Origin: Nemertoderma westbladi
Lineage: Eukaryota; Animalia; Xenacoelomorpha
Reading direction: 5' to 3'
Assembly: GCA_032718475.1 (NCBI GenBank)
Contig: JAUCBJ010001749.1
Span: 1-40,267 of the forward strand
DNA: 40,267 nucleotides
Numbering within the stretch: position 1 is the first letter of the stretch; every line of letters starts with the position of its first letter. The notes beneath the pieces were generated by a model. The model made no database searches. It worked only from the letters and a program-made list of their open reading frames with translations, and was not told the DNA's origin. This document shows positions 1 through 40,267 of this stretch, in pieces. The position numbers and the translations under genes were made by a program.

Positions 1-6
1 CTTTAG

Positions 7-536
7 CTATGAATGCTATCCACAAAGAGGATGATCGATTTCTTATCTATAGACGTCAAAAGAAAGAACTACCTGTCCGTTACATCCCCATGAGAGCTAC
101 AGCTGAATGTATTTTACGAGTCCCGCAACATAGATTGAGTAGGTTGATGGTAGATCGTCGAGTTACGTCGCAAAAGAAAGAACTTAACTTCTTAAGATTC
201 AGTATTCCGGGGAGAGTGTGTGGCCTTGCGACATTGAATATCAAGAGACGACAGTTAGCTAATGACTGGGGCATCATTTACGAGGGGAAACTGTGGCCCA
301 AGATGTTGATCAGCCGGGAGGCGTGGTTGTCTGATAGAGTGGCTCAGAGTTGGAGAGATAAGCGAAGTCGCATCGTTGATTTAGCGAAGGGAGATGCGCC
401 AAAAAAGAGAAACAGACGCGGGCTGTCGTCCCCACCGAATCCACGTCCGAAATGGTACGGCCTTATGGACGACATGTCGGGAACAAGTGGAGGCAAATAC
501 AAACCGGGTTATGTAGAACAAAATTATATCAGTTGA
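7..536 (+). CDS. Probable terminal coding exon of an unidentified gene (about 175 aa, basic)
   Basis: Open frame to TGA at 534-536 with higher GC than its flanks. The window starts with CTTTAG, a possible splice acceptor at 5-6. AATAAA at 650-655. No domain recognised. Confidence 0.5.
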
Positions 537-690
537 TCGTTGGGCCATGATAAACTACTATTATGAACAGTGTGTGTGTAAGATAGGTTGGGTATCGAAA
601 TATAATTCATCGCCCTATATACAGTAGTGTACTTATTAATAATTGAAATAATAAATTATATTAAATATAAATGAATTAAATGATGTACAT

Positions 691-990
691 GCCGCTTTGT
701 CAAGTGGTGATATCGCACAGCTTTACAGGGAAGACCCCTGGTTCGATCCATAAATTGGGCAGCACCGATTGCGTTTAGGCATAGCGCTTTAAACGCATTG
801 AGACAGAATTAGCCCAAGCCGGGGTTTCATCCTTGACTGGTCGATAAATGGGACCCAAGGTTATAATTTCGAAAACGGAGAGGAACGGTTTACTACAGTG
901 CCGTGGAAGATTGTTCTTGGTGGTGAACGGGCTTTCCTTGGCTTAATAATGAGAGCGCTTCTCACATTCATTGCTGTAATTAAATTAATT
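691..990 (+). mobile_element. tRNA-derived SINE
   Basis: A-box-like TGTCAAGTGG (698-707) and B-box GGTTCGATCC (740-749). The body motif TTTCATCCTT..GGTCGATAAATG (825-850) resembles, from memory, a conserved central domain of metazoan SINEs. AT-rich tail; 3' end approximate. Confidence 0.65.
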
Positions 991-1311
991 AAGTAATTAT
1001 AGGGTTAACTGCTGTATGATTACTTTATTTCGGACTTTATACAAGATTTCATACAGTAATCATTGTTGTGGTCATTATTGTGTTATCGGCCTAATATCTT
1101 GTAAATTACTATGTATTGGTAATTTAATTCCACAAATAGTAACATTATTTGGCGACGAAAATGATGCTGCTCTTATCTACTGTATACAGCACAGTAGCTC
1201 TTTTAAAGGAATGCCTTTGTAGTTTTTCTTGCAGTCTCGCAATGGCATGAGAGTAAACAGAAATGGAAATGAGACTGGAGGATGCGATTATGTATTTCTA
1301 GTCAATATATA

Positions 1312-1390
1312 CGGATTGGATTGTATTCTACAGTATCAATGTATTCGGATCAATGTATATTCGGATTGGATTGTATTCTATCAATGTATT
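1312..1390. repeat. Short imperfect local duplication (CGGATTGGATTGTATTCTA..TCAATGTATTC x2)
   Basis: Two copies visible. The first carries an extra CAGTA (TA-CAG-TA) relative to the second. Confidence 0.7.
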
Positions 1391-2835
1391 CAGCAGCACC
1401 ACCAATTATAATTATTCTGCCAATTACAGTACTCGATTGTCAAAGATCCAACGACTCACGGAGTAGGCCTATAGGTGTCTCCGCTCTACGTACGTAGTGC
1501 CACAAAGTATTGGACTTCTATTACTACATAAAATACAGTATTTATTTCAAGTTTTGGGATTTTGTCCTAAGCCCCATATAAATAATAATATATAGTTAGT
1601 TATATTCATGGTTACAAATGATTGGAAACGTGACGCAGATCTGCCGTATTGTAATAATATCACAAGCCTAAGCCAAATATTCCCAGGTAATATAATATTT
1701 GTCACTAACCAGGGATATTGATATTATAATGTACAAAATATGGTCTGGAATACATCCACAAAATGTTGCCTTTCACTTATAGGTGTAGGGAGGCCTTATA
1801 CATACAGTAATATATTGTTCTATAATGACACTCAACTCAGTCTTTGTCAATGGGCAGTGCAGTAGTAGGTGTGTCTGCCACCAATATGTACTGCACGGAT
1901 CATTTGGCATGCAAAACAATACATTGATAACTTTATTAGTCTTTTCAACTAAATAAAGTATATTATTAATATGGTACGGTACCTACAGTACTGCAGGCAT
2001 ACGTTGTGTAAGCACCTTTAACACATCTTTCTACTAGTATAAGGGGGTGGGGGGGCTACAGTATTTTACATATATCCATTTTTGACGGAAAATAAAATGA
2101 TGTTTTTCATCCACATACAGTAGTTGTTGTATATTATTGAGTGTGCAGTTTGGAGTGACAAATGACCAAAAATTTATAACAGTTTATGTTGCAGATTTAT
2201 TCATTCAGAAAAAGTTCGCGACTTAGTGATGTTCCAGAATAATTTATTTACCTGACCTATAAGCTGTGATTCAATGAGAAATTAATATTTTTTTTATAGT
2301 AATAAAGCAAACATTGGTTGCTACAGTACAGTAGGCCTATATATTGGAACTATACGTAGCATCCAATTTTTAAATATCTCAAAGATAGCACGATGTAGGC
2401 CTTCAGTAGATGCAGGTAATTAAAATATACAATTTAACTTCTTGGAAATAAAAAATTTAGACTAATGTTAACGAAGATGTTTCACATAATTAAGTTTAGG
2501 ATGGATGTTTGCCGAAACCGCAGTATTACTGTATAATTAATTATCATTTAGTAGTTATGCATACATACTGCAGTACCTGATAAGCCTTTCCGTTCAGTTT
2601 TTGTTCGCTAATCTGATAATATTTGACTACGTCAAAGTTGCTCAGTTGGTTTATTTCTCGCTAACATGAGTGAGTAATTGATTATTCATAAATTCTGCAA
2701 ATATGGCATACTTTACGTTGGCTACATATACTGTATATAAATAGTTAAATTTTCCAAACCAAATATTAGTATATTTATTTAATTGTAGGCCTAGTGTATT
2801 TATACAGCGTATAAATATTTCTGTCAGATCGGAAC

Positions 2836-2867
2836 AAGGCGTCCTAAACTAAAGTTTAGGACGCCTT
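2836..2867. repeat. Perfect 15-bp hairpin
   Basis: AAGGCGTCCTAAACT-AA-AGTTTAGGACGCCTT. Confidence 0.85.
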
Positions 2868-3479
2868 TGCCTTTTGACATTAGGCAAGTACCATAGTGAC
2901 AAGTACCACACTAGCGGAGTGACATTAAACAGGAATGTGCCTGGATAAGAACGTGCCTGTAATACTGTATAAGCTATAAGGTTCAGGAATAACTGCTGCT
3001 CGACTGGTAAAATTCTGTATTAACGGATAGGCCTACACCTTTTCAAATGATTGTACACAGTAGCTAAAGAATGAAAGCGAAAATATAATTTTATGTCTCA
3101 CCCAGTAAGGGGGGAGGTGGAGGGTGAAACTATCTGCATTTCATACCATATCTCATTTTAAGATTTATATAAAAATTAGGGTTTTGGGGACGTACAGTAC
3201 CTGCATTAATACACTATTCAAGGACATATACACGTATACCCTACTGTCGTGTTTCAGTTTCAAAACGATGTTTGTTCCAGTATTATGATTATCCCGCTGA
3301 ATCTCTTAGATTATGACTTTGGGTTCGTGTTACAAGGAAGTTTTAATTATGGTTGAGGACTGACCCCATCTAACCCCAACCAAAATAATAAACCGAATAC
3401 CTCACAAAGCCATTTAAAGCACTGAAGTACGTTAGGCAGCCAAATGAGGTAGTCAGGTTACAGTGTAAATATCAGCACA

Positions 3480-4470
3480 GCAGTATCAGTAATATCAGTA
3501 TGTAATACCGGTCTGCCGGTACACTGTACAGCAGAATGGATGGAGGCAAAGATTCCTGAAGCCGCATTGTACTGCTTTAACTTACTTTCAGTTTAATGCT
3601 ACCGGTCTGCCGGTACCGTATTTTAACAAAGTCAAGGTCACATCACATTCAACCATTCCAGCATTTGTCTGTCTGTCTATTGCAATTACAGAATTCTTAC
3701 AATCTGACAATTACCTACTGTATTACCGGTACCGGCATACCGGCTGACCGGTACTAAATTCACAATTACCTGAATACCAGAATGTCAAAATTTGTGCTGC
3801 AGTGCTGATAGTCAGATAGTTCGCAGTACCATTTGCTGTCCACTCCACAGCAGCACAGACTTCTCTCAGTAGTCAGTGCTGCTGCTGCAGTGGATCTATA
3901 CTGATCTACCAGCCTACCTGCCTACTGCCAGACTGCTGTCAGGCTGTAGTCTCAGTAAGCTGGATGCTGGAGGCTGATGCCTGCATGCAGGCATGGCAGC
4001 ATGGGTGTTGTCAGGTTGTTGTTGTTGATTGCAGCCTTGCAGGTTTCAACCCATAGACTGATAAATGTACTGTAGTTTATGTCTACTAGTCTACTAGTAT
4101 GTTATGCTGTTATGTATGTCACATACTGACATAGCTGCATAGGCCTACATGTTCTGTTCCTGTTCTGTTCACCCACATACAGCTGTACAGTATGTCAGTA
4201 TGTGGGTAAACAGAACCTGAGAACAGGTAAAGATAGGCCCTAATCCATATGTAATCAGATAATACTGGCAGACCGGTACAAACATGTATCCTGCCTGCTA
4301 TCGGTAGACCGCACCGGTACCGGTCAGCCGGTATCTACGGCTGTACGGCATACCAGCATACTACAGTACTACTGTACTGGCGTACGGTATCAGATCAGAA
4401 TCTAATAGGCCTACAGTTACAGTCTGACAGTACCGGTACCATGGTTCCGGTAATACTAACTGACTAATTC
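3480..4470. other. Dense cluster of putative transposon excision footprints
   Basis: At least 19 exact 5-mer/CAG or CTG/same 5-mer motifs in about 1 kb, plus TA-CAG-TA, TA-CTG-TA, TA-CCGG-TA and TA-GGCC-TA. Confidence 0.8.
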
Positions 4471-4493
4471 TGTCATTATGCATTAATACAGTA

Positions 4494-4745
4494 CGGAGTT
4501 ATAGTTCATATCCGTACCGACCTGAAAATCCCGCCTCTGTGAGCTGTGACCTGCTCCTTTCCCTGATTTCTGGATTTGGTAAAGTGACCGTTTATTGTTT
4601 TGGTTAGAAAAGCCCACCACTGTAACCTGCTCCTTTCTGCCTTTCCGTTAATTAAGTAATGGAGATTAGTTTATTGTTTTGGTTAGAAAACACCACCACT
4701 GTAACACCATCGGTCAGGTCGGTACGCATATGAACGATAACCCAG
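4494..4745. mobile_element. MITE with about 32-bp TIRs and TA TSD
   Basis: CGGAGTTATAGTTCATATCCGTACCGACCTGA (4494-4525) is inverted at 4714-4745. TA flanks both sides. It ends 61 bp before the HOPX-like ATG. Confidence 0.85.
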
Positions 4746-4806
4746 TACGGTAATCTTGTAATAGAATACCGGTAGCCTAAACTAAATTTCAAATATTTGA
4801 ATTGTC

Positions 4807-5922
4807 ATGGCGGTAAACTATTTGCAACCTCGTGTATACGGCCCAACGAGACATACCTTACACGGGAGCATCGCCGCTCCCACCGTCTCTAAGTCCCAGA
4901 CAAATCGATCTCAAACAGTTTCGGTTCCTCTCACCGACACAACGAAATCCGTATCCGTGAGACCGAGCGTGAGAACTCTGAAACAAACTCGAGGTCGCAT
5001 CCAACCCGGTAAACCAACATACCCCCGAATCACAGAATCAACCGGATTCGACACAAACAGAAACCGACTTTCCTCCAAGTCACTTTCCTGTCCGAGATTG
5101 CGAACTCAAAGTGTCGAAAGCATCGGGAGTCATCGGAGCTTCGCCTCCACCGCGTCCAACCCGCAACGAATACAAACAACATATTTCAGCGTCTTCAATC
5201 GGAAAGACTCTCCTAGTTTCGGCAACGTGGACCAACTCCCCTCCAAGAATCCGTACCCGCGGTACCAGTTGGCCTCCGAAGACGACGACGACTTCCTAAC
5301 GCCGCCGAGTCGCTCGCCGGAGTTCCACTCGTCGCAGGGCTCGCTCAGCAACCTCGCGGGGCTGGAGAGCCCCCCCGCAGCCCGGTTGCGCGTGCCGGAC
5401 CTGCTGGATCGCAGCGCCGACAGCTGCGATCGGCTGCGGTCCCGTTCAGTTACCCCCAATAGTAAGCGGTACCCGCGGTTCTACCAGGGAACCTCGCAGC
5501 ACCGGGAGCGAACACCGGAGTCTCTGAGTTACAGACCAACCAACCTGGAGTCCACCCCGGATGCGCGTTCTAGAACACATGCGAATATAGCCAGATCAAC
5601 GCCGAGTTCTAGAACATTTACGTTAGAGACACCGCCGAGTTCTAGAATGTACGATGTCGCCGTTTCGCCGACACCAACCACCGATACAACTACGCACTCG
5701 GCTGCTGGAGGCGTATCGATGCGGTACCCGCCATGGAATTCAGAAGCGTTCTACCGGAACAGAATCCATCGTATCGTAGCGAAACCTTCCACGGCTGAGA
5801 TGGAACTAAGTTCCCATCAACTCAGTGTTCTAGAATCCGCCTATAAGCTGAATAAATGCCCAGATACTGACGAACTATCAATTCTGTCCGAGAAAGCAAA
5901 CATGTCTACTTCTCTGGTTAAA
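4807..5922 (+). CDS. HOPX: HOPX-family homeobox gene, coding exon 1 (372 aa: long S/T/P/R-rich region plus homeodomain helices 1-2)
   Basis: The ORF ends in LSSHQLSVLESAYKLNKCPDTDELSILSEKANMSTSLVK, followed by the donor GTGAGT (5923-5928). The intron is phase 0, at the usual PRD-class position in helix 3. Confidence 0.8.
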
Positions 5923-6597
5923 GTGAGTAAATTTTATATCCCCATTTATGTCCCTTAGTACATGTACTTTAGTAAGTTTCTCTCTACCACCAAGACTATT
6001 AACCTTCCTTTAATGCTGAACTAATAGGGGATTGATAATAAAAGTTTAGGTTCAATCAAACCAGCAAAAATAGTAGGCCTATACCGGAACCACAAAAAAC
6101 ACGAAATGTCAGCGTACGAGATGAGATTTAATTTCATTCATGGAGACATAATGGTTTATGTTTCAACAAAATATAAACAATTACAAACCAATATTGTATT
6201 CGATTTAGTTTTTTCCTGAAACAACCAGTTAAATTGTATTATAATTTTATTAAATAATAATTATTATTTCTACCAAACCCGCATTGATAACAATATGGGC
6301 AATTATTGTTTGATAATAACATCTTCCGGTTCAGGGTACACTAAATGCAAACTTCGGTAATCAAATATGGAGGGAAAGAGATTAATAATATCCAGTAAAC
6401 AACATTGTCCGACACGCTAACAGTGATTGGAACACAGAGGATCTGTCATAACCTTTGGAGACTATCACGTTGACAAATAATATAAGTTATTGTTTAATAT
6501 ATAATAATAATATCACAATATTTATCTCTACCGCTAATCGAGTCAGAAAGCGTTTTATTCGCACTTTAATTTCAAGTCTCTTTATTTTATTTTTTAG

Positions 6598-6684
6598 ACG
6601 TGGTACGAGAATAAATTATCCGAATGGCGTCGCAGAGAAGGTCTCCCAGCCCGGGGCTCTTCTGTGTTCGATCGCTTCCGGTGA
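6598..6684 (+). CDS. HOPX: HOPX-family homeobox gene, coding exon 2
   Basis: After the acceptor TTTTTAG (6591-6597) it reads TWYENKLSEWRRREGLPARGSSVFDRFR*. This matches the diagnostic HOPX C-terminus (human KWFKQRLAKWRRSEGLPSECRSVTD, from memory). Confidence 0.88.
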   Translation, partial: TWYENKLSEWRRREGLPARGSSVFDRFR

Positions 6685-6774
6685 GACTCTTCCGGTGTGT
6701 ATCGCTTCCGGTGAGACTCTTCCGGTGTGTATCGCTTCCGGTGAGACTCTTCCGGTGTGTATCGCTTCCGGTGA
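6671..6774. repeat. 30-bp tandem repeat x3.5 overlapping the HOPX stop codon
   Basis: ATCGCTTCCGGTGAGACTCTTCCGGTGTGT at 6671, 6701 and 6731, partial at 6761. Confidence 0.95.
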
Positions 6775-6937
6775 TCGATCGACTCCCCGCGAAGGCAATC
6801 GGTTTCCGTTGAAGGGTAGAATGGAATTCTCTGGTGTTATGTCTGTTTCCGGTGACGGTTGGGTTATTGACTCCCAACTCTATGGTGCTACACCGGAATA
6901 TCTCCATTGTATTTCCCTTGCCTTTATTTATTTGACC

Positions 6938-6943
6938 AATAAA
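6938..6943 (+). promoter_or_regulatory. Candidate polyadenylation signal of the HOPX-like gene
   Basis: First AATAAA after the stop codon, about 250 bp downstream. Confidence 0.5.
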
Positions 6944-8258
6944 CTCACGAAGTAGCCTATATAGTAGCGTTCTATTGCTTTGGCCGCCTTTAGTTGTGGG
7001 GTATTGGACGGACGGGGTCGGTTTTTATTTTATTTTTTTCAGACAACTATAATTCAAGTGCTCATTACATTCCGTAATTTTTTAGTTAAATTTTATTTAT
7101 ATTTGGAATAAGAATTGTGTTTATTTAACAACAATACGACCGCTAATCAAAGTAAAATAATATTATTGATAATATTTCTTTATAGTAATTAAAAATTTTT
7201 TAGTAAGTAATCTTTAGTTCCATTTAACAAAATAGATGGAGGGGGGGGGGGGGGGGGGGTCCCTTTAAAAACAGTTTTTATTACTAGAAATAGATAAATA
7301 ATCAAGATTATATATCATCATAATACGAATTTAGGGATGATCTGTTAGTACACTAGTGTCCCTTAACGGGATCCCGGTGAAAAATCCAATCCCGATCCCG
7401 ATCCCGACTTTTTTTTGGAACGGGATTCCGAAGTATAAATAGTGAAGTAAATATCTTAATATCCGATGAATAGTTGCTAGTTAGTTGAACCAGAAGAGAA
7501 TGTCAGTAAAACATCCAGAAATCAACTATAATTAAATTGTAATATAACTTTATCTTACTAATAGTTCAGAAGTGTAGACGGCCTCAGTACACCAACCGAG
7601 TATTTACGCTGGCAGGGAATGTATATTTTCTTATTATTCTAATAAATACGAATTAAGTCGTTAACGTATTGGTGAGTTAACGAGTTGGGGAGCGTAATTT
7701 AAAATGCATATCATTTTATAAACATTTTTTTTCATTGCCTCGTCATTTTAAATGTTCTGTTGGCTTATTTACGCCTTTAATATAAATCGCCGTTTCATTA
7801 GTAATACAAACCTTTAATTTATCGTTTTGATTATAAATAATAATTGAACTGATTTCCCTGCAAACTGAATTCATCGCAGTGCATTTAATAAAATGATATA
7901 CAATAATTAATTACCAACAAATATCATTACCAAATGCCACTTATGTAACACTTTGGTTTGTATCATTTAGTTTATATTTATTATAGTAATTTATTTGGTA
8001 GATGGTTTATAGCCAACAATAATTTAATGGGTGCTTATCTCAATTTGTATTAAATAATTACTTAAATTAGCTTTGTGTGTTACAGTTCTTTGTAGTCCGC
8101 CTAGCAGCCGGGATTATTGGGCAAAAAAGTGTTAGTGATGTGATGTTATAATTATTTAAACACGATAATGCTATAAAAGAATTCTCAATTAATTGGAAAA
8201 AATTCGCAGATTATAGTTTGATTTTCGTCGCCTCCGTAATAAATAAATAAATATGCGT

Positions 8259-9530
8259 ATTCATATATGGGTTGACGCTTGACGACTTGTCTACTCGAGC
8301 AACCGATACATATATGGGTTGACGCTTGACGACTTGTCTACTCGAGCAACCGATTCATATATGGGTTGACGCTTGACGACTTGTCTACTCGAGCAACCGA
8401 TACATATATGGGTTGACGCTTGACGACTTGTCTACTCGAGCAACCGATTCATATATGGGTTGACGCTTGACGACTTGTCTACTCGAGCAACCGATACATA
8501 TATGGGTTGACGCTTGACGACTTGTCTACTCGAACAACCGATACATATATGGGTTGACGCTTGACGACTTGTCTACTCGAGCAACCGATACATAAAATAT
8601 GGGTTGACGCTTGACGACTTGTTTACTCGAGCAACCGATACATATATGGGTTGACGCTTGACGACTTGTCTACTCGAGTAACCGATACATATATGGGTTG
8701 ACGCTTGACGACTTGTCTACTCGAGCAACCGATACATATATGGGTTGACGCTTGACGACTTGTCTACTCGAGCAACCGATACATATATGGGTTGACGCTT
8801 GACGACTTGTCTACTCGAGCAACCGATACATATAAGGGTTGACGCTTGACGACTTGTCTACTCGAGCAACCGATACATATATGGGTTGACGCTTGACGAC
8901 TTGTTTACTCGAGCAACCGATACATATATGGGTTGACGCTTGACGACTTGTCTACTCGAGCAACCGATTCATATATGGGTTGACGCTTGACGACTTGTCT
9001 ACTCGAGCAACCGATACATATATGGGTTGACGCTTGACGACTTGTTTACTCGAGCAACCGATACATATATGGGTTGACGCTTGACGACTTGTCTACTCGA
9101 GCAACCGATACATATATGGGTTGACGCTTGACTACTTGTCTACTCGAGCAACCGATACATATATGGGTTGACGCTTGACTACTTGTCTACTCGAACAACC
9201 TATACATATATGGGTTGACGCTTGACTACTTGTCTACTCGAGCAACCGATACATATATGGGTTGACGCTTGACGACTTGTCTACTCGAGCAACCGATACA
9301 TATAAGGGTTGACGCTTGACGACTTGTCTACTCGAGCAACCGATACATATATGGGTTGACGCTTGACGACTTGTCTACTCGAGCAACCGATACATATAAG
9401 GGTTGACGCTTGACGACTTGTCTACTCGAGCAACCGATACATATATGGGTTGACGCTTGACGACTTGTCTACTCGAGCTTCCGATACATATATGGGTTGA
9501 CGCTTGACGACTTGTCTACTCGAGCAACCG
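8259..9530. repeat. 47-bp minisatellite, 27 near-identical copies
   Basis: Unit ATACATATATGGGTTGACGCTTGACGACTTGTCTACTCGAGCAACCG. Span 1272 bp = 27x47 plus one 3-bp insertion. Confidence 0.97.
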
Positions 9531-10681
9531 CCCCTTTATTGCAAGGTAAATTACCCTATTTATTTACATACTATTTACTAAACATTGTCTACTTATTACT
9601 TTCATAAAAGTGCATCGTAAAGCGTATTTTTAATTCAAAAGTTTGATTAGTTTCTTTAAATAATCCCCGGCTATTTCCGCAAATGTGCGAAAAATACAGA
9701 TTTTATTTTCCACATTTACCGAAAAAAACCTTCCATCCTATCATATCGATCAACCTTCCAAAAATAAGGATAAAAAGTGCTCTCTAACCAGTTTGGTTAT
9801 TTAGATCAGTAAGTACTTCGGTAATAATTTATTCGGCATCGACAAAAATGTGGTTTTTATATTTCCTTGAAAATATGCGGAATACGAAGTCGGACAAAAA
9901 ATATGAGTTTATTTTTGTAAAATAAATATTTAGTATTTTGTGTTTAATAAACCGACCCACTCTATAACATTCCTCGGGACTGTATTGCTGCGAGGTTATT
10001 GGTTGTTTACTGTGGCTAATTATTGCGTAACTATGTACAGCTGTGTAAATTATTAATATTGCTATTGGTCCTTTAGTATCATTTAACCTAGATGTATGAT
10101 GTTCCATTATTATAATAAATAATATGGTTGTGATATAAAGACCTATACCAAATAAAATATATTCAAAATTAAATACTATCCTTACCAAACTTAATATACT
10201 CGCAGATTTAGGTAGTGGCGCTCCAAAACCCAAATTAAAACTATCACTTTTTGGACTTCCACGGTATTACCATTGACCCGCCTCTGAGGTCCACATACAC
10301 CAGACCTAGGGTTAGGGTTATATGTCAGTTATATTGATGTTGGAAGTACTAAATTTTGTATGCCAAACATTTGTATTGTTCTGTTATACTTATAATTATA
10401 ATGATATTTGCTCTATATATTCTTTCTTTATGAAACCAAACCAAACGATGCTTAATGCAATTAATAGTGCTTGTGCTAGTTTATGATTCGATTGTTAGAA
10501 CTCTGTATTTCATTATTGCTTACTGCATTTCTAGTAGTTATCTTGGGAACTAGAACATTCGCTAGGTGTATACTCATTACTCGTACTATATACTTTAAAT
10601 TTCCTACATTTGTTTTTTTAGTGGAATTGAAAAATGGCCAACGTGCATACAATTTTACAAAGGATGAAAATTGAATCCAAT

Positions 10682-11372
10682 ATTACCATGGCAACAGGGC
10701 TTGAACTTTGTATTATTTCATTAAGTTACCACTTAAAATAACATCCATTCAGGGTCACGTTCATTAAATATTGCAAGTCCAGACAATTGATTCCTGATAG
10801 ATTTGGTCTGACTCTGTTGCCATGGAACCGAAAACAATTGGAAGCATAAAGCATAAGATTAGATAATCAACTATTCCCAATAATAATGTAACAAACAATA
10901 TGGATTTCGACCCTATCCGATTCCGAACTATATGTACTACAGTAACTAACTGAAGTATATAGACAGGGCGCAGTTGTAATGTGTACAATATGATTATTAC
11001 TCTTCTTTTTAGTTTTCACTTTAATAAAATAATAATAGGAAAAATAATAATGTACATATACACTGTACTTCATGACCCCGAATGGTTGTTATTTTAAATT
11101 CATGGCGACTATATTTAACTTATATGAAAAATTAAGAAGGTTTATTATTACTTGTTACCAAGGTTACAGGAAGGCCTCCAAACCTTTTCATTAGAGACAC
11201 TACTTGAAATCAAGAGGGGGCCGGGGCGTGTACAATATATTTATTAGATTCCTGTTTTTGGCGGATATGGAACAGGTATTATAAGCATTAGTTAAAAAAA
11301 TAAATATTTGCCGTATAGATACGTAAACGTAGTGACGTTTGAAGAAGTATTCAGAGCAGTTGTCATGGCAAC
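10682..11372. repeat. Decayed repeat carrying GTTGCCATGGCAAC-like (X-box/RFX-like) palindromes
   Basis: Motifs at 10682-10695, 10816-10828 and 11359-11372. No ends or TSD identified. Confidence 0.35.
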
Positions 11373-13467
11373 CTGTTTTTTAAAATTACCACAGTGGATT
11401 TCTCTGATGTGGATTTAGGGAGGGGGCGAGGGTCTTATGTAGAAGCCTTGTTGAATAGTGATAGCCCCGGTAGCCATTGTTATATGGGACCATTAATATG
11501 GGAATTTTTTGTAGGGCAAGCGATTCTGAAATTGACCCCACTTTTGCACTTCATCGTAGCAATTTTCATGCTATTGTAAAATTGTATGCATGTTGGCAGT
11601 TTTTAAAGCATGACAGACTATTTGGTTTGAACGACTGTATTTATGCGTTCGTACTGGTACTCATGGTTAGTAATAATTAGTATAATCGCCTGTAATTATA
11701 ATTACTCATTGTTTCAATTATGATATTTAGGACTGATAAGGTTATTTATATATATGAAAATCTGACAATTATATTTTGTAATATAATTATTTTGTTTTCA
11801 AGTTGGTGTGAAATACGCCATGAAATCAAGGGAATTTAATTCAATGATGGTCTATGGAGTGCTATATACCACGACATGAAATAAAGTAACAGTATTATTT
11901 CAGTATGATGAATAAAACCGGCTCCTTTCCCTGAATTAGTAATTAAAACAAATTTTAATTTTAGAAAAATGAAATTAAATGATTCATTATTCGTAATATT
12001 ATTTTCAATCGAAAATTGAGACGATGCGCAGACATTGCGGGAGACGTTGCGGTGTTTTACAATATTTAAAGTGAGTCTCTATCTATGGCTTTTCATTCGT
12101 GATGAAAGTCGGTGATGATTTATTGACGGCTTATTGCGGTAAGGAACTATATGGAACACCGTTGACGCCAAAGTTTACCACTACTCACGTCTACGAACTT
12201 AATGAGACAAAATTTATGATTCATTAACTCGGTGAGACAAAGTTGGTGAGACAAAGTTAGAGTAGTTAGGTGAAATTTATGTATCTAATAAGTTTGTCGC
12301 ATTAATTTGGTATGCCAGTCCATTACGCCTAGATACGCCCGTTTTGGATTACAAAGTTAGTTCCGTGCTCAGGTCTCCGGGGTAAACATCATACAGTAGT
12401 AGTAAAAGGGGGGTGGCGGATCTTTAGGGTGATAAAAAGAAGCAGTTCTTGCCAATATTTCAACCCAAACATGTATTAAAATACAAATAACAGGCCTTCA
12501 ACAGGGCATAGCTCGTACATACAACTACTATAACTGAAGACCACTAAACACTAGGCCTACATACTATCGATTTGATGTGTGTAGACAGTAGACACAAAAC
12601 ATGAGTAGAGTTCGTAGTTTTTTCGTCTAGATTTTTCACAAAATGAGTAGGCCAGCTCAACTCTGTATAATGTTGATTTTTTGATAAGTGCCGAAAAGTG
12701 ATTTAGTCTACTCGAATTTTTGAAGTTGTCTAAAACACACAAAATTTTTAAATCGCAATATGCCACAGACAAATGGATCCCCCCCCCCCCCCTCCCCACG
12801 TTTGTACAAATCTTATAATATTACATGAAATGAATAGCTAGTTTGACCTCTCACCTCCTTGCTGAGTTGGTTAGTCAGATATTTTATTTTCGCTTTCAAT
12901 CTGTTACTTGTGTAATAGAAATAGATTGAAACCAGTTACGCCGCAGTTATTACTGTATTACACCTTTTTATAGTGGCTCGTTAGTCAGGCCATGGAAGAA
13001 TTCCAAACATATGAGTAAAATCGGAATTTCTTTGCGAAAATATAAATTCAGGTTAATTAACACGGTAAATTATTTATTGATGGCCGATCTTTAAGGTTCT
13101 GATACCCCGAGATGAGTTCCCTGATGTCTACAACTCTGAATTAATAAGGGCAGAGGAATTCTGGTATCCTAAAGTTGAGAAGTATGTACGAAAATATTGC
13201 AAAAGACAATACACTTTTATTTTTTGTCTAAGATTGGGTTTAAATTATCTCTTCATTTTTACTTTTTTCTGCATCAAGTACACTTATAAAGGTGCAGTGT
13301 TACCAGCTTGACTTCTTTGATCCCCCCCCCCCCCCCCCCCCCCTGGTATTAATTGCACACTAGGTATGCCATATAAAAGGGCCTGCGATTGGACGAAACT
13401 TAGATAGACGAGGGGGAGGGGGGGGGGGGGGGGTTACACCCCCCCCCCCCCCCCCCTCCCCGCAGTA

Positions 13468-13764
13468 GGTAAGCAGCAAACTTTGCCCGCGTCCAATCTT
13501 CGCCCGGAGCAATCTTCGCCCTCCAAATGAGCAACAATCGCCCGGCGAAAACCTTCGCCCGTAGACAATCTTCGCCCGCGCGCAACCTTAGCCCAATAAA
13601 CAATTATTGTTTTGGTTAGAAAAAGCCGTCTCTGTAACCTGCTACTTTCCCTCAATTTGTAACTAAAATGGTTACTAACACAAATCTTAATGGGCGAAGA
13701 TTGCCTTGCGGGCGTAGATTGGACGCGGGCGAAGATTGAACGCGGGCGAGGATTGCACCCAACC
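13468..13764. mobile_element. MITE with GG...CC ends and 8(-9)-bp TSD, Mutator-like architecture
   Basis: About 39-bp imperfect TIRs with repeated AATCTTCGCCC motifs. CCGCAGTA is duplicated at 13460-13467 and 13765-13772. Confidence 0.85.
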
Positions 13765-13996
13765 CCGCAGTATCGCGTTTACCCCGTCCGCAATTAATAA
13801 TAGTTTTAAGATGTATTAAAAATCATAATGAAATAATAAATACTAAAATTATAATATATTACTGTACGTCTGGTTCTAATAATTAATATTACATCGATGG
13901 TACCCTGAGATAATTATTTACATATGAAAATTACTAAAAATGGCGAAAACGTTAATTTCGGATCAATTACGAAACTACTCTATTAATCCAGCCAAT

Positions 13997-14587
13997 CTAT
14001 GTTTGATGTTTTCTGATCTGTGAGTCCAGCAGTTTACCCCAAATGAAACTAAAAGGATGGCAAAACTTTGTAGGTTGGCCTGCTTGGTCTACCATGGGAC
14101 GCCCCTCATTGGCCCACTTAAAGAGACTCCCTTCCAGGTTATACAAACTCACTCCATCCATCACCAACATTCCAGATTTCTGTAGTTTCTCGATAATATT
14201 TGAGGATCTATAACCCACCGAACAATAAGCAACTACTAAACACTTTCGGCTTAAACTTCCATCAGTAGGAGGTACTTGACAATGAAATATTCTATCAACT
14301 TCGTTCACAATACTTTCTAGATCGGGGTTATAAGGGTCAATATTCATTGCACCTTTTATGTGACTGATAAAGAACTCATCCTTGTGTCGGGTATCGAGTA
14401 TTACGAGGGATTCGGGGTCGTTATCAGAGTTGGTTAACATCTCGTTCAGAGTTTCAGTTTGTAGTTGATTTACCGAGGGAAACTTTGTTCGAATCCCGGT
14501 TAGAGTGATCCGCATTCCAACGGGAACATTGTTCATCGGTTGGGACTCACCCGAACGACTGGCTTGCGGGTCGGGGGTCGAATCCAT
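13997..14587 (-). CDS. Single-domain rhodanese-like (sulfurtransferase) protein, 196 aa, intronless
   Basis: VILDTR..EF..SHIKGA, active-site loop YCSVGYRS, YNLEGSLFKWANEGRP and C-terminal HPFSFIWGKLL. Confidence 0.9.
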   Translation of the reverse strand: MDSTPDPQASRSGESQPMNNVPVGMRITLTGIRTKFPSVNQLQTETLNEMLTNSDNDPESLVILDTRHKDEFFISHIKGAMNIDPYNPDLESIVNEVDRIFHCQVPPTDGSLSRKCLVVAYCSVGYRSSNIIEKLQKSGMLVMDGVSLYNLEGSLFKWANEGRPMVDQAGQPTKFCHPFSFIWGKLLDSQIRKHQT

Positions 14588-16027
14588 TTATTGCCGTTTT
14601 GGATATGTTTTTTTAGTAGAAACTACCAGCAAACCGGTTGCCGGTTCGGCCTACGGTACATTACATCATAAGCTAAGCTCAGAAGCTGTAGGACTAGTAC
14701 GATGAAAGTACAGCTGTATGCAGGCAGTCTGGTATGTTTAAGTGATTTACGCTACAGCCAGACAGCACTACCTGATACAGATTGAGACCAAAGGCCTACT
14801 ACCAGACTACGTACTACAGTGGAACGGAGAATACAGATTACTGATAATTATATTGCTAGTCCTACTTCTTACTTCTGGGGTAAACGATGAATCTTACAGC
14901 AGTACAGTACGTACGATAGGCCATGTTTACATTCGACTGGTATTTGTGTCCATTATCTAAGTTTACTTATCTTTGGTAATGGTAACTGGCCTGAGGATAT
15001 TTGCGGGTTTAGTTTGTTGGTTTGGTCATGGATGATAGGTCTACTACTGATTTCGCTCATTAGTAGGCTACAGTACTACAGTACTTTATATCGCTACACC
15101 TACACCATTTCTGGAGCTGGAATATAGTGTCGTTATTCTGGAAGCATATGACCCCTCTGTGACGGGATCCTGGTTCTGGGATCCCGATACAGTTCGACTT
15201 GGTAATGTGTTTCCTACTCGCTGCGGCTGACTTCTTGGCTGAAGGACTGACTGGCCGTAGGCCTGGGAAAAAGCTAGAGTTAATCTGAGTGTCGATTTTA
15301 TTAATATAATTAATAGTCTCGATAGTACAGTTTACTGTGCTATTGAGATTGACAAATAGATTTGAGGATTAAATTACATTTTTTTTTTTATTTTTTACTA
15401 GCTAATAAAAATTACTAGCTAACACAAAATCAAAATTACTAGCTACGATATTTTTGTCCGATGGCCAAATATTTGTTCTAGAACAAAAAACGTCATAAAA
15501 AAAGAAAAAGTTGGTAAATTTTTTTATTTTAATTTTTCAATAATGATTTTTTCCACGTACTTACGGAGCCCGGGAAGGGACATGAGAAAAATATTTTTCT
15601 AACACGAGCCCTCGTGTTACTAACACGAGCCCTCGTGTTACTAACACGAGCCCTCGTATTACTAACTCGAGCCCTCGTGTTACTAACACGAGCCCTCGTG
15701 TTAGATAACACGAGCCCTCGTATTACTAACTCGAGCCCTCGTGTTACTAACACGAGCCCTCGTGTTAGCTAACACGAGCCCTCATGGTAGCTCCAACGAC
15801 CATTTACATTAATATTATTACAAATTTGGAGTTGTTTCATTGGTTGTAGTAACATAGGAGAACTAAATTGGAGGGAAATTCAAATTGTATCTCAGTGGTT
15901 CTTACGTTTCTGTTCTGTTCCTGTATGTTTCGTGTATGACAACAGTTCGAAGTTTGCCACTTAATTGAATTCGCAGTAATTCAACTTAGCAACGCGAACT
16001 ATTGCATGCCCAGCACATTTTGACATT

Positions 16028-17240
16028 ATGTGGCCCGATGAGTTAATGCCGCTTCTCAACATTTATTTTGACCTTAGCATGCCTTATAAAGATATTTCGT
16101 CTGTACTCGCCAATGATCATGGGATAAACATTGGTGAGCGACAACTAAAACGTTTATTTAGAGATTTCGGATTACAACGTCGAAATTATACACCATTGGA
16201 AGAAGTTGTAGAATTTATTAAAAATCAATTGGCTGGATCGGGAAGCATGCTGGGTTATAGAATGATGTTTGAAAAGTGTCGCCGCAACGGCTTAGTTGTG
16301 AAAAAGGAGGACGTACGAATAATTCTCAAGGAACTTGATCCACGAGGAGTCGAGCTTAGACAATCGCACCGACTTAAACGACGTTCATACTATGCCAGAG
16401 GTCCAAATTACCTCTGGCATTTGGACGGCTATGATAAACTAAAACCGTTCGGTCTATGTATAGTATAAGCGGTTGCATAGATGGGTTTTCACGGAAGATT
16501 TTGTTCTTAGAAGTTTATAAAACCAATAACAACCCAAAAATTATTGGTGGCTATTTTGTTGATTTAGTAGCTCGCCTTGGTGGGTGCCCTTTAATGGTCA
16601 GGGCAGACTACGGAACTGAAAACACCTACGTGAGAAGCTTTCAGATGTTTTTTCGCCGCAATTGCACTGATGGCTTGGTAACCCGGGCGTATACAGACGG
16701 GCGCAGTACGTCAATCAAAGAATCGAGAGTTGGTGGGGGGTTCTTCGGAAGGAGAACGCGCAGTTCTGGATAGAATTATTTAAAGAATTGCAGGCAGAAG
16801 GTATCCTCCCCGGAGACGTTGTTTCAAAGGCTGTTGTTCAGTTCTGTTTTACTTCACTAATTCAAAACGAACTAGACACATTAGCATCAGTTTGGAACCA
16901 CCATCTTATTCGTCCTTCAAGAAATCCCAACGTTCCAAGCGGTCGACCTAATATTATGTATTGTTCGCCTAGCCTCTACCATGCTACCGAACTAGCTACC
17001 GAACAGCTCGTAACCGTAGCGCCTTCTGAAATTAATACCTGCTGCTCCAACGAATTATTCCGCTCATATATTCCTTGTGATGCCGATGTATATGAACTGT
17101 GCATTCAGTTAATACGTGAGAAGAACCTCCGACGTCCTCTATCCGTAGACGACGCCGTGGAACTTTATCTCATCCTTCACAATGCAATTCGCGAACTTCT
17201 TGGAAACAACGTAAACGATATGTATACTGAGTCAGATTAA
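16028..17240 (+). pseudogene. IS3/IS481-type DDE integrase-transposase with two frameshifts
   Basis: HTH region, then WHLDGYDKLKPFG, CIDGFSRK, RADYGTEN and (after a 1-bp loss near 16712) NQRIESWW, then WNHHLIRPS. A 5-bp insertion near 16461 splits C-I-S-G-C. Confidence 0.9.
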
Positions 17241-17588
17241 CTAATTATTATAGTTGAGTATGATGTAGGTGTGTTTTTATGATATACTGTACTAAAATTA
17301 TTGTCTGTATAGCGAGAATTAATGATAAATTTTGATAATCGATATAATTTATTTATATCAATAATCAACCATCAATCACCCCCCCCCCCCCGCCCGTCGT
17401 TCCTTTATTTGTTATCGGAGATATCTATTATAAATTAAAATAATAAAATAATTACTGACCGTTTGCATTTGAATAATAAAAGTATGTTTAGTATATTTTC
17501 CTTTAATAATAATTATTAATAAAGATATGTTTAATTTAATAATAATTATTATTAATCCTAATACAATTTTTCAAACACTTTCTTAAAG

Positions 17589-17648
17589 GGAAGCAGGACA
17601 ATTCGGTCCAATTAATTTTGTGTTTTGGGACCGAATTGTCCTACATCC
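17589..17648. mobile_element. 60-bp mini-MITE with 9-bp TSD
   Basis: GGAAGCAGGACAATTCGGTCC / GGACCGAATTGTCCTACATCC. Flanks are TTCTTAAAG and TTCTCAAAG. Confidence 0.75.
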
Positions 17649-17848
17649 TTCTCAAAGATAATAATTCATCATAGCGGGCAATGTTTATAATTTATTAATT
17701 AATTAATAATTTACATACCAACAAGGTCCTGGAGATAATCCCTCCAATAGGTTAGCATTCGACGCTCGCGTCGCCGCCGAATTGAACCTTGCTCTGACCA
17801 CTGCACTTCAAATAGCTGTTCAACAATAGTGGCGTCAAGTTCACACTT

Positions 17849-18133
17849 TTACAAGTTTGGTTCTTTGTTAAGTTAATAATGTATTACAATAGTAATTCTC
17901 CTTTCTAGATTCAATGAAGGATTAAAGACTCTGGGAGTTCTAAATAATATACAAGATAATAGAGATATCTTTAAGGAAGTTTTCGTTTATAAAAAACGAA
18001 AACTTCCTTAAAGATATCTCTATTATCTTGTATATTATTTAGAACTCCCAGAGTCTTTAATCCTTCATTGAATCTAGAAAGGAGAATTACTATTGTAATA
18101 CATTATTAACTTAACAAAGAACCAAACTTGTAA
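17849..18133. repeat. Perfect 140-bp-arm palindrome with 5-nt loop, containing a HECT/G2E3-like exon fragment
   Basis: Arms 17849-17988 and 17994-18133. After TTTCTAG the sequence reads FNEGLKTLGVLNNIQDNRDIFKEVF. Confidence 0.9.
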
Positions 18134-20105
18134 TTGCCTTTCGTCGTCATAGTAACGATCATTAATTGTTGATAATTATAGTTAATAAAATAATTAATTA
18201 ATTAAATAAATATTGTAAATTCAACAACTTTAATAAAACATGGATCAATAGAAAGGAGTGAAGGAAATTAAGAAAGTGAAAGAGATTGATTAAGTTACAT
18301 AAATTTTAGATAATTGTAATTATTCAGCAATTAAGTTTCACAACTAATCGTTATAATTAATGGCAGTTTTTAAATATAGGAAAATTACTGCTCTAGTGGC
18401 CGGCGAATGCGATCGAAGCAAATAAACTTCATAAAGACTGGAGACAAGTGTATCTCTATGGGTGACAAGTGTATCTCTATTTAGTAGTACTGTAATACTG
18501 TATAACTTCTGGGCTTATCTTGTCGGTTACCATCCCAGGAATGAACTCGCCCAAGCTTCGTTCTCTCATGAATGTTTCAAGTTCGTTATTTATATTCACA
18601 CTTAGTCAGTATACCTGCAGCCGTTAAGAGAAACGCGAAATATATAATAGGCCTACTGTATACTGAACAGTAACGTAAGAACCACTGATATACAATTTTA
18701 ATTTCCCTCCAATTTAGTTCTCCTATGTTTTTACTACAACCAATCAAACAACTCCAAATTTGTAATATTAACGTAAATGGTCGTGTTAGCTAACACGAGG
18801 GCTCGTGTTACTAACACGATGGCTCGTGTTAGCTAACACGATGGCTCGTGTTAGCTAACACGATGGCTCGTGTTATAACACGAGGGCATGTGTTAGTAAC
18901 ACGAGGGCTCGTGTTATGTAGTAACACGAGCCCTCGTATTAGCTAACACGAGCCCTCGTGTTAGTAACACGAGCCCTCGTGTTAGCTAACACGACCATTT
19001 ACGTTTGTTAATATTGGGGAAATTAAAATTGTAAATAAAGTAAAAAAAATTTTTTTGAACTCTCGCATTATCGTTATTTTTCAACACTCGATATTTTTAC
19101 TCGCGTTATTTTTACTCTCGATATTTTTCATGTCTCGATATTTTTCAATATAACCCACCTACAGGGAGTGCCAAAGTGACAATTAGTATATAAGCCAATA
19201 GCGGGCAGGGGAGCACATGGGGAAAGATAGGAAAGCATCCATTGGGTAGCAAAAGTACAGTAGAGGTGAAACCAATATCTATGTGTATCAATCATATAGT
19301 TATCCCGATTACTGATTTACCGGTCAGTTCATTAATCACAGAGTTGCAGACCGGTTATAGTTTTAACCATCACTTCATCACTCTATACACTGCTGTTGTA
19401 ATTCTGTATTGCAATTTCAATCATATACTGTTATACATTCTGTGCTATTATCATTGGAACATTAACATTGAGAAACACAAACTCTGTTATTTTCCCGACG
19501 GCCTTCGGCCAAAGATATAAGTTCAGCAGCCCAGCAGAAAGTGACGCGTATAACCAAACCCGGTCGGGATCCTTGAACTCGATCCCGTCACATAGTATTG
19601 GTGAGATTTCAGGACAGAGGGATTTCAGGATTTGTTGTGATTGTGATTTCTGGATTTGTCCGTTTATTGTTTTGTTATACTGTACTGTTATATGATGTGA
19701 TTTGTTTGGTTTTGGTGTTATTTGTTCTGATTTGGCTGTGTGGTGTGATTTGTTCTGATTTGGGTTTTTAGACCGATCCTTTACTGTACTGCTGTACTGT
19801 TTTTAGTCCTACCGCCTTTCTGCCTTTTACAATTTGGTTTTACCATTTACCTTGGTTTTAGCAGTTTCAGAGTTTAGCATTTACTGTAGTTATGGGGCGC
19901 CATTCTGGTCAATTGCACATGCCATTCTCGCTGCGAGATGTCATTCTCGCAGCGAGATGTCATTCTCGCAGCGAGATGTCATTCTCGCAGCGAGATGTCA
20001 TTCTGTCTGCGAGATGCCTTTCTCACTGCGAGATGTCCCATTTTCTGTTTATTTTTATTTTACTGAATCCAGTATCTCAATCTGTACTTTACTTGTAACA
20101 CTGAA

Positions 20106-20905
20106 ATGGGTTGGTCAAAAATTGTTGTCGACGAAGATCGCTTACATTTTCGACGACGGTTTAAAATTGATGATATATACTGCTCTGCTATGATATAGCT
20201 ACTGTAGATTGATGAATATTAGTCCGAAGACATTGCGTCGACGCCGAGAAGAGCTAATTGAAGAGGCCAAGGTTATCATCCAAGGTTAATATGGCCAAGG
20301 GAACTAGACAGTAATAATGACATCCACATATTTGCTTTGCATTATATTTATATGCCACGTATACAAAGATCAGATCACTGCAACTACTACTTGAACAATG
20401 AACACGCACTATCTTCAATTAACAATAGATCTCCAAGTCAAATTTAGACCGAATCTATGATTTTAAGGGGAGTTCACCATTTTACAGATTATTTATTAAA
20501 AGATTATAGTTTTTGATCTAAATATTGTACAGCTAACAGTGGCACGTTATTTTAATAACGTCAATAGAACAGGTTTCAGTTTTAATTTTGAGTGTAAATA
20601 GTTATTAACTATATAACTAAATAGTTATTGACTATATAACTAAATAGTTATTGACTATATAACTAAATAGTTTTATTTTTTGGCTAAATTGGTAACCCCC
20701 CCCCCCAGCAATAATTTCCACCTGGATAATGACAATATACATAAATTATATGATAACTTTGAAGTGCGTTACGATGAAGAGGAGGGGGATATTATTGTGG
20801 CTGAGTTTGAAAAGGACTTCAACCCATACAACTACTGTACATAATATTGATCCACTTCAGGACGATGGAAATTTCGTTATTCATCTATACAAACAGTATG
20901 TTTAA
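20106..20905 (+). pseudogene. Integrase N- and C-terminal remnants
   Basis: Removing CTGTA at 20202-20206 restores the HTH-like IARLMNISPKTLRRRREEL. Removing CTGTA at 20835-20839 restores QLHNIDPLQDDGNFVIHLY, which resembles the C-terminal motif of this integrase family. Confidence 0.6.
20595..20672. repeat. 23-bp tandem repeat x3.4
   Basis: TAAATAGTTATT(A/G)ACTATATAAC. Confidence 0.9.
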
Positions 20906-21070
20906 TCACTAATGTAGAGAGAGATGTGGCAACACTGAAAAGAATGGTGAAACTAATTCTGTATAATATATATTCTTTAAACTTCTTATTGTTATACAGT
21001 ATATTGATTATAAGTGTATTTTTTGTAGTATCGTTCTACAACATTCAGTATTACAGTAATTATACTATTA

Positions 21071-21854
21071 CTAGTGACGGGCCTAGCGGACCGATAAGGA
21101 ACCGACTTTTTATTTCAAATAAAAAAGATAACGAGAAATAGTATAGAACTAATTATGTAAAAATACAATCATATTTCATACAATAATTACTAAGAAATTC
21201 GATCTATTATTAGTTGCTTAATTCTAGAACAAAATCAACCTGCAAATCGTGAAGACCTCGTTTTGGTATTTCGAAACCATGTTGCTGGTCCGATGCGCGA
21301 TATCGAGTTTAGTTAATAAATTGTTAACTACATCAATTTATATGTACACAGTAATAAGAAATCCTTATGAATGTAATCAAATACAAATCATTCTAGAAAA
21401 ATTTCCTCAAAAAGTATCAAGTCTTGGCATTGGTGCTTCAAAACTAGGCTAGTCAGATTCAGGATATTGCGTTTAATATAAGAATCGAAAACCCCATCTA
21501 ATTCCTTAAAGGCGTTAATAAAATATTGCAACTTTTTTGAAACATGGACAGTCAGAAAGAGGACATCGAATTAAGTTGAAAGATTAAAACCCCATCGAAT
21601 TTGGACTAAGTGTTCCTGAGTTATAGCTGATCTAAAAAAAATTACCCCCACCCAAGTTTTTTTCAATTTTTTGCGTTTTTTTTTATAGGGAATCAATTGG
21701 CAATACTGGCTATGAAATTTTTTTTTGAAATTTTTGGTCATAAAAAAACATGGGAAAAGTATCTTCTCAACTCTACACACTACTGTATAACTAGTCAAAA
21801 ACCATTCAGGTAGCCAGCATTTCCCAGGAACCTACTGCTATATACTGTAATAGA
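21071..21854 (-). mobile_element. Non-autonomous Helitron-like insertion
   Basis: On the minus strand it starts TC and ends with a GC hairpin (CGGTCC-GCTA-GGCCCG) followed by CTAG and T. No TSD. Confidence 0.5.
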
Positions 21855-21971
21855 CATCTCGCTGCGAGAATGACATCTCGCTGCGAAAATGACATGTGCA
21901 TTTGACCAGAACGGCGCCCCATATTTAGTACTGTAGCTGTGTAGTGCAAGTGCAGTAGTGCCTTGCACCTA

Positions 21972-24088
21972 GGTCACCTAAAGAGGCTGAAAAAAAGAGG
22001 TTGTTTATTTTTACAATATTATGATAATTTGATATGGGGTTAGTTTTATAAATTTTCATTTGCTGCAATTTGGTCAATGGACGTAATTGAAGTCTCCTCG
22101 TTAAGCAAGACACCAAATTTTATGGTAGCTAGTGTTTTAGGTAGGTTTAGCTAGTCATTTCAACACTGGTTCCGACATCCTACTTCCTTCTATAAATATT
22201 TTGTAGTGGCTAGTTCTTATTACTATTTGTATAGAAAATGTTCCAGAACATGTTGGCTATTCATTTTTTTTTTAAATTATGTTCTAGAACAAATATTTTT
22301 TGTTCTAGAACATTTTTTAGAAAAAAATCTGGATTCTATTTAAAATTCACGGAATCGTTCTAAAACGTGTTTAAATTTGGGTGCTGGTCACCTCGCCGCA
22401 CTGCCACTTCGCCGCAAGTCATCTCGCCGCAGATAATGTGCGGCGAGGTGTCTTGCGGCGAGGTGTCTCACTATAAATGCAATTTCGCCGCAAATTATCG
22501 GACACCTCGCCGCAAGTCAATATAAATCATTTATTTCTATATTTACACGAAAGCCTACTTATGGCATTGGACATTATTATAAGAAGAAATAAAATAATAC
22601 GGTAAGGTTTGTTGTTCTATTATAATTACTGTATTATATTACATGTTATCATAGATACAGTAAGACTATTTGAGTAACGTATTAGATTATAGTAAAATAC
22701 GGTCATAAAGATTCATAGAGGACTATGAATGACATATAATGAGTATTCTGACATAGAGGTCAGATCAGAATACGGTCATTGAAGTTGTTTCCATGTCATT
22801 GATTACGGTACATTGCAGCGTTACGAGTAATTCTCCAGAACACTGTTAAGTTGGCATAATGTACTGTAACAATAACTATTTACGTACATGTACAATGTAC
22901 TAAGTACGGAAACGGAAGTAAGGCAACATAATGTAATAAGGTTAATACAGTAATACTGTATGTTTATGTTAAATCTTAATTACAAATGTAATGTTCTTAG
23001 TGGATTGATATACTTATATTTGTTGTCAGTCACTTTTTTTGTTAAGAGCAAAATTATGGTCGAATTACATTTCAAATTAATTTCCATGACATTAATAATA
23101 ATCAATAATATTGCATTAAATATTATAATTTTCTTTAATTTCTTACATTACCTATTTTATTTATTTGTGTGGAATTAATATCGCACTACCAAATCGCCAG
23201 GACAAATTTAAGAAATTCCAACAAATAATTATTTATTACATGGGAAAAAAGTAGAACTTTTTTCACTATTCTCGAGGCATTTTTAATACGTTACTCAAAT
23301 ACCGGTACTCTTACTGTATCTATAATAATACAGTAATTATAATAGAACAACAAACCTTACCGTCTGACCGTATTATTTTATTTATTTTATAATACATAAT
23401 GTCCAATGCCATACTGCCATAACTAGGCTTCCCCTGTGTAAATATAGAAATAAATGATTAATATTGCCTTGCGGCGAGGTGTCCGATAATTTGCGGCGAA
23501 ATGGCATTCACAGTGAGACACCTCGCCGCAAAGACACCTCGCCGCACATTATCTGCGGCGAGGTGACCTGCGGCGAAGTGGCAGTGCGGCGAGGTGACCA
23601 GCACCCTTTAAATTTAATACAAAAAAATTTCAAAATTTATTCACAATATTTTTTTTTCACAATTTCTTTTATTGATTTTAAACTCGTTTTAGAACGATTC
23701 CATGCGTTTTAAATAGAATCCATATTTTTTCTAAAAAATGGTCTTGAACAAAAAACATTTGTTCTAGAACATATTTTTTTTTTTTAATGAATAGCTAACA
23801 GTAACATGTTCTGGAACATTTTCTATACAAATTGTAATAAGAACTAGCCACTACAAAATATTTATAGAAGGAAGTATGATGTCGGAACCAGTGCTGGAAT
23901 TACTAGCTAAACCTACCTAAAACATTAGCTACCATAAAATTTAGTATCTTGCTTAAAGAGGAGACTTCAATTACGTCCATTAACCAAATTGCAGCATATG
24001 AAAATTTATAGAACTCTCCTCAGAAATATCATTATTCTGATATTGTAAAAATAAACTGGCCTCTTTTTTTCAGCCTCTTTAGGTGACC
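21972..24088. mobile_element. Foldback-type non-autonomous element (about 880 bp without its insert), TA or CTAG TSD
   Basis: About 400-bp inverted arms starting GGTCACCTAAAGAGGCTG (21972-22376 versus about 23677-24088). CTAG at both junctions. Confidence 0.9.
22379..23606. mobile_element. Mutator-like non-autonomous element nested in the foldback
   Basis: About 300-bp TIRs starting GGGTGCTGGTCACCTCGCCGC. The 9-bp TSD TTTAAATTT is at 22370-22378 and 23607-23615. Confidence 0.92.
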
Positions 24089-24106
24089 TAGCAGGCCGTA
24101 CTGCCG

Positions 24107-26345
24107 GAGGTAGAATAAAATGTCTGTCCTTATCTGATCTGATCTGATGGCATCTGATCCTATAACCAATCAGAAGACAGAGATATAATATTGTATATAA
24201 GGTACTGTCTGACTGTCAGTTAGGTAAATAGCCAATAGGGGATCAGGTTGCTAAGTTACATCAGTAGGCCTACATAGCACCATGGATTGTGACATACTGA
24301 CATACTGCAGTACTGTTACAACGGCATACTGCAGTACTGCTGTATTGGTATGCATCAGTATTCTAGATGTATGGATGTATTCTAGTTTTATTCTAGATCC
24401 AGATGTAAACAACTTCCCTATTTTATATGAAATACTATTTTCTACTTATATTTTTATTCTAGTTTCAGATGTAAACAACTTTCGTAGCTTTAGTTGTTGT
24501 TGATACATTAAATATTTATTAAAAACAACACAACCTTGCTGCAATATTTTACTAATCTTTCTTGTTAATAGTTATCATCATTATTAATTGTTATACTTAA
24601 TTGTATTAATTATAATTATTATTATTAAATAATGATGATGACGTATCAATATATTAAATATAAAATATTTGTTTGTTTGGTACTCTAAAGGGAAGGGTTA
24701 TCACAGTCCTGGCTAACATATGTGGGGCGAGCCACGAAGTCCAGGTAAGCCTTAGCATAGCAGTACAATTAGTGAGCCGTCCGTCGTCGTTGTCGTCGGA
24801 AATGTTTGAACGCTAATAACTGTGTCGATCATGAATGAAATGGAACCAAACTTGGTACACATGTAGTCTATCAAAAGTTTAGAGATTCTACATACAGACA
24901 GACTTCTATAGTTCCTCTGTCTGCCGCTAGGGGGCGAATTGACAGAAACGTAGAAGTACTGTAATTGAAAGTATTTAAAGTGTGCTCATCCTTGTGGTTT
25001 GTTACAGAGATTGGCCCTGTACGGACCCGTTAAATTAATTTTTTTTATGTTTAACACAATGGTATAAAAAATAAAATTTCAATTATTCTGATCAATTTAT
25101 ATTGCACAAAATATGTTTCAAATATATGTACGTGTTTTATCCTGAGTCACTGTTTTGGTTTTATTGGAGTGAGAAAACTCGAAACATACTGTACTTGTTC
25201 ATTTAAGTATAAATTAGAAACGGGCCTAGCGGTGATGTGAACGTCAAACACGAATGATCACCTCTAAAAGTATCACCATCGCGTAAATAACGTACTAGGT
25301 AGGTAGAACAAAATAAAAAAAAAGTAAAAAAATACAAATAGCGAAGGCATTTCTTTGTCAATTCAATTATTATTGATTCAATTACAAATTCAAAAATTAC
25401 AAATTCAATTACAATTCGACATAAGTAATAGAATGAGCACGAATGTACGTAGACTGTTCAGTATTCAGCACTATAACTATTACATTATAAATAATCAATA
25501 AATTTCGATAATAAATCGAAATAACACACATTGCATCCATGATCTATTACACAAACGGGCCTTCGCGCAGCACGTGACATAAACGTATGTTAAGTGCCGA
25601 CTTGTTCAATTCTAGTTTCGCACAACCTGGCAAGCTGCCTTGCCTCAATATTATTTCCCCCGGGGGGGGGGGGGGGGGGGATTTATGTTCCAATTCCGTT
25701 ACTCATATTACAAACGCACAAAAAAACATAAATTTTCAACATTCATAACATGATGCCAACTTCGTTCCGACTCTGGCGAGTTCGTCCAACCTCGTTCCGA
25801 CCATAGCGGGTTGGTCCAACATCGTTCCGACTCTGGAGGGTTCGTTTAAATTTGCTCCAAACCTGGCAGGTATCTCTCTGGGTGGTTCAGCAGTGGGGTC
25901 TAGCTCCAGGCCCTGAATTAACGGCTGTCTTGTAAACTTCTCCAGTGGAGACTCAACAGGGCCGCGTCCGCGACTTCGTGTAAATGGGCGGTAGAAACCT
26001 TGCACAACCAGGTCGTGGCCCACCCAGGTTGTTAAGACTAAGGTGATAGAGGTTCCTAGCGAGTATGGACGAGTCAAAACTAGCTTAAATCATCTTGCAT
26101 CCTTACATCTTAAGTACGCTGATTCCAAATACTGTATGTGTGTTTTATCCTTAGTCACTGTATTGGTTTTATTAGCGTTATAAAACTCGAAACATACTGT
26201 ACACGTTTCGTACCTGTTCATATAAGTATAAACTAATAGGCCTACCATGTATAAACCACTAACTGCAATAAGGTGAAACAAGTGTCAGATACCGTCAGAT
26301 CAGATCAGATCAGATCAGATAAGGACAGACGTTTTAGCCGTCCTA
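24107..26345. mobile_element. Mutator-like element with 9-bp TSD and composite interior
   Basis: Inverted TAAAA(T/C)GTCTGTCCTTATCTGATCTG ends. GTACTGCCG is duplicated at 24098-24106 and 26346-26354. Confidence 0.85.
24721..24940 (+). mobile_element. HINE/Helentron-associated (DINE-1-like) fragment
   Basis: CCTTAGCATA..GTCGTCGTTG..CGCTAATAACT..AAACTTGGTA..ATGTAGTCT, collinear with the copy at 33517-33797. Confidence 0.55.
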
Positions 26346-26481
26346 GTACTGCCGTAGTATACAGTATAGTAGGCCATGCTTACACTTACACCTTCTGACC
26401 GTACTGCTGTACTGGTACCGCCTACCGGTACCAGGGTACTGCCTTACAGCATTAAGCACTAAGCAGTTCAGTTAAGCCTTC

Positions 26482-29350
26482 CAGTCAGGGAAAACATCCC
26501 CGTGGGGATATGTCAAATTTTGGCTTAATTTCTCAACCTATCCTAGTCAGGATAGATGACATATCCCCACCAGGATAGATGGCACATTTTCCATTTTTCC
26601 GGTTTGCGCAAAAATTGGTTGGATGGCTATGTATTTCTTCGGTATTACAATGATCAATAGGTTACAAAAATTGTAAAATTTCACGCCCTTGTCATTGGTA
26701 AGATTTATAAGAAGATTATAGGGGTTTTAAATTCACATTGATTTCTATCCTGCTGGGGATATTATCGATATATCCCCAGCAGGATATGTTTTATTTATAT
26801 CCTGGTGGGGATATTTTGGATATATCCACAGTAGGATATGTTTTAGAATAATATGTGTGTTTCCTATTCAGCATATCCTATTCAGGATATGCTAGGCTGA
26901 TGCTGGTGTGCGTGTTTCTTTCTACTGTATAGGATTTCGTGGGTGAAGACATTTGATTTATCTGTCAGTAATTGTTAGGCAAATTATTACGAAACTGCAG
27001 TCTGAATAATGGTAGGGCTACCGGTACTTATTAGACCCTATTACAGTACCTATTACGATAGTCTGTCAGTCTGTTCTGTACCATAATAATTCTGATTATT
27101 AATTATTTTGATAATGGCTTCCGGTGCGGTAAATATAAAGAACCACGGAAGGGCCGTGTTGAGACTTGCTTCTGTTCCAATTTATCTGATCTATGCTCAA
27201 CTGAAACTAGTGAAAATTTTTACACGAGGAATAAAATTTTCGAACTTCTTCTTTGGGTCCAAAATCCCAAAAGCTATGTTGGACCATTACATACCAGGGA
27301 GTCTATGGTAATGAATTCTGTAGATTCGTCCAAGTTTGGTGTCATGGTTAGAGCTGCCACTTCGCCTGCAGCATTTTACCCCACTCAACAGACAATCATA
27401 CAGGCATCTTCTGTAGACTTCCCTGAAGTGTCGCCGTCTAAAGATATATGTATTGCGATAGAAAACTTTCAATTTGTAGGCAAAACCTACCGCCTTTTCA
27501 ATAAGAAGGGTGTACCAATAAGCAAGGTTTGCTCAGTGATCAGCATACCTTAATTGTCAGGATTTATTAATTCAAAGGCACCCAATTCAGTTCATTGACC
27601 TAACTGGATTGGATGTAGGCGAGTGAGTGGAGGCCTTTATTGAAATTGAATTGATTGTAACATTGTTTATGTTACATTTAACTGCAACTATATTTATACA
27701 CATATACATATACACATATATATATATACATATTTGTACAGTAACTATATTTAAAATATATAATATTATATTCAGTCTGTACTGGTGTCAAAATATATAA
27801 TGCAACTATCCCCAAAGGCATAATAATTAAAGAACCCAAAAATAAAGTAAACTGAAACTAAAGGTGTAGGCCTACTAACGATTGAACTAAGTTGTCCCTT
27901 CTTCTTCCAACCAGCCAACGGAAGTTGTGAAGGGCACTCCCCTTCGCCTTCAGTAATGACTGGGGGTGATAAACCCGTTTCTTTCTAGCCAGCTAGCACT
28001 AGCAGTGGCTGATGATTCATCTGGCTGTAGTTCGTGTTGTCCACTTACTCCATCTATCTCTGACTTCATCTGTCCATCCACTTCATCTACTCCCAGCACC
28101 TCCTGTCCATCCACTCCATCTACCTCCGATATCGCCTCTCCACTCACTCCATCTATCTCCGACATCCCCTGTCCACCCACTCCATCTACCTCCAACAGTC
28201 CAACACCTCCTGTCCATCCACTCCATCTACCTCCGATATCGCCTCCCCACTAACTCCCTCTATCTCCGACATCCCCTGTCCAGTGTCCACCCATTTCATC
28301 TACCTCCAACATATCCTCTCCATCCACTCCATCTACCTCCGATATCGCCACTCCACCCACTCCATCTATCTCCGACATCCCCTGTCCACCCACTCCATCT
28401 ACCTCCAACACCTCCTGTCTGCCTGTCCACCCACTCCATCTACCTCCGATATCGACTCTCCCTCCACCAACTCCATCTCTCTCCGACATCCCCTGTCCAC
28501 CCACTCCATCTACTTCCTGTCCACCCACTCCATCTACATCCGATATCGCCTCTCCACCCACTCCAACATCCCCTGTCCATCTATATCCATCTATCCAATT
28601 AAGTTCAATCAGTCAATTTGTCTGAAGTTTAGTATGTTTACTGTATATACTGTATGCTGTACAGCTCTACTGTAGACAGATATACCAGTATCAGTGTACT
28701 GTACAGACTGAGTTGTTGAGGGACTACTACCAGACTACAGGACTACCCTTCTGTCAGCCAGGTACCGAAGTAGACTACCTATTATACCGGTTGTTATATT
28801 ACTTTCGCACAGAAGGCATTACAGCATTAAGGCTACCAACTAACATCTATGTGTCTGTACGGTATGTGTAAGCTTAGAGGCAATCCTTCTGGGGATATGC
28901 CACAAAACTTACATAAAACAAGCTACTGGCTGACTGGCAGACTGGTATATTATTCTAAAACATATCCCAAGACTGGAGATGTCCAAAATATCCCCACCAG
29001 GATATAAATAAACATGAATGAACTTTATCGTGAAACATACAGACATATCCCGCTGGGGATATGTCGATAATATCCCCAGCAGGATAGAAATCAATGTGAA
29101 TTTAAAACCCCTATATTCTTCTTATAAATCTTGCCAATGACAAGGGCGTGAAATTTTACAATTTTTGTAGCCTATTGATCATTGTAATACCGAAGAAATA
29201 CATAGCAATCCAACCAATTTTTGCGCAAACCGGAAAAATGGAAAATGTGTCTTCTATCCTGGTGGGGATATGTCATCTATCCTCACTAGGATAGGTTGAG
29301 AAATTAAGCCTAAATTTGACATATCCCCACGGGGATGTTTTCCCTGACTG
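26482..29350. mobile_element. TIR element with CAGTCAGGG ends and 5-bp TSD (unclassified)
   Basis: About 350-bp TIRs containing palindromic ATATCCCCNNNGGGATAT-like repeats. CCTTC at 26477-26481 and 29351-29355. Confidence 0.92.
28040..28600. repeat. C-rich degenerate tandem repeat (about 33-bp units)
   Basis: Recurrent CCACTCCATCTA(C/T)CTCC units. The minus strand reads EVDGVGGQ-type acidic repeats. Confidence 0.85.
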
Positions 29351-29677
29351 CCTTCAGCCTTACCAAGCAAGCAAGAAGTAAAGTAATCGTATAGGCCTAA
29401 CAGTAACAGTCAGACAGTGGACAGTAGGCCTATAATAGTCTGACAGTGTAACATGCTGAACAGCTGAATGCATAAAAAAATAGGAAATAAGATCTGAAGA
29501 TTATAGGTTATCACTGTTTTACATTTCAGAATTTAGCAGTTTAGTAAACTTCTGAACTTCAAACTTATGAAAATAAACTGATAAATGTCCCCTCATGATG
29601 CTGCCCCTCTGCCCCTGCCATGCGCAATGCCAGTATGCCCTACACCCTAACTCAGTAACTGCTGAACTGCCTACAGG

Positions 29678-31139
29678 CAGTTAGGTACAATGGCCAAATC
29701 TGGCAATGATTGTGATTGCCATATTTGGCAACCAAGCAAAATCTGGCAACATTTCTGATTGCCTGATTTGGCAACTATATAAAGCCGTTGTTGCCATATT
29801 TGGCAACTTAACTAACTCATTGAATATGGATTATATGGTTCTGCATCATTAAGTCCTTCTATGGTCAGATGGTAGTATGGTCAGATGGTCATTCCTTAGA
29901 TCCTGAAATGTTAATGTTAGGCCTAGAAAAAAGGCAGAGGCTGGGTAGGGCCACGTTACAGGTTATACTTAACTTATACCAGTCAGCCAGTAGTCTGGTA
30001 GTGGCATATTCTAAGTTCTAACCAATACAGCAATATATCCTAATAAATGAGGTGAGAATGAGAGTCAATAACACAAACACAGACTGACTGGTGATAGTTT
30101 TTTTGCTTTTTTGACATTTTTGCTAGCCATCTCTCGCGCTGCTTGGGGAGGTGATTGATTGTTGTTTATACCAATAATAGTTTAGTAGTTAAAGATTGTA
30201 ACTGTGTAATGCTGATACAATTGCCCAGCAATCTAAATCATCCTTCACTCTATATCAGTTCAGTATATCTATCTTTCCATTCCTACATCAGTACATACAG
30301 ACATATAATAAAAATAATTTCATCCCGTTTTTCATTAGCTGATTACAGATTAGGGCCTACTAGTAACAATTTGTTGAATCCCTTAACCTGCCTGTTAACA
30401 CGCGTTTTGGTTTTCTCAGTCTTTCTAAATTTTGACACTATTTTTCTTACGTCACGCCGTTTCTCAAACTTTAGGCTAATGCCCCCTTGCCTTCTTGCTG
30501 CCTTTTGGTGATGTCAACGTTCTGTCTGACGTTGTCAAATATTATTACGTTTATTTCCATTTTGCAGCCTTTGAAGCATGTGATTCTTTAGATTTGTTTA
30601 TGCCTATACCATAGGGCCTATACCAGTCTACCAGTACGGTATCTGTTACAGACTCATCCATCTGTCCATTAACATATTAACAATAGGCCTAACAACATAT
30701 CAAATAGGCCTACATTCTGACATTTCATCAACTAATAATGTTTATAAATCATCACAACTCGACAAGGGTAAGCAAGCAGTTAGCAATTTTGAAGTAATTT
30801 ATACAATGTCAGGGTTACTGACAGGGCTGCACAATAATAATTGTTGCCAAAAATGGCAACCATTATTTTTCTTTAATTCTAATGGTTGCCAAAAATGGCA
30901 ATAATTATTTTAGGCACATTTCGGCCTATTGCTAAGAGAAATTCAGACGATGATTTTTTTTCTTATACGGTCAATTATATTTAAATTTCGCGCTCTTTTC
31001 ACTTAACTATTTACCAAAATGCGATTTTGCTTCTGGGCTTGCGAAAATTAGAAAAACCAAAAGTTGCCAGATTTGGCAATAAACATTGCCATATGTGGCA
31101 ACTTTTGAGGTTGCCAGATTTGGCCATTGTACCTAACTG
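29678..31139. mobile_element. TIR element with CAGTTAGGT ends and 5-bp TSD (unclassified)
   Basis: Perfect 29-bp TIR CAGTTAGGTACAATGGCCAAATCTGGCAA with subterminal TTGCC..TGGCAA palindromes. ACAGG at 29673-29677 and 31140-31144. Confidence 0.92.
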
Positions 31140-32264
31140 ACAGGCCTACAGACTGACAGAACAGCTAACATCCAACACAGTCTGACAGTACTGCAGTAAC
31201 AGATGACAGACAGACAGAGTGAGGAGTAACGTAACGGCTAACACTGTTCAGAGTTCAGCTGTTACCTAGTTACTGTAGGGTAGGTGTCAGGTGTAGGCGT
31301 GTAGCAGGTAGGCCTGGCCTACAGCCCAGCTGTGCGTATCTCTGTATCTGTCATTTGTGCACAGCCTACCTGCCTCAGTCAGTCAGTGCCTACGTCTAGG
31401 CCTGGCTAGTGGCTACAGCGTACTGCTGTACGGATACATGACCGTACGTAATCAGGACCGAATATAACATAGTTATTACGTATCGAACGTAACCGCAATT
31501 ATGTTACATTGGATCCTATAACTATGAACTATGTTACATTCGATCTACAAATTACTAAGCTCGAATGTAACATCTGAACATTGCCATTTACAGATTTAAA
31601 GGCTGAAAGGAGCAGGTTACAGAGGCATGTAGCGTGTAGGGCAGTAGGGAACATACCCTTAAATAAGCTCCAAAACTGGGTTCTTATTTAAGGAAAATGG
31701 CTCTTATTTAGCCTTTTTTGGATATTTTTTCGACATAATATGCAAGAACTTGTTTCAGGTAAAAATACGGCATAATTTTATTTCACAATATAAAAGTTGG
31801 GTCTTTCTTGAACATAATGCAAAAAACCAGAAAACATTTCACCGTCCGGTTTTTTTTCTACAAGCGTTTTAAAATTGCATCAAAAATACGACCAGTTCCT
31901 AAATAAGAGGGATTTTTTAAATTTACCTTATTTAAGACATCGAAATTGTACACATAAATACTAAAAGTCCTTAAATAAGAACTTTTTGACATGGGTTTCA
32001 TATTTAGGTATACAATTTCATTCCAAAATCTGCATACTCCTTAAATAAATTAAATATTTCTCATTTCTCAAATATTAAATTAAATAAATTAAATTAAATA
32101 TCCTTATATAATGTCTCTTATAACCTCGTCTCCCAGCCCCGTCCTCCTTCTGCCCTTAACTGCTTATGACAGTTATGTATGACCTAACTGCCTAACCTTT
32201 ACAGGACATTGCAAGATGCCGAGATAAGGGAGCTTCTGAGCTTAATTTGATAGGTGCAAAAATG

Positions 32265-33495
32265 CACAACGAGCAACAATGACCAACAACGAGCAACAAA
32301 TGAACAATGAGTAACAAAACAACGAGCAACAATGAGCAACAACAAGTAACATTGAGCAACAATGAGCAATACTAAAGTACAACAATGAGCAATAATGAGG
32401 AACAACGACTGAACGAGCAACAATGAGCAACAACGAGTAACAATGAGCAACTACAGAACTACGAATACTGCGAGTAACATTGAGCAACAATGAGAAACAA
32501 TGAGCAACAACGAGCAAAAATGAGCAATACTGCAATAATAAAGTACAACAACGAGCAACAATGAGCAACAGCGAGAAACAACGAACAACAATGAGCAATA
32601 ATGAGGAACAACGACTGAACGAGCAACAACGAGCAACAATGAGCAACAACGAGTAACATTGAGAGACAACGAGCAACAATGAGCAATAATAAAGTACAAC
32701 AACGAGCAACAATGAGCAACAACGAGAAACAACGAGCAACAATGAGGAACAACGACTGAACGAGCAATAATAAAGTACAACAATGAGCAACAACGAGTAA
32801 CAATGAGTAATAATGAGCAACAATGAGCAATAATAAAAGTACAACAACGAGCAACAACGAGAAACAACGAGCAACAATGAGGAACAACGACTGAACGAGC
32901 AATAATAAAGTACAACAACGAGCAACAACGAGAAACAACGACCAATAATTAGGACATGAGGAACAACGAGTAACAATGAGCAACAATGACAATGAGTAAC
33001 AACGAGTAACATTGAGCAATAATAAAGTATAACAACGAGTAACATTGAGCAACAACGAGCAACAATGAGAAACACTGAGCAACAATGAACAATAATAAAG
33101 AACAACAACGAGCAACAATGAGCAACAACGAGAAACAACGAGCAATAATGAGCAACAACGACTGAACGAGCAACAACGAGTTATATAGAGCAACAATGAG
33201 CAATAATAAAGTACAACAACGACTGAACGAGCAGCACCGAGTAATATTGAGCAATAATAAAGTACAACAACGAGAAAAAATGAGCAACAATGAGGAACAA
33301 CGATTGAACGAGCAATAATAAAGTACAACAACGAGCAACAATGAGCAACAACGAGCAATAATAGAGTACAACGAGCAACAACGAGCAATAATAAAGTACA
33401 ACTAACGAGCAACAATGAGCACCAACAAGCAACAATGAGCAACAATGAGAAATAATAAAGCACAACGAGCAGCAATGGGCAACAACGAGCAACAA
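32265..33495. repeat. Strand-asymmetric low-complexity satellite, AACAA(C/T)GAGC-type units
   Basis: Degenerate 10-bp units with recurrent AATAATAAAGTAC and GACTGAACGAGC variants. Confidence 0.95.
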
Positions 33496-33516
33496 ACTGC
33501 GTCGAACCGGATTGAA

Positions 33517-33797
33517 TGTGGGGGAGAGTCACGTTCAAGTGAGCGAAACCTTAGCATATGGGTGCTATTAATATTAACGAATTGTCTGTCGTCGTTGTAA
33601 ATTTTTTATCGCTAATAACTCGGTCATTCTTTGATGAAATTAAACGAAACTTGGTATGTATGTAGTCTGTCAAAAGATTATAAATATTAAAATTAAGGAG
33701 ATGAGTATTGTGTTGAACGACCTCTGACTAACGAAAGACAACATGTTAATGGGGTGGGGCCCCTATCAGCTAGGGCTAGCTAAGGCTTTGCTCACTT
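33517..33797 (+). mobile_element. HINE/Helentron-associated element
   Basis: Inverted AAGTGAGCGAAACCTTAGC (33537-33555) / GCTAAGGCTTTGCTCACTT (33779-33797). GTC microsatellite and AAACTTGGTA core. Confidence 0.6.
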
Positions 33798-33913
33798 CAT
33801 GCTGCGTAAAGGTCCCACGAACGTGTCCCACTGCGGCCTGAGCCAGTTGAGCCAAAAACGTCACCCAGTCATCATCTTTAACCTTCTAACGTCTATCAGC
33901 TGCCCGACGGAAC

Positions 33914-34821
33914 CCAGGTTGGAATTCATGCTGCAAAACTCGGACGCGTACCTGCGCGAATGACCGCAAACCAGATGCGCGTTGCGCGTTTGGGTGAGAC
34001 AGGTGCGCGTTCGGGTGTGAGACAGGTGCGCGTTGCGCCTCAGCGCGCAGCTCTGCCTCTGATGCGCACCACAAATTAATTGAAATCACGAAAATACACA
34101 AAAAAATTTCGCTCGCTGCGCTCGCATTAGTTTCTCATTTACAATTCTTCAAACAGTCAAATCACTTCACCATAATACTGTAATACCGGCAACCGGCAGA
34201 CCGGAGCTGAATTTGTCTATTTATTTTAACTACAGTACTCTATTGTTGTATTGTTATTAGGTCTATGCTATGCCGATGTTACGTTAGTAAACAGGTAAAG
34301 TCAGAAAGTAACAATGTATTATAAGTATGACTTAATTATAAGCCAACTGTATGTTTAAGCCTAATTGTTAGGTAGGCCTATACAAAGTATTATTGGCAGA
34401 CTGGTACCTATTTCAATATTCGTTTTTTTGAAATTACCGGTACATGTTTTGTTTGTGATCTAAAATAATATTTTCTGTTATAAAAGCAGTGAGCCCGATG
34501 GGCCACCATAGTAGTGGATTAAAAAAATATTTTTTAATATTAACAATTTTGATGTTGCAAAAATTACATTTATTATGTAAGCCTAGATTCAACGTAGACA
34601 GACAGACGTAACGATAAGCTTAAAACGCTCAAACTTGTAAAATAGGAATGTAAAATTGTTCTTATGAACTGTGCGATTTTTTGAGATATGCATGACATGA
34701 GCTGCGCGATTTTGTTTGGATTATGACATATGATGAGGTGCGCGACGAGCCAATTTCAGGTGCGCGGTGATTTCAAAACAACAAAGCGTACCTGCGCGCT
34801 CATGCATGAATTCCAACCTGG
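33914..34821. mobile_element. hAT-like non-autonomous element with 8-bp TSD
   Basis: 18-bp TIR CCAGGTTGGAATTCATGC. GACGGAAC at 33906-33913 and 34822-34829. GC-rich TGCGCG subterminal motifs. Confidence 0.85.
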
Positions 34822-36447
34822 GACGGAACCATATTTGTGCCTGCCTATTGACATGACATTGACATTGGTTTTTTTTCACACCTTTCAAGTACAACATTGT
34901 GGACAATCCATCTAAGTGGGGCGTAATGCGGAGCAGAAGAGGAAATGCAGGACACAAGTTAGTTTTTCGAAACTGTGCGGCGATGTCCAGTTACTTGAGT
35001 CATGTCTCATCGAAATACGTGACAATGTATGTGCGCTCAGATGGGCGATGGGCTATTCTTTTGAATATCAAAGGGCTATTCTATGCTACCGTGTGAGGTA
35101 AGAATGCCAGTGCTAGCAACTTCATTATGATACGATATTCTACAGAGGATTTATAGAGTGCAGTGCAACCATTGTCCTTATCCTTAACCCAACAATTAGC
35201 AATATTCAGACTGACATAAATCAAAGAATTATGAAAGAAGTGTAACATATACTGTAAGGAATAAGGAATATTTATTTTATTTAAGGAATGTGCAGATTTT
35301 GGAATACAATTGTATTCCTAAATAAGAAACCCAGGTCAAAAAGTTCTTATTTAAGGACTTTTAGTATTTATGTGTACAATTTCGATATCTTAAATAAGGT
35401 TAATTTAAAAAATTCATCTTATTTAGGAACTGGTCGTATTTTTGATGCAATTGTAAAACGCTTGTAGAAAAAAAACAGGACGGTGAAAGGTTTTCTGGTT
35501 TTTTGCATTATGTTCAAGAAAGACCCAACTTTTATATTGTGAAATAAAATTATGCGGTATTTTTACCTGAAACAAGTTCTTGCATATTATTATGTCGAAA
35601 AAATATCCAAAAAAGGCCCAAAAACCCCTAAATAAGAGCCATTTTCCTTAAATAAGAACCCACTTTTGGAGCTTATTTAAGGGTATGTTCCCTACTGTAG
35701 GGGGAACCAAAACAATAAACGAAAGTTTACACATACAGACATATGTTACAAGATTATGCAGGTTACTTTTATTTAAAGGCTGAAAGGAGCAGGTTACAGA
35801 GGCATGCAGCATGTTGGGGGAACCAAAACAATATACTGATATACGAAAGTTAACACATGTTACAAGATGCAAGATTATGCTGTTATGCAGGTTTCTTAAT
35901 TGGGTCTTGGGTCTTTGTTTTGTACTCACCAACACCAAACTGTTCCTTCCTGTAATTATACAGTTATACGAAGCATTTCATTGGTTAACTCCTGAAATCA
36001 AAACACAACTGAAATAAATGCATGTTACATTCGAGCTTAGTAATTTGTAGATCGAATGTAACATAGTTATAGGATCCAATGTAACATAATTGAGGTTACG
36101 TTCGATTCGTAAAAACTATGTTACATTCGATCCTGATTACGTTCGGTCTGTCACCCCTGCTGTACTGCCCTGCAGCCCTCAGTCCCTTCCTGCTGCCTGC
36201 TGTCCTGTCCTGCCTTCTGTCCTGTACTGTGCGTTTCGGACTTTCAAGTTTCAGACAGTCAGAGTTTGTACGGGATGACGGTGGACGGGTCTGCGGGTAG
36301 AAGGGATAAGTTTATCAGTTTATTCTCGAAGCTAATTCAGTAAATTTGCTTTCATTTTTATTTATATGCTAGGCCAGTCTGCCAATCAGCCAATACAGCA
36401 ATAGGCCTACCCCAGCGCCTATGACAGTAGAGTGGAGAGTGCTGGAG

Positions 36448-36927
36448 GGGTCCTACGAATTACCCCAAAATACCCCAAAACACCCCAAAATACCCCAAAA
36501 TACCCCAAAATAGTCAAATATTACCCCAAAATACCCCAAAAAGGCTAAAAAATTACCCCAAAATACCCCAAAATAAGCTAACCATGTTTTTTAACAGCGA
36601 GGGAAAGGAGCAGGTTACAGTGGCAAGTTTTTTTAACCAAAACAATAAACGAGAGTGAAGAAAAAATTTTTAATTATTTTGGGGTAATTCGTCATTATTT
36701 TGGGGTAATTCGTCATTTTGCCATATTTTGGGGTAAATTAAATTTCGAAAACAAAGGGTGAAAAAAAAGTATTTTGGGGTAATTCTAAACTATTTTGGGG
36801 TATTTTGGGGTAATTCTAAACTATTTTGGGGTATTTTGGGGTAGTTTTATACTATTTTGGGGTCTTTTGGGGTGTTTTGGGGTATTTTGGGGTGTTTTGG
36901 GGTATTTTGGGGTAATTCGTAGGACCG
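36448..36927. mobile_element. MITE with TACCCCAAAA arrays and 8(-9)-bp TSD
   Basis: GGTCCTACGAATTACCCCAAAATACCCC inverted at both ends. TGCTGGAG at 36440-36447 and 36928-36935. Confidence 0.9.
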
Positions 36928-37180
36928 TGCTGGAGTGGCAATTAGGCCTATACCTCTCTGCCTATACCGGTACCTGTAAATGTAATTCGTAATTGACAAT
37001 TCCTTATTCGGTTAGTATTTTCTTGGCATTTATCAGTTTATATCATCATTATATAACTAGAACCAGATCAGCGGAGCTGGAGAGTTACCGGTAATTCAGT
37101 ACGGTAATTGTTATTAAATTAAACGAACTTGCAGTTGTCTACAGAATGTAAAAGGCTGAAAGGTAAATTCGTTGCACAAA

Positions 37181-40100
37181 ATGACTTCAAGGAAAGTAAC
37201 TGGCAATGGCCCCCATCGAAAAATTACCGTGGAGGATTTACCCGAGTATTCCCAGGTCCAACAAATCAAAGATAAGAAGAAAAGTGTCTTCGAAAGATTG
37301 GGAAATAACGACGACGAACAAGAGTCTCTCGCAAAACAGCCACGGCGTCTGGTTTTGACTTCATCCGATTCCCTTTCAACAACAATTGGTGTCGAAGCCG
37401 ACCATTGTAAAACCTGGATGGAAAATGCTTACTGCGAGAAGGGGTCCGCCTGCGAACACAAACACGACATCAAGAAACGAGGCATCTACCAGTCCACCAG
37501 CAGTAGAAAGTTGGCCAACTTTGATATTGAAGATGGTGAGATAGTTCCTAAGAGTACCTTACGATCTATGGTTGCCGCTGTTGGAGGTTCCCATAAAATA
37601 CTTGGCATTACTCCAAAGAAAGACAAAGAAAAGAAACGAAAGAAGAAGGAAAGGTTATTAAAGAAAATCCAGGAGGATTCTATAGATACTACTGATGAGG
37701 ATTTGATTATTAAAGTTAAACATAAATCTAAATTGTATTCCGAGAGCAATGATGACGAGACGTTCGATCCCATTGCATTGGATAATAAAAAGGAACTTGA
37801 ATTAGAAATTAAGAGGCAACAGTTGCAGAAAGAGTTGGACAAAATGAAGGAAAGCGAACGAGATGAACTGCGTAAATCAAAGAAACCTCATAAACCACGA
37901 GCTCGGACCGCTTCAACCAGTTCTAATGATTTGTTTGAAATGAGTCCTGTGATGCAGGGCAAAGGAATGCGCCCCCCTAGCCCAATGGCTGCTGTGGTAA
38001 ATCCGCGAAAAATAATTCGCAATAAATCCGAACATTTATTAAATGAGGCGCACGTTAAAACGCATAGACCCGTAATTGGTCGTCTGTCGCCACCAGCAAG
38101 CAAAAATATTAAATCGTGGAAAAGTTCAAGGGATTCAAAATCTTCATCGGAAAGGCAAAGAAATATATCCGCTGAGTTCGTGAGGGAGGGGTCAGACGAT
38201 CATCTGGATATTGTTCCAGTCCGAACTGATAAGAGACTCTCTGGTGAGAGAAAATCCTTCGTTATGAATGAGGTTAAGTACCCTGGGAAGGACAGACAGA
38301 GTACTCGGGATGGGTACGAGTTGAAAACAGACCGTTCCGAGCGGAAACAAACAACTGATAACGGATACCGGAGGAAATCGGGTGAGCCGGACAGATACCA
38401 CCGTCGTAAGGACAGTGCTGAACACGATGCTTACGGGCATAAAGTATCGGAGCGGGATCGATTCGCATGGAAACAGCCGGAGCTAGACTTCCGACAAAAG
38501 TCGGAGGAAAAGGACAATTATAGAATGAAACTGGAAGGAACTGACAGACGGATTCGTAAACATTCGAATGACGTGTATGATGGTAAGAAAGGGGAGCGGG
38601 ATGGTTACGGGAAGGCAGACTCGGATGGATACAGACGGAAAACCGACGAGTTTGGAGACGGGCCGCACTTCTCAGAGGAGGGCGGGAAACGGACGGATTC
38701 CAGGGACTCCAAAGGGCGGAAGAAGTTTGAGATGAAAGTTACGGAAGATAAGCGGAGAAGGAATTCGGGCGGGGAGCGGAATTACACGGAGGATAAATTC
38801 TCGGAACCACGAGGCAACCGTTACGAAACGAAAATCAGAAAGTACCCCGACACGGAGAGGGAGGGTAAAGGGAGACGGGAGCGGGGGTCTAAGTCGCCGG
38901 GGAAGCATTCCGGGGGGAAACGCCGGTCCCGTCGGTTCTCTTTTACCGCGGAGGATGTTGAGGATATCTGCGGGGACTTCCGGGACGAATTCTCATCGGA
39001 AAAGGGTTCGCGGAGCAAAGCCGGAACCGCCAAGTACTACGAGACCGGCGCGAAGAAGAGACAGACCGGGGACTGGGCTGAGGAGGAGCCGGTTGGGAAG
39101 AAGAGGAAACCGTCGCCGGAAGGTCGAGACTCCAAGAAGTACGGAGGGAGGACTCCACCTCCGGATAAACGGCACGGGAGGAGTCCGGCGCGGCTGAGCG
39201 TCGAGTCCTACAGGAAAGAGAAGCAGTCCGGAAAACTACGGGAGCTTCCGAAGGAGCGGGCCAACGAGGATAAACCTCGAGGGAGGAGGTATGAGGAGGA
39301 ATCCCGAGTGTTCTACCGGGAACCGGAGGAGTTCCCGCCTCCGAGAAGGGAGGAGGCTTATCCTCGGAGTCTTTCCCCGACGCGGTTCTGCCATCCAGAT
39401 CGCCGTGAGTTCATCACCACATCCCGCGAGTTTGCCTTCCCGTCGCCTCGTCGGACTCCTCCGCCTCCGTTGTTCCCGGATGAGTTCGCGGGTCGTTTCC
39501 CGGGCGGTGGACGCTCCCCGCCCCTCTTACTCCCCTTCCCCGAGGACATGGACCCGATTCTACAGCTGCGCGGCGGTGTTGGAAATCCTGAGTTCCTCGA
39601 GGACCGATGGCGAGAGTGTTTCGAGCACTACCAACGGGAGGACAGCGGTTACGCTGACAACTGGTACAGGGACAGGGTCAGTCGGGGGGAATACTTCCCT
39701 CCCGTGGAGAATCATATGGGGAGGAACTTCCAGTCGTTCGGTGGTGGTGGTGGCAGTGGTAGTGGCGGTAGGGAGAGGCGCCACGATGGGGCTCCCTGGA
39801 GGCCAGCCGGTAGGTCACAGAAGAGTAACCAATCAGAAAGCATGAAGACTAAAAATGATGGCCAATCAGGAAGCTTCAGGACTAAAAACGAGGGCAAATC
39901 AGATAGTTTCAGAACTAAAAATGATGGCCAATCAGATAGTTTCAGAACTAAAAATGATGGCCAATCAGATAGTTTCAGGACTAGAAATGATAGCCAATCA
40001 GATAGTTTCAGGACTAAAAATGATGGCCAATCAGATAGTTTCAGGACTAAAAATGATGGCCAATCAGAAACTTTCAGGACTAAAAACGATGGCCAATCAG

Positions 40101-40267
40101 AGAGCAACAGAACTAAAAACGGTGGCCAAACAGGTAACTTCAGAAGTAAAAATGAGTCTCAATCGGGAGGATTTAGGACTAAGAGCGAATCTGATACTGG
40201 GCGAGGGAAAGATTTGGCGAAATCTCGGTCTGATAGGAATCACTCCGACTACTCAGAGAGTTCCCGC
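37181..40267 (+). CDS. ZC3H13: ZC3H13-like CCCH zinc-finger protein (m6A writer complex adaptor), 3' end outside the window
   Basis: MTSRK..RKITVE..SVFERLG, a C-x8-C-x5-C-x3-H finger (37406-37465) and ELELEIKRQQLQKEL, then R/E/D/S-rich low complexity. This motif order matches remembered ZC3H13. The frame is consistent at 37181, 37406 and 39842 and runs off the window (1029 codons). Confidence 0.85.
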   Translation, partial: MTSRKVTGNGPHRKITVEDLPEYSQVQQIKDKKKSVFERLGNNDDEQESLAKQPRRLVLTSSDSLSTTIGVEADHCKTWMENAYCEKGSACEHKHDIKKRGIYQSTSSRKLANFDIEDGEIVPKSTLRSMVAAVGGSHKILGITPKKDKEKKRKKKERLLKKIQEDSIDTTDEDLIIKVKHKSKLYSESNDDETFDPIALDNKKELELEIKRQQLQKELDKMKESERDELRKSKKPHKPRARTASTSSNDLFEMSPVMQGKGMRPPSPMAAVVNPRKIIRNKSEHLLNEAHVKTHRPVIGRLSPPASKNIKSWKSSRDSKSSSERQRNISAEFVREGSDDHLDIVPVRTDKRLSGERKSFVMNEVKYPGKDRQSTRDGYELKTDRSERKQTTDNGYRRKSGEPDRYHRRKDSAEHDAYGHKVSERDRFAWKQPELDFRQKSEEKDNYRMKLEGTDRRIRKHSNDVYDGKKGERDGYGKADSDGYRRKTDEFGDGPHFSEEGGKRTDSRDSKGRKKFEMKVTEDKRRRNSGGERNYTEDKFSEPRGNRYETKIRKYPDTEREGKGRRERGSKSPGKHSGGKRRSRRFSFTAEDVEDICGDFRDEFSSEKGSRSKAGTAKYYETGAKKRQTGDWAEEEPVGKKRKPSPEGRDSKKYGGRTPPPDKRHGRSPARLSVESYRKEKQSGKLRELPKERANEDKPRGRRYEEESRVFYREPEEFPPPRREEAYPRSLSPTRFCHPDRREFITTSREFAFPSPRRTPPPPLFPDEFAGRFPGGGRSPPLLLPFPEDMDPILQLRGGVGNPEFLEDRWRECFEHYQREDSGYADNWYRDRVSRGEYFPPVENHMGRNFQSFGGGGGSGSGGRERRHDGAPWRPAGRSQKSNQSESMKTKNDGQSGSFRTKNEGKSDSFRTKNDGQSDSFRTKNDGQSDSFRTRNDSQSDSFRTKNDGQSDSFRTKNDGQSETFRTKNDGQSESNRTKNGGQTGNFRSKNESQSGGFRTKSESDTGRGKDLAKSRSDRNHSDYSESSR
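39828..40190 (+). repeat. Coding 33-bp repeat, about 11 copies (QSDSFRTKNDG)
   Basis: CAATCAGATAGTTTCAG(A/G)ACTAAAAATGATGGC, in frame with the ZC3H13-like ORF. Confidence 0.93.

Follow-up and report, generated by a model that had tools for sequence, protein, structure and literature searches.

The window analysed here, a 40,267-nucleotide stretch of transposon-rich animal DNA from Nemertoderma westbladi, contains 119 exact copies of a motif in which two identical 5-mers flank CAG or CTG (N5-CWG-N5; 60 CAG and 59 CTG), against 0.75-2.35 expected (20 shuffles each; largest 5). These motifs are very probably transposon excision footprints left by a three-base staggered cut, resembling those of Sleeping Beauty in form. 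The excess itself is real and statistically overwhelming. The segment 3500-4470 holds 25 exact motifs (13 CTG and 12 CAG) spanning 3508..4467, against 0.06, 0.20 and 0.15 in shuffles keeping 2-, 3- and 4-mers, respectively (300 each; largest 2). The original prediction, made from the sequence alone, had listed 19 motif starts in this segment and claimed an excess far over chance. All 19 starts were exact, the excess was borne out, and six further motifs were found at 3795, 3846, 3924, 3935, 3983 and 4359. The densest kilobase contains 25 motifs, whereas drawing CWG sites at random 500 times gave at most 19. Together, the 25 scars make up 200 of the 971 bases of the segment (21%), or 272 when TA-type words are counted; about one fifth is thus demonstrably scar, and the description of a kilobase built from scars was overstated. 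The layered scars that had been described are present as 5 overlapping adjacent pairs, but random placement gives 6.6; overlaps are no commoner than chance, and preferential nesting is not supported. Stepwise removal of scars exposed just 2 hidden ones in the window (121 versus 119).

With a CWG spacer, repeats of k = 5 numbered 119 and those of k = 6 only 1 in the window, revealing a sharp spike at k = 5. Shorter repeats numbered 14 at k = 4 (4-6 expected), 30 at k = 3 (16-22) and 170 at k = 2 (58-81), the last because of TA-CWG-TA words. The claim of k = 5 only was therefore correct for the spike but not for k = 2, which is over-represented as well. Identical 5-mers flank 10% of the CTG and 10% of the CAG triplets in the window, followed by CCC (5%) and GGG (4%), both from homopolymer tracts, and by at most 2% for the rest, in agreement with the predicted spacer specificity. 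When exact 5-mer duplications are sorted by gap (0-7 bases), only the gap-3 class has one dominant spacer. In addition, one-mismatch motifs numbered 62 versus 19 expected, pointing to older, decayed scars, so that scars of different ages coexist.

Elements with matching ends lie in the same window. We compared the ends of inverted-repeat pairs over 15 bases and read their flanking duplications, which revealed at least three pairs with perfect 15/15 ends starting with CAG and an exact 5-bp target-site duplication (TSD). Element E2 (26482..29350) has long TIRs starting CAGTCAGG and the TSD CCTTC, element E3 (29678..31139) has TIRs starting CAGTTAGG and the TSD ACAGG, and element E1 (31642..35697) has TIRs of about 430 bp starting CAGTAGGG and the TSD TAGGG. 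All three are non-autonomous and terminate in CAGT...ACTG. Their termini are identical over the first four bases and divergent after about eight, and therefore belong to separate families sharing one end type. The three bases of the scar spacer are those with which E1-E3 begin or end, and the scar duplication has the length of their TSD; a TSD, CAG or CTG and the TSD again is the expected remnant if three terminal bases stay on each flank. Two other candidates were set aside: an AT-rich inverted-repeat pair at 21054-22631 (13/15) resembles a chance match, and among viral contigs the 20-mer end of E2 had 1 match of 28 bases, with no partner repeat, which was taken as chance. Isolated copies of the E3 end, 12-14 bases long and with no matching target duplication, were observed at 27592-27606 and 24217-24231.

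A 163-codon open frame inside E2 (27062..27553, plus strand) matches an unnamed DDE-type family over about 120 codons; E1 and E3 gave no coding match. The family match runs up to the third core strand, and Glu replaces the family's first catalytic Asp. The frame has no Pfam match, and comparison with 1.84 billion proteins yielded 7 matches, among them P0121 at E 3e-15. A family profile built without the frame recovered it at E 8e-19, and a profile from the 12 long members alone at 2e-4. Iterated searches revealed a family of 900-1240-residue proteins, with named members from bivalves, in which D176 (DNxQ), D459 (DG), H519 (GxGHxEMN) and E706 (LEExN) are conserved. The family passes no transposase Pfam cut-off, and neither a THAP nor a P-type Pfam domain was among the families listed for the members. 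In most long members D459 is followed by a compact CxxC...H(4)H finger, which P0129, more closely related to the window fragment, does not have. The RAG1 N-terminal region PF12560, a Chapa-like zinc domain, was found in 9 of 31 members (best E 5e-12) and in the full-length member L004, and was not seen in the E2 fragment, P0121 or P0129. DUF6589, which we take to be the AcademH core, gave weak matches in 8 of the 31 members (best E 1.9e-6, 27.3 bits versus a cut-off of 27), and the motif order DN, DG, GxxH, D..E..N presumably resembles that of Academ transposases.

L004 (2401-5652) is an intact 1083-residue gene on a contig filed under a bacterial MAG (GC 37%), which is probably host animal DNA binned by error. 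It has no convincing TIR pair, and 1 motif was found in 12.4 kb. Neither an XPG-type nuclease nor a RecQ-type helicase was seen beside the gene in the 4 frames scanned of 13 listed. In viral contigs the family profile matched 0 loci, and in metagenome contigs 2 short fragments, without ends or scars. E2 also shows a hAT-like 'SLDG' motif on its minus strand, but this was discounted, since it is the antisense shadow of the frame on the plus strand. No inverted-repeat pair framing the transposase fragment was found inside E2, and the 14-base copy of the E3 end at 27592-27606 stands 50 bases behind the fragment, so the fragment may not be E2's own. The E2 frame, short and without the first Asp, may be captured cargo. 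The DDE family of which E2 carries a fragment is the likeliest maker of the scars, an assignment to which we give about an even chance.

The family was modelled on P0134 (pLDDT 87.5); an earlier family model (11 rows, pLDDT 41.8) and its fold search were set aside. The best fold match was the Drosophila P element transposase (PDB 6pe2, 6p5a; Z 9.1, 8.8). Against 48,161 chains it scored 8.8, ahead of integrase cores (6.2) and Hermes (5.4). In a second comparison it scored 9.1 with an rmsd of 6.5 over 361 aligned positions, barely above the 7-8 reached by unrelated models, and was followed by Hermes (5.5), ISCth4 (5.2), RAG1 (4.3) and Transib (3.5). Foldseek with the P0134 model against PDB and BFVD gave nothing at E<=0.001, and sequence searches of PDB gave nothing relevant. 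The family is predicted to fold nearest to P-element transposase, with a modest score. In the excerpt of PMC7776569, P transposase cuts one strand inside its inverted repeat, by 17 bases, and favours insertion near promoters; a cut of one strand inside the inverted repeat would likewise explain the scars here. Unlike P, which has an 8-bp TSD, a 17-nt stagger and an N-terminal THAP domain (PMC7776569, excerpt), the elements here have a 5-bp TSD and a putative 3-nt stagger, and the full-length relatives have PF12560 at the N terminus. Since P transposase cuts inside its repeat and Hermes and RAG excise via hairpins on flanking DNA (PMC1131882, excerpt), a P-like enzyme with a short stagger fits.

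Features of other groups were also found. In the available parts of PMC4411706 and bioRxiv 10.64898/2026.01.24.700457, Chapaev and RAG1-like transposases are the only ones reported to have the Chapa domain, and PF12560 gives 9 of the 31 members of the present family this type of N-terminal zinc domain. Known groups with 5-bp TSDs are Transib (with CAC ends), hAT5 and some Ginger2, according to excerpts of PMC1131882, PMC12730594 and PMC10045372. The elements share 5-bp TSDs with Transib and CA..TG termini with the Transib/CMCT group; however, their termini are CAGT and not the CAC of Transib (PMC1131882, excerpt), and RAG1 and Transib rank far below P in fold. AcademX has TSDs of 3-4 bp and AcademH of 9-10 bp (PMC10045372, excerpt), unlike the 5 bp of E2, a difference that holds only if the fragment is E2's own; no accessory helicase or nuclease of the Academ type was seen among the frames of L004 scanned. 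Titles and abstract beginnings in the literature revealed no paper on the DDE family or on a 5-bp-TSD CAG/CTG footprint; Repbase lies outside this search, so the lineage may have a Repbase name. In the supplement text of PMC4455052, as far as available, 6 family motifs and 4 family names had no match, and the available parts of PMC10799480, PMC5225508 and PMC4455052 hold nothing specific on the footprint or the family.

As the main competing view, the same scars might instead come from hAT5, a hAT group with 5-bp TSDs reportedly due to Kapitonov and Jurka in 2007, the E2 fragment being captured cargo and the three bases being copied back by aborted sister-chromatid gap repair or left by an unusual cut; we consider this rather unlikely. 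hAT5 is defined by 5-bp TSDs (PMC12730594, excerpt) and hAT termini have G at the third base (PMC1131882, excerpt), both of which are seen in E1-E3, and the lack of a coding match in E1 and E3 would be compatible with hAT5. However, Hermes hairpins the flanking DNA (PMC1131882, excerpt), as hAT enzymes do, so that element ends would not stay at the donor site. Flank-palindromic footprints of the Hermes style were not found, the spacer being element-end sequence independent of the flank, and the dominance of a single spacer in the gap-3 class alone is too uniform for aborted synthesis. Moreover, the E2 coding fragment is not hAT, and no hAT Pfam family was present among the 25 of 54 families listed for the 31 members, nor did 15 frames in or near the elements contain one.

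Another possible source, which we regard as unlikely, is a Tc1/mariner- or pogo-type lineage whose target cut changed from TA to a 5-bp stagger. Elements of the Tc1/mariner-pogo group often start with CAGT. In the window, TACAGTA was found 30 times versus 6.9 expected and TACTGTA 38 times versus 6.3, tandem arrays being left out, so such TA-type enzymes are or were active. The three-base CAG/CTG footprint is canonical for Sleeping Beauty, and Tc1/mariner footprints consist of 2-4 element-derived nucleotides (PMC6943129, excerpt); here they consist of 3 nt, CAG in 60 cases and CTG in 59, and as in TA-C(A/T)G-TA the three terminal element bases stand between two TSD copies. In contrast, IS630/Tc1/mariner elements have TA TSDs in general (PMC10045372, excerpt), whereas the TSDs here are CCTTC, ACAGG and TAGGG, and no Tc1/mariner transposase was found in E1-E3 or linked to the donors. 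The duplication here comprises five variable bases with a weak palindromic bias of their own and no TA core, and the net gain is 8. The parallel to Sleeping Beauty that had been drawn is thus valid for the form of the footprint but not for the family, as the donor's transposase-like sequence is not Tc1/mariner.

Replication slippage in low-complexity DNA, or templated insertion by microhomology-mediated end joining, would make the motifs without any transposon, but is highly improbable. CAG and CTG are frequent in the region, 5 of 109 motifs are complete tandem 8-mers, and paralog gaps of other sizes occur; even so, shuffles keeping 4-mers give 0.15 motifs versus 25. Slippage duplicates whole units, whereas here three new bases appear that are always CAG or CTG. 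The base preceding the 5-mer matches the spacer at a frequency of 0.24 and the base following its copy at 0.17, which is chance level; the duplication therefore covers five bases exactly, and the remaining three are new. This result, together with the 5 of 109 tandem repeats, shows that slippage fails; the outcome that the original prediction had set against itself did not hold, 104 of the 109 motifs not being tandem 8-mers. Outside tandem arrays, 108 of 188 period-8 runs contain a scar motif, and the other 80 fall within the 65-106 seen at periods 5-7 and 9-12; there is no excess at other periods. Slippage would also leave unexplained that spacer and duplication length match the intact elements and that the sites have a palindromic bias.

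Excision footprints should have unoccupied counterparts, and homologous sites without the insert do exist. Alignment of 14 paralog pairs revealed 3 clean 8-base gaps in well-aligned sequence, and all 3 consist of CWG plus the adjacent 5-mer. Two of them, at 23359 and 23409, lie in the right arm of a long inverted repeat (scars at 23359..23421), the left arm of which (22453-22684) is without them. The third, at 35831, lies in a tandem unit, where scars at 35731, 35831 and 35875 (35731..35887) tell apart two tandem copies of one repeat unit. One 10-base and one 15-base gap each include a scar, and the remaining gaps are of 1-7, 11, 12 and 30 bases; one 8/8 gap pair was excluded as a poly-A/poly-T artefact. 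Each of the four public runs (X1-X4, of which X2 and X3 are one sample) has a short repeat, at 4544-4705 in the window, in hundreds of very deeply covered contigs; more copies lie in the window at 13604, 35765 and 36591. It contains two scars (4565 and 4632; 4565..4644), and other copies are shorter by exactly 8 bases at both. The site at 4632 is empty, with exactly 8 bases missing, in 1, 6, 4 and 3 contigs of runs X1-X4, respectively, and the site at 4565 in 0, 3, 4 and 1. The scar at 4632 has CTG, and CAG is found at the homologous 31598 and 35775 in the same orientation. No site was found in all three states, empty, full and scarred, and no full element at a scar site in another allele was found among the 24 loose contig ends listed, in which the high-copy repeat was dominant.

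Removal of 8 bases from each of 108 scars reconstructs the empty sites. Within the 5-mer, 81 of them have C or A at position 2 and 73 have G or T at position 4. Over 17 bases, the matrix of the empty sites has a reverse-complement symmetry of r 0.77, compared with 0.01 +/- 0.21 in controls, 0 of 1000 controls being as high, and the TSDs of all of E1-E3 fit this palindromic preference. The CAG-ended elements with exact 5-bp duplications, the 8-base paralog gaps and the palindromic empty sites agree with the excision-footprint reading originally predicted.

Scars are densest 5' of genes and among elements. The cluster of 25 (3508..4467) lies directly 5' of a homeobox gene, whose first-exon open frame (4801..5922, plus strand; Homeodomain E 4.5e-4, below the cut-off on this exon alone) is followed by a GT..AG intron at 5923-6597. 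Four scars (14675..14907) lie 5' of a rhodanese-domain gene (13997-14566, minus strand), which matches invertebrates at 40-43%, the best being an acoel by a small margin. Seven scars (36251..37163) lie 5' of a 1028-codon open frame that runs from 37181 to the window end (40267). The 1028-codon frame has 0 scars within it and no Pfam match at E 0.1; a CCCH-like motif near its start was seen by eye, and 33-bp repeats lie at its end. The densities 5' of the three genes are 20.4, 4.9 and 6.9 per kb, respectively, and the clustering near genes refers to these three genes in one window. A second dense field, 28600..31640, has 36 motifs in and between elements (11.8 per kb), and three gene-distal stretches have 0-0.2 per kb. 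Reading frames contain 1 scar in about 6.5 kb, and the homeobox exon frame has 1 motif in 1.1 kb; scars are missing from reading frames, presumably because 8 bases cause a frameshift. That the motif is a selected cis-regulatory or structural word and not a mutational by-product is barely credible: its peak density 5' of genes versus gene-distal DNA would suit such a word, but the 5-mers have no common sequence (most frequent class 6 of 108), transposon interiors and arms are also filled with scars, and between samples the region differs mainly by gaps.

Differences between samples were obtained by aligning contigs of the four runs to 2300-8100. Run X4 behaves like RNA, as it skips a GT..AG intron. 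Of the 24 contig pieces listed for runs X1-X3, 5 fall entirely within 3600-4530, 16 are entirely outside 3500-4700, and 3 cross a boundary. The 5 inside pieces have 93 gap letters and 2.3 substitutions per kb, the gaps being known by length only, compared with 8.0 and 11.8 per kb in the 16 outside pieces; contig pieces may also break at clustered substitutions, and the contrast supports the footprint reading indirectly. One-direction gap totals of the inside pieces are 8, 24, 32, 33, 15 and 11, with exact multiples of 8 in 3 of 6. One X1 contig uses bases 4122..4126 (plus strand) twice, with three unaligned letters between the copies; this is the geometry of a putative new 8-base scar atop the scar at 4121.

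The motif, the donor-type elements, the empty paralogs and the site symmetry are all observed in the window, and the following catalytic route could connect them. A transposase dimer would insert the element at a loosely palindromic site, producing the 5-bp duplication seen for E1-E3. Excision would combine a cut at the element end on one strand with a cut of the non-transferred strand three bases further in, so that both flanks keep a 3' CAG overhang. End joining might then pair the overhangs across a central A:A mismatch, which would resolve to CAG or CTG with equal odds, so that each visit would add a net 8 bases. Visits would concentrate in non-coding DNA 5' of genes and within other elements. 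For the TA-C(A/T)G-TA footprint of Sleeping Beauty, the published route is likewise a cut inside the element followed by end joining (PMC6943129, excerpt).

Excision is normally invisible in a genome, and natural excisions in rice are mostly ragged, with 8 of 94 perfect (PMC4423477, excerpt). Here every visit seems to leave 13 bases that identify themselves, over a background near 1 in 500, and a single assembly therefore suffices to read where a transposon prefers to insert, how often it visits, how old its visits are and where its hot spots lie. Cut-and-paste elements would have written at least one fifth of a promoter-proximal kilobase. The excision reading would extend element-derived footprints beyond Tc1/mariner and would predict the cleavage chemistry of a transposase family without a Pfam model. 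More speculatively, an unnamed DDE lineage with a P-element-like core, in many members a RAG1-type N-terminal zinc domain, a 5-bp TSD and a 3-nt stagger might be the leading mutagen of promoter DNA here. Its visits to open germline chromatin would be frequent enough for haplotypes to differ by more 8-base scars than point changes, and the density of scars could then serve as a fossil map of germline promoters and past transposition, a proposal that we hold only tentatively.

Other elements were also observed in the window. An IS3EU-like element (15550-19010) has the left end TACGG, matching the IS3EU description in the part of the source available, frameshifted integrase-core frames at 15980-17240 (rva_4, Clr5) and long inverted arms with 21-bp repeat arrays; within it lies a perfect 140-bp inverted repeat with a 5-base loop (17849-18133). 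At 21972-24088 there is a GG..CC-ended element with a TA duplication. Further TIR elements differ in their signatures and are found at 22379-23606 (GGG ends and a 9-bp duplication), 33914-34821 (8-bp duplication) and 19891-21923 (GGGG ends at an AT site). Further TA-type footprint-like words, counted window-wide with tandem arrays left out as for TACAGTA and TACTGTA, are in excess, with 20 copies of TAGGCCTA versus 0.8 expected and 9 of TACCGGTA versus 0.6. Comparison of the TIR arms at 23783-23797 and 22250-22258 revealed a 6-base insertion that amounts to a second copy of a 5-mer plus a single C between the two copies; it may be a scar that microhomology joining has shortened.

What the first reader, a model, noticed from the sequence alone, without database searches (positions are those of the whole stretch)
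4530..4705. One internal cassette shared by four MITE families with unrelated ends
GAAAGGAGCAGGTTACAG-N(12-20)-AACCAAAACAATAAAC occurs in the TA-TSD MITE (minus strand, about 4590-4640, with partial extra copies). It also occurs in the 8/9-bp-TSD MITE (about 13603-13652), twice in the split MITE (31605-31641 joined to 35703-35721, and about 35782-35833), and in the TACCCCAAAA MITE (about 36603-36650). Pieces recur at about 19660 and 19815. The TIRs and TSD classes differ, so common descent of whole elements is unlikely. Three of the carriers lie within 300 bp of a host gene's coding boundary. Inference: a host-factor binding module (AACAAT is Sox-like, ATAAAC Fox-like) that aids mobilisation or spreads regulatory sites.
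Basis: partly seen in the sequence, partly recalled or inferred. Interest (0 to 1): 0.7.

Follow-up and report, generated by a model that had tools for sequence, protein, structure and literature searches.

The report
Two-box core shared by unrelated mini-transposons
A 50-base DNA module of two conserved boxes sits inside four small jumping elements with unrelated ends in an animal genome and is very abundant genome-wide; it likely binds a host protein that helps such elements jump, which is untested.

Summary
Two boxes (18 and 16 bp), 14 or 21 bp apart, lie in the central loop of four short non-autonomous DNA transposons whose arms are unrelated. One correction: there are two target-duplication classes, not four. 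Element A has TA; B, C and D have 8-9 bp and look Mutator-like. Public contigs add that the module is roughly thousands to tens of thousands of times deeper than single-copy DNA, far deeper than its carriers' arms. It has hundreds of different flanks and forms tandem arrays. It has no target duplication, hairpin or Rfam match of its own. The boxes are 88-100% alike; the spacer start is 38-50% alike. Carrier D is absent in 4 of 4 runs laid, so it is not a fixed regulatory part of its neighbouring gene. Best reading (0.45): a swappable loop module kept because a host protein binds it and aids transposition. Main rival (0.3): a passively carried satellite-like unit. Precedents exist (coral CMITEs, plant E2F-site MITEs), so this is a new variant of a known kind. 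No binding was tested.

The parts
4489..4750 (.). Element A, 262 bp, TA-flanked, about 37-bp inverted arms starting CAGT/CCGT; pogo-like (Tc1/mariner) MITE
   Evidence: both arms joined to their flanks in runs X1 and X2
4544..4705 (-). About 2.5 tandem copies of the module in A (box 1 at 4544 and 4620, partial at about 4699-4705; box 2 at 4590 and 4669), period 76-79 bp
13468..13764 (.). Element B, 297 bp, 8-bp duplication (9-10 bp also fit), arms built of 17-bp-period subterminal repeats; Mutator-like
13602..13649 (-). Single module copy in the loop of B, 14-bp spacer
31432..36156 (.). Element C, 665 bp without its insertion, 9-bp duplication, arms with subterminal repeats; Mutator-like
31605..35720 (+). 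Module copy C1, split in its 21-bp spacer (box 1 at 31605-31622, box 2 at 35705-35720)
31643..35697 (.). 4-kb long-arm element with a 5-bp duplication, inserted into the spacer of C1; holds no module copy
35782..35836 (+). Module copy C2, intact, 21-bp spacer; tandem partner of C1 (period about 116 bp)
36448..36926 (.). Element D, 479 bp, 9-bp duplication shown by an empty site, arms of 10-11-bp repeats; young polymorphic Mutator-like insertion
36603..36650 (+). Single module copy in the loop of D, 14-bp spacer
11912..11937 (-). Decayed box 1 with the upstream extension seen in other genomic copies; no clear arms
20533..20579 (+). Decayed module remnant followed by the downstream extension common in other genomic copies, next to 23-bp tandem repeats
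3378..3461 (+). Possible remnant: box 2 with one mismatch, and the core of box 1 at 3454; weak
19646..19677 (-). Possible remnant: box 2 with two mismatches beside a stretch like A's linker; not significant alone

Best explanation
The cassette is a two-box loop module carried by short non-autonomous DNA transposons of at least two target-duplication classes, and it is likely kept because a host DNA-binding protein recognises the boxes and helps short elements transpose whichever transposase moves them. Shown: two conserved boxes, a variable spacer, a place in the loop between unrelated arms, tandem duplication, very high abundance, many different flanks. Inferred: it passes between families by template switching or recombination during repair of excision gaps, and multiplies in place by slippage. 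Inferred and untested: a host factor bound in the loop bends or opens the DNA and eases pairing of the two ends, which favours carriers and lets the module outlast the arms around it.
For: Boxes are 94-100% (box 1) and 88-100% (box 2) alike among A2, B and D, the spacer 57-64%, and its first 8 bases 38-50%, with length fixed at 14 in 4 of 6 copies. Arms are unrelated, 0 of 24 cross pairs above the shuffled maximum. The module is part of multi-copy families in both classes: single contigs join D's arm to the module at about 35 and 64 times single-copy depth, and A's arm to box 1 at about 4 times. Upstream variants are mosaic: A holds both the variant of B and D and the variant of C, which fits exchange between families. 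Loose ends pile up at the module's borders with about 50% agreement, 373 contigs at 4637 in X1. 4 of 5 inverted-arm structures under 700 bp that I listed carry it; 0 of 9 longer ones carry a full copy (hand-made list). Known parallels: internal MITE regions raise or lower transposition (PMC9921582, abstract); the DNA-bending host protein HMGB1 assists Sleeping Beauty end capture (PMC5224488, passages); inter-element recombination makes new families (PMC3014272, passages).
Against: No binding or transposition data. The boxes were defined by their conservation, so the box-versus-spacer contrast is partly circular and rests on 6 copies. Spacers of 14 and 21 differ by 7 bp, not a helical turn, and other lengths occur (table 4). 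Tandem arrays of the module exist, which a passive satellite-like unit explains as well. A's TA duplication is read from its flanks; no empty site is among the 15 of 26 joints shown. The main carrier families are unknown because no genome is held. Remnants at 11921 and 20560 show that copies decay.
Confidence: 0.45

Rival explanations
1. Passive cargo: the module is an abundant satellite-like monomer of about 60-80 bp that new MITE families capture during gap repair and carry with no benefit, as described for Xenopus miDNA4.
For: Tandem copies in A and C; 'goes back' joints with short linkers at high depth in other loci, one linker equal to A's; abundance far above any carrier seen here; miDNA4 holds a satellite monomer singly or in arrays (review PMC12628747, passages).
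Against: Plain copying does not predict two near-invariant boxes around a diverged spacer of kept length. Capture by 4 of 5 short elements is unlikely if the module fills only a small share of the genome (inference from about 150 box-1 copies per Mb).
Confidence: 0.3
2. Host regulatory module: the boxes are transcription-factor sites kept for their effect on nearby genes, and the MITEs spread them.
For: 3 of 4 carriers lie within 300 bp of a coding boundary; rough chance 0.0007, or 0.006 outside the large elements, post hoc. A ends 57 bp before a homeobox start and is present in both X1 and X2. E2F sites in plant MITEs are bound in vivo (PMC5950925, passages).
Against: D is absent in 4 of 4 runs laid (3 samples), the empty allele at full single-copy depth in X1, X2 and X3. 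MITEs and Mutator elements favour gene-proximal DNA anyway (PMC12595863, passages; PMC10401008, abstract). Orientation and side differ: A and D are 5' of a gene, B is 3'. Host benefit cannot keep thousands of copies alike.
Confidence: 0.1
3. The module is a piece of one independent, very abundant element (for example a rolling-circle Helentron-type element) that inserted into or was captured by each MITE.
For: Fairly sharp borders and shared extensions on both sides in many contigs; those extensions find remnants at 11921 and 20560.
Against: No duplication at shared offsets; no hairpin, z from -1.14 to 0.40 in 6 of 6 folds; extensions agree only about 50% and end raggedly.
Confidence: 0.1
4. 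RNA-level role: the module supplies a splice acceptor, a polyadenylation signal or small RNAs.
For: Box 1 ends in TTACAG and box 2 holds AATAAA in 4 of 6 carrier copies (sequence; signals recalled).
Against: No Rfam family or tRNA at any copy; no stable fold; internal sites would not remove the element cleanly.
Confidence: 0.05

Closest known systems
CMITE families of Acropora corals (Wang et al. 2010, PMC2872659; parts 1-3 of 4 read)
   Same: Internal region more conserved than the terminal repeats across MITE families; origin unknown; a role in transposition proposed but untested; tandem arrays.
   Different: All CMITEs are about 100 bp, TTAA-flanked and piggyBac-type, with a 75-bp interior conserved as a block, about 1600 copies. 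Here carriers are 262-665 bp, span TA and 8-9-bp classes, the module is two boxes around a variable spacer, and the module rather than the whole element is tandemly repeated.
E2F-site-carrying MITEs of Brassicaceae (Henaff et al. 2014; not held; seen through PMC12595863 and PMC5950925 passages)
   Same: One host-type motif amplified inside MITEs of several superfamilies (hAT, PIF/Harbinger, MULE).
   Different: There a 10-bp site of a known factor with binding shown, in plants. Here a 50-bp two-box module in an animal with no factor known.
miDNA4 of Xenopus (seen through review PMC12628747 passages)
   Same: A MITE whose loop holds a repeat unit singly or in arrays.
   Different: As the review describes it, one Tc1/mariner MITE; here several unrelated families share the unit.
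Non-autonomous Mutator-like elements of Aedes aegypti, Muta1 derivatives (PMC5225508, passages)
   Same: 8-9-bp duplications, arms with short subterminal tandem repeats; fits B, C and D.
   Different: Muta interiors are described as heterogeneous; here three families with unrelated arms share one module.

Membership tests
pogo-like (Tc1/mariner) MITE, element A | TA target duplication | tested here: inconclusive
   TA on both sides and no 8-bp duplication at these ends; no empty site among 15 of 26 joints shown
pogo-like (Tc1/mariner) MITE, element A | Short arms starting CAGT | tested here: met
   left arm starts CAGTA, right arm CCGTA; pogo MITEs with TA and CAGTA ends in PMC3845634 table
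pogo-like (Tc1/mariner) MITE, element A | Matching autonomous transposase element | not testable with these tools
   no genome held
Non-autonomous Mutator-like element, B, C, D | 8-10-bp target duplication | tested here: met
   D 9 bp by empty site; C 9 bp and B 8 bp (9-10 also fit) by flanks
Non-autonomous Mutator-like element, B, C, D | Long arms with short subterminal tandem repeats | tested here: met
   D 10-11-bp units, B 17-bp period with a 12-bp core, C 13-19-bp units; compare PMC5225508
Non-autonomous Mutator-like element, B, C, D | Matching MULE transposase element; Merlin and hAT (also 8-9 bp, recalled) excluded | not testable with these tools
   no genome held
CMITE | Interior more conserved than arms across families | tested here: met
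CMITE | TTAA duplication, CC(C/T)T ends, about 100 bp | tested here: not met
CMITE | Sequence likeness to the CMITE internal consensus | not tested
   no alignment was run
Independent small cut-and-paste element (the module itself) | Own inverted ends and target duplication at fixed borders | tested here: not met
   no repeat of 3 or more bases at offsets shared by 3 of 4 copies; two 2-base coincidences only; no fold
Helitron/Helentron-type element (the module itself) | Terminal hairpin (recalled feature) | tested here: not met
   6 of 6 folds no better than shuffles; a larger parent element elsewhere is not excluded
Known non-coding RNA or tRNA-derived repeat | Rfam or tRNA match | tested here: not met
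   0 of 39 weak Rfam rows overlap a module copy; 0 tRNA genes
Fox binding site (motif recalled) | Core ending in A after TAAAC | tested here: not met
   next base is G, T, G, G in 4 of 4 copies
Sox/HMG-box binding site (motif recalled) | AACAAT core, and binding | tested here: inconclusive
   core present in 6 of 6 carrier copies but 53 times in the window outside the 10-mer array; binding not testable

The most novel reading that the evidence does not exclude
A host-protein-bound, superfamily-independent transposition enhancer: a two-box module that many unrelated miniature DNA transposon families of this animal have traded among themselves because it boosts their movement, reaching thousands to tens of thousands of copies.
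Probability: 0.3. Interest if true: 0.75.

Novelty: new variant of a known kind. Interest (0 to 1): 0.5.

Why it matters
MITE interiors are usually treated as filler, and why some families reach huge numbers is open. A short defined module shared by TA-type and 9-bp-type families gives a direct test: mutate two boxes, measure transposition, pull down the binder. If a host factor is involved it would show a shared host dependency across transposon superfamilies and might improve transposon vectors. It also warns that repeat libraries will merge or misclassify families that share the module. If it is passive, it is a clear case of a satellite-like unit dispersed by unrelated carriers.

Tried and rejected
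No whole genome is held, so no census of carrier families was possible. Pattern scans found no related animal copies: 0 hits in viral contigs; 7 hits in metagenome contigs, 0 of 7 like the window's elements by BLAST and context; 1 hit in prokaryote genomes, in unrelated DNA. No RNA holder listed; expression is open. Run X6 of another organism laid nothing, which is no proof of absence. Run X4 has no cover over 4260-4519 apart from one bin; not interpreted. Hairpin, tRNA and Rfam readings rejected. A PDB search with the partial homeodomain found 0 matches. The four box strings occur in 0 papers of the held library; concept searches returned CMITE as the closest animal case of conserved interiors; subscription papers and Repbase/Dfam entries were not searchable, so 'not in print' is not claimed. 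A retracted paper (PMC6268010, listing only) was not used. The homeobox exon join was off by one base and was corrected. Summed contig depth is no copy number and is used only as a wide range. No supplements were read.

Full report
Setting. The window is from an animal with no close relative in the protein collection: the rhodanese at 13997-14587 is best matched by marine invertebrate proteins at about 42%. It is dense in inverted-arm elements. No whole genome is held.

Observation. Box 1 has 6 matches against 0.01 expected and box 2 has 8 against 0.06. They pair into six modules in four carriers: A2 and A3 (A3 keeps only the core of box 1; a further lone box 1 lies at 4544), B, C1, C2 and D. 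The spacer is 14 bp in A2, A3, B and D and 21 bp in C1 and C2. C1 is split by a 4-kb element with a 5-bp duplication. The pieces at 19660 and 19815 are weak.

Carriers. A (4489-4750) is TA-flanked with arms starting CAGTA and CCGTA, like pogo MITEs (PMC3845634, table passage). B (13468-13764), C (31432-36156) and D (36448-36926) have 8-9-bp duplications, G-starting ends and arms of short tandem repeats, as Aedes Mutator-like elements do (PMC5225508, passages). So there are two classes, not four. The arms are unrelated: 4 of 4 within-element pairs exceed all 200 shuffles, 0 of 24 cross pairs exceed the shuffled maximum, smallest p 0.03. No autonomous partner could be sought, so the superfamily names are inferred.

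Evidence from public contigs. Five of 8 listed runs hold the stretch, from 3 studies. Laid on 35600-39700, 4 of 4 runs (3 samples) show a joint that skips 488 bases with 9 letters fitting both sides: the empty site of D, which proves its 9-bp duplication and shows it is a recent polymorphic insertion. A is joined to its flanks on both sides in X1 and X2. Summed depth at the module is about 66,000-82,000 times single-copy depth at A and 17,000-36,000 times at D, against 23-37 times for A's arms and 229-321 times for D's. Summed depth is no copy number; if every place were counted 31 times the module would still stand at about 560-2,700. The window's own density is about 150 box-1 copies per Mb. 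Even with that worst-case correction applied to the module alone, it exceeds A's arms about 70-fold and D's about 4-fold. Single contigs join D's arm or interior to the module at about 35 and 64 times single-copy depth and A's arm to box 1 at about 4 times, so the module is a regular part of both families. Loose ends pile up at its borders (373 contigs at 4637 in X1, agreement 0.51), and joints that go back by 35-62 bases show tandem arrays with short linkers, one equal to A's. Motifs taken from those loose ends found two remnants not noticed before, at 20560 (1 match, 0.00 expected) and 11921 (3 matches, two of them known copies, 0.03 expected). The tables were cut by the tool, so these counts are partial.

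What the module is not. It has no duplication at shared borders, no hairpin (6 of 6 folds, z -1.14 to 0.40), no Rfam or tRNA match. It was not found outside this organism in the collections held, which contain few animals.

Pattern of conservation. Among A2, B and D box 1 is 94-100% alike, box 2 88-100%, the spacer 57-64% and its first 8 bases 38-50%. Upstream of box 1 there are two variants; A holds both, B and D share one, C the other. Of the inverted-arm structures I listed by hand, 4 of 5 under 700 bp carry the module and 0 of 9 longer ones carry a full copy, though one holds the 20560 remnant. The list is not exhaustive and the carriers were picked by the module. Against a strict geometry: spacers of 14 and 21, and other lengths in the contigs.

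Nearness to genes. A, B and D lie 57, 233 and 255 bp from a coding boundary; rough post hoc chance 0.0007-0.006. MITEs and Mutator elements favour such places, and D is missing in every run laid, so host benefit is not needed. The Fox reading fails on the last base in 4 of 4 copies and the Sox core is common in the window (motifs recalled).

Mechanism. Shown: anatomy, sharing, abundance, tandem duplication, D's mobility. Inferred: exchange between families by template switching or recombination (precedent PMC3014272, passages) and in-place slippage. Inferred and untested: a host protein binds the boxes and aids end pairing or accessibility of short elements (parallels: mPing interior, PMC9921582 abstract; HMGB1 in Sleeping Beauty, PMC5224488 passages). 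I give this 0.45, passive satellite-like cargo 0.3, host regulation 0.1, a piece of one independent element 0.1, an RNA role 0.05.

Comparison. It works like the conserved interior of coral CMITEs (PMC2872659, parts 1-3 of 4) but fails CMITE membership on duplication, ends and size. Cross-superfamily sharing of a host motif is known from plant E2F-site MITEs (original paper not held), and a repeat unit in a MITE loop from miDNA4 (review passages). An earlier unchecked note of this scan reports the same architecture with another cassette in another animal; it led me to CMITE and is no independent support. The box strings are in 0 papers of the held library; repeat databases could not be searched.

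Verdict. New variant of a known kind; interest 0.5.

Noticed in passing
window 4807-5922 and 6598-6684 (+): Two-exon homeobox gene (Pfam Homeodomain E 0.0015, below cut-off); the second exon's peptide recalls HOPX by memory; a PDB search with the first-exon part found nothing.
   Followed up: partly
window 13997-14587 (-): Intronless rhodanese-domain gene, only about 42% like its best relatives.
   Followed up: partly
window 15596-19005: Element with 21-bp subterminal repeats and a frameshifted integrase-core (rva_4) frame at 15980-17240; holds a 285-bp near-perfect palindrome at 17849-18133.
   Followed up: partly
window 19891-31139 and 31643-35697: Run of adjacent and nested long-arm elements; three end in CAGT with 5-bp duplications (26482-29350, 29678-31139, 31643-35697). 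Superfamily not determined.
   Followed up: partly
   Followed up: no
window 37181-40267 (+): Long single-exon reading frame of over 1000 residues, no Pfam match at E 0.01, with a Cys/His cluster near its start and 11-residue repeats near the window end.
   Followed up: no
window 8124-9648, 27950-28700, 32245-33600: Tandem arrays of 47, 33 and 10 bp.
   Followed up: no
window 36439-36926: The D insertion is an easily typed presence/absence marker about 250 bp upstream of a gene.
   Followed up: yes

What the first reader, a model, noticed from the sequence alone, without database searches (positions are those of the whole stretch)
4807..6684. A HOPX that is not homeodomain-only: about 330-aa N-terminal extension
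Splicing 5922 to 6598 gives a 400-aa protein ending in a HOPX-type homeodomain with WRRREGLP. Vertebrate HOPX is about 73 aa and does not bind DNA. Here an unbroken 331-codon S/T/P/R-rich frame precedes the domain, while an in-frame ATG at 5800 would give a 69-aa canonical-size protein. Helix 3 reads WYENK, retaining Asn51 that human HOPX (WFKQR) lacks. Exon 2 is absent from the ORF track.
Basis: partly seen in the sequence, partly recalled or inferred. Interest (0 to 1): 0.7.

Follow-up and report, generated by a model that had tools for sequence, protein, structure and literature searches.

The report
Invertebrate Hopx with long disordered front
This animal gene is a divergent member of the normally tiny Hopx "homeodomain-only" family, and an unbroken reading frame in front of it likely adds about 330 disordered residues, although the protein probably still cannot bind DNA and no transcript has been seen.

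Summary
The gene model is real. Exon 1 is 4807-5922 and exon 2 is 6598-6684, with a GT-AG intron at homeodomain position 46/47, giving 400 aa.

It is a divergent Hopx. Exon 2 matches only HOP among solved structures, and the domain scores 55.6 bits on a Hopx profile built without it, against at most 41.6 for other single homeodomains.

The 331-codon upstream frame is unlikely by chance: 3 of 20,000 simulations were stop-free. It starts at a GC step, and its internal repeats keep the frame. I put translation at about 70%. No RNA or orthologue could be tested.

- Asn51 is probably a secondary change from His51, and 3 of 47 other Hopx have it. Arg5 and Arg53 are missing, so DNA binding is unlikely.
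- Two further in-frame ATGs (5647, 5719) give 120- and 96-aa forms, normal invertebrate sizes.
- Extended Hopx has database precedent: three related proteins, two named Elysia, carry a conserved, unrelated Ser/Pro-rich extension of 103-129 aa.

This is the longest extension among those retrieved. The scan's notes held no earlier Hopx finding.

The parts
4807..5922 (+). Coding exon 1 (372 codons if ATG 4807 is used)
   Evidence: Open frame 4801-5958; donor GTGAGT at 5923; GC change-point at 4824, interval 4794-4874
4807..4809 (+). First in-frame ATG, G at -3 and G at +4; gives the 400-aa form
4807..5784 (+). 326-codon Ser/Thr/Pro/Arg-rich extension, predicted disordered. Basic first third (19 K/R against 4 D/E), acidic patch at aa 159-162, 11 Ser/Thr-Pro sites, frame-keeping internal repeats
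   Evidence: No Pfam match; no Atlas hit; coil with pLDDT mostly under 50 in a single-sequence model
4810..5560 (+). Stretch with no ATG in any frame, the longest such gap in the window (754 nt between ATGs)
   Evidence: 0 seen, 3.5 expected from dinucleotides (p about 0.03)
5647..5649 (+). Second in-frame ATG (A at -3); 120-aa form
5719..5721 (+). Third in-frame ATG (weak context); 96-aa form
5800..5802 (+). Fourth in-frame ATG (G at -3 and +4), at homeodomain position 6; 69-aa form
5785..5922 (+). Homeodomain positions 1-46 (helices 1 and 2); Glu at 5, no basic N-terminal arm, no helix 1-2 insertion
   Evidence: Pfam PF00046, E 3e-5 for 5800-5922
5923..6597 (+). 675-nt GT-AG phase-0 intron at homeodomain position 46/47; 30% GC
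   Evidence: same position in Hopx loci L011 and L017
6598..6684 (+). Coding exon 2: helix 3 (W48 Y49 E50 N51 K52 L53, W56), Hopx GLP tail and TGA
   Evidence: Only HOP (1UHS, 2HI3) matched in the PDB, E 4e-4
6671..6774 (+). 30-bp tandem repeat, 3.5 identical copies, overlapping the last codons and the stop. The tail is 14 residues past position 60, against 11 in most Hopx
6938..6943 (+). AATAAA, candidate poly(A) signal near the end of the GC-rich 3' stretch (drop at about 7022)
   Evidence: use is inferred
4487..4752 (.). MITE-like element with 39-nt inverted arms, ending 55 nt before ATG 4807; its core recurs elsewhere in the window

Best explanation
This is an intact two-exon gene for a divergent Hopx-family homeodomain, whose first exon likely encodes a roughly 330-residue, predicted disordered Ser/Thr/Pro/Arg-rich region in front of the domain, and whose product likely works as a non-DNA-binding co-regulator like vertebrate HOPX. 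Shown: gene structure, Hopx signature residues, loss of Arg5 and Arg53, and an open frame far longer than chance gives. Inferred: translation starts at ATG 4807; the domain binds partner transcription factors and chromatin enzymes rather than DNA (SRF and HDAC2 for vertebrate HOPX); the extension grew partly by short in-frame duplications and acts as a phosphorylatable, basic, flexible module that tunes partner binding, location or turnover. The 750 nt without any ATG after the first start would let some ribosomes scan on to ATG 5647, 5719 or 5800, so long and normal-sized forms may both be made.
For: Family: exon 2 matches only HOP structures. On a Hopx profile built without the window, the domain scores 55.6 bits, against 41.6 for the best single non-Hopx homeodomain in the PDB and at most 36.2 for 730 domains in 135 multi-homeodomain proteins. 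The window has L53, W56 and G61, found in 45, 46 and 47 of 47 Hopx. The intron is at 46/47, as in human HOPX (PMC2211742, passages) and loci L011 and L017. Hopx plus window form one side of a branch at 93/93 once one long outgroup row is left out. Coding: no stop in 3 of 20,000 simulations, and 15 of 20,000 for the 280 codons upstream of ATG 5647. ATG at the third codon of the open frame, in good context. GC rises from 39% to 52% at 4794-4874. In-frame spacing for 15 of 26 repeated 8-mers and 4 of 4 repeated 10-mers, against 3 of 30 upstream, 3 of 15 in the intron and 9 of 32 downstream. Three-base periodicity in the last two thirds, p 0.008 and 0.004. No T-rich acceptor inside the extension. 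Precedent: P0011, P0016 and P0018 share a Ser/Pro-rich extension with 52 of 96 ungapped columns invariant and a common first Met. No DNA binding: E5, L53, E50, E55; Arg5 is in 99 of 106 Drosophila homeodomains and makes minor-groove contacts (PMC4901127, passages); chicken Hop did not shift homeodomain sites (PMC2533040, passages).
Against: No transcript, protein or orthologue supports the extension. No homologue of exon 1 was found among 4,093 candidates of 204-651 aa, and none in the Atlas. The first third of the extension shows no periodicity (p 0.48; whole extension p 0.09). The repeat events are not independent (spacings 33, 39, 72, 216 and 255 are sums of one another), and a coding control, the long ORF from 37181, was not enriched at 8-mers (10 of 25). 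The ATG-free 750 nt also fits a 5' UTR. The 3' UTR is GC-rich too (53%), so the GC step marks an exon edge, not necessarily coding sequence. In the full tree the window joined two long outgroup branches beside Hopx, and the AU test neither rejected nor showed the clade (p 0.50). It joined one long outgroup row again when the other was left out. The domain is at most 38% identical to known Hopx and scores below all of them on the profile (55.6 against 71-133). The partner-binding role is carried over from vertebrate papers and untested here.
Confidence: 0.65

Rival explanations
1. The gene is an ordinary-sized Hopx (120, 96 or 69 aa from ATG 5647, 5719 or 5800). The upstream stretch is a GC-rich 5' UTR whose frame is open by chance, with transcription starting just after 4809.
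For: No ATG in any frame from 4810 to 5560, the longest such gap in the window. 36 of 47 Hopx have 50 or fewer residues before the homeodomain. L002 and L011 are closed by a stop shortly upstream. Ixodes models of one gene start at different points, 82-244 aa, which shows how GC-rich leaders inflate gene models. The GC change-point interval extends to 4874.
Against: An open frame of 280 codons upstream of ATG 5647 arose in 15 of 20,000 simulations, against p about 0.03 for the lack of ATG. The long repeats keep the frame. An ATG in good context sits at the third codon of the frame.
Confidence: 0.22
2. The long protein has regained nucleic-acid binding. A His-to-Asn change at position 51, the basic segment just before the domain and the basic disordered front make it a sequence-specific or chromatin-binding factor in its own right.
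For: N51 is present. Basic residues lie at about aa 316-326, just before the domain, and the first 130 aa hold 19 K/R against 4 D/E. Helix 2 has diverged from other Hopx, which may mean changed partners.
Against: Arg5 and Arg53 are absent, and acidic residues stand at 5, 50 and 55. N51 also occurs in three short Hopx (P0033 Tubulanus, P0124 Dermacentor, P0160 Hypsibius), so it looks like a tolerated substitution.
Confidence: 0.07
3. The gene is a fast-evolving duplicate, or a chimera with unrelated coding DNA fused to a Hopx-derived exon pair, and not the working Hopx orthologue; or the domain only resembles Hopx by convergence.
For: Long terminal branch and unstable position in trees. K52 where 46 of 47 Hopx have Arg. 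A MITE-like element lies 55 nt upstream. The genome could not be searched for a second copy.
Against: The frame, both splice sites and the tail are intact. The W-x4-L-x2-W-x4-G-(L/F)-P tail was in none of 135 non-Hopx proteins. The extension has no match elsewhere in the window or in Pfam.
Confidence: 0.06

Closest known systems
Vertebrate HOPX/Hop (PRD class, Hopx family; PDB 1UHS, 2HI3; PMC2211742, PMC9179269)
   Same: 46/47 intron; L53, W56 and EGLP tail; no Arg5 or Arg53; protein ends a few residues after the domain
   Different: 326 residues before the domain instead of about 2-5; no helix 1-2 insertion; Y49, E50, N51, K52 instead of F, K, Q, R; about 28% identity over positions 1-65 to the rodent-type sequence L005
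Invertebrate Hopx (oyster, snail and amphioxus in Paps et al. 2015, PMC5322547; database entries from molluscs, annelids, nemerteans, chelicerates, insects, barnacle and tardigrade)
   Same: No helix 1-2 insertion in the protostome rows; Y49 (9 of 47) and E50 (23 of 47) are common; same tail and, in L011, the same intron position
   Different: Lacks Leu5 (44 of 47) and His51 (40 of 47); E60 instead of Q60; the upstream IxAxL block is at best degenerate (p about 0.08); 20-38% identity; much longer N-terminus
Extended Hopx of Elysia (GFS03098.1, 175 aa; RUS70789.1, 200 aa) and the related unnamed protein P0016 (174 aa)
   Same: Low-complexity Ser/Pro-rich N-terminal extension with many Ser/Thr-Pro sites and internal repeats, in front of a Hopx domain
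   Different: 103-129 aa against 326; no sequence similarity to the window's extension (best E 0.53); conserved in three sequences, whereas the window's has no known orthologue; conventional His51 domain

Membership tests
Homeodomain (PF00046) | Three-helix domain with L16, aromatic 20, W48 and aromatic 49 | tested here: met
   Pfam 24.2 bits, above the 22.9 cut-off, for exon 1's 41 aa alone; L16, Y20, W48, Y49 read from the sequence; helices 1 and 2 appear in the low-confidence model
Hopx family (PRD class) | Helix 3 and tail signature: non-Arg 53 (Leu), W56, R57, GLP | tested here: met
   the tail pattern was absent from 135 of 135 non-Hopx proteins
Hopx family (PRD class) | Intron between homeodomain codons 46 and 47 | tested here: met
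   PMC2211742 passage; L011 and L017. Shared with many PRD-class genes, so not specific to Hopx
Hopx family (PRD class) | Scores with Hopx rather than other homeodomains on a family profile | tested here: met
   55.6 bits against at most 41.6 (PDB single domains) and 36.2 (730 domains); known Hopx score 71-133
Hopx family (PRD class) | Groups with Hopx in a homeodomain tree | tested here: inconclusive
   62 columns only. Full tree: beside Hopx with two long outgroup rows, AU p 0.50. 93/93 for Hopx plus window without O_P0137; not one side without O_P0123
Hopx family (PRD class) | One-residue insertion between helices 1 and 2 (described for human HOPX) | tested here: not met
   Absent in the window, but also absent in the protostome Hopx rows, so it marks chordate members and not the family
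Hopx family (PRD class) | No DNA binding; acts through SRF, HDAC2 and other partners | not testable with these tools
   Residues predict no binding; no assay was possible
'Homeodomain-only' architecture | Protein barely longer than the homeodomain | tested here: inconclusive
   Not met if ATG 4807 is used (favoured); met if ATG 5647, 5719 or 5800 is used
Canonical DNA-binding homeodomains | Arg5, Asn51 and Arg53 together (role of Arg5 from PMC4901127; roles of 51 and 53 recalled) | tested here: not met
   E5, N51, L53

The most novel reading that the evidence does not exclude
A Hopx that turned back from a minimal cofactor into a full-sized transcription factor. A His51-to-Asn reversion, a new basic segment just before the domain and a newly grown 326-residue disordered region give it its own DNA or chromatin binding and effector function, while leaky scanning across an ATG-free 750 nt still yields the short cofactor form from the same mRNA.
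Probability: 0.07. Interest if true: 0.75.

Novelty: new variant of a known kind. Interest (0 to 1): 0.36.

Why it matters
HOPX is the textbook smallest homeodomain protein, and reviews define it by its size. This gene, together with the conserved Elysia extension found along the way, suggests that some invertebrate lineages independently added large disordered regions to it. That would be a clean natural case for asking what a new disordered region adds to a non-DNA-binding co-regulator. It also corrects the family picture: position 51 is mostly His outside vertebrates, and Leu53 with Trp56 and the GLP tail is the family mark. The gain is modest until translation of the extension is shown.

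Tried and rejected
Expression and genome: no whole genome is held. No RNA holder was listed for 4500-7100; this blank is no evidence either way.

Homologue searches that gave nothing: exon 1 protein, 0 hits among 4,093 candidates; a two-row alignment of the exon translations, no candidate; the Atlas for the extension, no usable hit. The Atlas for residues 300-372 gave only two leads at 0.78, one a 'Homeodomain-only protein' cluster. The viral collection held no match to the Hopx pattern or to a canonical helix-3 pattern.

The profile search of 1.84 billion representatives was swamped by multi-homeodomain proteins. Of the 150 listed, 135 were such proteins and 15 were Hopx; the list ends at about 73 bits, so more divergent Hopx, including close kin of this gene, could lie below it.

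Of 19 metagenome pattern hits, 10 were Hopx and 9 were chance matches that I dropped. Of 41 hits, four (P0039-P0042) were unspliced or mis-called fragments and were dropped before counts.

Inconclusive tests: whether the protostome IxAxL block survives upstream of ATG 5800 (score -0.1 against 11-23 in homologues, p about 0.08); a tree without outgroup.

Rejected: the extension as an intron or as reached by an upstream exon (no T-rich acceptor in 4807-5800); as a dispersed repeat (no second copy in the window); as homologous to the Elysia extension. The Bulinus 325-aa model P0022 has the same domain as the 107-aa P0015 and is a doubtful precedent.

The animal group could not be determined. Searches of the scan's own notes by place, relatives, sequence and words gave nothing on Hopx.

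Full report
1. The observation. The gene model stands as written. An open frame begins after a stop just before 4801, with its first ATG at 4807. A GTGAGT donor at 5923 and a T-rich acceptor ending at 6597 bound a 675-nt phase-0 intron. The spliced frame gives 400 aa and ends at TGA 6682-6684. Exon 2 has only 28 open codons because the acceptor's TAG is in frame. The DNA is animal-like, with spliceosomal-type introns, many repeats and no CpG depletion at the gene. The group could not be determined, and no genome is held.

2. The domain is a divergent Hopx. Exon 1's last 41 codons match Pfam Homeodomain (E 3e-5). Exon 2 alone matches two PDB sequences, both HOP (E 4e-4). A DNA pattern for the helix-3 tail gave 19 metagenome hits, of which 10 were Hopx. 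These seeded a search that returned 41 proteins, 37 of them full Hopx from molluscs, annelids, a nemertean, chelicerates and unnamed records. A profile search added 10 more. On a profile of 29 Hopx without the window, the window's domain scores 55.6 bits. Rodent HOP scores 71-73 and the best single non-Hopx homeodomain in the PDB 41.6. The 730 domains in 135 multi-homeodomain proteins score at most 36.2. L53, W56 and G61 are in 45, 46 and 47 of the 47 Hopx and in the window; the full tail pattern was in none of the 135 other proteins. The intron is at position 46/47, as in human HOPX (PMC2211742, passages) and loci L011 and L017. Trees of 62 columns are weaker. In the full tree the window sits beside the Hopx group with two long outgroup branches, and the AU test gives p 0.50 for Hopx plus window. 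Leaving out one long row gives Hopx plus window at 93/93; leaving out the other leaves the window paired with the remaining long row inside a Hopx-dominated group. Identity to known Hopx is only 20-38%. Hopx outside chordates is known: Paps et al. 2015 report it in oysters and a snail (PMC5322547, passages and supplement passages).

3. Asn51 does not point to DNA binding. Among the 47 Hopx, position 51 is His in 40 and Asn in 3 short proteins (Tubulanus 78 aa, Dermacentor 121 aa, Hypsibius 88 aa). Amphioxus also has His. The set leans towards His because the search words came from His-bearing rows, but the amphioxus sequence is independent of that. The window's Asn is therefore more likely a secondary, one-base change than a retained ancestral residue (inference). 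The window has Glu5, Glu50, Leu53 and Glu55. Arg5 is in 99 of 106 Drosophila homeodomains and makes minor-groove contacts (PMC4901127, passages). The backbone contact of Arg53 and the adenine contact of Asn51 are recalled knowledge. Chicken Hop did not bind homeodomain sites in EMSA (PMC2533040, passages), and reviews describe HOPX as acting through SRF and HDAC2 (PMC9179269 and PMC12608687, passages).

4. Is the extension translated? For: composition-matched simulations expect 9.1 stops in 331 codons and gave none in 3 of 20,000 runs; for the 280 codons upstream of ATG 5647 the figure is 15 of 20,000. Conservative models trained on the extension itself gave 9-10 of 3,000. The ATG is the third codon of the frame, with G at -3 and +4. 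GC rises from 39% to 52% at 4794-4874. Repeated 8-mers are spaced in frame in 15 of 26 cases and 10-mers in 4 of 4, unlike the upstream (3 of 30), intron (3 of 15) and downstream (9 of 32) controls. No T-rich acceptor lies inside. Against: those repeat events are not independent, and a coding control was not enriched at 8-mers (10 of 25). The first third has no three-base periodicity (p 0.48). No homologue was found. The 3' UTR is also GC-rich, so the step marks an exon edge rather than coding sequence as such. From 4810 to 5560 there is no ATG in any frame, the longest such gap among the window's 685 plus-strand ATGs (3.5 expected from dinucleotides, p about 0.03). This fits a 5' UTR, or leaky scanning to shorter forms. 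Weighing p about 0.0008 for the open frame under the UTR model against p about 0.03 for the ATG gap under the coding model, with a prior of about one in ten for long Hopx, I put translation of the extension at about 70%.

5. What the extension is. It has no Pfam match. It is coil with low confidence in a single-sequence AlphaFold model, which is weak evidence since the whole model averages pLDDT 43. It is 36% Ser, Thr and Pro, with 11 Ser/Thr-Pro sites, a basic first third and one acidic patch. Short units recur in frame at 33- and 39-nt steps, which suggests growth by small duplications. The likely working model is inferred: the domain binds partner proteins as in vertebrates, and the disordered front adds phosphorylation-controlled docking, localisation or turnover.

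6. Precedent. Of 47 Hopx proteins, 36 have at most 50 residues before the domain, 6 have 51-99 and 5 have 100 or more. Three of the five (Elysia marginata, Elysia chlorotica and the related unnamed P0016) share a Ser/Pro-rich extension with a common first Met and 52 of 96 ungapped columns invariant. It is unrelated to the window's extension. Ixodes models vary from 82 to 244 aa for one gene, and the Bulinus 325-aa model is doubtful. At 326 residues the window's extension is the longest seen, but the idea is not unique. Eight literature searches showed no paper on extended invertebrate Hopx in their listings. I saw only listings for most hits, and subscription papers such as the original HOP reports were not read. 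One of the two supplement files of PMC5322547 could not be searched.

7. Verdict. This is a real, intact, divergent Hopx gene with a probably coding, probably disordered long N-terminus and probably no DNA binding. It is a new variant of a known kind. Interest 0.36; it would be higher if translation and conservation were shown.

Noticed in passing
proteins P0011, P0016, P0018: The Elysia Hopx extension is built from Ser-Pro-Thr-Ser-Pro-Tyr-like repeats, expanded in tandem in E. chlorotica. They recall the RNA polymerase II CTD heptad (resemblance from memory, untested). It is conserved in three sequences, which makes it a better-supported case of extended Hopx than the window's gene.
   Followed up: partly
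proteins P0030, P0034, P0043-P0049, P0124, P0181: Tick Hopx models have a GC-rich-looking open frame upstream of the conserved start, partly shared between Ixodes and Dermacentor. It may be a real short extension or a UTR. Dermacentor Hopx is named as a Rax-, Vsx- or Pitx-like protein in NCBI.
   Followed up: partly
proteins P0160, P0167, P0175: Hopx-type proteins are on record in a tardigrade, locusts and a barnacle, a wider range than the chordates and molluscs named in the passages read from PMC5322547.
   Followed up: no
window 14000-14587 (-): Single-exon 196-aa rhodanese-domain ORF (PF00581, E 3e-11); the exact sequence is not in the protein collection.
   Followed up: partly
window 15980-17237 (+): Transposon-like integrase gene (rva_4 PF24764, with a Clr5/HTH-like N-terminus) split over three frames, lying between arrays of a 21-22-bp repeat at 15599-15783 and 18777-18994.
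   Followed up: partly
window 37181-40267 (+): Open frame of more than 1,000 codons with no intron, running off the window end. The N-terminus looks like ZC3H13 (name recalled; no Pfam hit at E 0.05), and it holds a 33-bp coding repeat at 39829-40155.
   Followed up: no
window 3506-4769: 18 of the window's 40 TACCGG/CCGGTA motifs cluster in the 1.3 kb just upstream of ATG 4807; a smaller cluster lies just before the ORF at 37181. They may be promoter-associated.
   Followed up: partly
window 8262-9530: 47-bp tandem array of about 27 copies at 96% identity, 1.6 kb downstream of the gene.
   Followed up: no
window 17960-18130: A segment of about 85 nt is followed directly by its near-perfect reverse complement, forming a long hairpin-like inverted duplication (read).
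   Followed up: no
window 3-533 (+): Open frame of 177 codons running off the window start, with no Pfam match.
   Followed up: no

Follow-up and report, generated by a model that had tools for sequence, protein, structure and literature searches.

Background

Elements of the hAT group are held to form hairpins on the flanking DNA when they excise, and to leave behind altered target duplications that contain no letters of the element; their ends resemble a CAG start. The hairpin model of hAT excision is set out in PMC2921059, and a hAT group with 5-bp target duplications, hAT5, is named in PMC12730594, which refers for it to Kapitonov and Jurka (2007, in Repbase Reports). In the Tc1/mariner group, as described in PMC6943129, cleavage of the non-transferred strand takes place a few letters within the element and produces 3' overhangs, and the footprint consists of the 2-4 terminal letters of the element standing between the two target duplications. 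For Sleeping Beauty, the same source gives CAG or CTG as these letters, with TACAGTA and TACTGTA as the canonical footprints and a central mismatch that is resolved to one form or the other. Ginger elements have TGTNR termini and a 4- or 5-bp duplication (PMC2836005).

Here we describe a stretch of 40,267 nucleotides from Nemertoderma westbladi (contig JAUCBJ010001749.1; the whole of this stretch is hereafter called the window), in which one arm of an inverted-repeat element carries two 8-letter extras that its other arm lacks. We consider that these extras are probably the excision footprints of a cut-and-paste element that duplicates 5 target letters. In the literature searched, with Repbase Reports and most subscription journals lying outside it, we found no prior account of such a 5+3 footprint, i.e. 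a 5-bp duplication combined with CAG or CTG.

The host element and its inverted arms

The element that carries the two extras (the host element; 21969-24091, no strand assigned) is non-autonomous and has long inverted arms. Its ends are of the GG...CC type and flanked by TA, so that the two tips (CTAGGTCACCTAAAGAGG...) together with their flanks read C-TA-GGTCACC...GGTGACC-TA-G. The left arm, which holds the unscarred states, occupies about 716 letters at 21969-22684 (+), and the scar-bearing right arm occupies about 808 letters at 23284-24091 (-). According to alignment and BLAST, the likeness between the arms is 83-88% and the tips are perfectly complementary (32/32 letters). Repeats of the GCGGCGAGGTG type are present in both arms. 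A BLAST comparison of the host element with the window revealed no further copies of it.

The first-pass annotation had labelled this element Mutator-like. It does resemble Mutator-like elements in its long terminal inverted repeats of about 720-810 letters. However, no 9-11-bp target-site duplication was found at the host element in spite of its perfect tips, the 9 letters beside each tip being different (gccttgcac vs caggccgta), and we therefore rejected the Mutator-like identity. Judged by their letters, the TA-flanked GG...CC ends would fit a duplication of TA or CTAG. A second difference from Mutator-like elements is the lack of a transposase domain in the one frame scanned: the 84-aa frame at 23458-23709, the sole frame of at least 75 aa in the host element, gave no Pfam match and in particular none to a MURA-type transposase, although this copy is non-autonomous, so that the Pfam result taken by itself leaves membership in the Mutator family possible.

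Two 8-letter differences between the arms

Alignment of the left arm to the right arm recovered all four arm-specific differences that had been listed for this element in the first-pass annotation, at matching positions. Two of them had been described as +8 events, and affine-gap alignment and BLAST agree that both are exact and that their coordinates are right. At scar 1 (23359-23371), the right arm has ACCGT-CTG-ACCGT (ACCGTCTGACCGT), and the mirror position of the left arm has a single ACGGT (22599-22603). At scar 2 (23409-23421), the right arm has CCATA-CTG-CCATA (CCATACTGCCATA), and its mirror is a single TATGG (22560-22564). The affine-gap alignment of the inner arms contains exactly two 8-letter gaps, one at each of these scars; the letters next to the gap match perfectly at scar 1, and there is one mismatch two letters away from the gap at scar 2. 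BLAST recovered both 8-letter gaps independently.

In a self-comparison of the whole window, both of the 8-letter indels between repeated copies (2/2) had the form N5-C(A/T)G-N5, these two being scars 1 and 2. A third site of this form in the host element, TAATA-CAG-TAATA (22943-22955), lies in the unpaired middle part. Between the window and public contigs, none of the indels falls at 23359-23421 among the 12 of 95 listed. The gap totals of the contig pieces listed include 8, 16, 16, 16 and 24, multiples of 8 being not clearly above chance over these 32 rows.

A window-wide class of N5-C(A/T)G-N5 sites

The form of the two scars is strongly enriched in the window. Altogether we counted 119 N5-C(A/T)G-N5 sites, not all of them independent or at their site of origin, compared with 1.51 +/- 1.16 (maximum 7) in 200 third-order Markov simulations, which corresponds to an enrichment of about 80-fold. 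Among 5-letter direct repeats that stand 3 letters apart, the leading spacers were CAG (60 sites) and CTG (59 sites), followed by CCC (20) and GGG (18); the near-equal counts of CAG and CTG reflect strand symmetry only, as the two words are reverse complements. The window contains no comparable enriched word at any other spacer length from 0 to 11 or at repeat lengths of 4 and 6, no collapsible site of the N5-CCG-N5 or N5-CGG-N5 form, and no 6-letter CAGCTG form of the scar. Of the CAG and CTG triplets in the window, about 10% are scar centres, compared with 0.64% for the other 62 triplets pooled.

The sites are diverse, representing 115 distinct contexts, and they share a preference in which the two sides of the 5-mer mirror each other as reverse complements around its middle letter: A or C at position 2, and G or T at position 4. 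G is depleted at position 2 (p 6e-9) and C is depleted at position 4 (p 6e-6). Both position rules hold in 62 of the 115 sites, compared with 24.7% of all 5-mers (p 3e-11), and scar 1, scar 2 and the target duplications of the three intact elements described below (E1, E2 and E3) all conform to them. A dimeric transposase choosing its target would give a symmetric preference of this kind.

There are about three scars per kilobase, and the inserted scar letters account for approximately 2.4% of the window. Their distribution is clustered, with 28 sites between 3508 and 5028 and most of the others at 26400-37200; the stretches from 5100 to 12900 and from 37200 onwards have none. The site at position 31637 corresponds to the junction of E1 itself, and the scars within E3 may have been copied along with that element. 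AACGA-CTG-AACGA is present in 6 copies within a 10-bp tandem array, its multiplicity being due to array growth at 32266-33495; this array, located inside E1, has about 121 copies of the 10-bp unit ACAATGAGCA / ACAACGAGCA.

Perfect scars exceed the background by about 112 sites and one-mismatch scars by about 21, and for this reason most scars look recent in comparison with the 12% by which the arms differ. Iterative collapsing of the window yielded 104 + 16 + 1 sites over its rounds, and the later rounds of 50 simulations yielded none. Internally deleted remnants of the form N5-CAG...CTG-N5, up to 80 bp, were not enriched in the window (4 vs 1.2 expected, maximum 4).

Intact elements with matching ends

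The scar form predicts a source that ends in CAG...CTG and duplicates 5 bp of its target, and we searched the window for N5-CAG...CTG-N5 structures with matching ends. The search gave four candidates, three of which (E1, E2 and E3) match at all 20 of the terminal letters compared and have perfect 5-bp duplications. All three are intact non-autonomous elements that start with CAGT and end with ACTG, and they represent three different families. E1 (31642-35697, 4056 bp) is flanked by the duplication TAGGG and has 34 perfect terminal letters, E2 (29678-31139, 1462 bp) is flanked by ACAGG and has 29, and E3 (26482-29350, 2869 bp) is flanked by CCTTC and has 39. Beyond these perfect stretches of 29-39 letters, the similarity of the terminal repeats continues to 80-130 letters. 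No further copies of the ends of E1-E3 were found in the window by BLAST, and exact-match searches of metagenomes with the ends of E3 and of E1 returned 0 loci.

No recognisable protein was found in E1-E3 by Pfam. The scans for a transposase began with 5 frames and went on to 43 of the 85 window frames of at least 75 aa and, within E1-E3, to 52 of the 62 frames that are 40-74 aa long; frames that lie in low-complexity arrays or had been covered in an earlier round were omitted. None of these sets gave a transposase. The only mobile-element Pfam match among the frames scanned is an integrase core (PF24764) at 16438-17240, which belongs to an element other than E1-E3.

Comparison with named transposon groups

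By their terminal letters and footprint, E1-E3 behave like Tc1/Sleeping Beauty elements. They begin with CAGT and end with ACTG, and the scars share with the Sleeping Beauty/Tc1-like footprint (TA-CAG-TA or TA-CTG-TA, as given in PMC6943129) the layout of duplication, CAG or CTG, and duplication. The scars retain the three terminal letters of the element between the duplications, an arrangement within the 2-4 letters of the Tc1/mariner footprint that occurs 119 times in the window compared with 1.5 expected. In contrast to Sleeping Beauty, the duplicated letters are five and varied instead of TA, as is also seen in the flanks of E1-E3 (TAGGG, ACAGG and CCTTC), and the net gain is 8 letters and not 5. 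A further difference is that no transposase of Tc1/mariner was found in the scanned window frames: E1-E3 gave no Pfam match to a DD(34)E/D transposase with a paired-like DNA-binding domain, and no autonomous copy is present in the window.

Among named groups, hAT5 comes closest in duplication length and in its CAG-type ends, and we know of no other in which 5-bp duplications are combined with such ends. All three intact elements have 5-bp duplications (3/3), the structure of the scars agrees with this length, and the CAG start of E1-E3 resembles hAT ends. However, the scars keep three letters of the element (CAG or CTG) together with intact duplications, and in this they differ from a hAT footprint of the hairpin type. 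If E1-E3 were hAT5 elements, the hairpin model would predict that no element letters are retained, which would speak against the excision reading. Terminal repeats with 29-39 perfect letters and similarity up to 80-130 are long for hAT, and a hAT transposase (DDE with a C-terminal hAT dimerisation domain) was absent from all window frames scanned with Pfam. Ginger was considered owing to the integrase-core frames at 15980-17240 (see below) and was rejected as the source of the scars, as E1-E3 start with CAGT and not with TGT.

Proposed origin of the scars by excision

In the mechanism that we propose, a cut-and-paste element with CAG...CTG ends would have landed at ACCGT and, separately, at CCATA, each 5-mer being duplicated upon insertion. 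The element would then have been excised with a 3-letter stagger, the non-transferred strand being cut 3 letters inside the element as in Sleeping Beauty. The resulting CAG overhangs could pair at C and G, the middle mismatch would be repaired to A or T, and end-joining would retain one CAG or CTG between the two copies of the duplication. Such a reaction would combine the donor-cut geometry of Sleeping Beauty with a 5-bp target stagger.

The direct observations comprise the +8 differences, the window-wide class, the symmetric site preference, the three intact elements, and a public contig without E2 and its neighbouring scars. From these we infer that the scars were produced by excision and not by some other process; no allele carrying an element was seen at 23359 or 23409, and no site showed both an element allele and a scar allele. 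The proposal of the first-pass annotation that the two arms form a pair of empty and scarred sites works here, because the +8 events are exact, they match a class enriched about 80-fold, and three intact elements have the matching anatomy.

We also put forward, tentatively and with less than even confidence, the broader idea that a new kind of transposon is at work. It would join 5-bp duplications to the 3-letter stagger of Sleeping Beauty, would jump locally and often, would have left the roughly 2.4% of scar letters in a state that varies between haplotypes, and would preferentially re-hit CWG sites. If this were true, the non-coding DNA of an animal genome would grow by scar upon scar.

Excision footprints are usually studied locus by locus in the laboratory, and here a natural genome preserves marks of a single, sharply defined type, with unscarred, scarred and occupied sites all within the same 40 kb. 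If they are excision products, the scars would document germline transposition and end-joining repair in readable form and would offer a means of dating transposon activity. They would also give rise to 8-letter indel polymorphism and to non-coding sequence rich in CAG/CTG, and 8-letter events would have to be expected by annotators and variant callers. A 5-bp target stagger together with a 3-letter donor stagger would represent a transposase cleavage geometry absent from the literature searched, and an enzyme with such a geometry would be of interest both for the mechanism of transposition and for the building of transposon tools.

Polarity and alternative explanations

We infer that the right arm gained 8 letters twice, rather than that the left arm lost them, on three grounds: the behaviour of the class as a whole, parsimony, and a comparison of haplotypes at one other place in the window. 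The latter is provided by a public contig of 818 letters (X1 record 7), which aligns to 29350-29672 and then directly to 31156-31400, with 0 other letters over 560 aligned. This contig contains neither E2 nor the scars GCCTA-CAG-GCCTA and ACAGA-CTG-ACAGA. When E2 and one copy of its duplication are removed from the window, GCCTA-CAG-GCCTA is uncovered, and therefore E2 landed inside an older scar. The contig has a lower depth (50.8), and within 29350-29672 another 8 letters are missing from it. The initial 170 letters of the contig fail to align to the right end of E3, and it may represent a haplotype without E3 too.

A second internal control is provided by a duplicate of about 130 bp, copy B of which is located at 35763-35905 (+), and copy A of which is split by E1 into 31586-31641 and 35703-35775. 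The scar AAAGG-CTG-AAAGG is common to both copies, and the scars at 35731 (copy A) and at 35831 and 35875 (copy B) are copy-specific. E1 and this duplicate are enclosed by a 134-nt inverted repeat (90%) at 31440-31573 and 36022-36148, which may mark where a larger and older element ended.

The opposite polarity would have N5-CWG-N5 as the ancestral state of both arms, the left arm having lost exactly 8 letters per site between the 5-letter repeats by microhomology-mediated repair or slippage. An indel between only two sequences cannot be polarised, a 5-letter direct repeat with a 3-letter interval is a natural substrate for deletion, and the other indels of the arms run both ways, the left arm having its own +12 relative to the right arm in the affine-gap alignment. 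Nevertheless, we regard such losses as unlikely: they would require the motif on both arms at two sites and then two exact losses in the same arm, i.e. at least four events compared with two for gain. Moreover, members of the class appear elsewhere as additions, two of them being missing from X1 record 7 and three being specific to one or the other copy of the duplicate, and most scars seem younger than the divergence of the arms.

Slippage and polymerase-theta repair commonly yield short duplications, and the 8-letter extras could have been left by repair or replication unrelated to transposons, for example by slippage or templated insertion at breaks. However, neither a constant CAG or CTG between the copies nor a fixed copy length of 5 would be expected from such processes, and they predict neither a site preference with two-fold symmetry nor intact elements with exactly such ends and such a duplication length; we rate an origin of this type as very improbable. 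That the arm differences are artefacts of alignment or assembly is hardly conceivable. MAFFT did draw the gap at scar 2 as 11 letters plus mismatches, but affine-gap alignment gives two clean 8-letter gaps with which BLAST agrees. Both scars are also spanned by X4 record 25, a contig that comes from another sample and aligns over 23306-23526 with 3 differing letters and only 2 gap letters, and they are therefore not an error of one assembly.

Other differences between the arms

The remaining two arm-specific differences are +6 events in the right arm. At 23300-23307, the right arm has TA-CCGG-TA (TACCGGTA) opposite a plain TA at 22667-22668 in the left arm, and the affine-gap alignment gives an exact +6 with one neighbouring substitution. 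This word occurs 9 times in the window compared with about 1 expected. The earlier description of this word as arm-specific stands, and its reading as a scar is plausible: the word in the right arm may have been left by an element that targets TA and has CC...GG ends.

The second event, TAA-CAG-TAA (TAACAGTAA) at 23796-23804, lies opposite TTG at 22253-22255. It is present and arm-specific as had been claimed, and its interpretation as a scar is not supported: the word occurs twice in the window compared with 0.76 expected, the 6-letter gap fits several placements in MAFFT, and the N3-CWG-N3 class as a whole (3-letter repeats around CAG or CTG) is not enriched in the window. We rejected N3-CWG-N3 as a scar class on account of this lack of enrichment, and TAA-CAG-TAA is treated here as an arm-specific indel outside the scar classes.

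Further probable scars, elements and open frames in the window

The word TA-GGCC-TA (TAGGCCTA) was found 20 times in the window compared with 0.5 expected, in diverse flanks (for example, at 1464, 2332, 4140, 24265, 29392 and 36943), and TA stands on either side of 20 of the 94 GGCC words in the window. The word has the appearance of a TA-GG/CC-TA excision scar, and corresponds to the 2+2-letter scar predicted by the TA-flanked, GG...CC-ended host element. This class differs from the +8 N5-C(A/T)G-N5 class, and the family of the host element is only a candidate for its maker. The Tc1-type words TACTGTA (38) and TACAGTA (30) are also in excess, about four-fold, with approximately 8 of each expected.

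An element at 19878-21927 has TATGGGGCGCC... inverted ends and CATTCTCGCAGCGAGATGT repeats. Its 6-bp duplication, TTTAGT, becomes apparent only after a TA-CTG-TA scar is removed from the left copy, and its flanks are a further pair of empty and scarred sites. The element at about 15590-19015, a DNA transposon of the integrase type, is decayed and belongs to another family than E1-E3. Within it, at 15980-17240 (+), there are three overlapping frames with frameshifts between them, which match the integrase core PF24764 (E 2e-9 and 8e-8) and have a weak HTH/Clr5 match; arrays of the palindromic repeat TAACACGAGCCCTCGTGTTA are located on both sides of these frames. At 17849-18133 lies an inverted repeat of 140 nt whose two halves match perfectly around a 5-nt loop.

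An open frame at 37160-40267 (+), with 1036 codons, runs to the end of the window in G+C-rich, scar-free DNA; it gave no Pfam match. A single-exon frame with a rhodanese domain at 13997-14587 (-) has its best relatives, with identities of 42% or less, in marine invertebrates. The frame at 4801-5958 (+) ends in the start of a homeodomain, and 27 of the 28 scars of the region 3508-5028 cluster upstream of it, between 3508 and 4632.

Follow-up and report, generated by a model that had tools for sequence, protein, structure and literature searches.

The 40,267-nt stretch of Nemertoderma westbladi DNA analyzed here, which we call the window, contains three unrelated defective TIR DNA transposons, referred to as E1, E2, and E3 (Table 1). 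The sequence-only reading had placed them at the positions given in the table, and we found each of them there. A whole-window scan for all exact 9-nt terminal inverted repeats paired at 40 to 16000 bases returned 9317 pairs, among which only E1, E2, and E3 combine a long TIR extension (450, 58, and 127 nt, respectively) with a 5-bp TSD. The scan thus bears out the claim of three elements with CAG...CTG ends and the exact duplications CCTTC, ACAGG, and TAGGG. Two further claims, the lack of internal similarity and the presence of family-specific palindromic subterminal repeats, also hold. Searching each element against the window with blastn gave no match among the three, and each has a palindrome of its own: 14 of the 15 window matches to ATCC(Y)N3-6(R)GGAT fall within the E1 arms, all 6 matches to TTGCCA-N3-6-TGGCAA within E2, and all 8 matches to CTTAWWTAAG within E3. 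The three elements nevertheless follow one plan: the ends are CAGT(N)AGG, the TSD is 5 bp long, and a palindromic motif of the binding type begins about 15 nt inside the end. All six ends are CAG, each element starting with CAG and finishing with CTG, so that the trinucleotide is inverted and lies within the TIR.

Table 1. Elements, target site duplications, and scars located in the window
Feature	Position	Strand	Description
Densest scar cluster	3508..4644	.	Holds 27 perfect X5-CWG-X5 scars within 1.1 kb; lies upstream of homeodomain exon
Scar ACAAT-CTG-ACAAT	3699..3711	.	Polymorphic; 8 bases missing in X2 and X3 contigs
E1 TSD CCTTC	26477..26481 and 29351-29355	.	Exact, 5 bp
E1	26482..29350	.	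2869 bp, non-autonomous TIR element; ends CAGTCAGGG...CCCTGACTG
E1 left TIR arm	26482..26854	.	Partner arm 28947-29350; with ATCC(Y)N3-6(R)GGAT palindromes
E2 TSD ACAGG	29673..29677 and 31140-31144	.	Exact, 5 bp
E2	29678..31139	.	1462 bp, non-autonomous; exact 29-nt TIR CAGTTAGGTACAATGG...; ends CAGTTAGGT
Scar ACAGA-CTG-ACAGA	31148..31160	.	Adjoins E2; missing from E2-lacking allele
E3 TSD TAGGG	31637..31641 and 35698-35702	.	Exact, 5 bp
E3	31642..35697	.	4056 bp, composite non-autonomous TIR element; ends CAGTAGGG...CCCTACTG; CTTAWWTAAG palindromes
Element nested in E3	33914..34821	.	CCAGGTTGGAATTCATGC TIRs; TSD of 6 to 8 bp, ACGGAA or GACGGAAC, boundary ambiguous
E3 paralogous unoccupied site	35775..35825	.	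Second host-repeat copy, ...TGTTGGG|GGAACC

The arms of E1 are 97% complementary over 308 nt (26482-26789 versus 29043-29350) and can be traced to about 26854 and 28947 at 88% over 404 aligned columns; a minisatellite occupies 28038-28593 between them. In E2, the palindromes are found in both the left and the right subterminal regions. The arms of E3 (31642-32068 and 35257-35697) are 92% alike, and its interior includes a 10/30-bp satellite (32266-33495). The paralogous unoccupied copy of the E3 site reads ...GCATGTTGGG|GGAACC, compared with ...GCGTGTAGGG[E3]TAGGG|GGAACC at the filled site.

We compared the window with assembled contigs and their k-mer depths from public runs of the same organism (X1 to X4), in which the contigs that carry the three elements all have a high k-mer depth. 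For run X1, the contig depth is 113 to 794 on E1 and 4000 to 15000 on E2 and E3, versus 51 for a unique spacer contig. Among the matches listed, contigs from several runs break no more than 2 nt from the element ends: for E1, X2 record 8 starts at 26484, and three others (X1 record 7, X2 record 12, and X3 record 21) do so at 29350; for E2, X2 record 12 ends at 29676 and X4 record 26 at 31139; for E3, X3 record 23 ends at 35697. X1 record 7 also joins 29672 directly to 31156, which indicates an allele without E2. Its junction corresponds to the window minus E2 and one TSD copy, with two perfect scars (described below) collapsed. The target of E2 lay within one older scar, GCCTA-CAG-GCCTA (29669-29677 plus 31145-31148). 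No allele with a scar exactly at the E1, E2, or E3 site occurs among the contig matches listed, and metagenome and viral scans found no further copies of the three families.

The DNA surrounding the elements is full of short sequences in which CAG or CTG stands between two copies of a 5-mer (X5-CWG-X5), and we refer to these as scars. There are 119 of them in 40 kb, an approximately 80-fold excess over the 1.5 expected from 200 third-order Markov simulations that keep the 4-mer composition (mean, 1.5; maximum, 7). Among 370 X5-NNN-X5 patterns, the spacers CAG and CTG are equally frequent (60:59), the next being CCC with 20, and twelve control trinucleotides gave 0 to 7 each at the same flank length. 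The excess appears only at flank length 5: for flanks of 2 through 9 nt, the counts are 81, 19, 11, 60, 0, 2, 0, and 0 with CAG and 89, 11, 3, 59, 1, 1, 1, and 0 with CTG. Other spacer lengths yielded no comparable signal, and at spacer length 6, CAGCTG was found 0 times. These counts bear out the statement of the sequence-only reading that matching scars retain CAG/CTG. The duplicated 5-mers have a palindromic composition, like transposase targets. We rejected 8-bp tandem duplication as the origin of the scars, as it fits only 2 of the 119 scars when the same trinucleotide is sought after the repeat and 3 of the 119 when it is sought before. The flanking DNA is also rich in ACAG/CTGT-like words.

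Perfect scars make up 3.7% of the window. There are 3.33 of them per kb of sequence outside the three long ORFs, which themselves contain 1, 0, and 0 scars, and they tend to form chains, with starts no more than 13 nt apart in 19 of the 118 neighbouring pairs. Some lie within tandem or dispersed repeats (the E3 satellite contains AACGA-CTG-AACGA 6 times, and AAAGG-CTG-AAAGG is present in copies of a single repeat) and are therefore not independent events. Among the indels listed, at least one scar differs between haplotypes by an 8-bp indel: over 3681-3870, X3 record 17 differs from the window by 8 gap letters and 1 substitution, and the gap falls exactly at the scar at 3699. Over 4122-4526, the X2 contigs differ from the window by 35 gap letters and 0 substitutions, and gap letters outnumber substitutions in the compared contigs among the matches listed. 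An 8-bp insertion at 3665 sits in a (TGTC)n run, where slippage is possible.

Pfam scans of 134 stop-to-stop ORFs of at least 55 amino acids (18 + 116) from the window revealed no transposase for E1, E2, or E3, as the sequence-only reading had stated. The sole Pfam matches are integrase-like rva_4 remnants, which belong to two other elements with different ends. Since the window is devoid of a transposase for these elements, we infer the enzyme and its cut positions from the scars only.

The wealth of matching 5-bp-CAG/CTG-5-bp scars in the surrounding DNA makes it likely that a single cut-and-paste group includes E1, E2, and E3 and that its elements, on excision, would leave their outer three bases behind on either flank. 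Judged by its sequence, the scar is a footprint of the Sleeping Beauty type, flanked by 5-bp instead of TA duplications. In Sleeping Beauty, the non-transferred strand is cut a few nucleotides inside the element, leaving 3' overhangs, and the canonical footprints TACAGTA and TACTGTA consist of the terminal three base pairs between TA copies, according to the description in PMC6943129. The CAG...CTG terminal trinucleotides and the duplication-C(A/T)G-duplication footprint are thus shared with Sleeping Beauty and Tc1-like elements as described there. The earlier proposal of a Tc1/mariner-like 3-nt cut combined with a 5-bp stagger stands for the footprint type of the scars, which could come from these families or from other CAG-ended, 5-bp-TSD families of the genome.

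The hAT elements, which have subterminal short repeats and a short TIR, provide the closest competing explanation. E1 to E3 could be ordinary non-autonomous hAT5 elements that excise via flank hairpins, with the scars produced by another group or by an undescribed hAT5 route, a reading that we regard as unlikely. The subterminal repeats and the 29-nt TIR of E2 fit hAT, but the TIRs of E1 and E3 are about 400 bp. All three elements share the 5-bp TSD that defines hAT5 (PMC12730594) and the G that is always the third base of hAT 5' termini in Figure S7 of PMC1131882, so that by structure they would suit hAT5 as well, and their proposed status as an unclassified group is a tentative one. Published hAT footprints, however, consist of deletions and of small insertions that vary and are complementary to the flank (PMC3499496), unlike the constant, element-derived trinucleotide between two intact duplications seen here; this comparison is with hAT footprints in general rather than those of hAT5 itself, and it counts against hAT provided that the scars come from the E1-E3 group. 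Two unrelated groups in one genome that both have the rare 5-bp stagger and CAG...CTG ends would also be a coincidence. Furthermore, none of the 134 ORFs of the window has a hAT, BED, or dimerisation domain.

Alternatively, E1 to E3 could represent a Tc1/mariner (ITm) lineage whose target stagger widened from 2 to 5 bp, with the CAG ends and CWG scars reflecting ITm chemistry, which we consider rather improbable. As in Tc1-like elements, the inverted repeats of E1 and E3 are long and contain binding-type motifs that recur internally, and the scars, which we infer to belong to E1 to E3, keep terminal element bases between intact duplications within the range of 2 to 4 expected of ITm, the same type of footprint as that of Sleeping Beauty in PMC6943129. 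TA-CWG-TA scars are also enriched in the window (68 versus about 16 expected), indicating that ITm-type activity exists in the genome. In contrast to Tc1-like elements, the binding-type motifs are palindromic, and the target duplication is 5 bp long and loosely palindromic rather than TA. We are aware of no ITm lineage whose TSD is 5 bp long. ITm transposases are of the DD(34-41)E/D kind and have paired-like HTH domains, and no domain of the DDE_3 or HTH_Tnp_Tc3 type was found among the 134 ORFs of the window. TA duplications are described as usual for ITm in PMC10045372, but none of the three TSDs (CCTTC, ACAGG, and TAGGG) places TA at the junction, and the scar flanks are likewise 5 bp.

Membership in Transib/RAG is very improbable. 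The 5-bp TSD is shared, and in 2005 Transib was the sole eukaryotic superfamily described with it, but its CAC ends are given as invariant (both PMC1131882). E1 to E3 have CAG at terminal positions 1 to 3, their first 38 nt show no RSS-like heptamer-spacer-nonamer layout, and the scars differ from the hairpin type. The sequence-only reading had named Transib and hAT5 as the groups with 5-bp TSDs, a list that was incomplete in leaving out Ginger2/TDD, whose TSDs are 4 or 5 bp and whose ends are TGTNR; TDD-4 and TDD-5 show 5-bp TSDs and TIRs of 50 to 180 bp, and metazoan Ginger2 has 4-bp TSDs at RTATAY (PMC2836005). Ginger2/TDD is excluded by the CAGT ends, and the rva_4 genes of the window sit in elements with other ends. 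NuwaI of the PHIS superfamily also shows CWG at its junctions, but there it is a 3-bp direct target duplication next to TIRs that start with GGG (PMC4482050); in E1 to E3, CAG and CTG are inverted parts of the TIR inside a duplication of the outer 5-mers, which sets them apart from this group. The notion that the common features arose by chance and that composition or slippage produced the scars as an artefact could draw on the abundant ACAG/CTGT-like words in the flanks and the one 8-bp indel in the (TGTC)n run, but it is refuted by the TIR and TSD scan (each of the three has an exact 5-bp TSD, for which the chance probability is 1 in 1024 per element), the simulations that never exceeded 7 scars, and the restriction of the signal to 5-nt flanks and the CWG spacer.

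Under the favored reading of a single cut-and-paste group, a transposase not seen in the window would bind as a dimer at the family-specific palindromes starting about 15 nt from each end, and the same enzyme would recognize the common CAGT(N)AGG tip. It would free the 3' ends exactly at the element boundary and cut the other strand 3 nt inside the element, so that a CAG-3' overhang stays on each flank. The two overhangs would then pair as C:G, A.A, and G:C and be ligated, and resolution of the central A.A mismatch in either direction would give CAG or CTG equally, with an intact copy of the 5-bp duplication on either side. Integration would proceed with a 5-bp target stagger, at sites where G is avoided at positions 1 and 2 and C at positions 4 and 5. 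A flank hairpin with a 3-nt loop would yield a scar identical to that of direct double-strand cutting. Compared by their descriptions, none of the superfamilies considered (ITm, hAT/hAT5, Transib, Ginger2/TDD, and NuwaI) is likely to match this cutting pattern. The enzyme may define a new group, or it may belong to a lineage akin to hAT5 in which first-strand nicking has shifted or to one akin to Tc1 whose target stagger has widened. E1 to E3 may be a novel group or an already described one whose chemistry departs from what is expected.

In the account of PMC10045372, TSD length and donor cleavage geometry count as conserved hallmarks by which transposase superfamilies are told apart. If true, a 5-bp stagger with Sleeping Beauty-type scars is a new combination, pointing to either a new superfamily or a cleavage geometry that can shift within hAT or ITm. 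That perfect scars occupy such a share of the window, are nearly absent from long ORFs, occur in chains, and are accompanied by more gaps than substitutions suggests that excision scars may be a main source of indel polymorphism and of simple-sequence DNA in N. westbladi. In its broadest form, which we advance tentatively and with less than even confidence, this would be an undescribed superfamily, or a deeply divergent hAT or ITm lineage, that combines a 5-bp stagger with three element bases kept at the donor site and is so active that 8-bp scars form several percent of the non-coding DNA, serve as seeds of microsatellite-like ACAG/CTGT tracts, restore targets at which elements can insert again, and rival point mutation as a cause of haplotype differences. 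As a tool, an enzyme that is relaxed in its choice of target and leaves a predictable sticky-end footprint could be of interest as well.

The element nested in E3 departs from the CAG and 5-bp plan. Among the matches listed, contigs from X1, X2, and X3 join 33914 to 34842 and represent family copies that do not carry it.

The three defective elements E1, E2 and E3, proposed in a sequence-only reading as a candidate unclassified group of DNA transposons whose TSDs are 5 bp long, were all recovered where that reading had placed them (table). A scan of the whole window for every exact 9-nt terminal inverted repeat (TIR) pair, 40 to 16000 bases apart, returned 9317 pairs, and a long TIR together with a 5-bp TSD occurred only in E1, E2 and E3. 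The remaining genuine TIR elements of the window (table) are built on different plans. As had been claimed, the three are unrelated in sequence except at their tips (CAGTCAGGG, CAGTTAGGT and CAGTAGGG, respectively), and each carries its own palindrome in both arms from about 15 nt off the end: ATCC(Y)N3-6(R)GGAT in E1 (14 of its 15 window matches lie inside the element), TTGCCA-N3-6-TGGCAA in E2 (6 of 6) and CTTAWWTAAG in E3 (8 of 8). A search of the window for more CAGT(N)AGG ends gave 11 left-type and 10 right-type words and no additional paired element. E3 is inserted within another repeat, an unoccupied second copy of which lies at 35775-35825.

Positions and structure of the elements, repeats and long ORFs of the window
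Feature	Position	TSD	Structure
E1	26482-29350	CCTTC	arms of about 370-400 nt, outer 308 nt 97%
E2	29678-31139	ACAGG	29-nt TIR, exact
E3	31642-35697	TAGGG	arms of about 430 nt, 92%
TIR element nested in E3	33914-34821	6 to 8 bp	CCAGGTTGGAATTCATGC TIRs
TIR element	22379-23606	TTTAAATTT (9 bp)	GG(G)-starting ends; 103-nt TIRs
TIR element	36448-36926	GTGCTGGAG (9 bp)	GG(G)-starting ends; both arms built of 10-bp repeats of the ACCCCAAAAT type
rva_4 element 1	15599-18985		ORFs 15980-17240, + strand; inverted arrays of a palindromic 21-bp unit, CTAACACGAGCCCTCGTGTTA, form its boundaries
rva_4 element 2	19890-21932		remnant 20262-20444, E 2e-8; ends ...ATGGGGCGCC
Short high-copy unit	4573-4637; 31597-31641; 35775-35820; 36590-36650		consensus from loose ends CTCTGTAACCTGCTCCTTTCCCTCAATTGGTAAA
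Homeodomain-like exon	4801-5958		one of three long ORFs
Rhodanese ORF	13997-14587		intronless; one of three long ORFs
Open frame, 1036 aa	37160-40267, + strand		exits window end; third long ORF

The sequence-only reading had also held that excision leaves CAG or CTG behind, and the window bears this out. Listing every exact 5-mer repeated after 3 bases across the window gave 370 X5-NNN-X5 patterns, in which the spacer is CAG in 60 cases and CTG in 59, followed by CCC (20) and GGG (18). These 119 scars (X5-CWG-X5, putative excision footprints) compare with an average of 1.5, and never more than 7, in 200 simulations that kept the 4-mer composition. The excess is confined to a spacer length of 3 and a flank length of 5: at flank lengths 4, 5 and 6, CAG occurs 11, 60 and 0 times and CTG 3, 59 and 1 times, while twelve control trinucleotides at length 5 occur 0-7 times each. 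An origin by 8-bp tandem duplication was rejected, as it fits 2 of the 119 scars when the same trinucleotide is sought after the pattern and 3 of the 119 when it is sought before. The scars are partly non-independent, six lying within the E3 satellite and several within copies of one dispersed repeat.

Perfect scars account for 1487 bases (3.7% of the window). The three long ORFs contain 1, 0 and 0 scars, and elsewhere the density is 3.33 per kb. Within the duplicated 5-mers, G is avoided at positions 1-2 and C at positions 4-5, a palindromic preference typical of transposases. A further 63 imperfect scars have one mismatch between the 5-mers; since about 17 of them are expected by chance according to our own calculation, most scars would be young. 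We also observed chains of scars, such as ACTGG-CTG-ACTGG-CAG-ACTGG at 28925-28945, in which one 5-mer was apparently targeted twice, suggesting that the target is restored by the scar itself. Of the 118 neighbouring pairs, 19 have starts no more than 13 nt apart. Tc1-type scars are enriched as well, with 68 TA-CAG/CTG-TA patterns (e.g., at 4359, 14895 and 24303) against about 16 in simulations; TACAGTA occurs 29 times and TACTGTA 38 times in the window. Two kinds of CWG scar, one flanked by TA and one by 5-mers, are thus present in the genome.

In Sleeping Beauty, cleavage of the non-transferred strand falls a few nucleotides within the element, and the canonical footprints TACAGTA and TACTGTA consist of the terminal three base pairs flanked by TA copies (excerpt of PMC6943129). 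The scars of the window are alike, with a constant C(A/T)G between intact duplications and equal numbers of CAG and CTG. hAT footprints, which arise from donor-end hairpins, comprise deletions and small, variable insertions whose sequence complements the flank (excerpt of PMC3499496), unlike the constant CWG found here. This Sleeping Beauty-like rather than hAT-like footprint commits us to a cut-and-paste reaction in which the 3' ends of the element would be released at its boundary, the target stagger would be 5 bp, and the second strand would be cut 3 nt within the element; a hairpin formed on the flank, its loop 3 nt long, could take the place of that cut, as both would give an identical scar. 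Two CAG-3' overhangs would then pair with a central A.A mismatch, and its resolution either way would, by our reasoning, yield the equal split between CAG and CTG. From the common CAG...CTG ends, the common length of 5 and how rarely this length occurs, we infer that the families of E1, E2 and E3 in particular produced the scars. The mechanism is well supported by the scar signal, which is independent, strong and specific, and by polymorphism. A reading of CWG as a TSD in the manner of NuwaI was rejected: the CWG of NuwaI is a direct 3-bp duplication, and its TIRs begin GGG (excerpt of PMC4482050).

The scars are polymorphic insertions, with at least one clear 8-bp case, at 3699, among the indels listed. 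Four coded public sequencing runs of one organism (X1 to X4), taken as assembled contigs, cover parts of the region, and we compared them over 3380-4720, the densest scar cluster. At 3699, X2 (depth 15) and X3 (depth 16) lack 8 bases, exactly at the scar ACAAT-CTG-ACAAT, and one X3 contig (record 17) differs from the window across 3681-3870 by one substitution in addition to these gap letters. At 3665, an insertion of 8 bp lies inside a (TGTC)n run and is ambiguous. Two copies of the short high-copy unit at 4573-4637 carry GATTT-CTG-GATTT and CCTTT-CTG-CCTTT as 8-bp additions to the loose-end consensus. In the contigs placed at 3380-4526 and 29350-29672, haplotype gap letters far outnumber substitutions. 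Examples are 35 versus 0 in a 405-base stretch of X2 and 8 versus 0 in a 323-base stretch of X1, and polymorphism may consist mainly of small indels, of which many are 8 bp long.

More informative is an 818-nt contig of X1 (record 7) that joins 29350-29672 directly to 31156-31488; that allele therefore lacks E2. By contig coordinates, the junction is exactly the window minus E2 and one TSD copy, with the two perfect scars GCCTA-CAG-GCCTA and ACAGA-CTG-ACAGA collapsed. Over about 650 bases, this haplotype differs from the window by 0-1 substitutions, one element, the two site scars and one extra 8-letter gap (records 7 and 21). No empty or scarred allele across the E1 or E3 site was present among the contigs listed; joints from 31626/31627 to 35705 were rejected as alleles of the E3 site, being other copies of its host repeat in which the letters joining the two sides vary. 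Contig breaks fall no more than 2 nt from element ends (26484, 29350, 29676, 31139 and 35697), as de Bruijn assembly does at a junction of repeat and unique sequence, which supports boundaries at CAG and CTG. Across 26300-35900, contig k-mer depth in X1 is 4000-15000 in E2 and E3, 113-794 in E1 and 51 in the unique spacer 29350-29672; this depth is not copy number and serves only as a sign that the three families are multi-copy. Metagenome contigs and viral contigs, scanned for exact matches to the E2 and E3 termini, each gave 0 loci.

No transposase for E1, E2 or E3 had been visible to the sequence-only reading, and Pfam scans of 134 window ORFs likewise gave only rva_4 integrase-like remnants, in two elements (table); the proteins closest to these remnants, about 385 aa long and uncharacterised, come from a fish and a scallop. 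These ORFs were rejected as partners, as the ends of their host elements lie outside the CAG and 5-bp plan. The gene of the first element is frameshifted, with rva_4 matches at E 8e-8 and 2e-9 plus weak HTH matches, and is 41-44% identical to the fish and scallop proteins; the element further contains a perfect hairpin of 140 nt (17849-18133). In the second element, the subterminal repeats are 19 bp long (ATGTCATTCTCGCAGCGAG), and TACTGTAG may form an 8-bp direct repeat outside it. If this is a duplication of about 8 bp, its combination with an integrase-like gene would fit neither Ginger (4-5 bp) nor IS3EU (6 bp).

We found no description of a 5-bp TSD combined with a CAG/CTG footprint in the literature searched, to which Repbase Reports and Dfam did not belong. 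As to group membership, and not the origin of the scars, a new group is a serious but tentative candidate. A hAT5-like placement is possible at a somewhat lower probability: the hAT groups described include hAT5, whose TSDs are 5 bp (cited in PMC12730594), and, compared by published description only, the structure of E1, E2 and E3 fits it and the footprint does not; the third base of hAT termini is always G (excerpt of PMC1131882). Derivation from ITm (Tc1/mariner), with its TA TSD, is unlikely, and the remaining probability falls to something we have not considered. Transib has 5-bp TSDs and an invariant CAC at positions 1-3 (excerpt of PMC1131882), and Ginger termini read TGTNR (excerpt of PMC2836005). 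Other TSDs are none or 1 to 4 bp for PHIS, 3 for Zator, 4 for piggyBac and Ginger1, 4 or 5 for Ginger2, 6 for Polinton and IS3EU, the latter with TA..TA ends, and 8 for Merlin (excerpt of PMC10045372, also for ITm). The MITE introns of Fritillaria borealis, which are AG-AC with TAC before them (excerpt of the review PMC11282704), follow a plan unlike that of E1, E2 and E3.

The window is AT-rich, eukaryotic-type DNA (GC 32-54% in 2-kb bins), and repeats densely fill it. In protein comparison, the best matches of the rhodanese ORF (a nemertean, molluscs, a sponge and amphioxus) reach 42% identity at most, and the source is therefore an animal to which no annotated species of the database is closely related. 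The 1036-aa frame matched no Pfam family, and none of 7988 scored candidates was homologous to it. Close to where it starts lies a zinc-finger-like motif of C3H type, and at 39829-40155 it contains a coding repeat of 33 bp. Rfam and tRNA scans found nothing. The short high-copy unit, which is the host repeat of E3, reaches a contig depth of up to 2 million in the runs and is probably more abundant than any other dispersed repeat in the genome. Contigs of three runs join across the element nested in E3, indicating other copies of the E3 family without it. A satellite at 8262-9530 comprises 26.9 copies of a 47-bp unit that are 96% alike.
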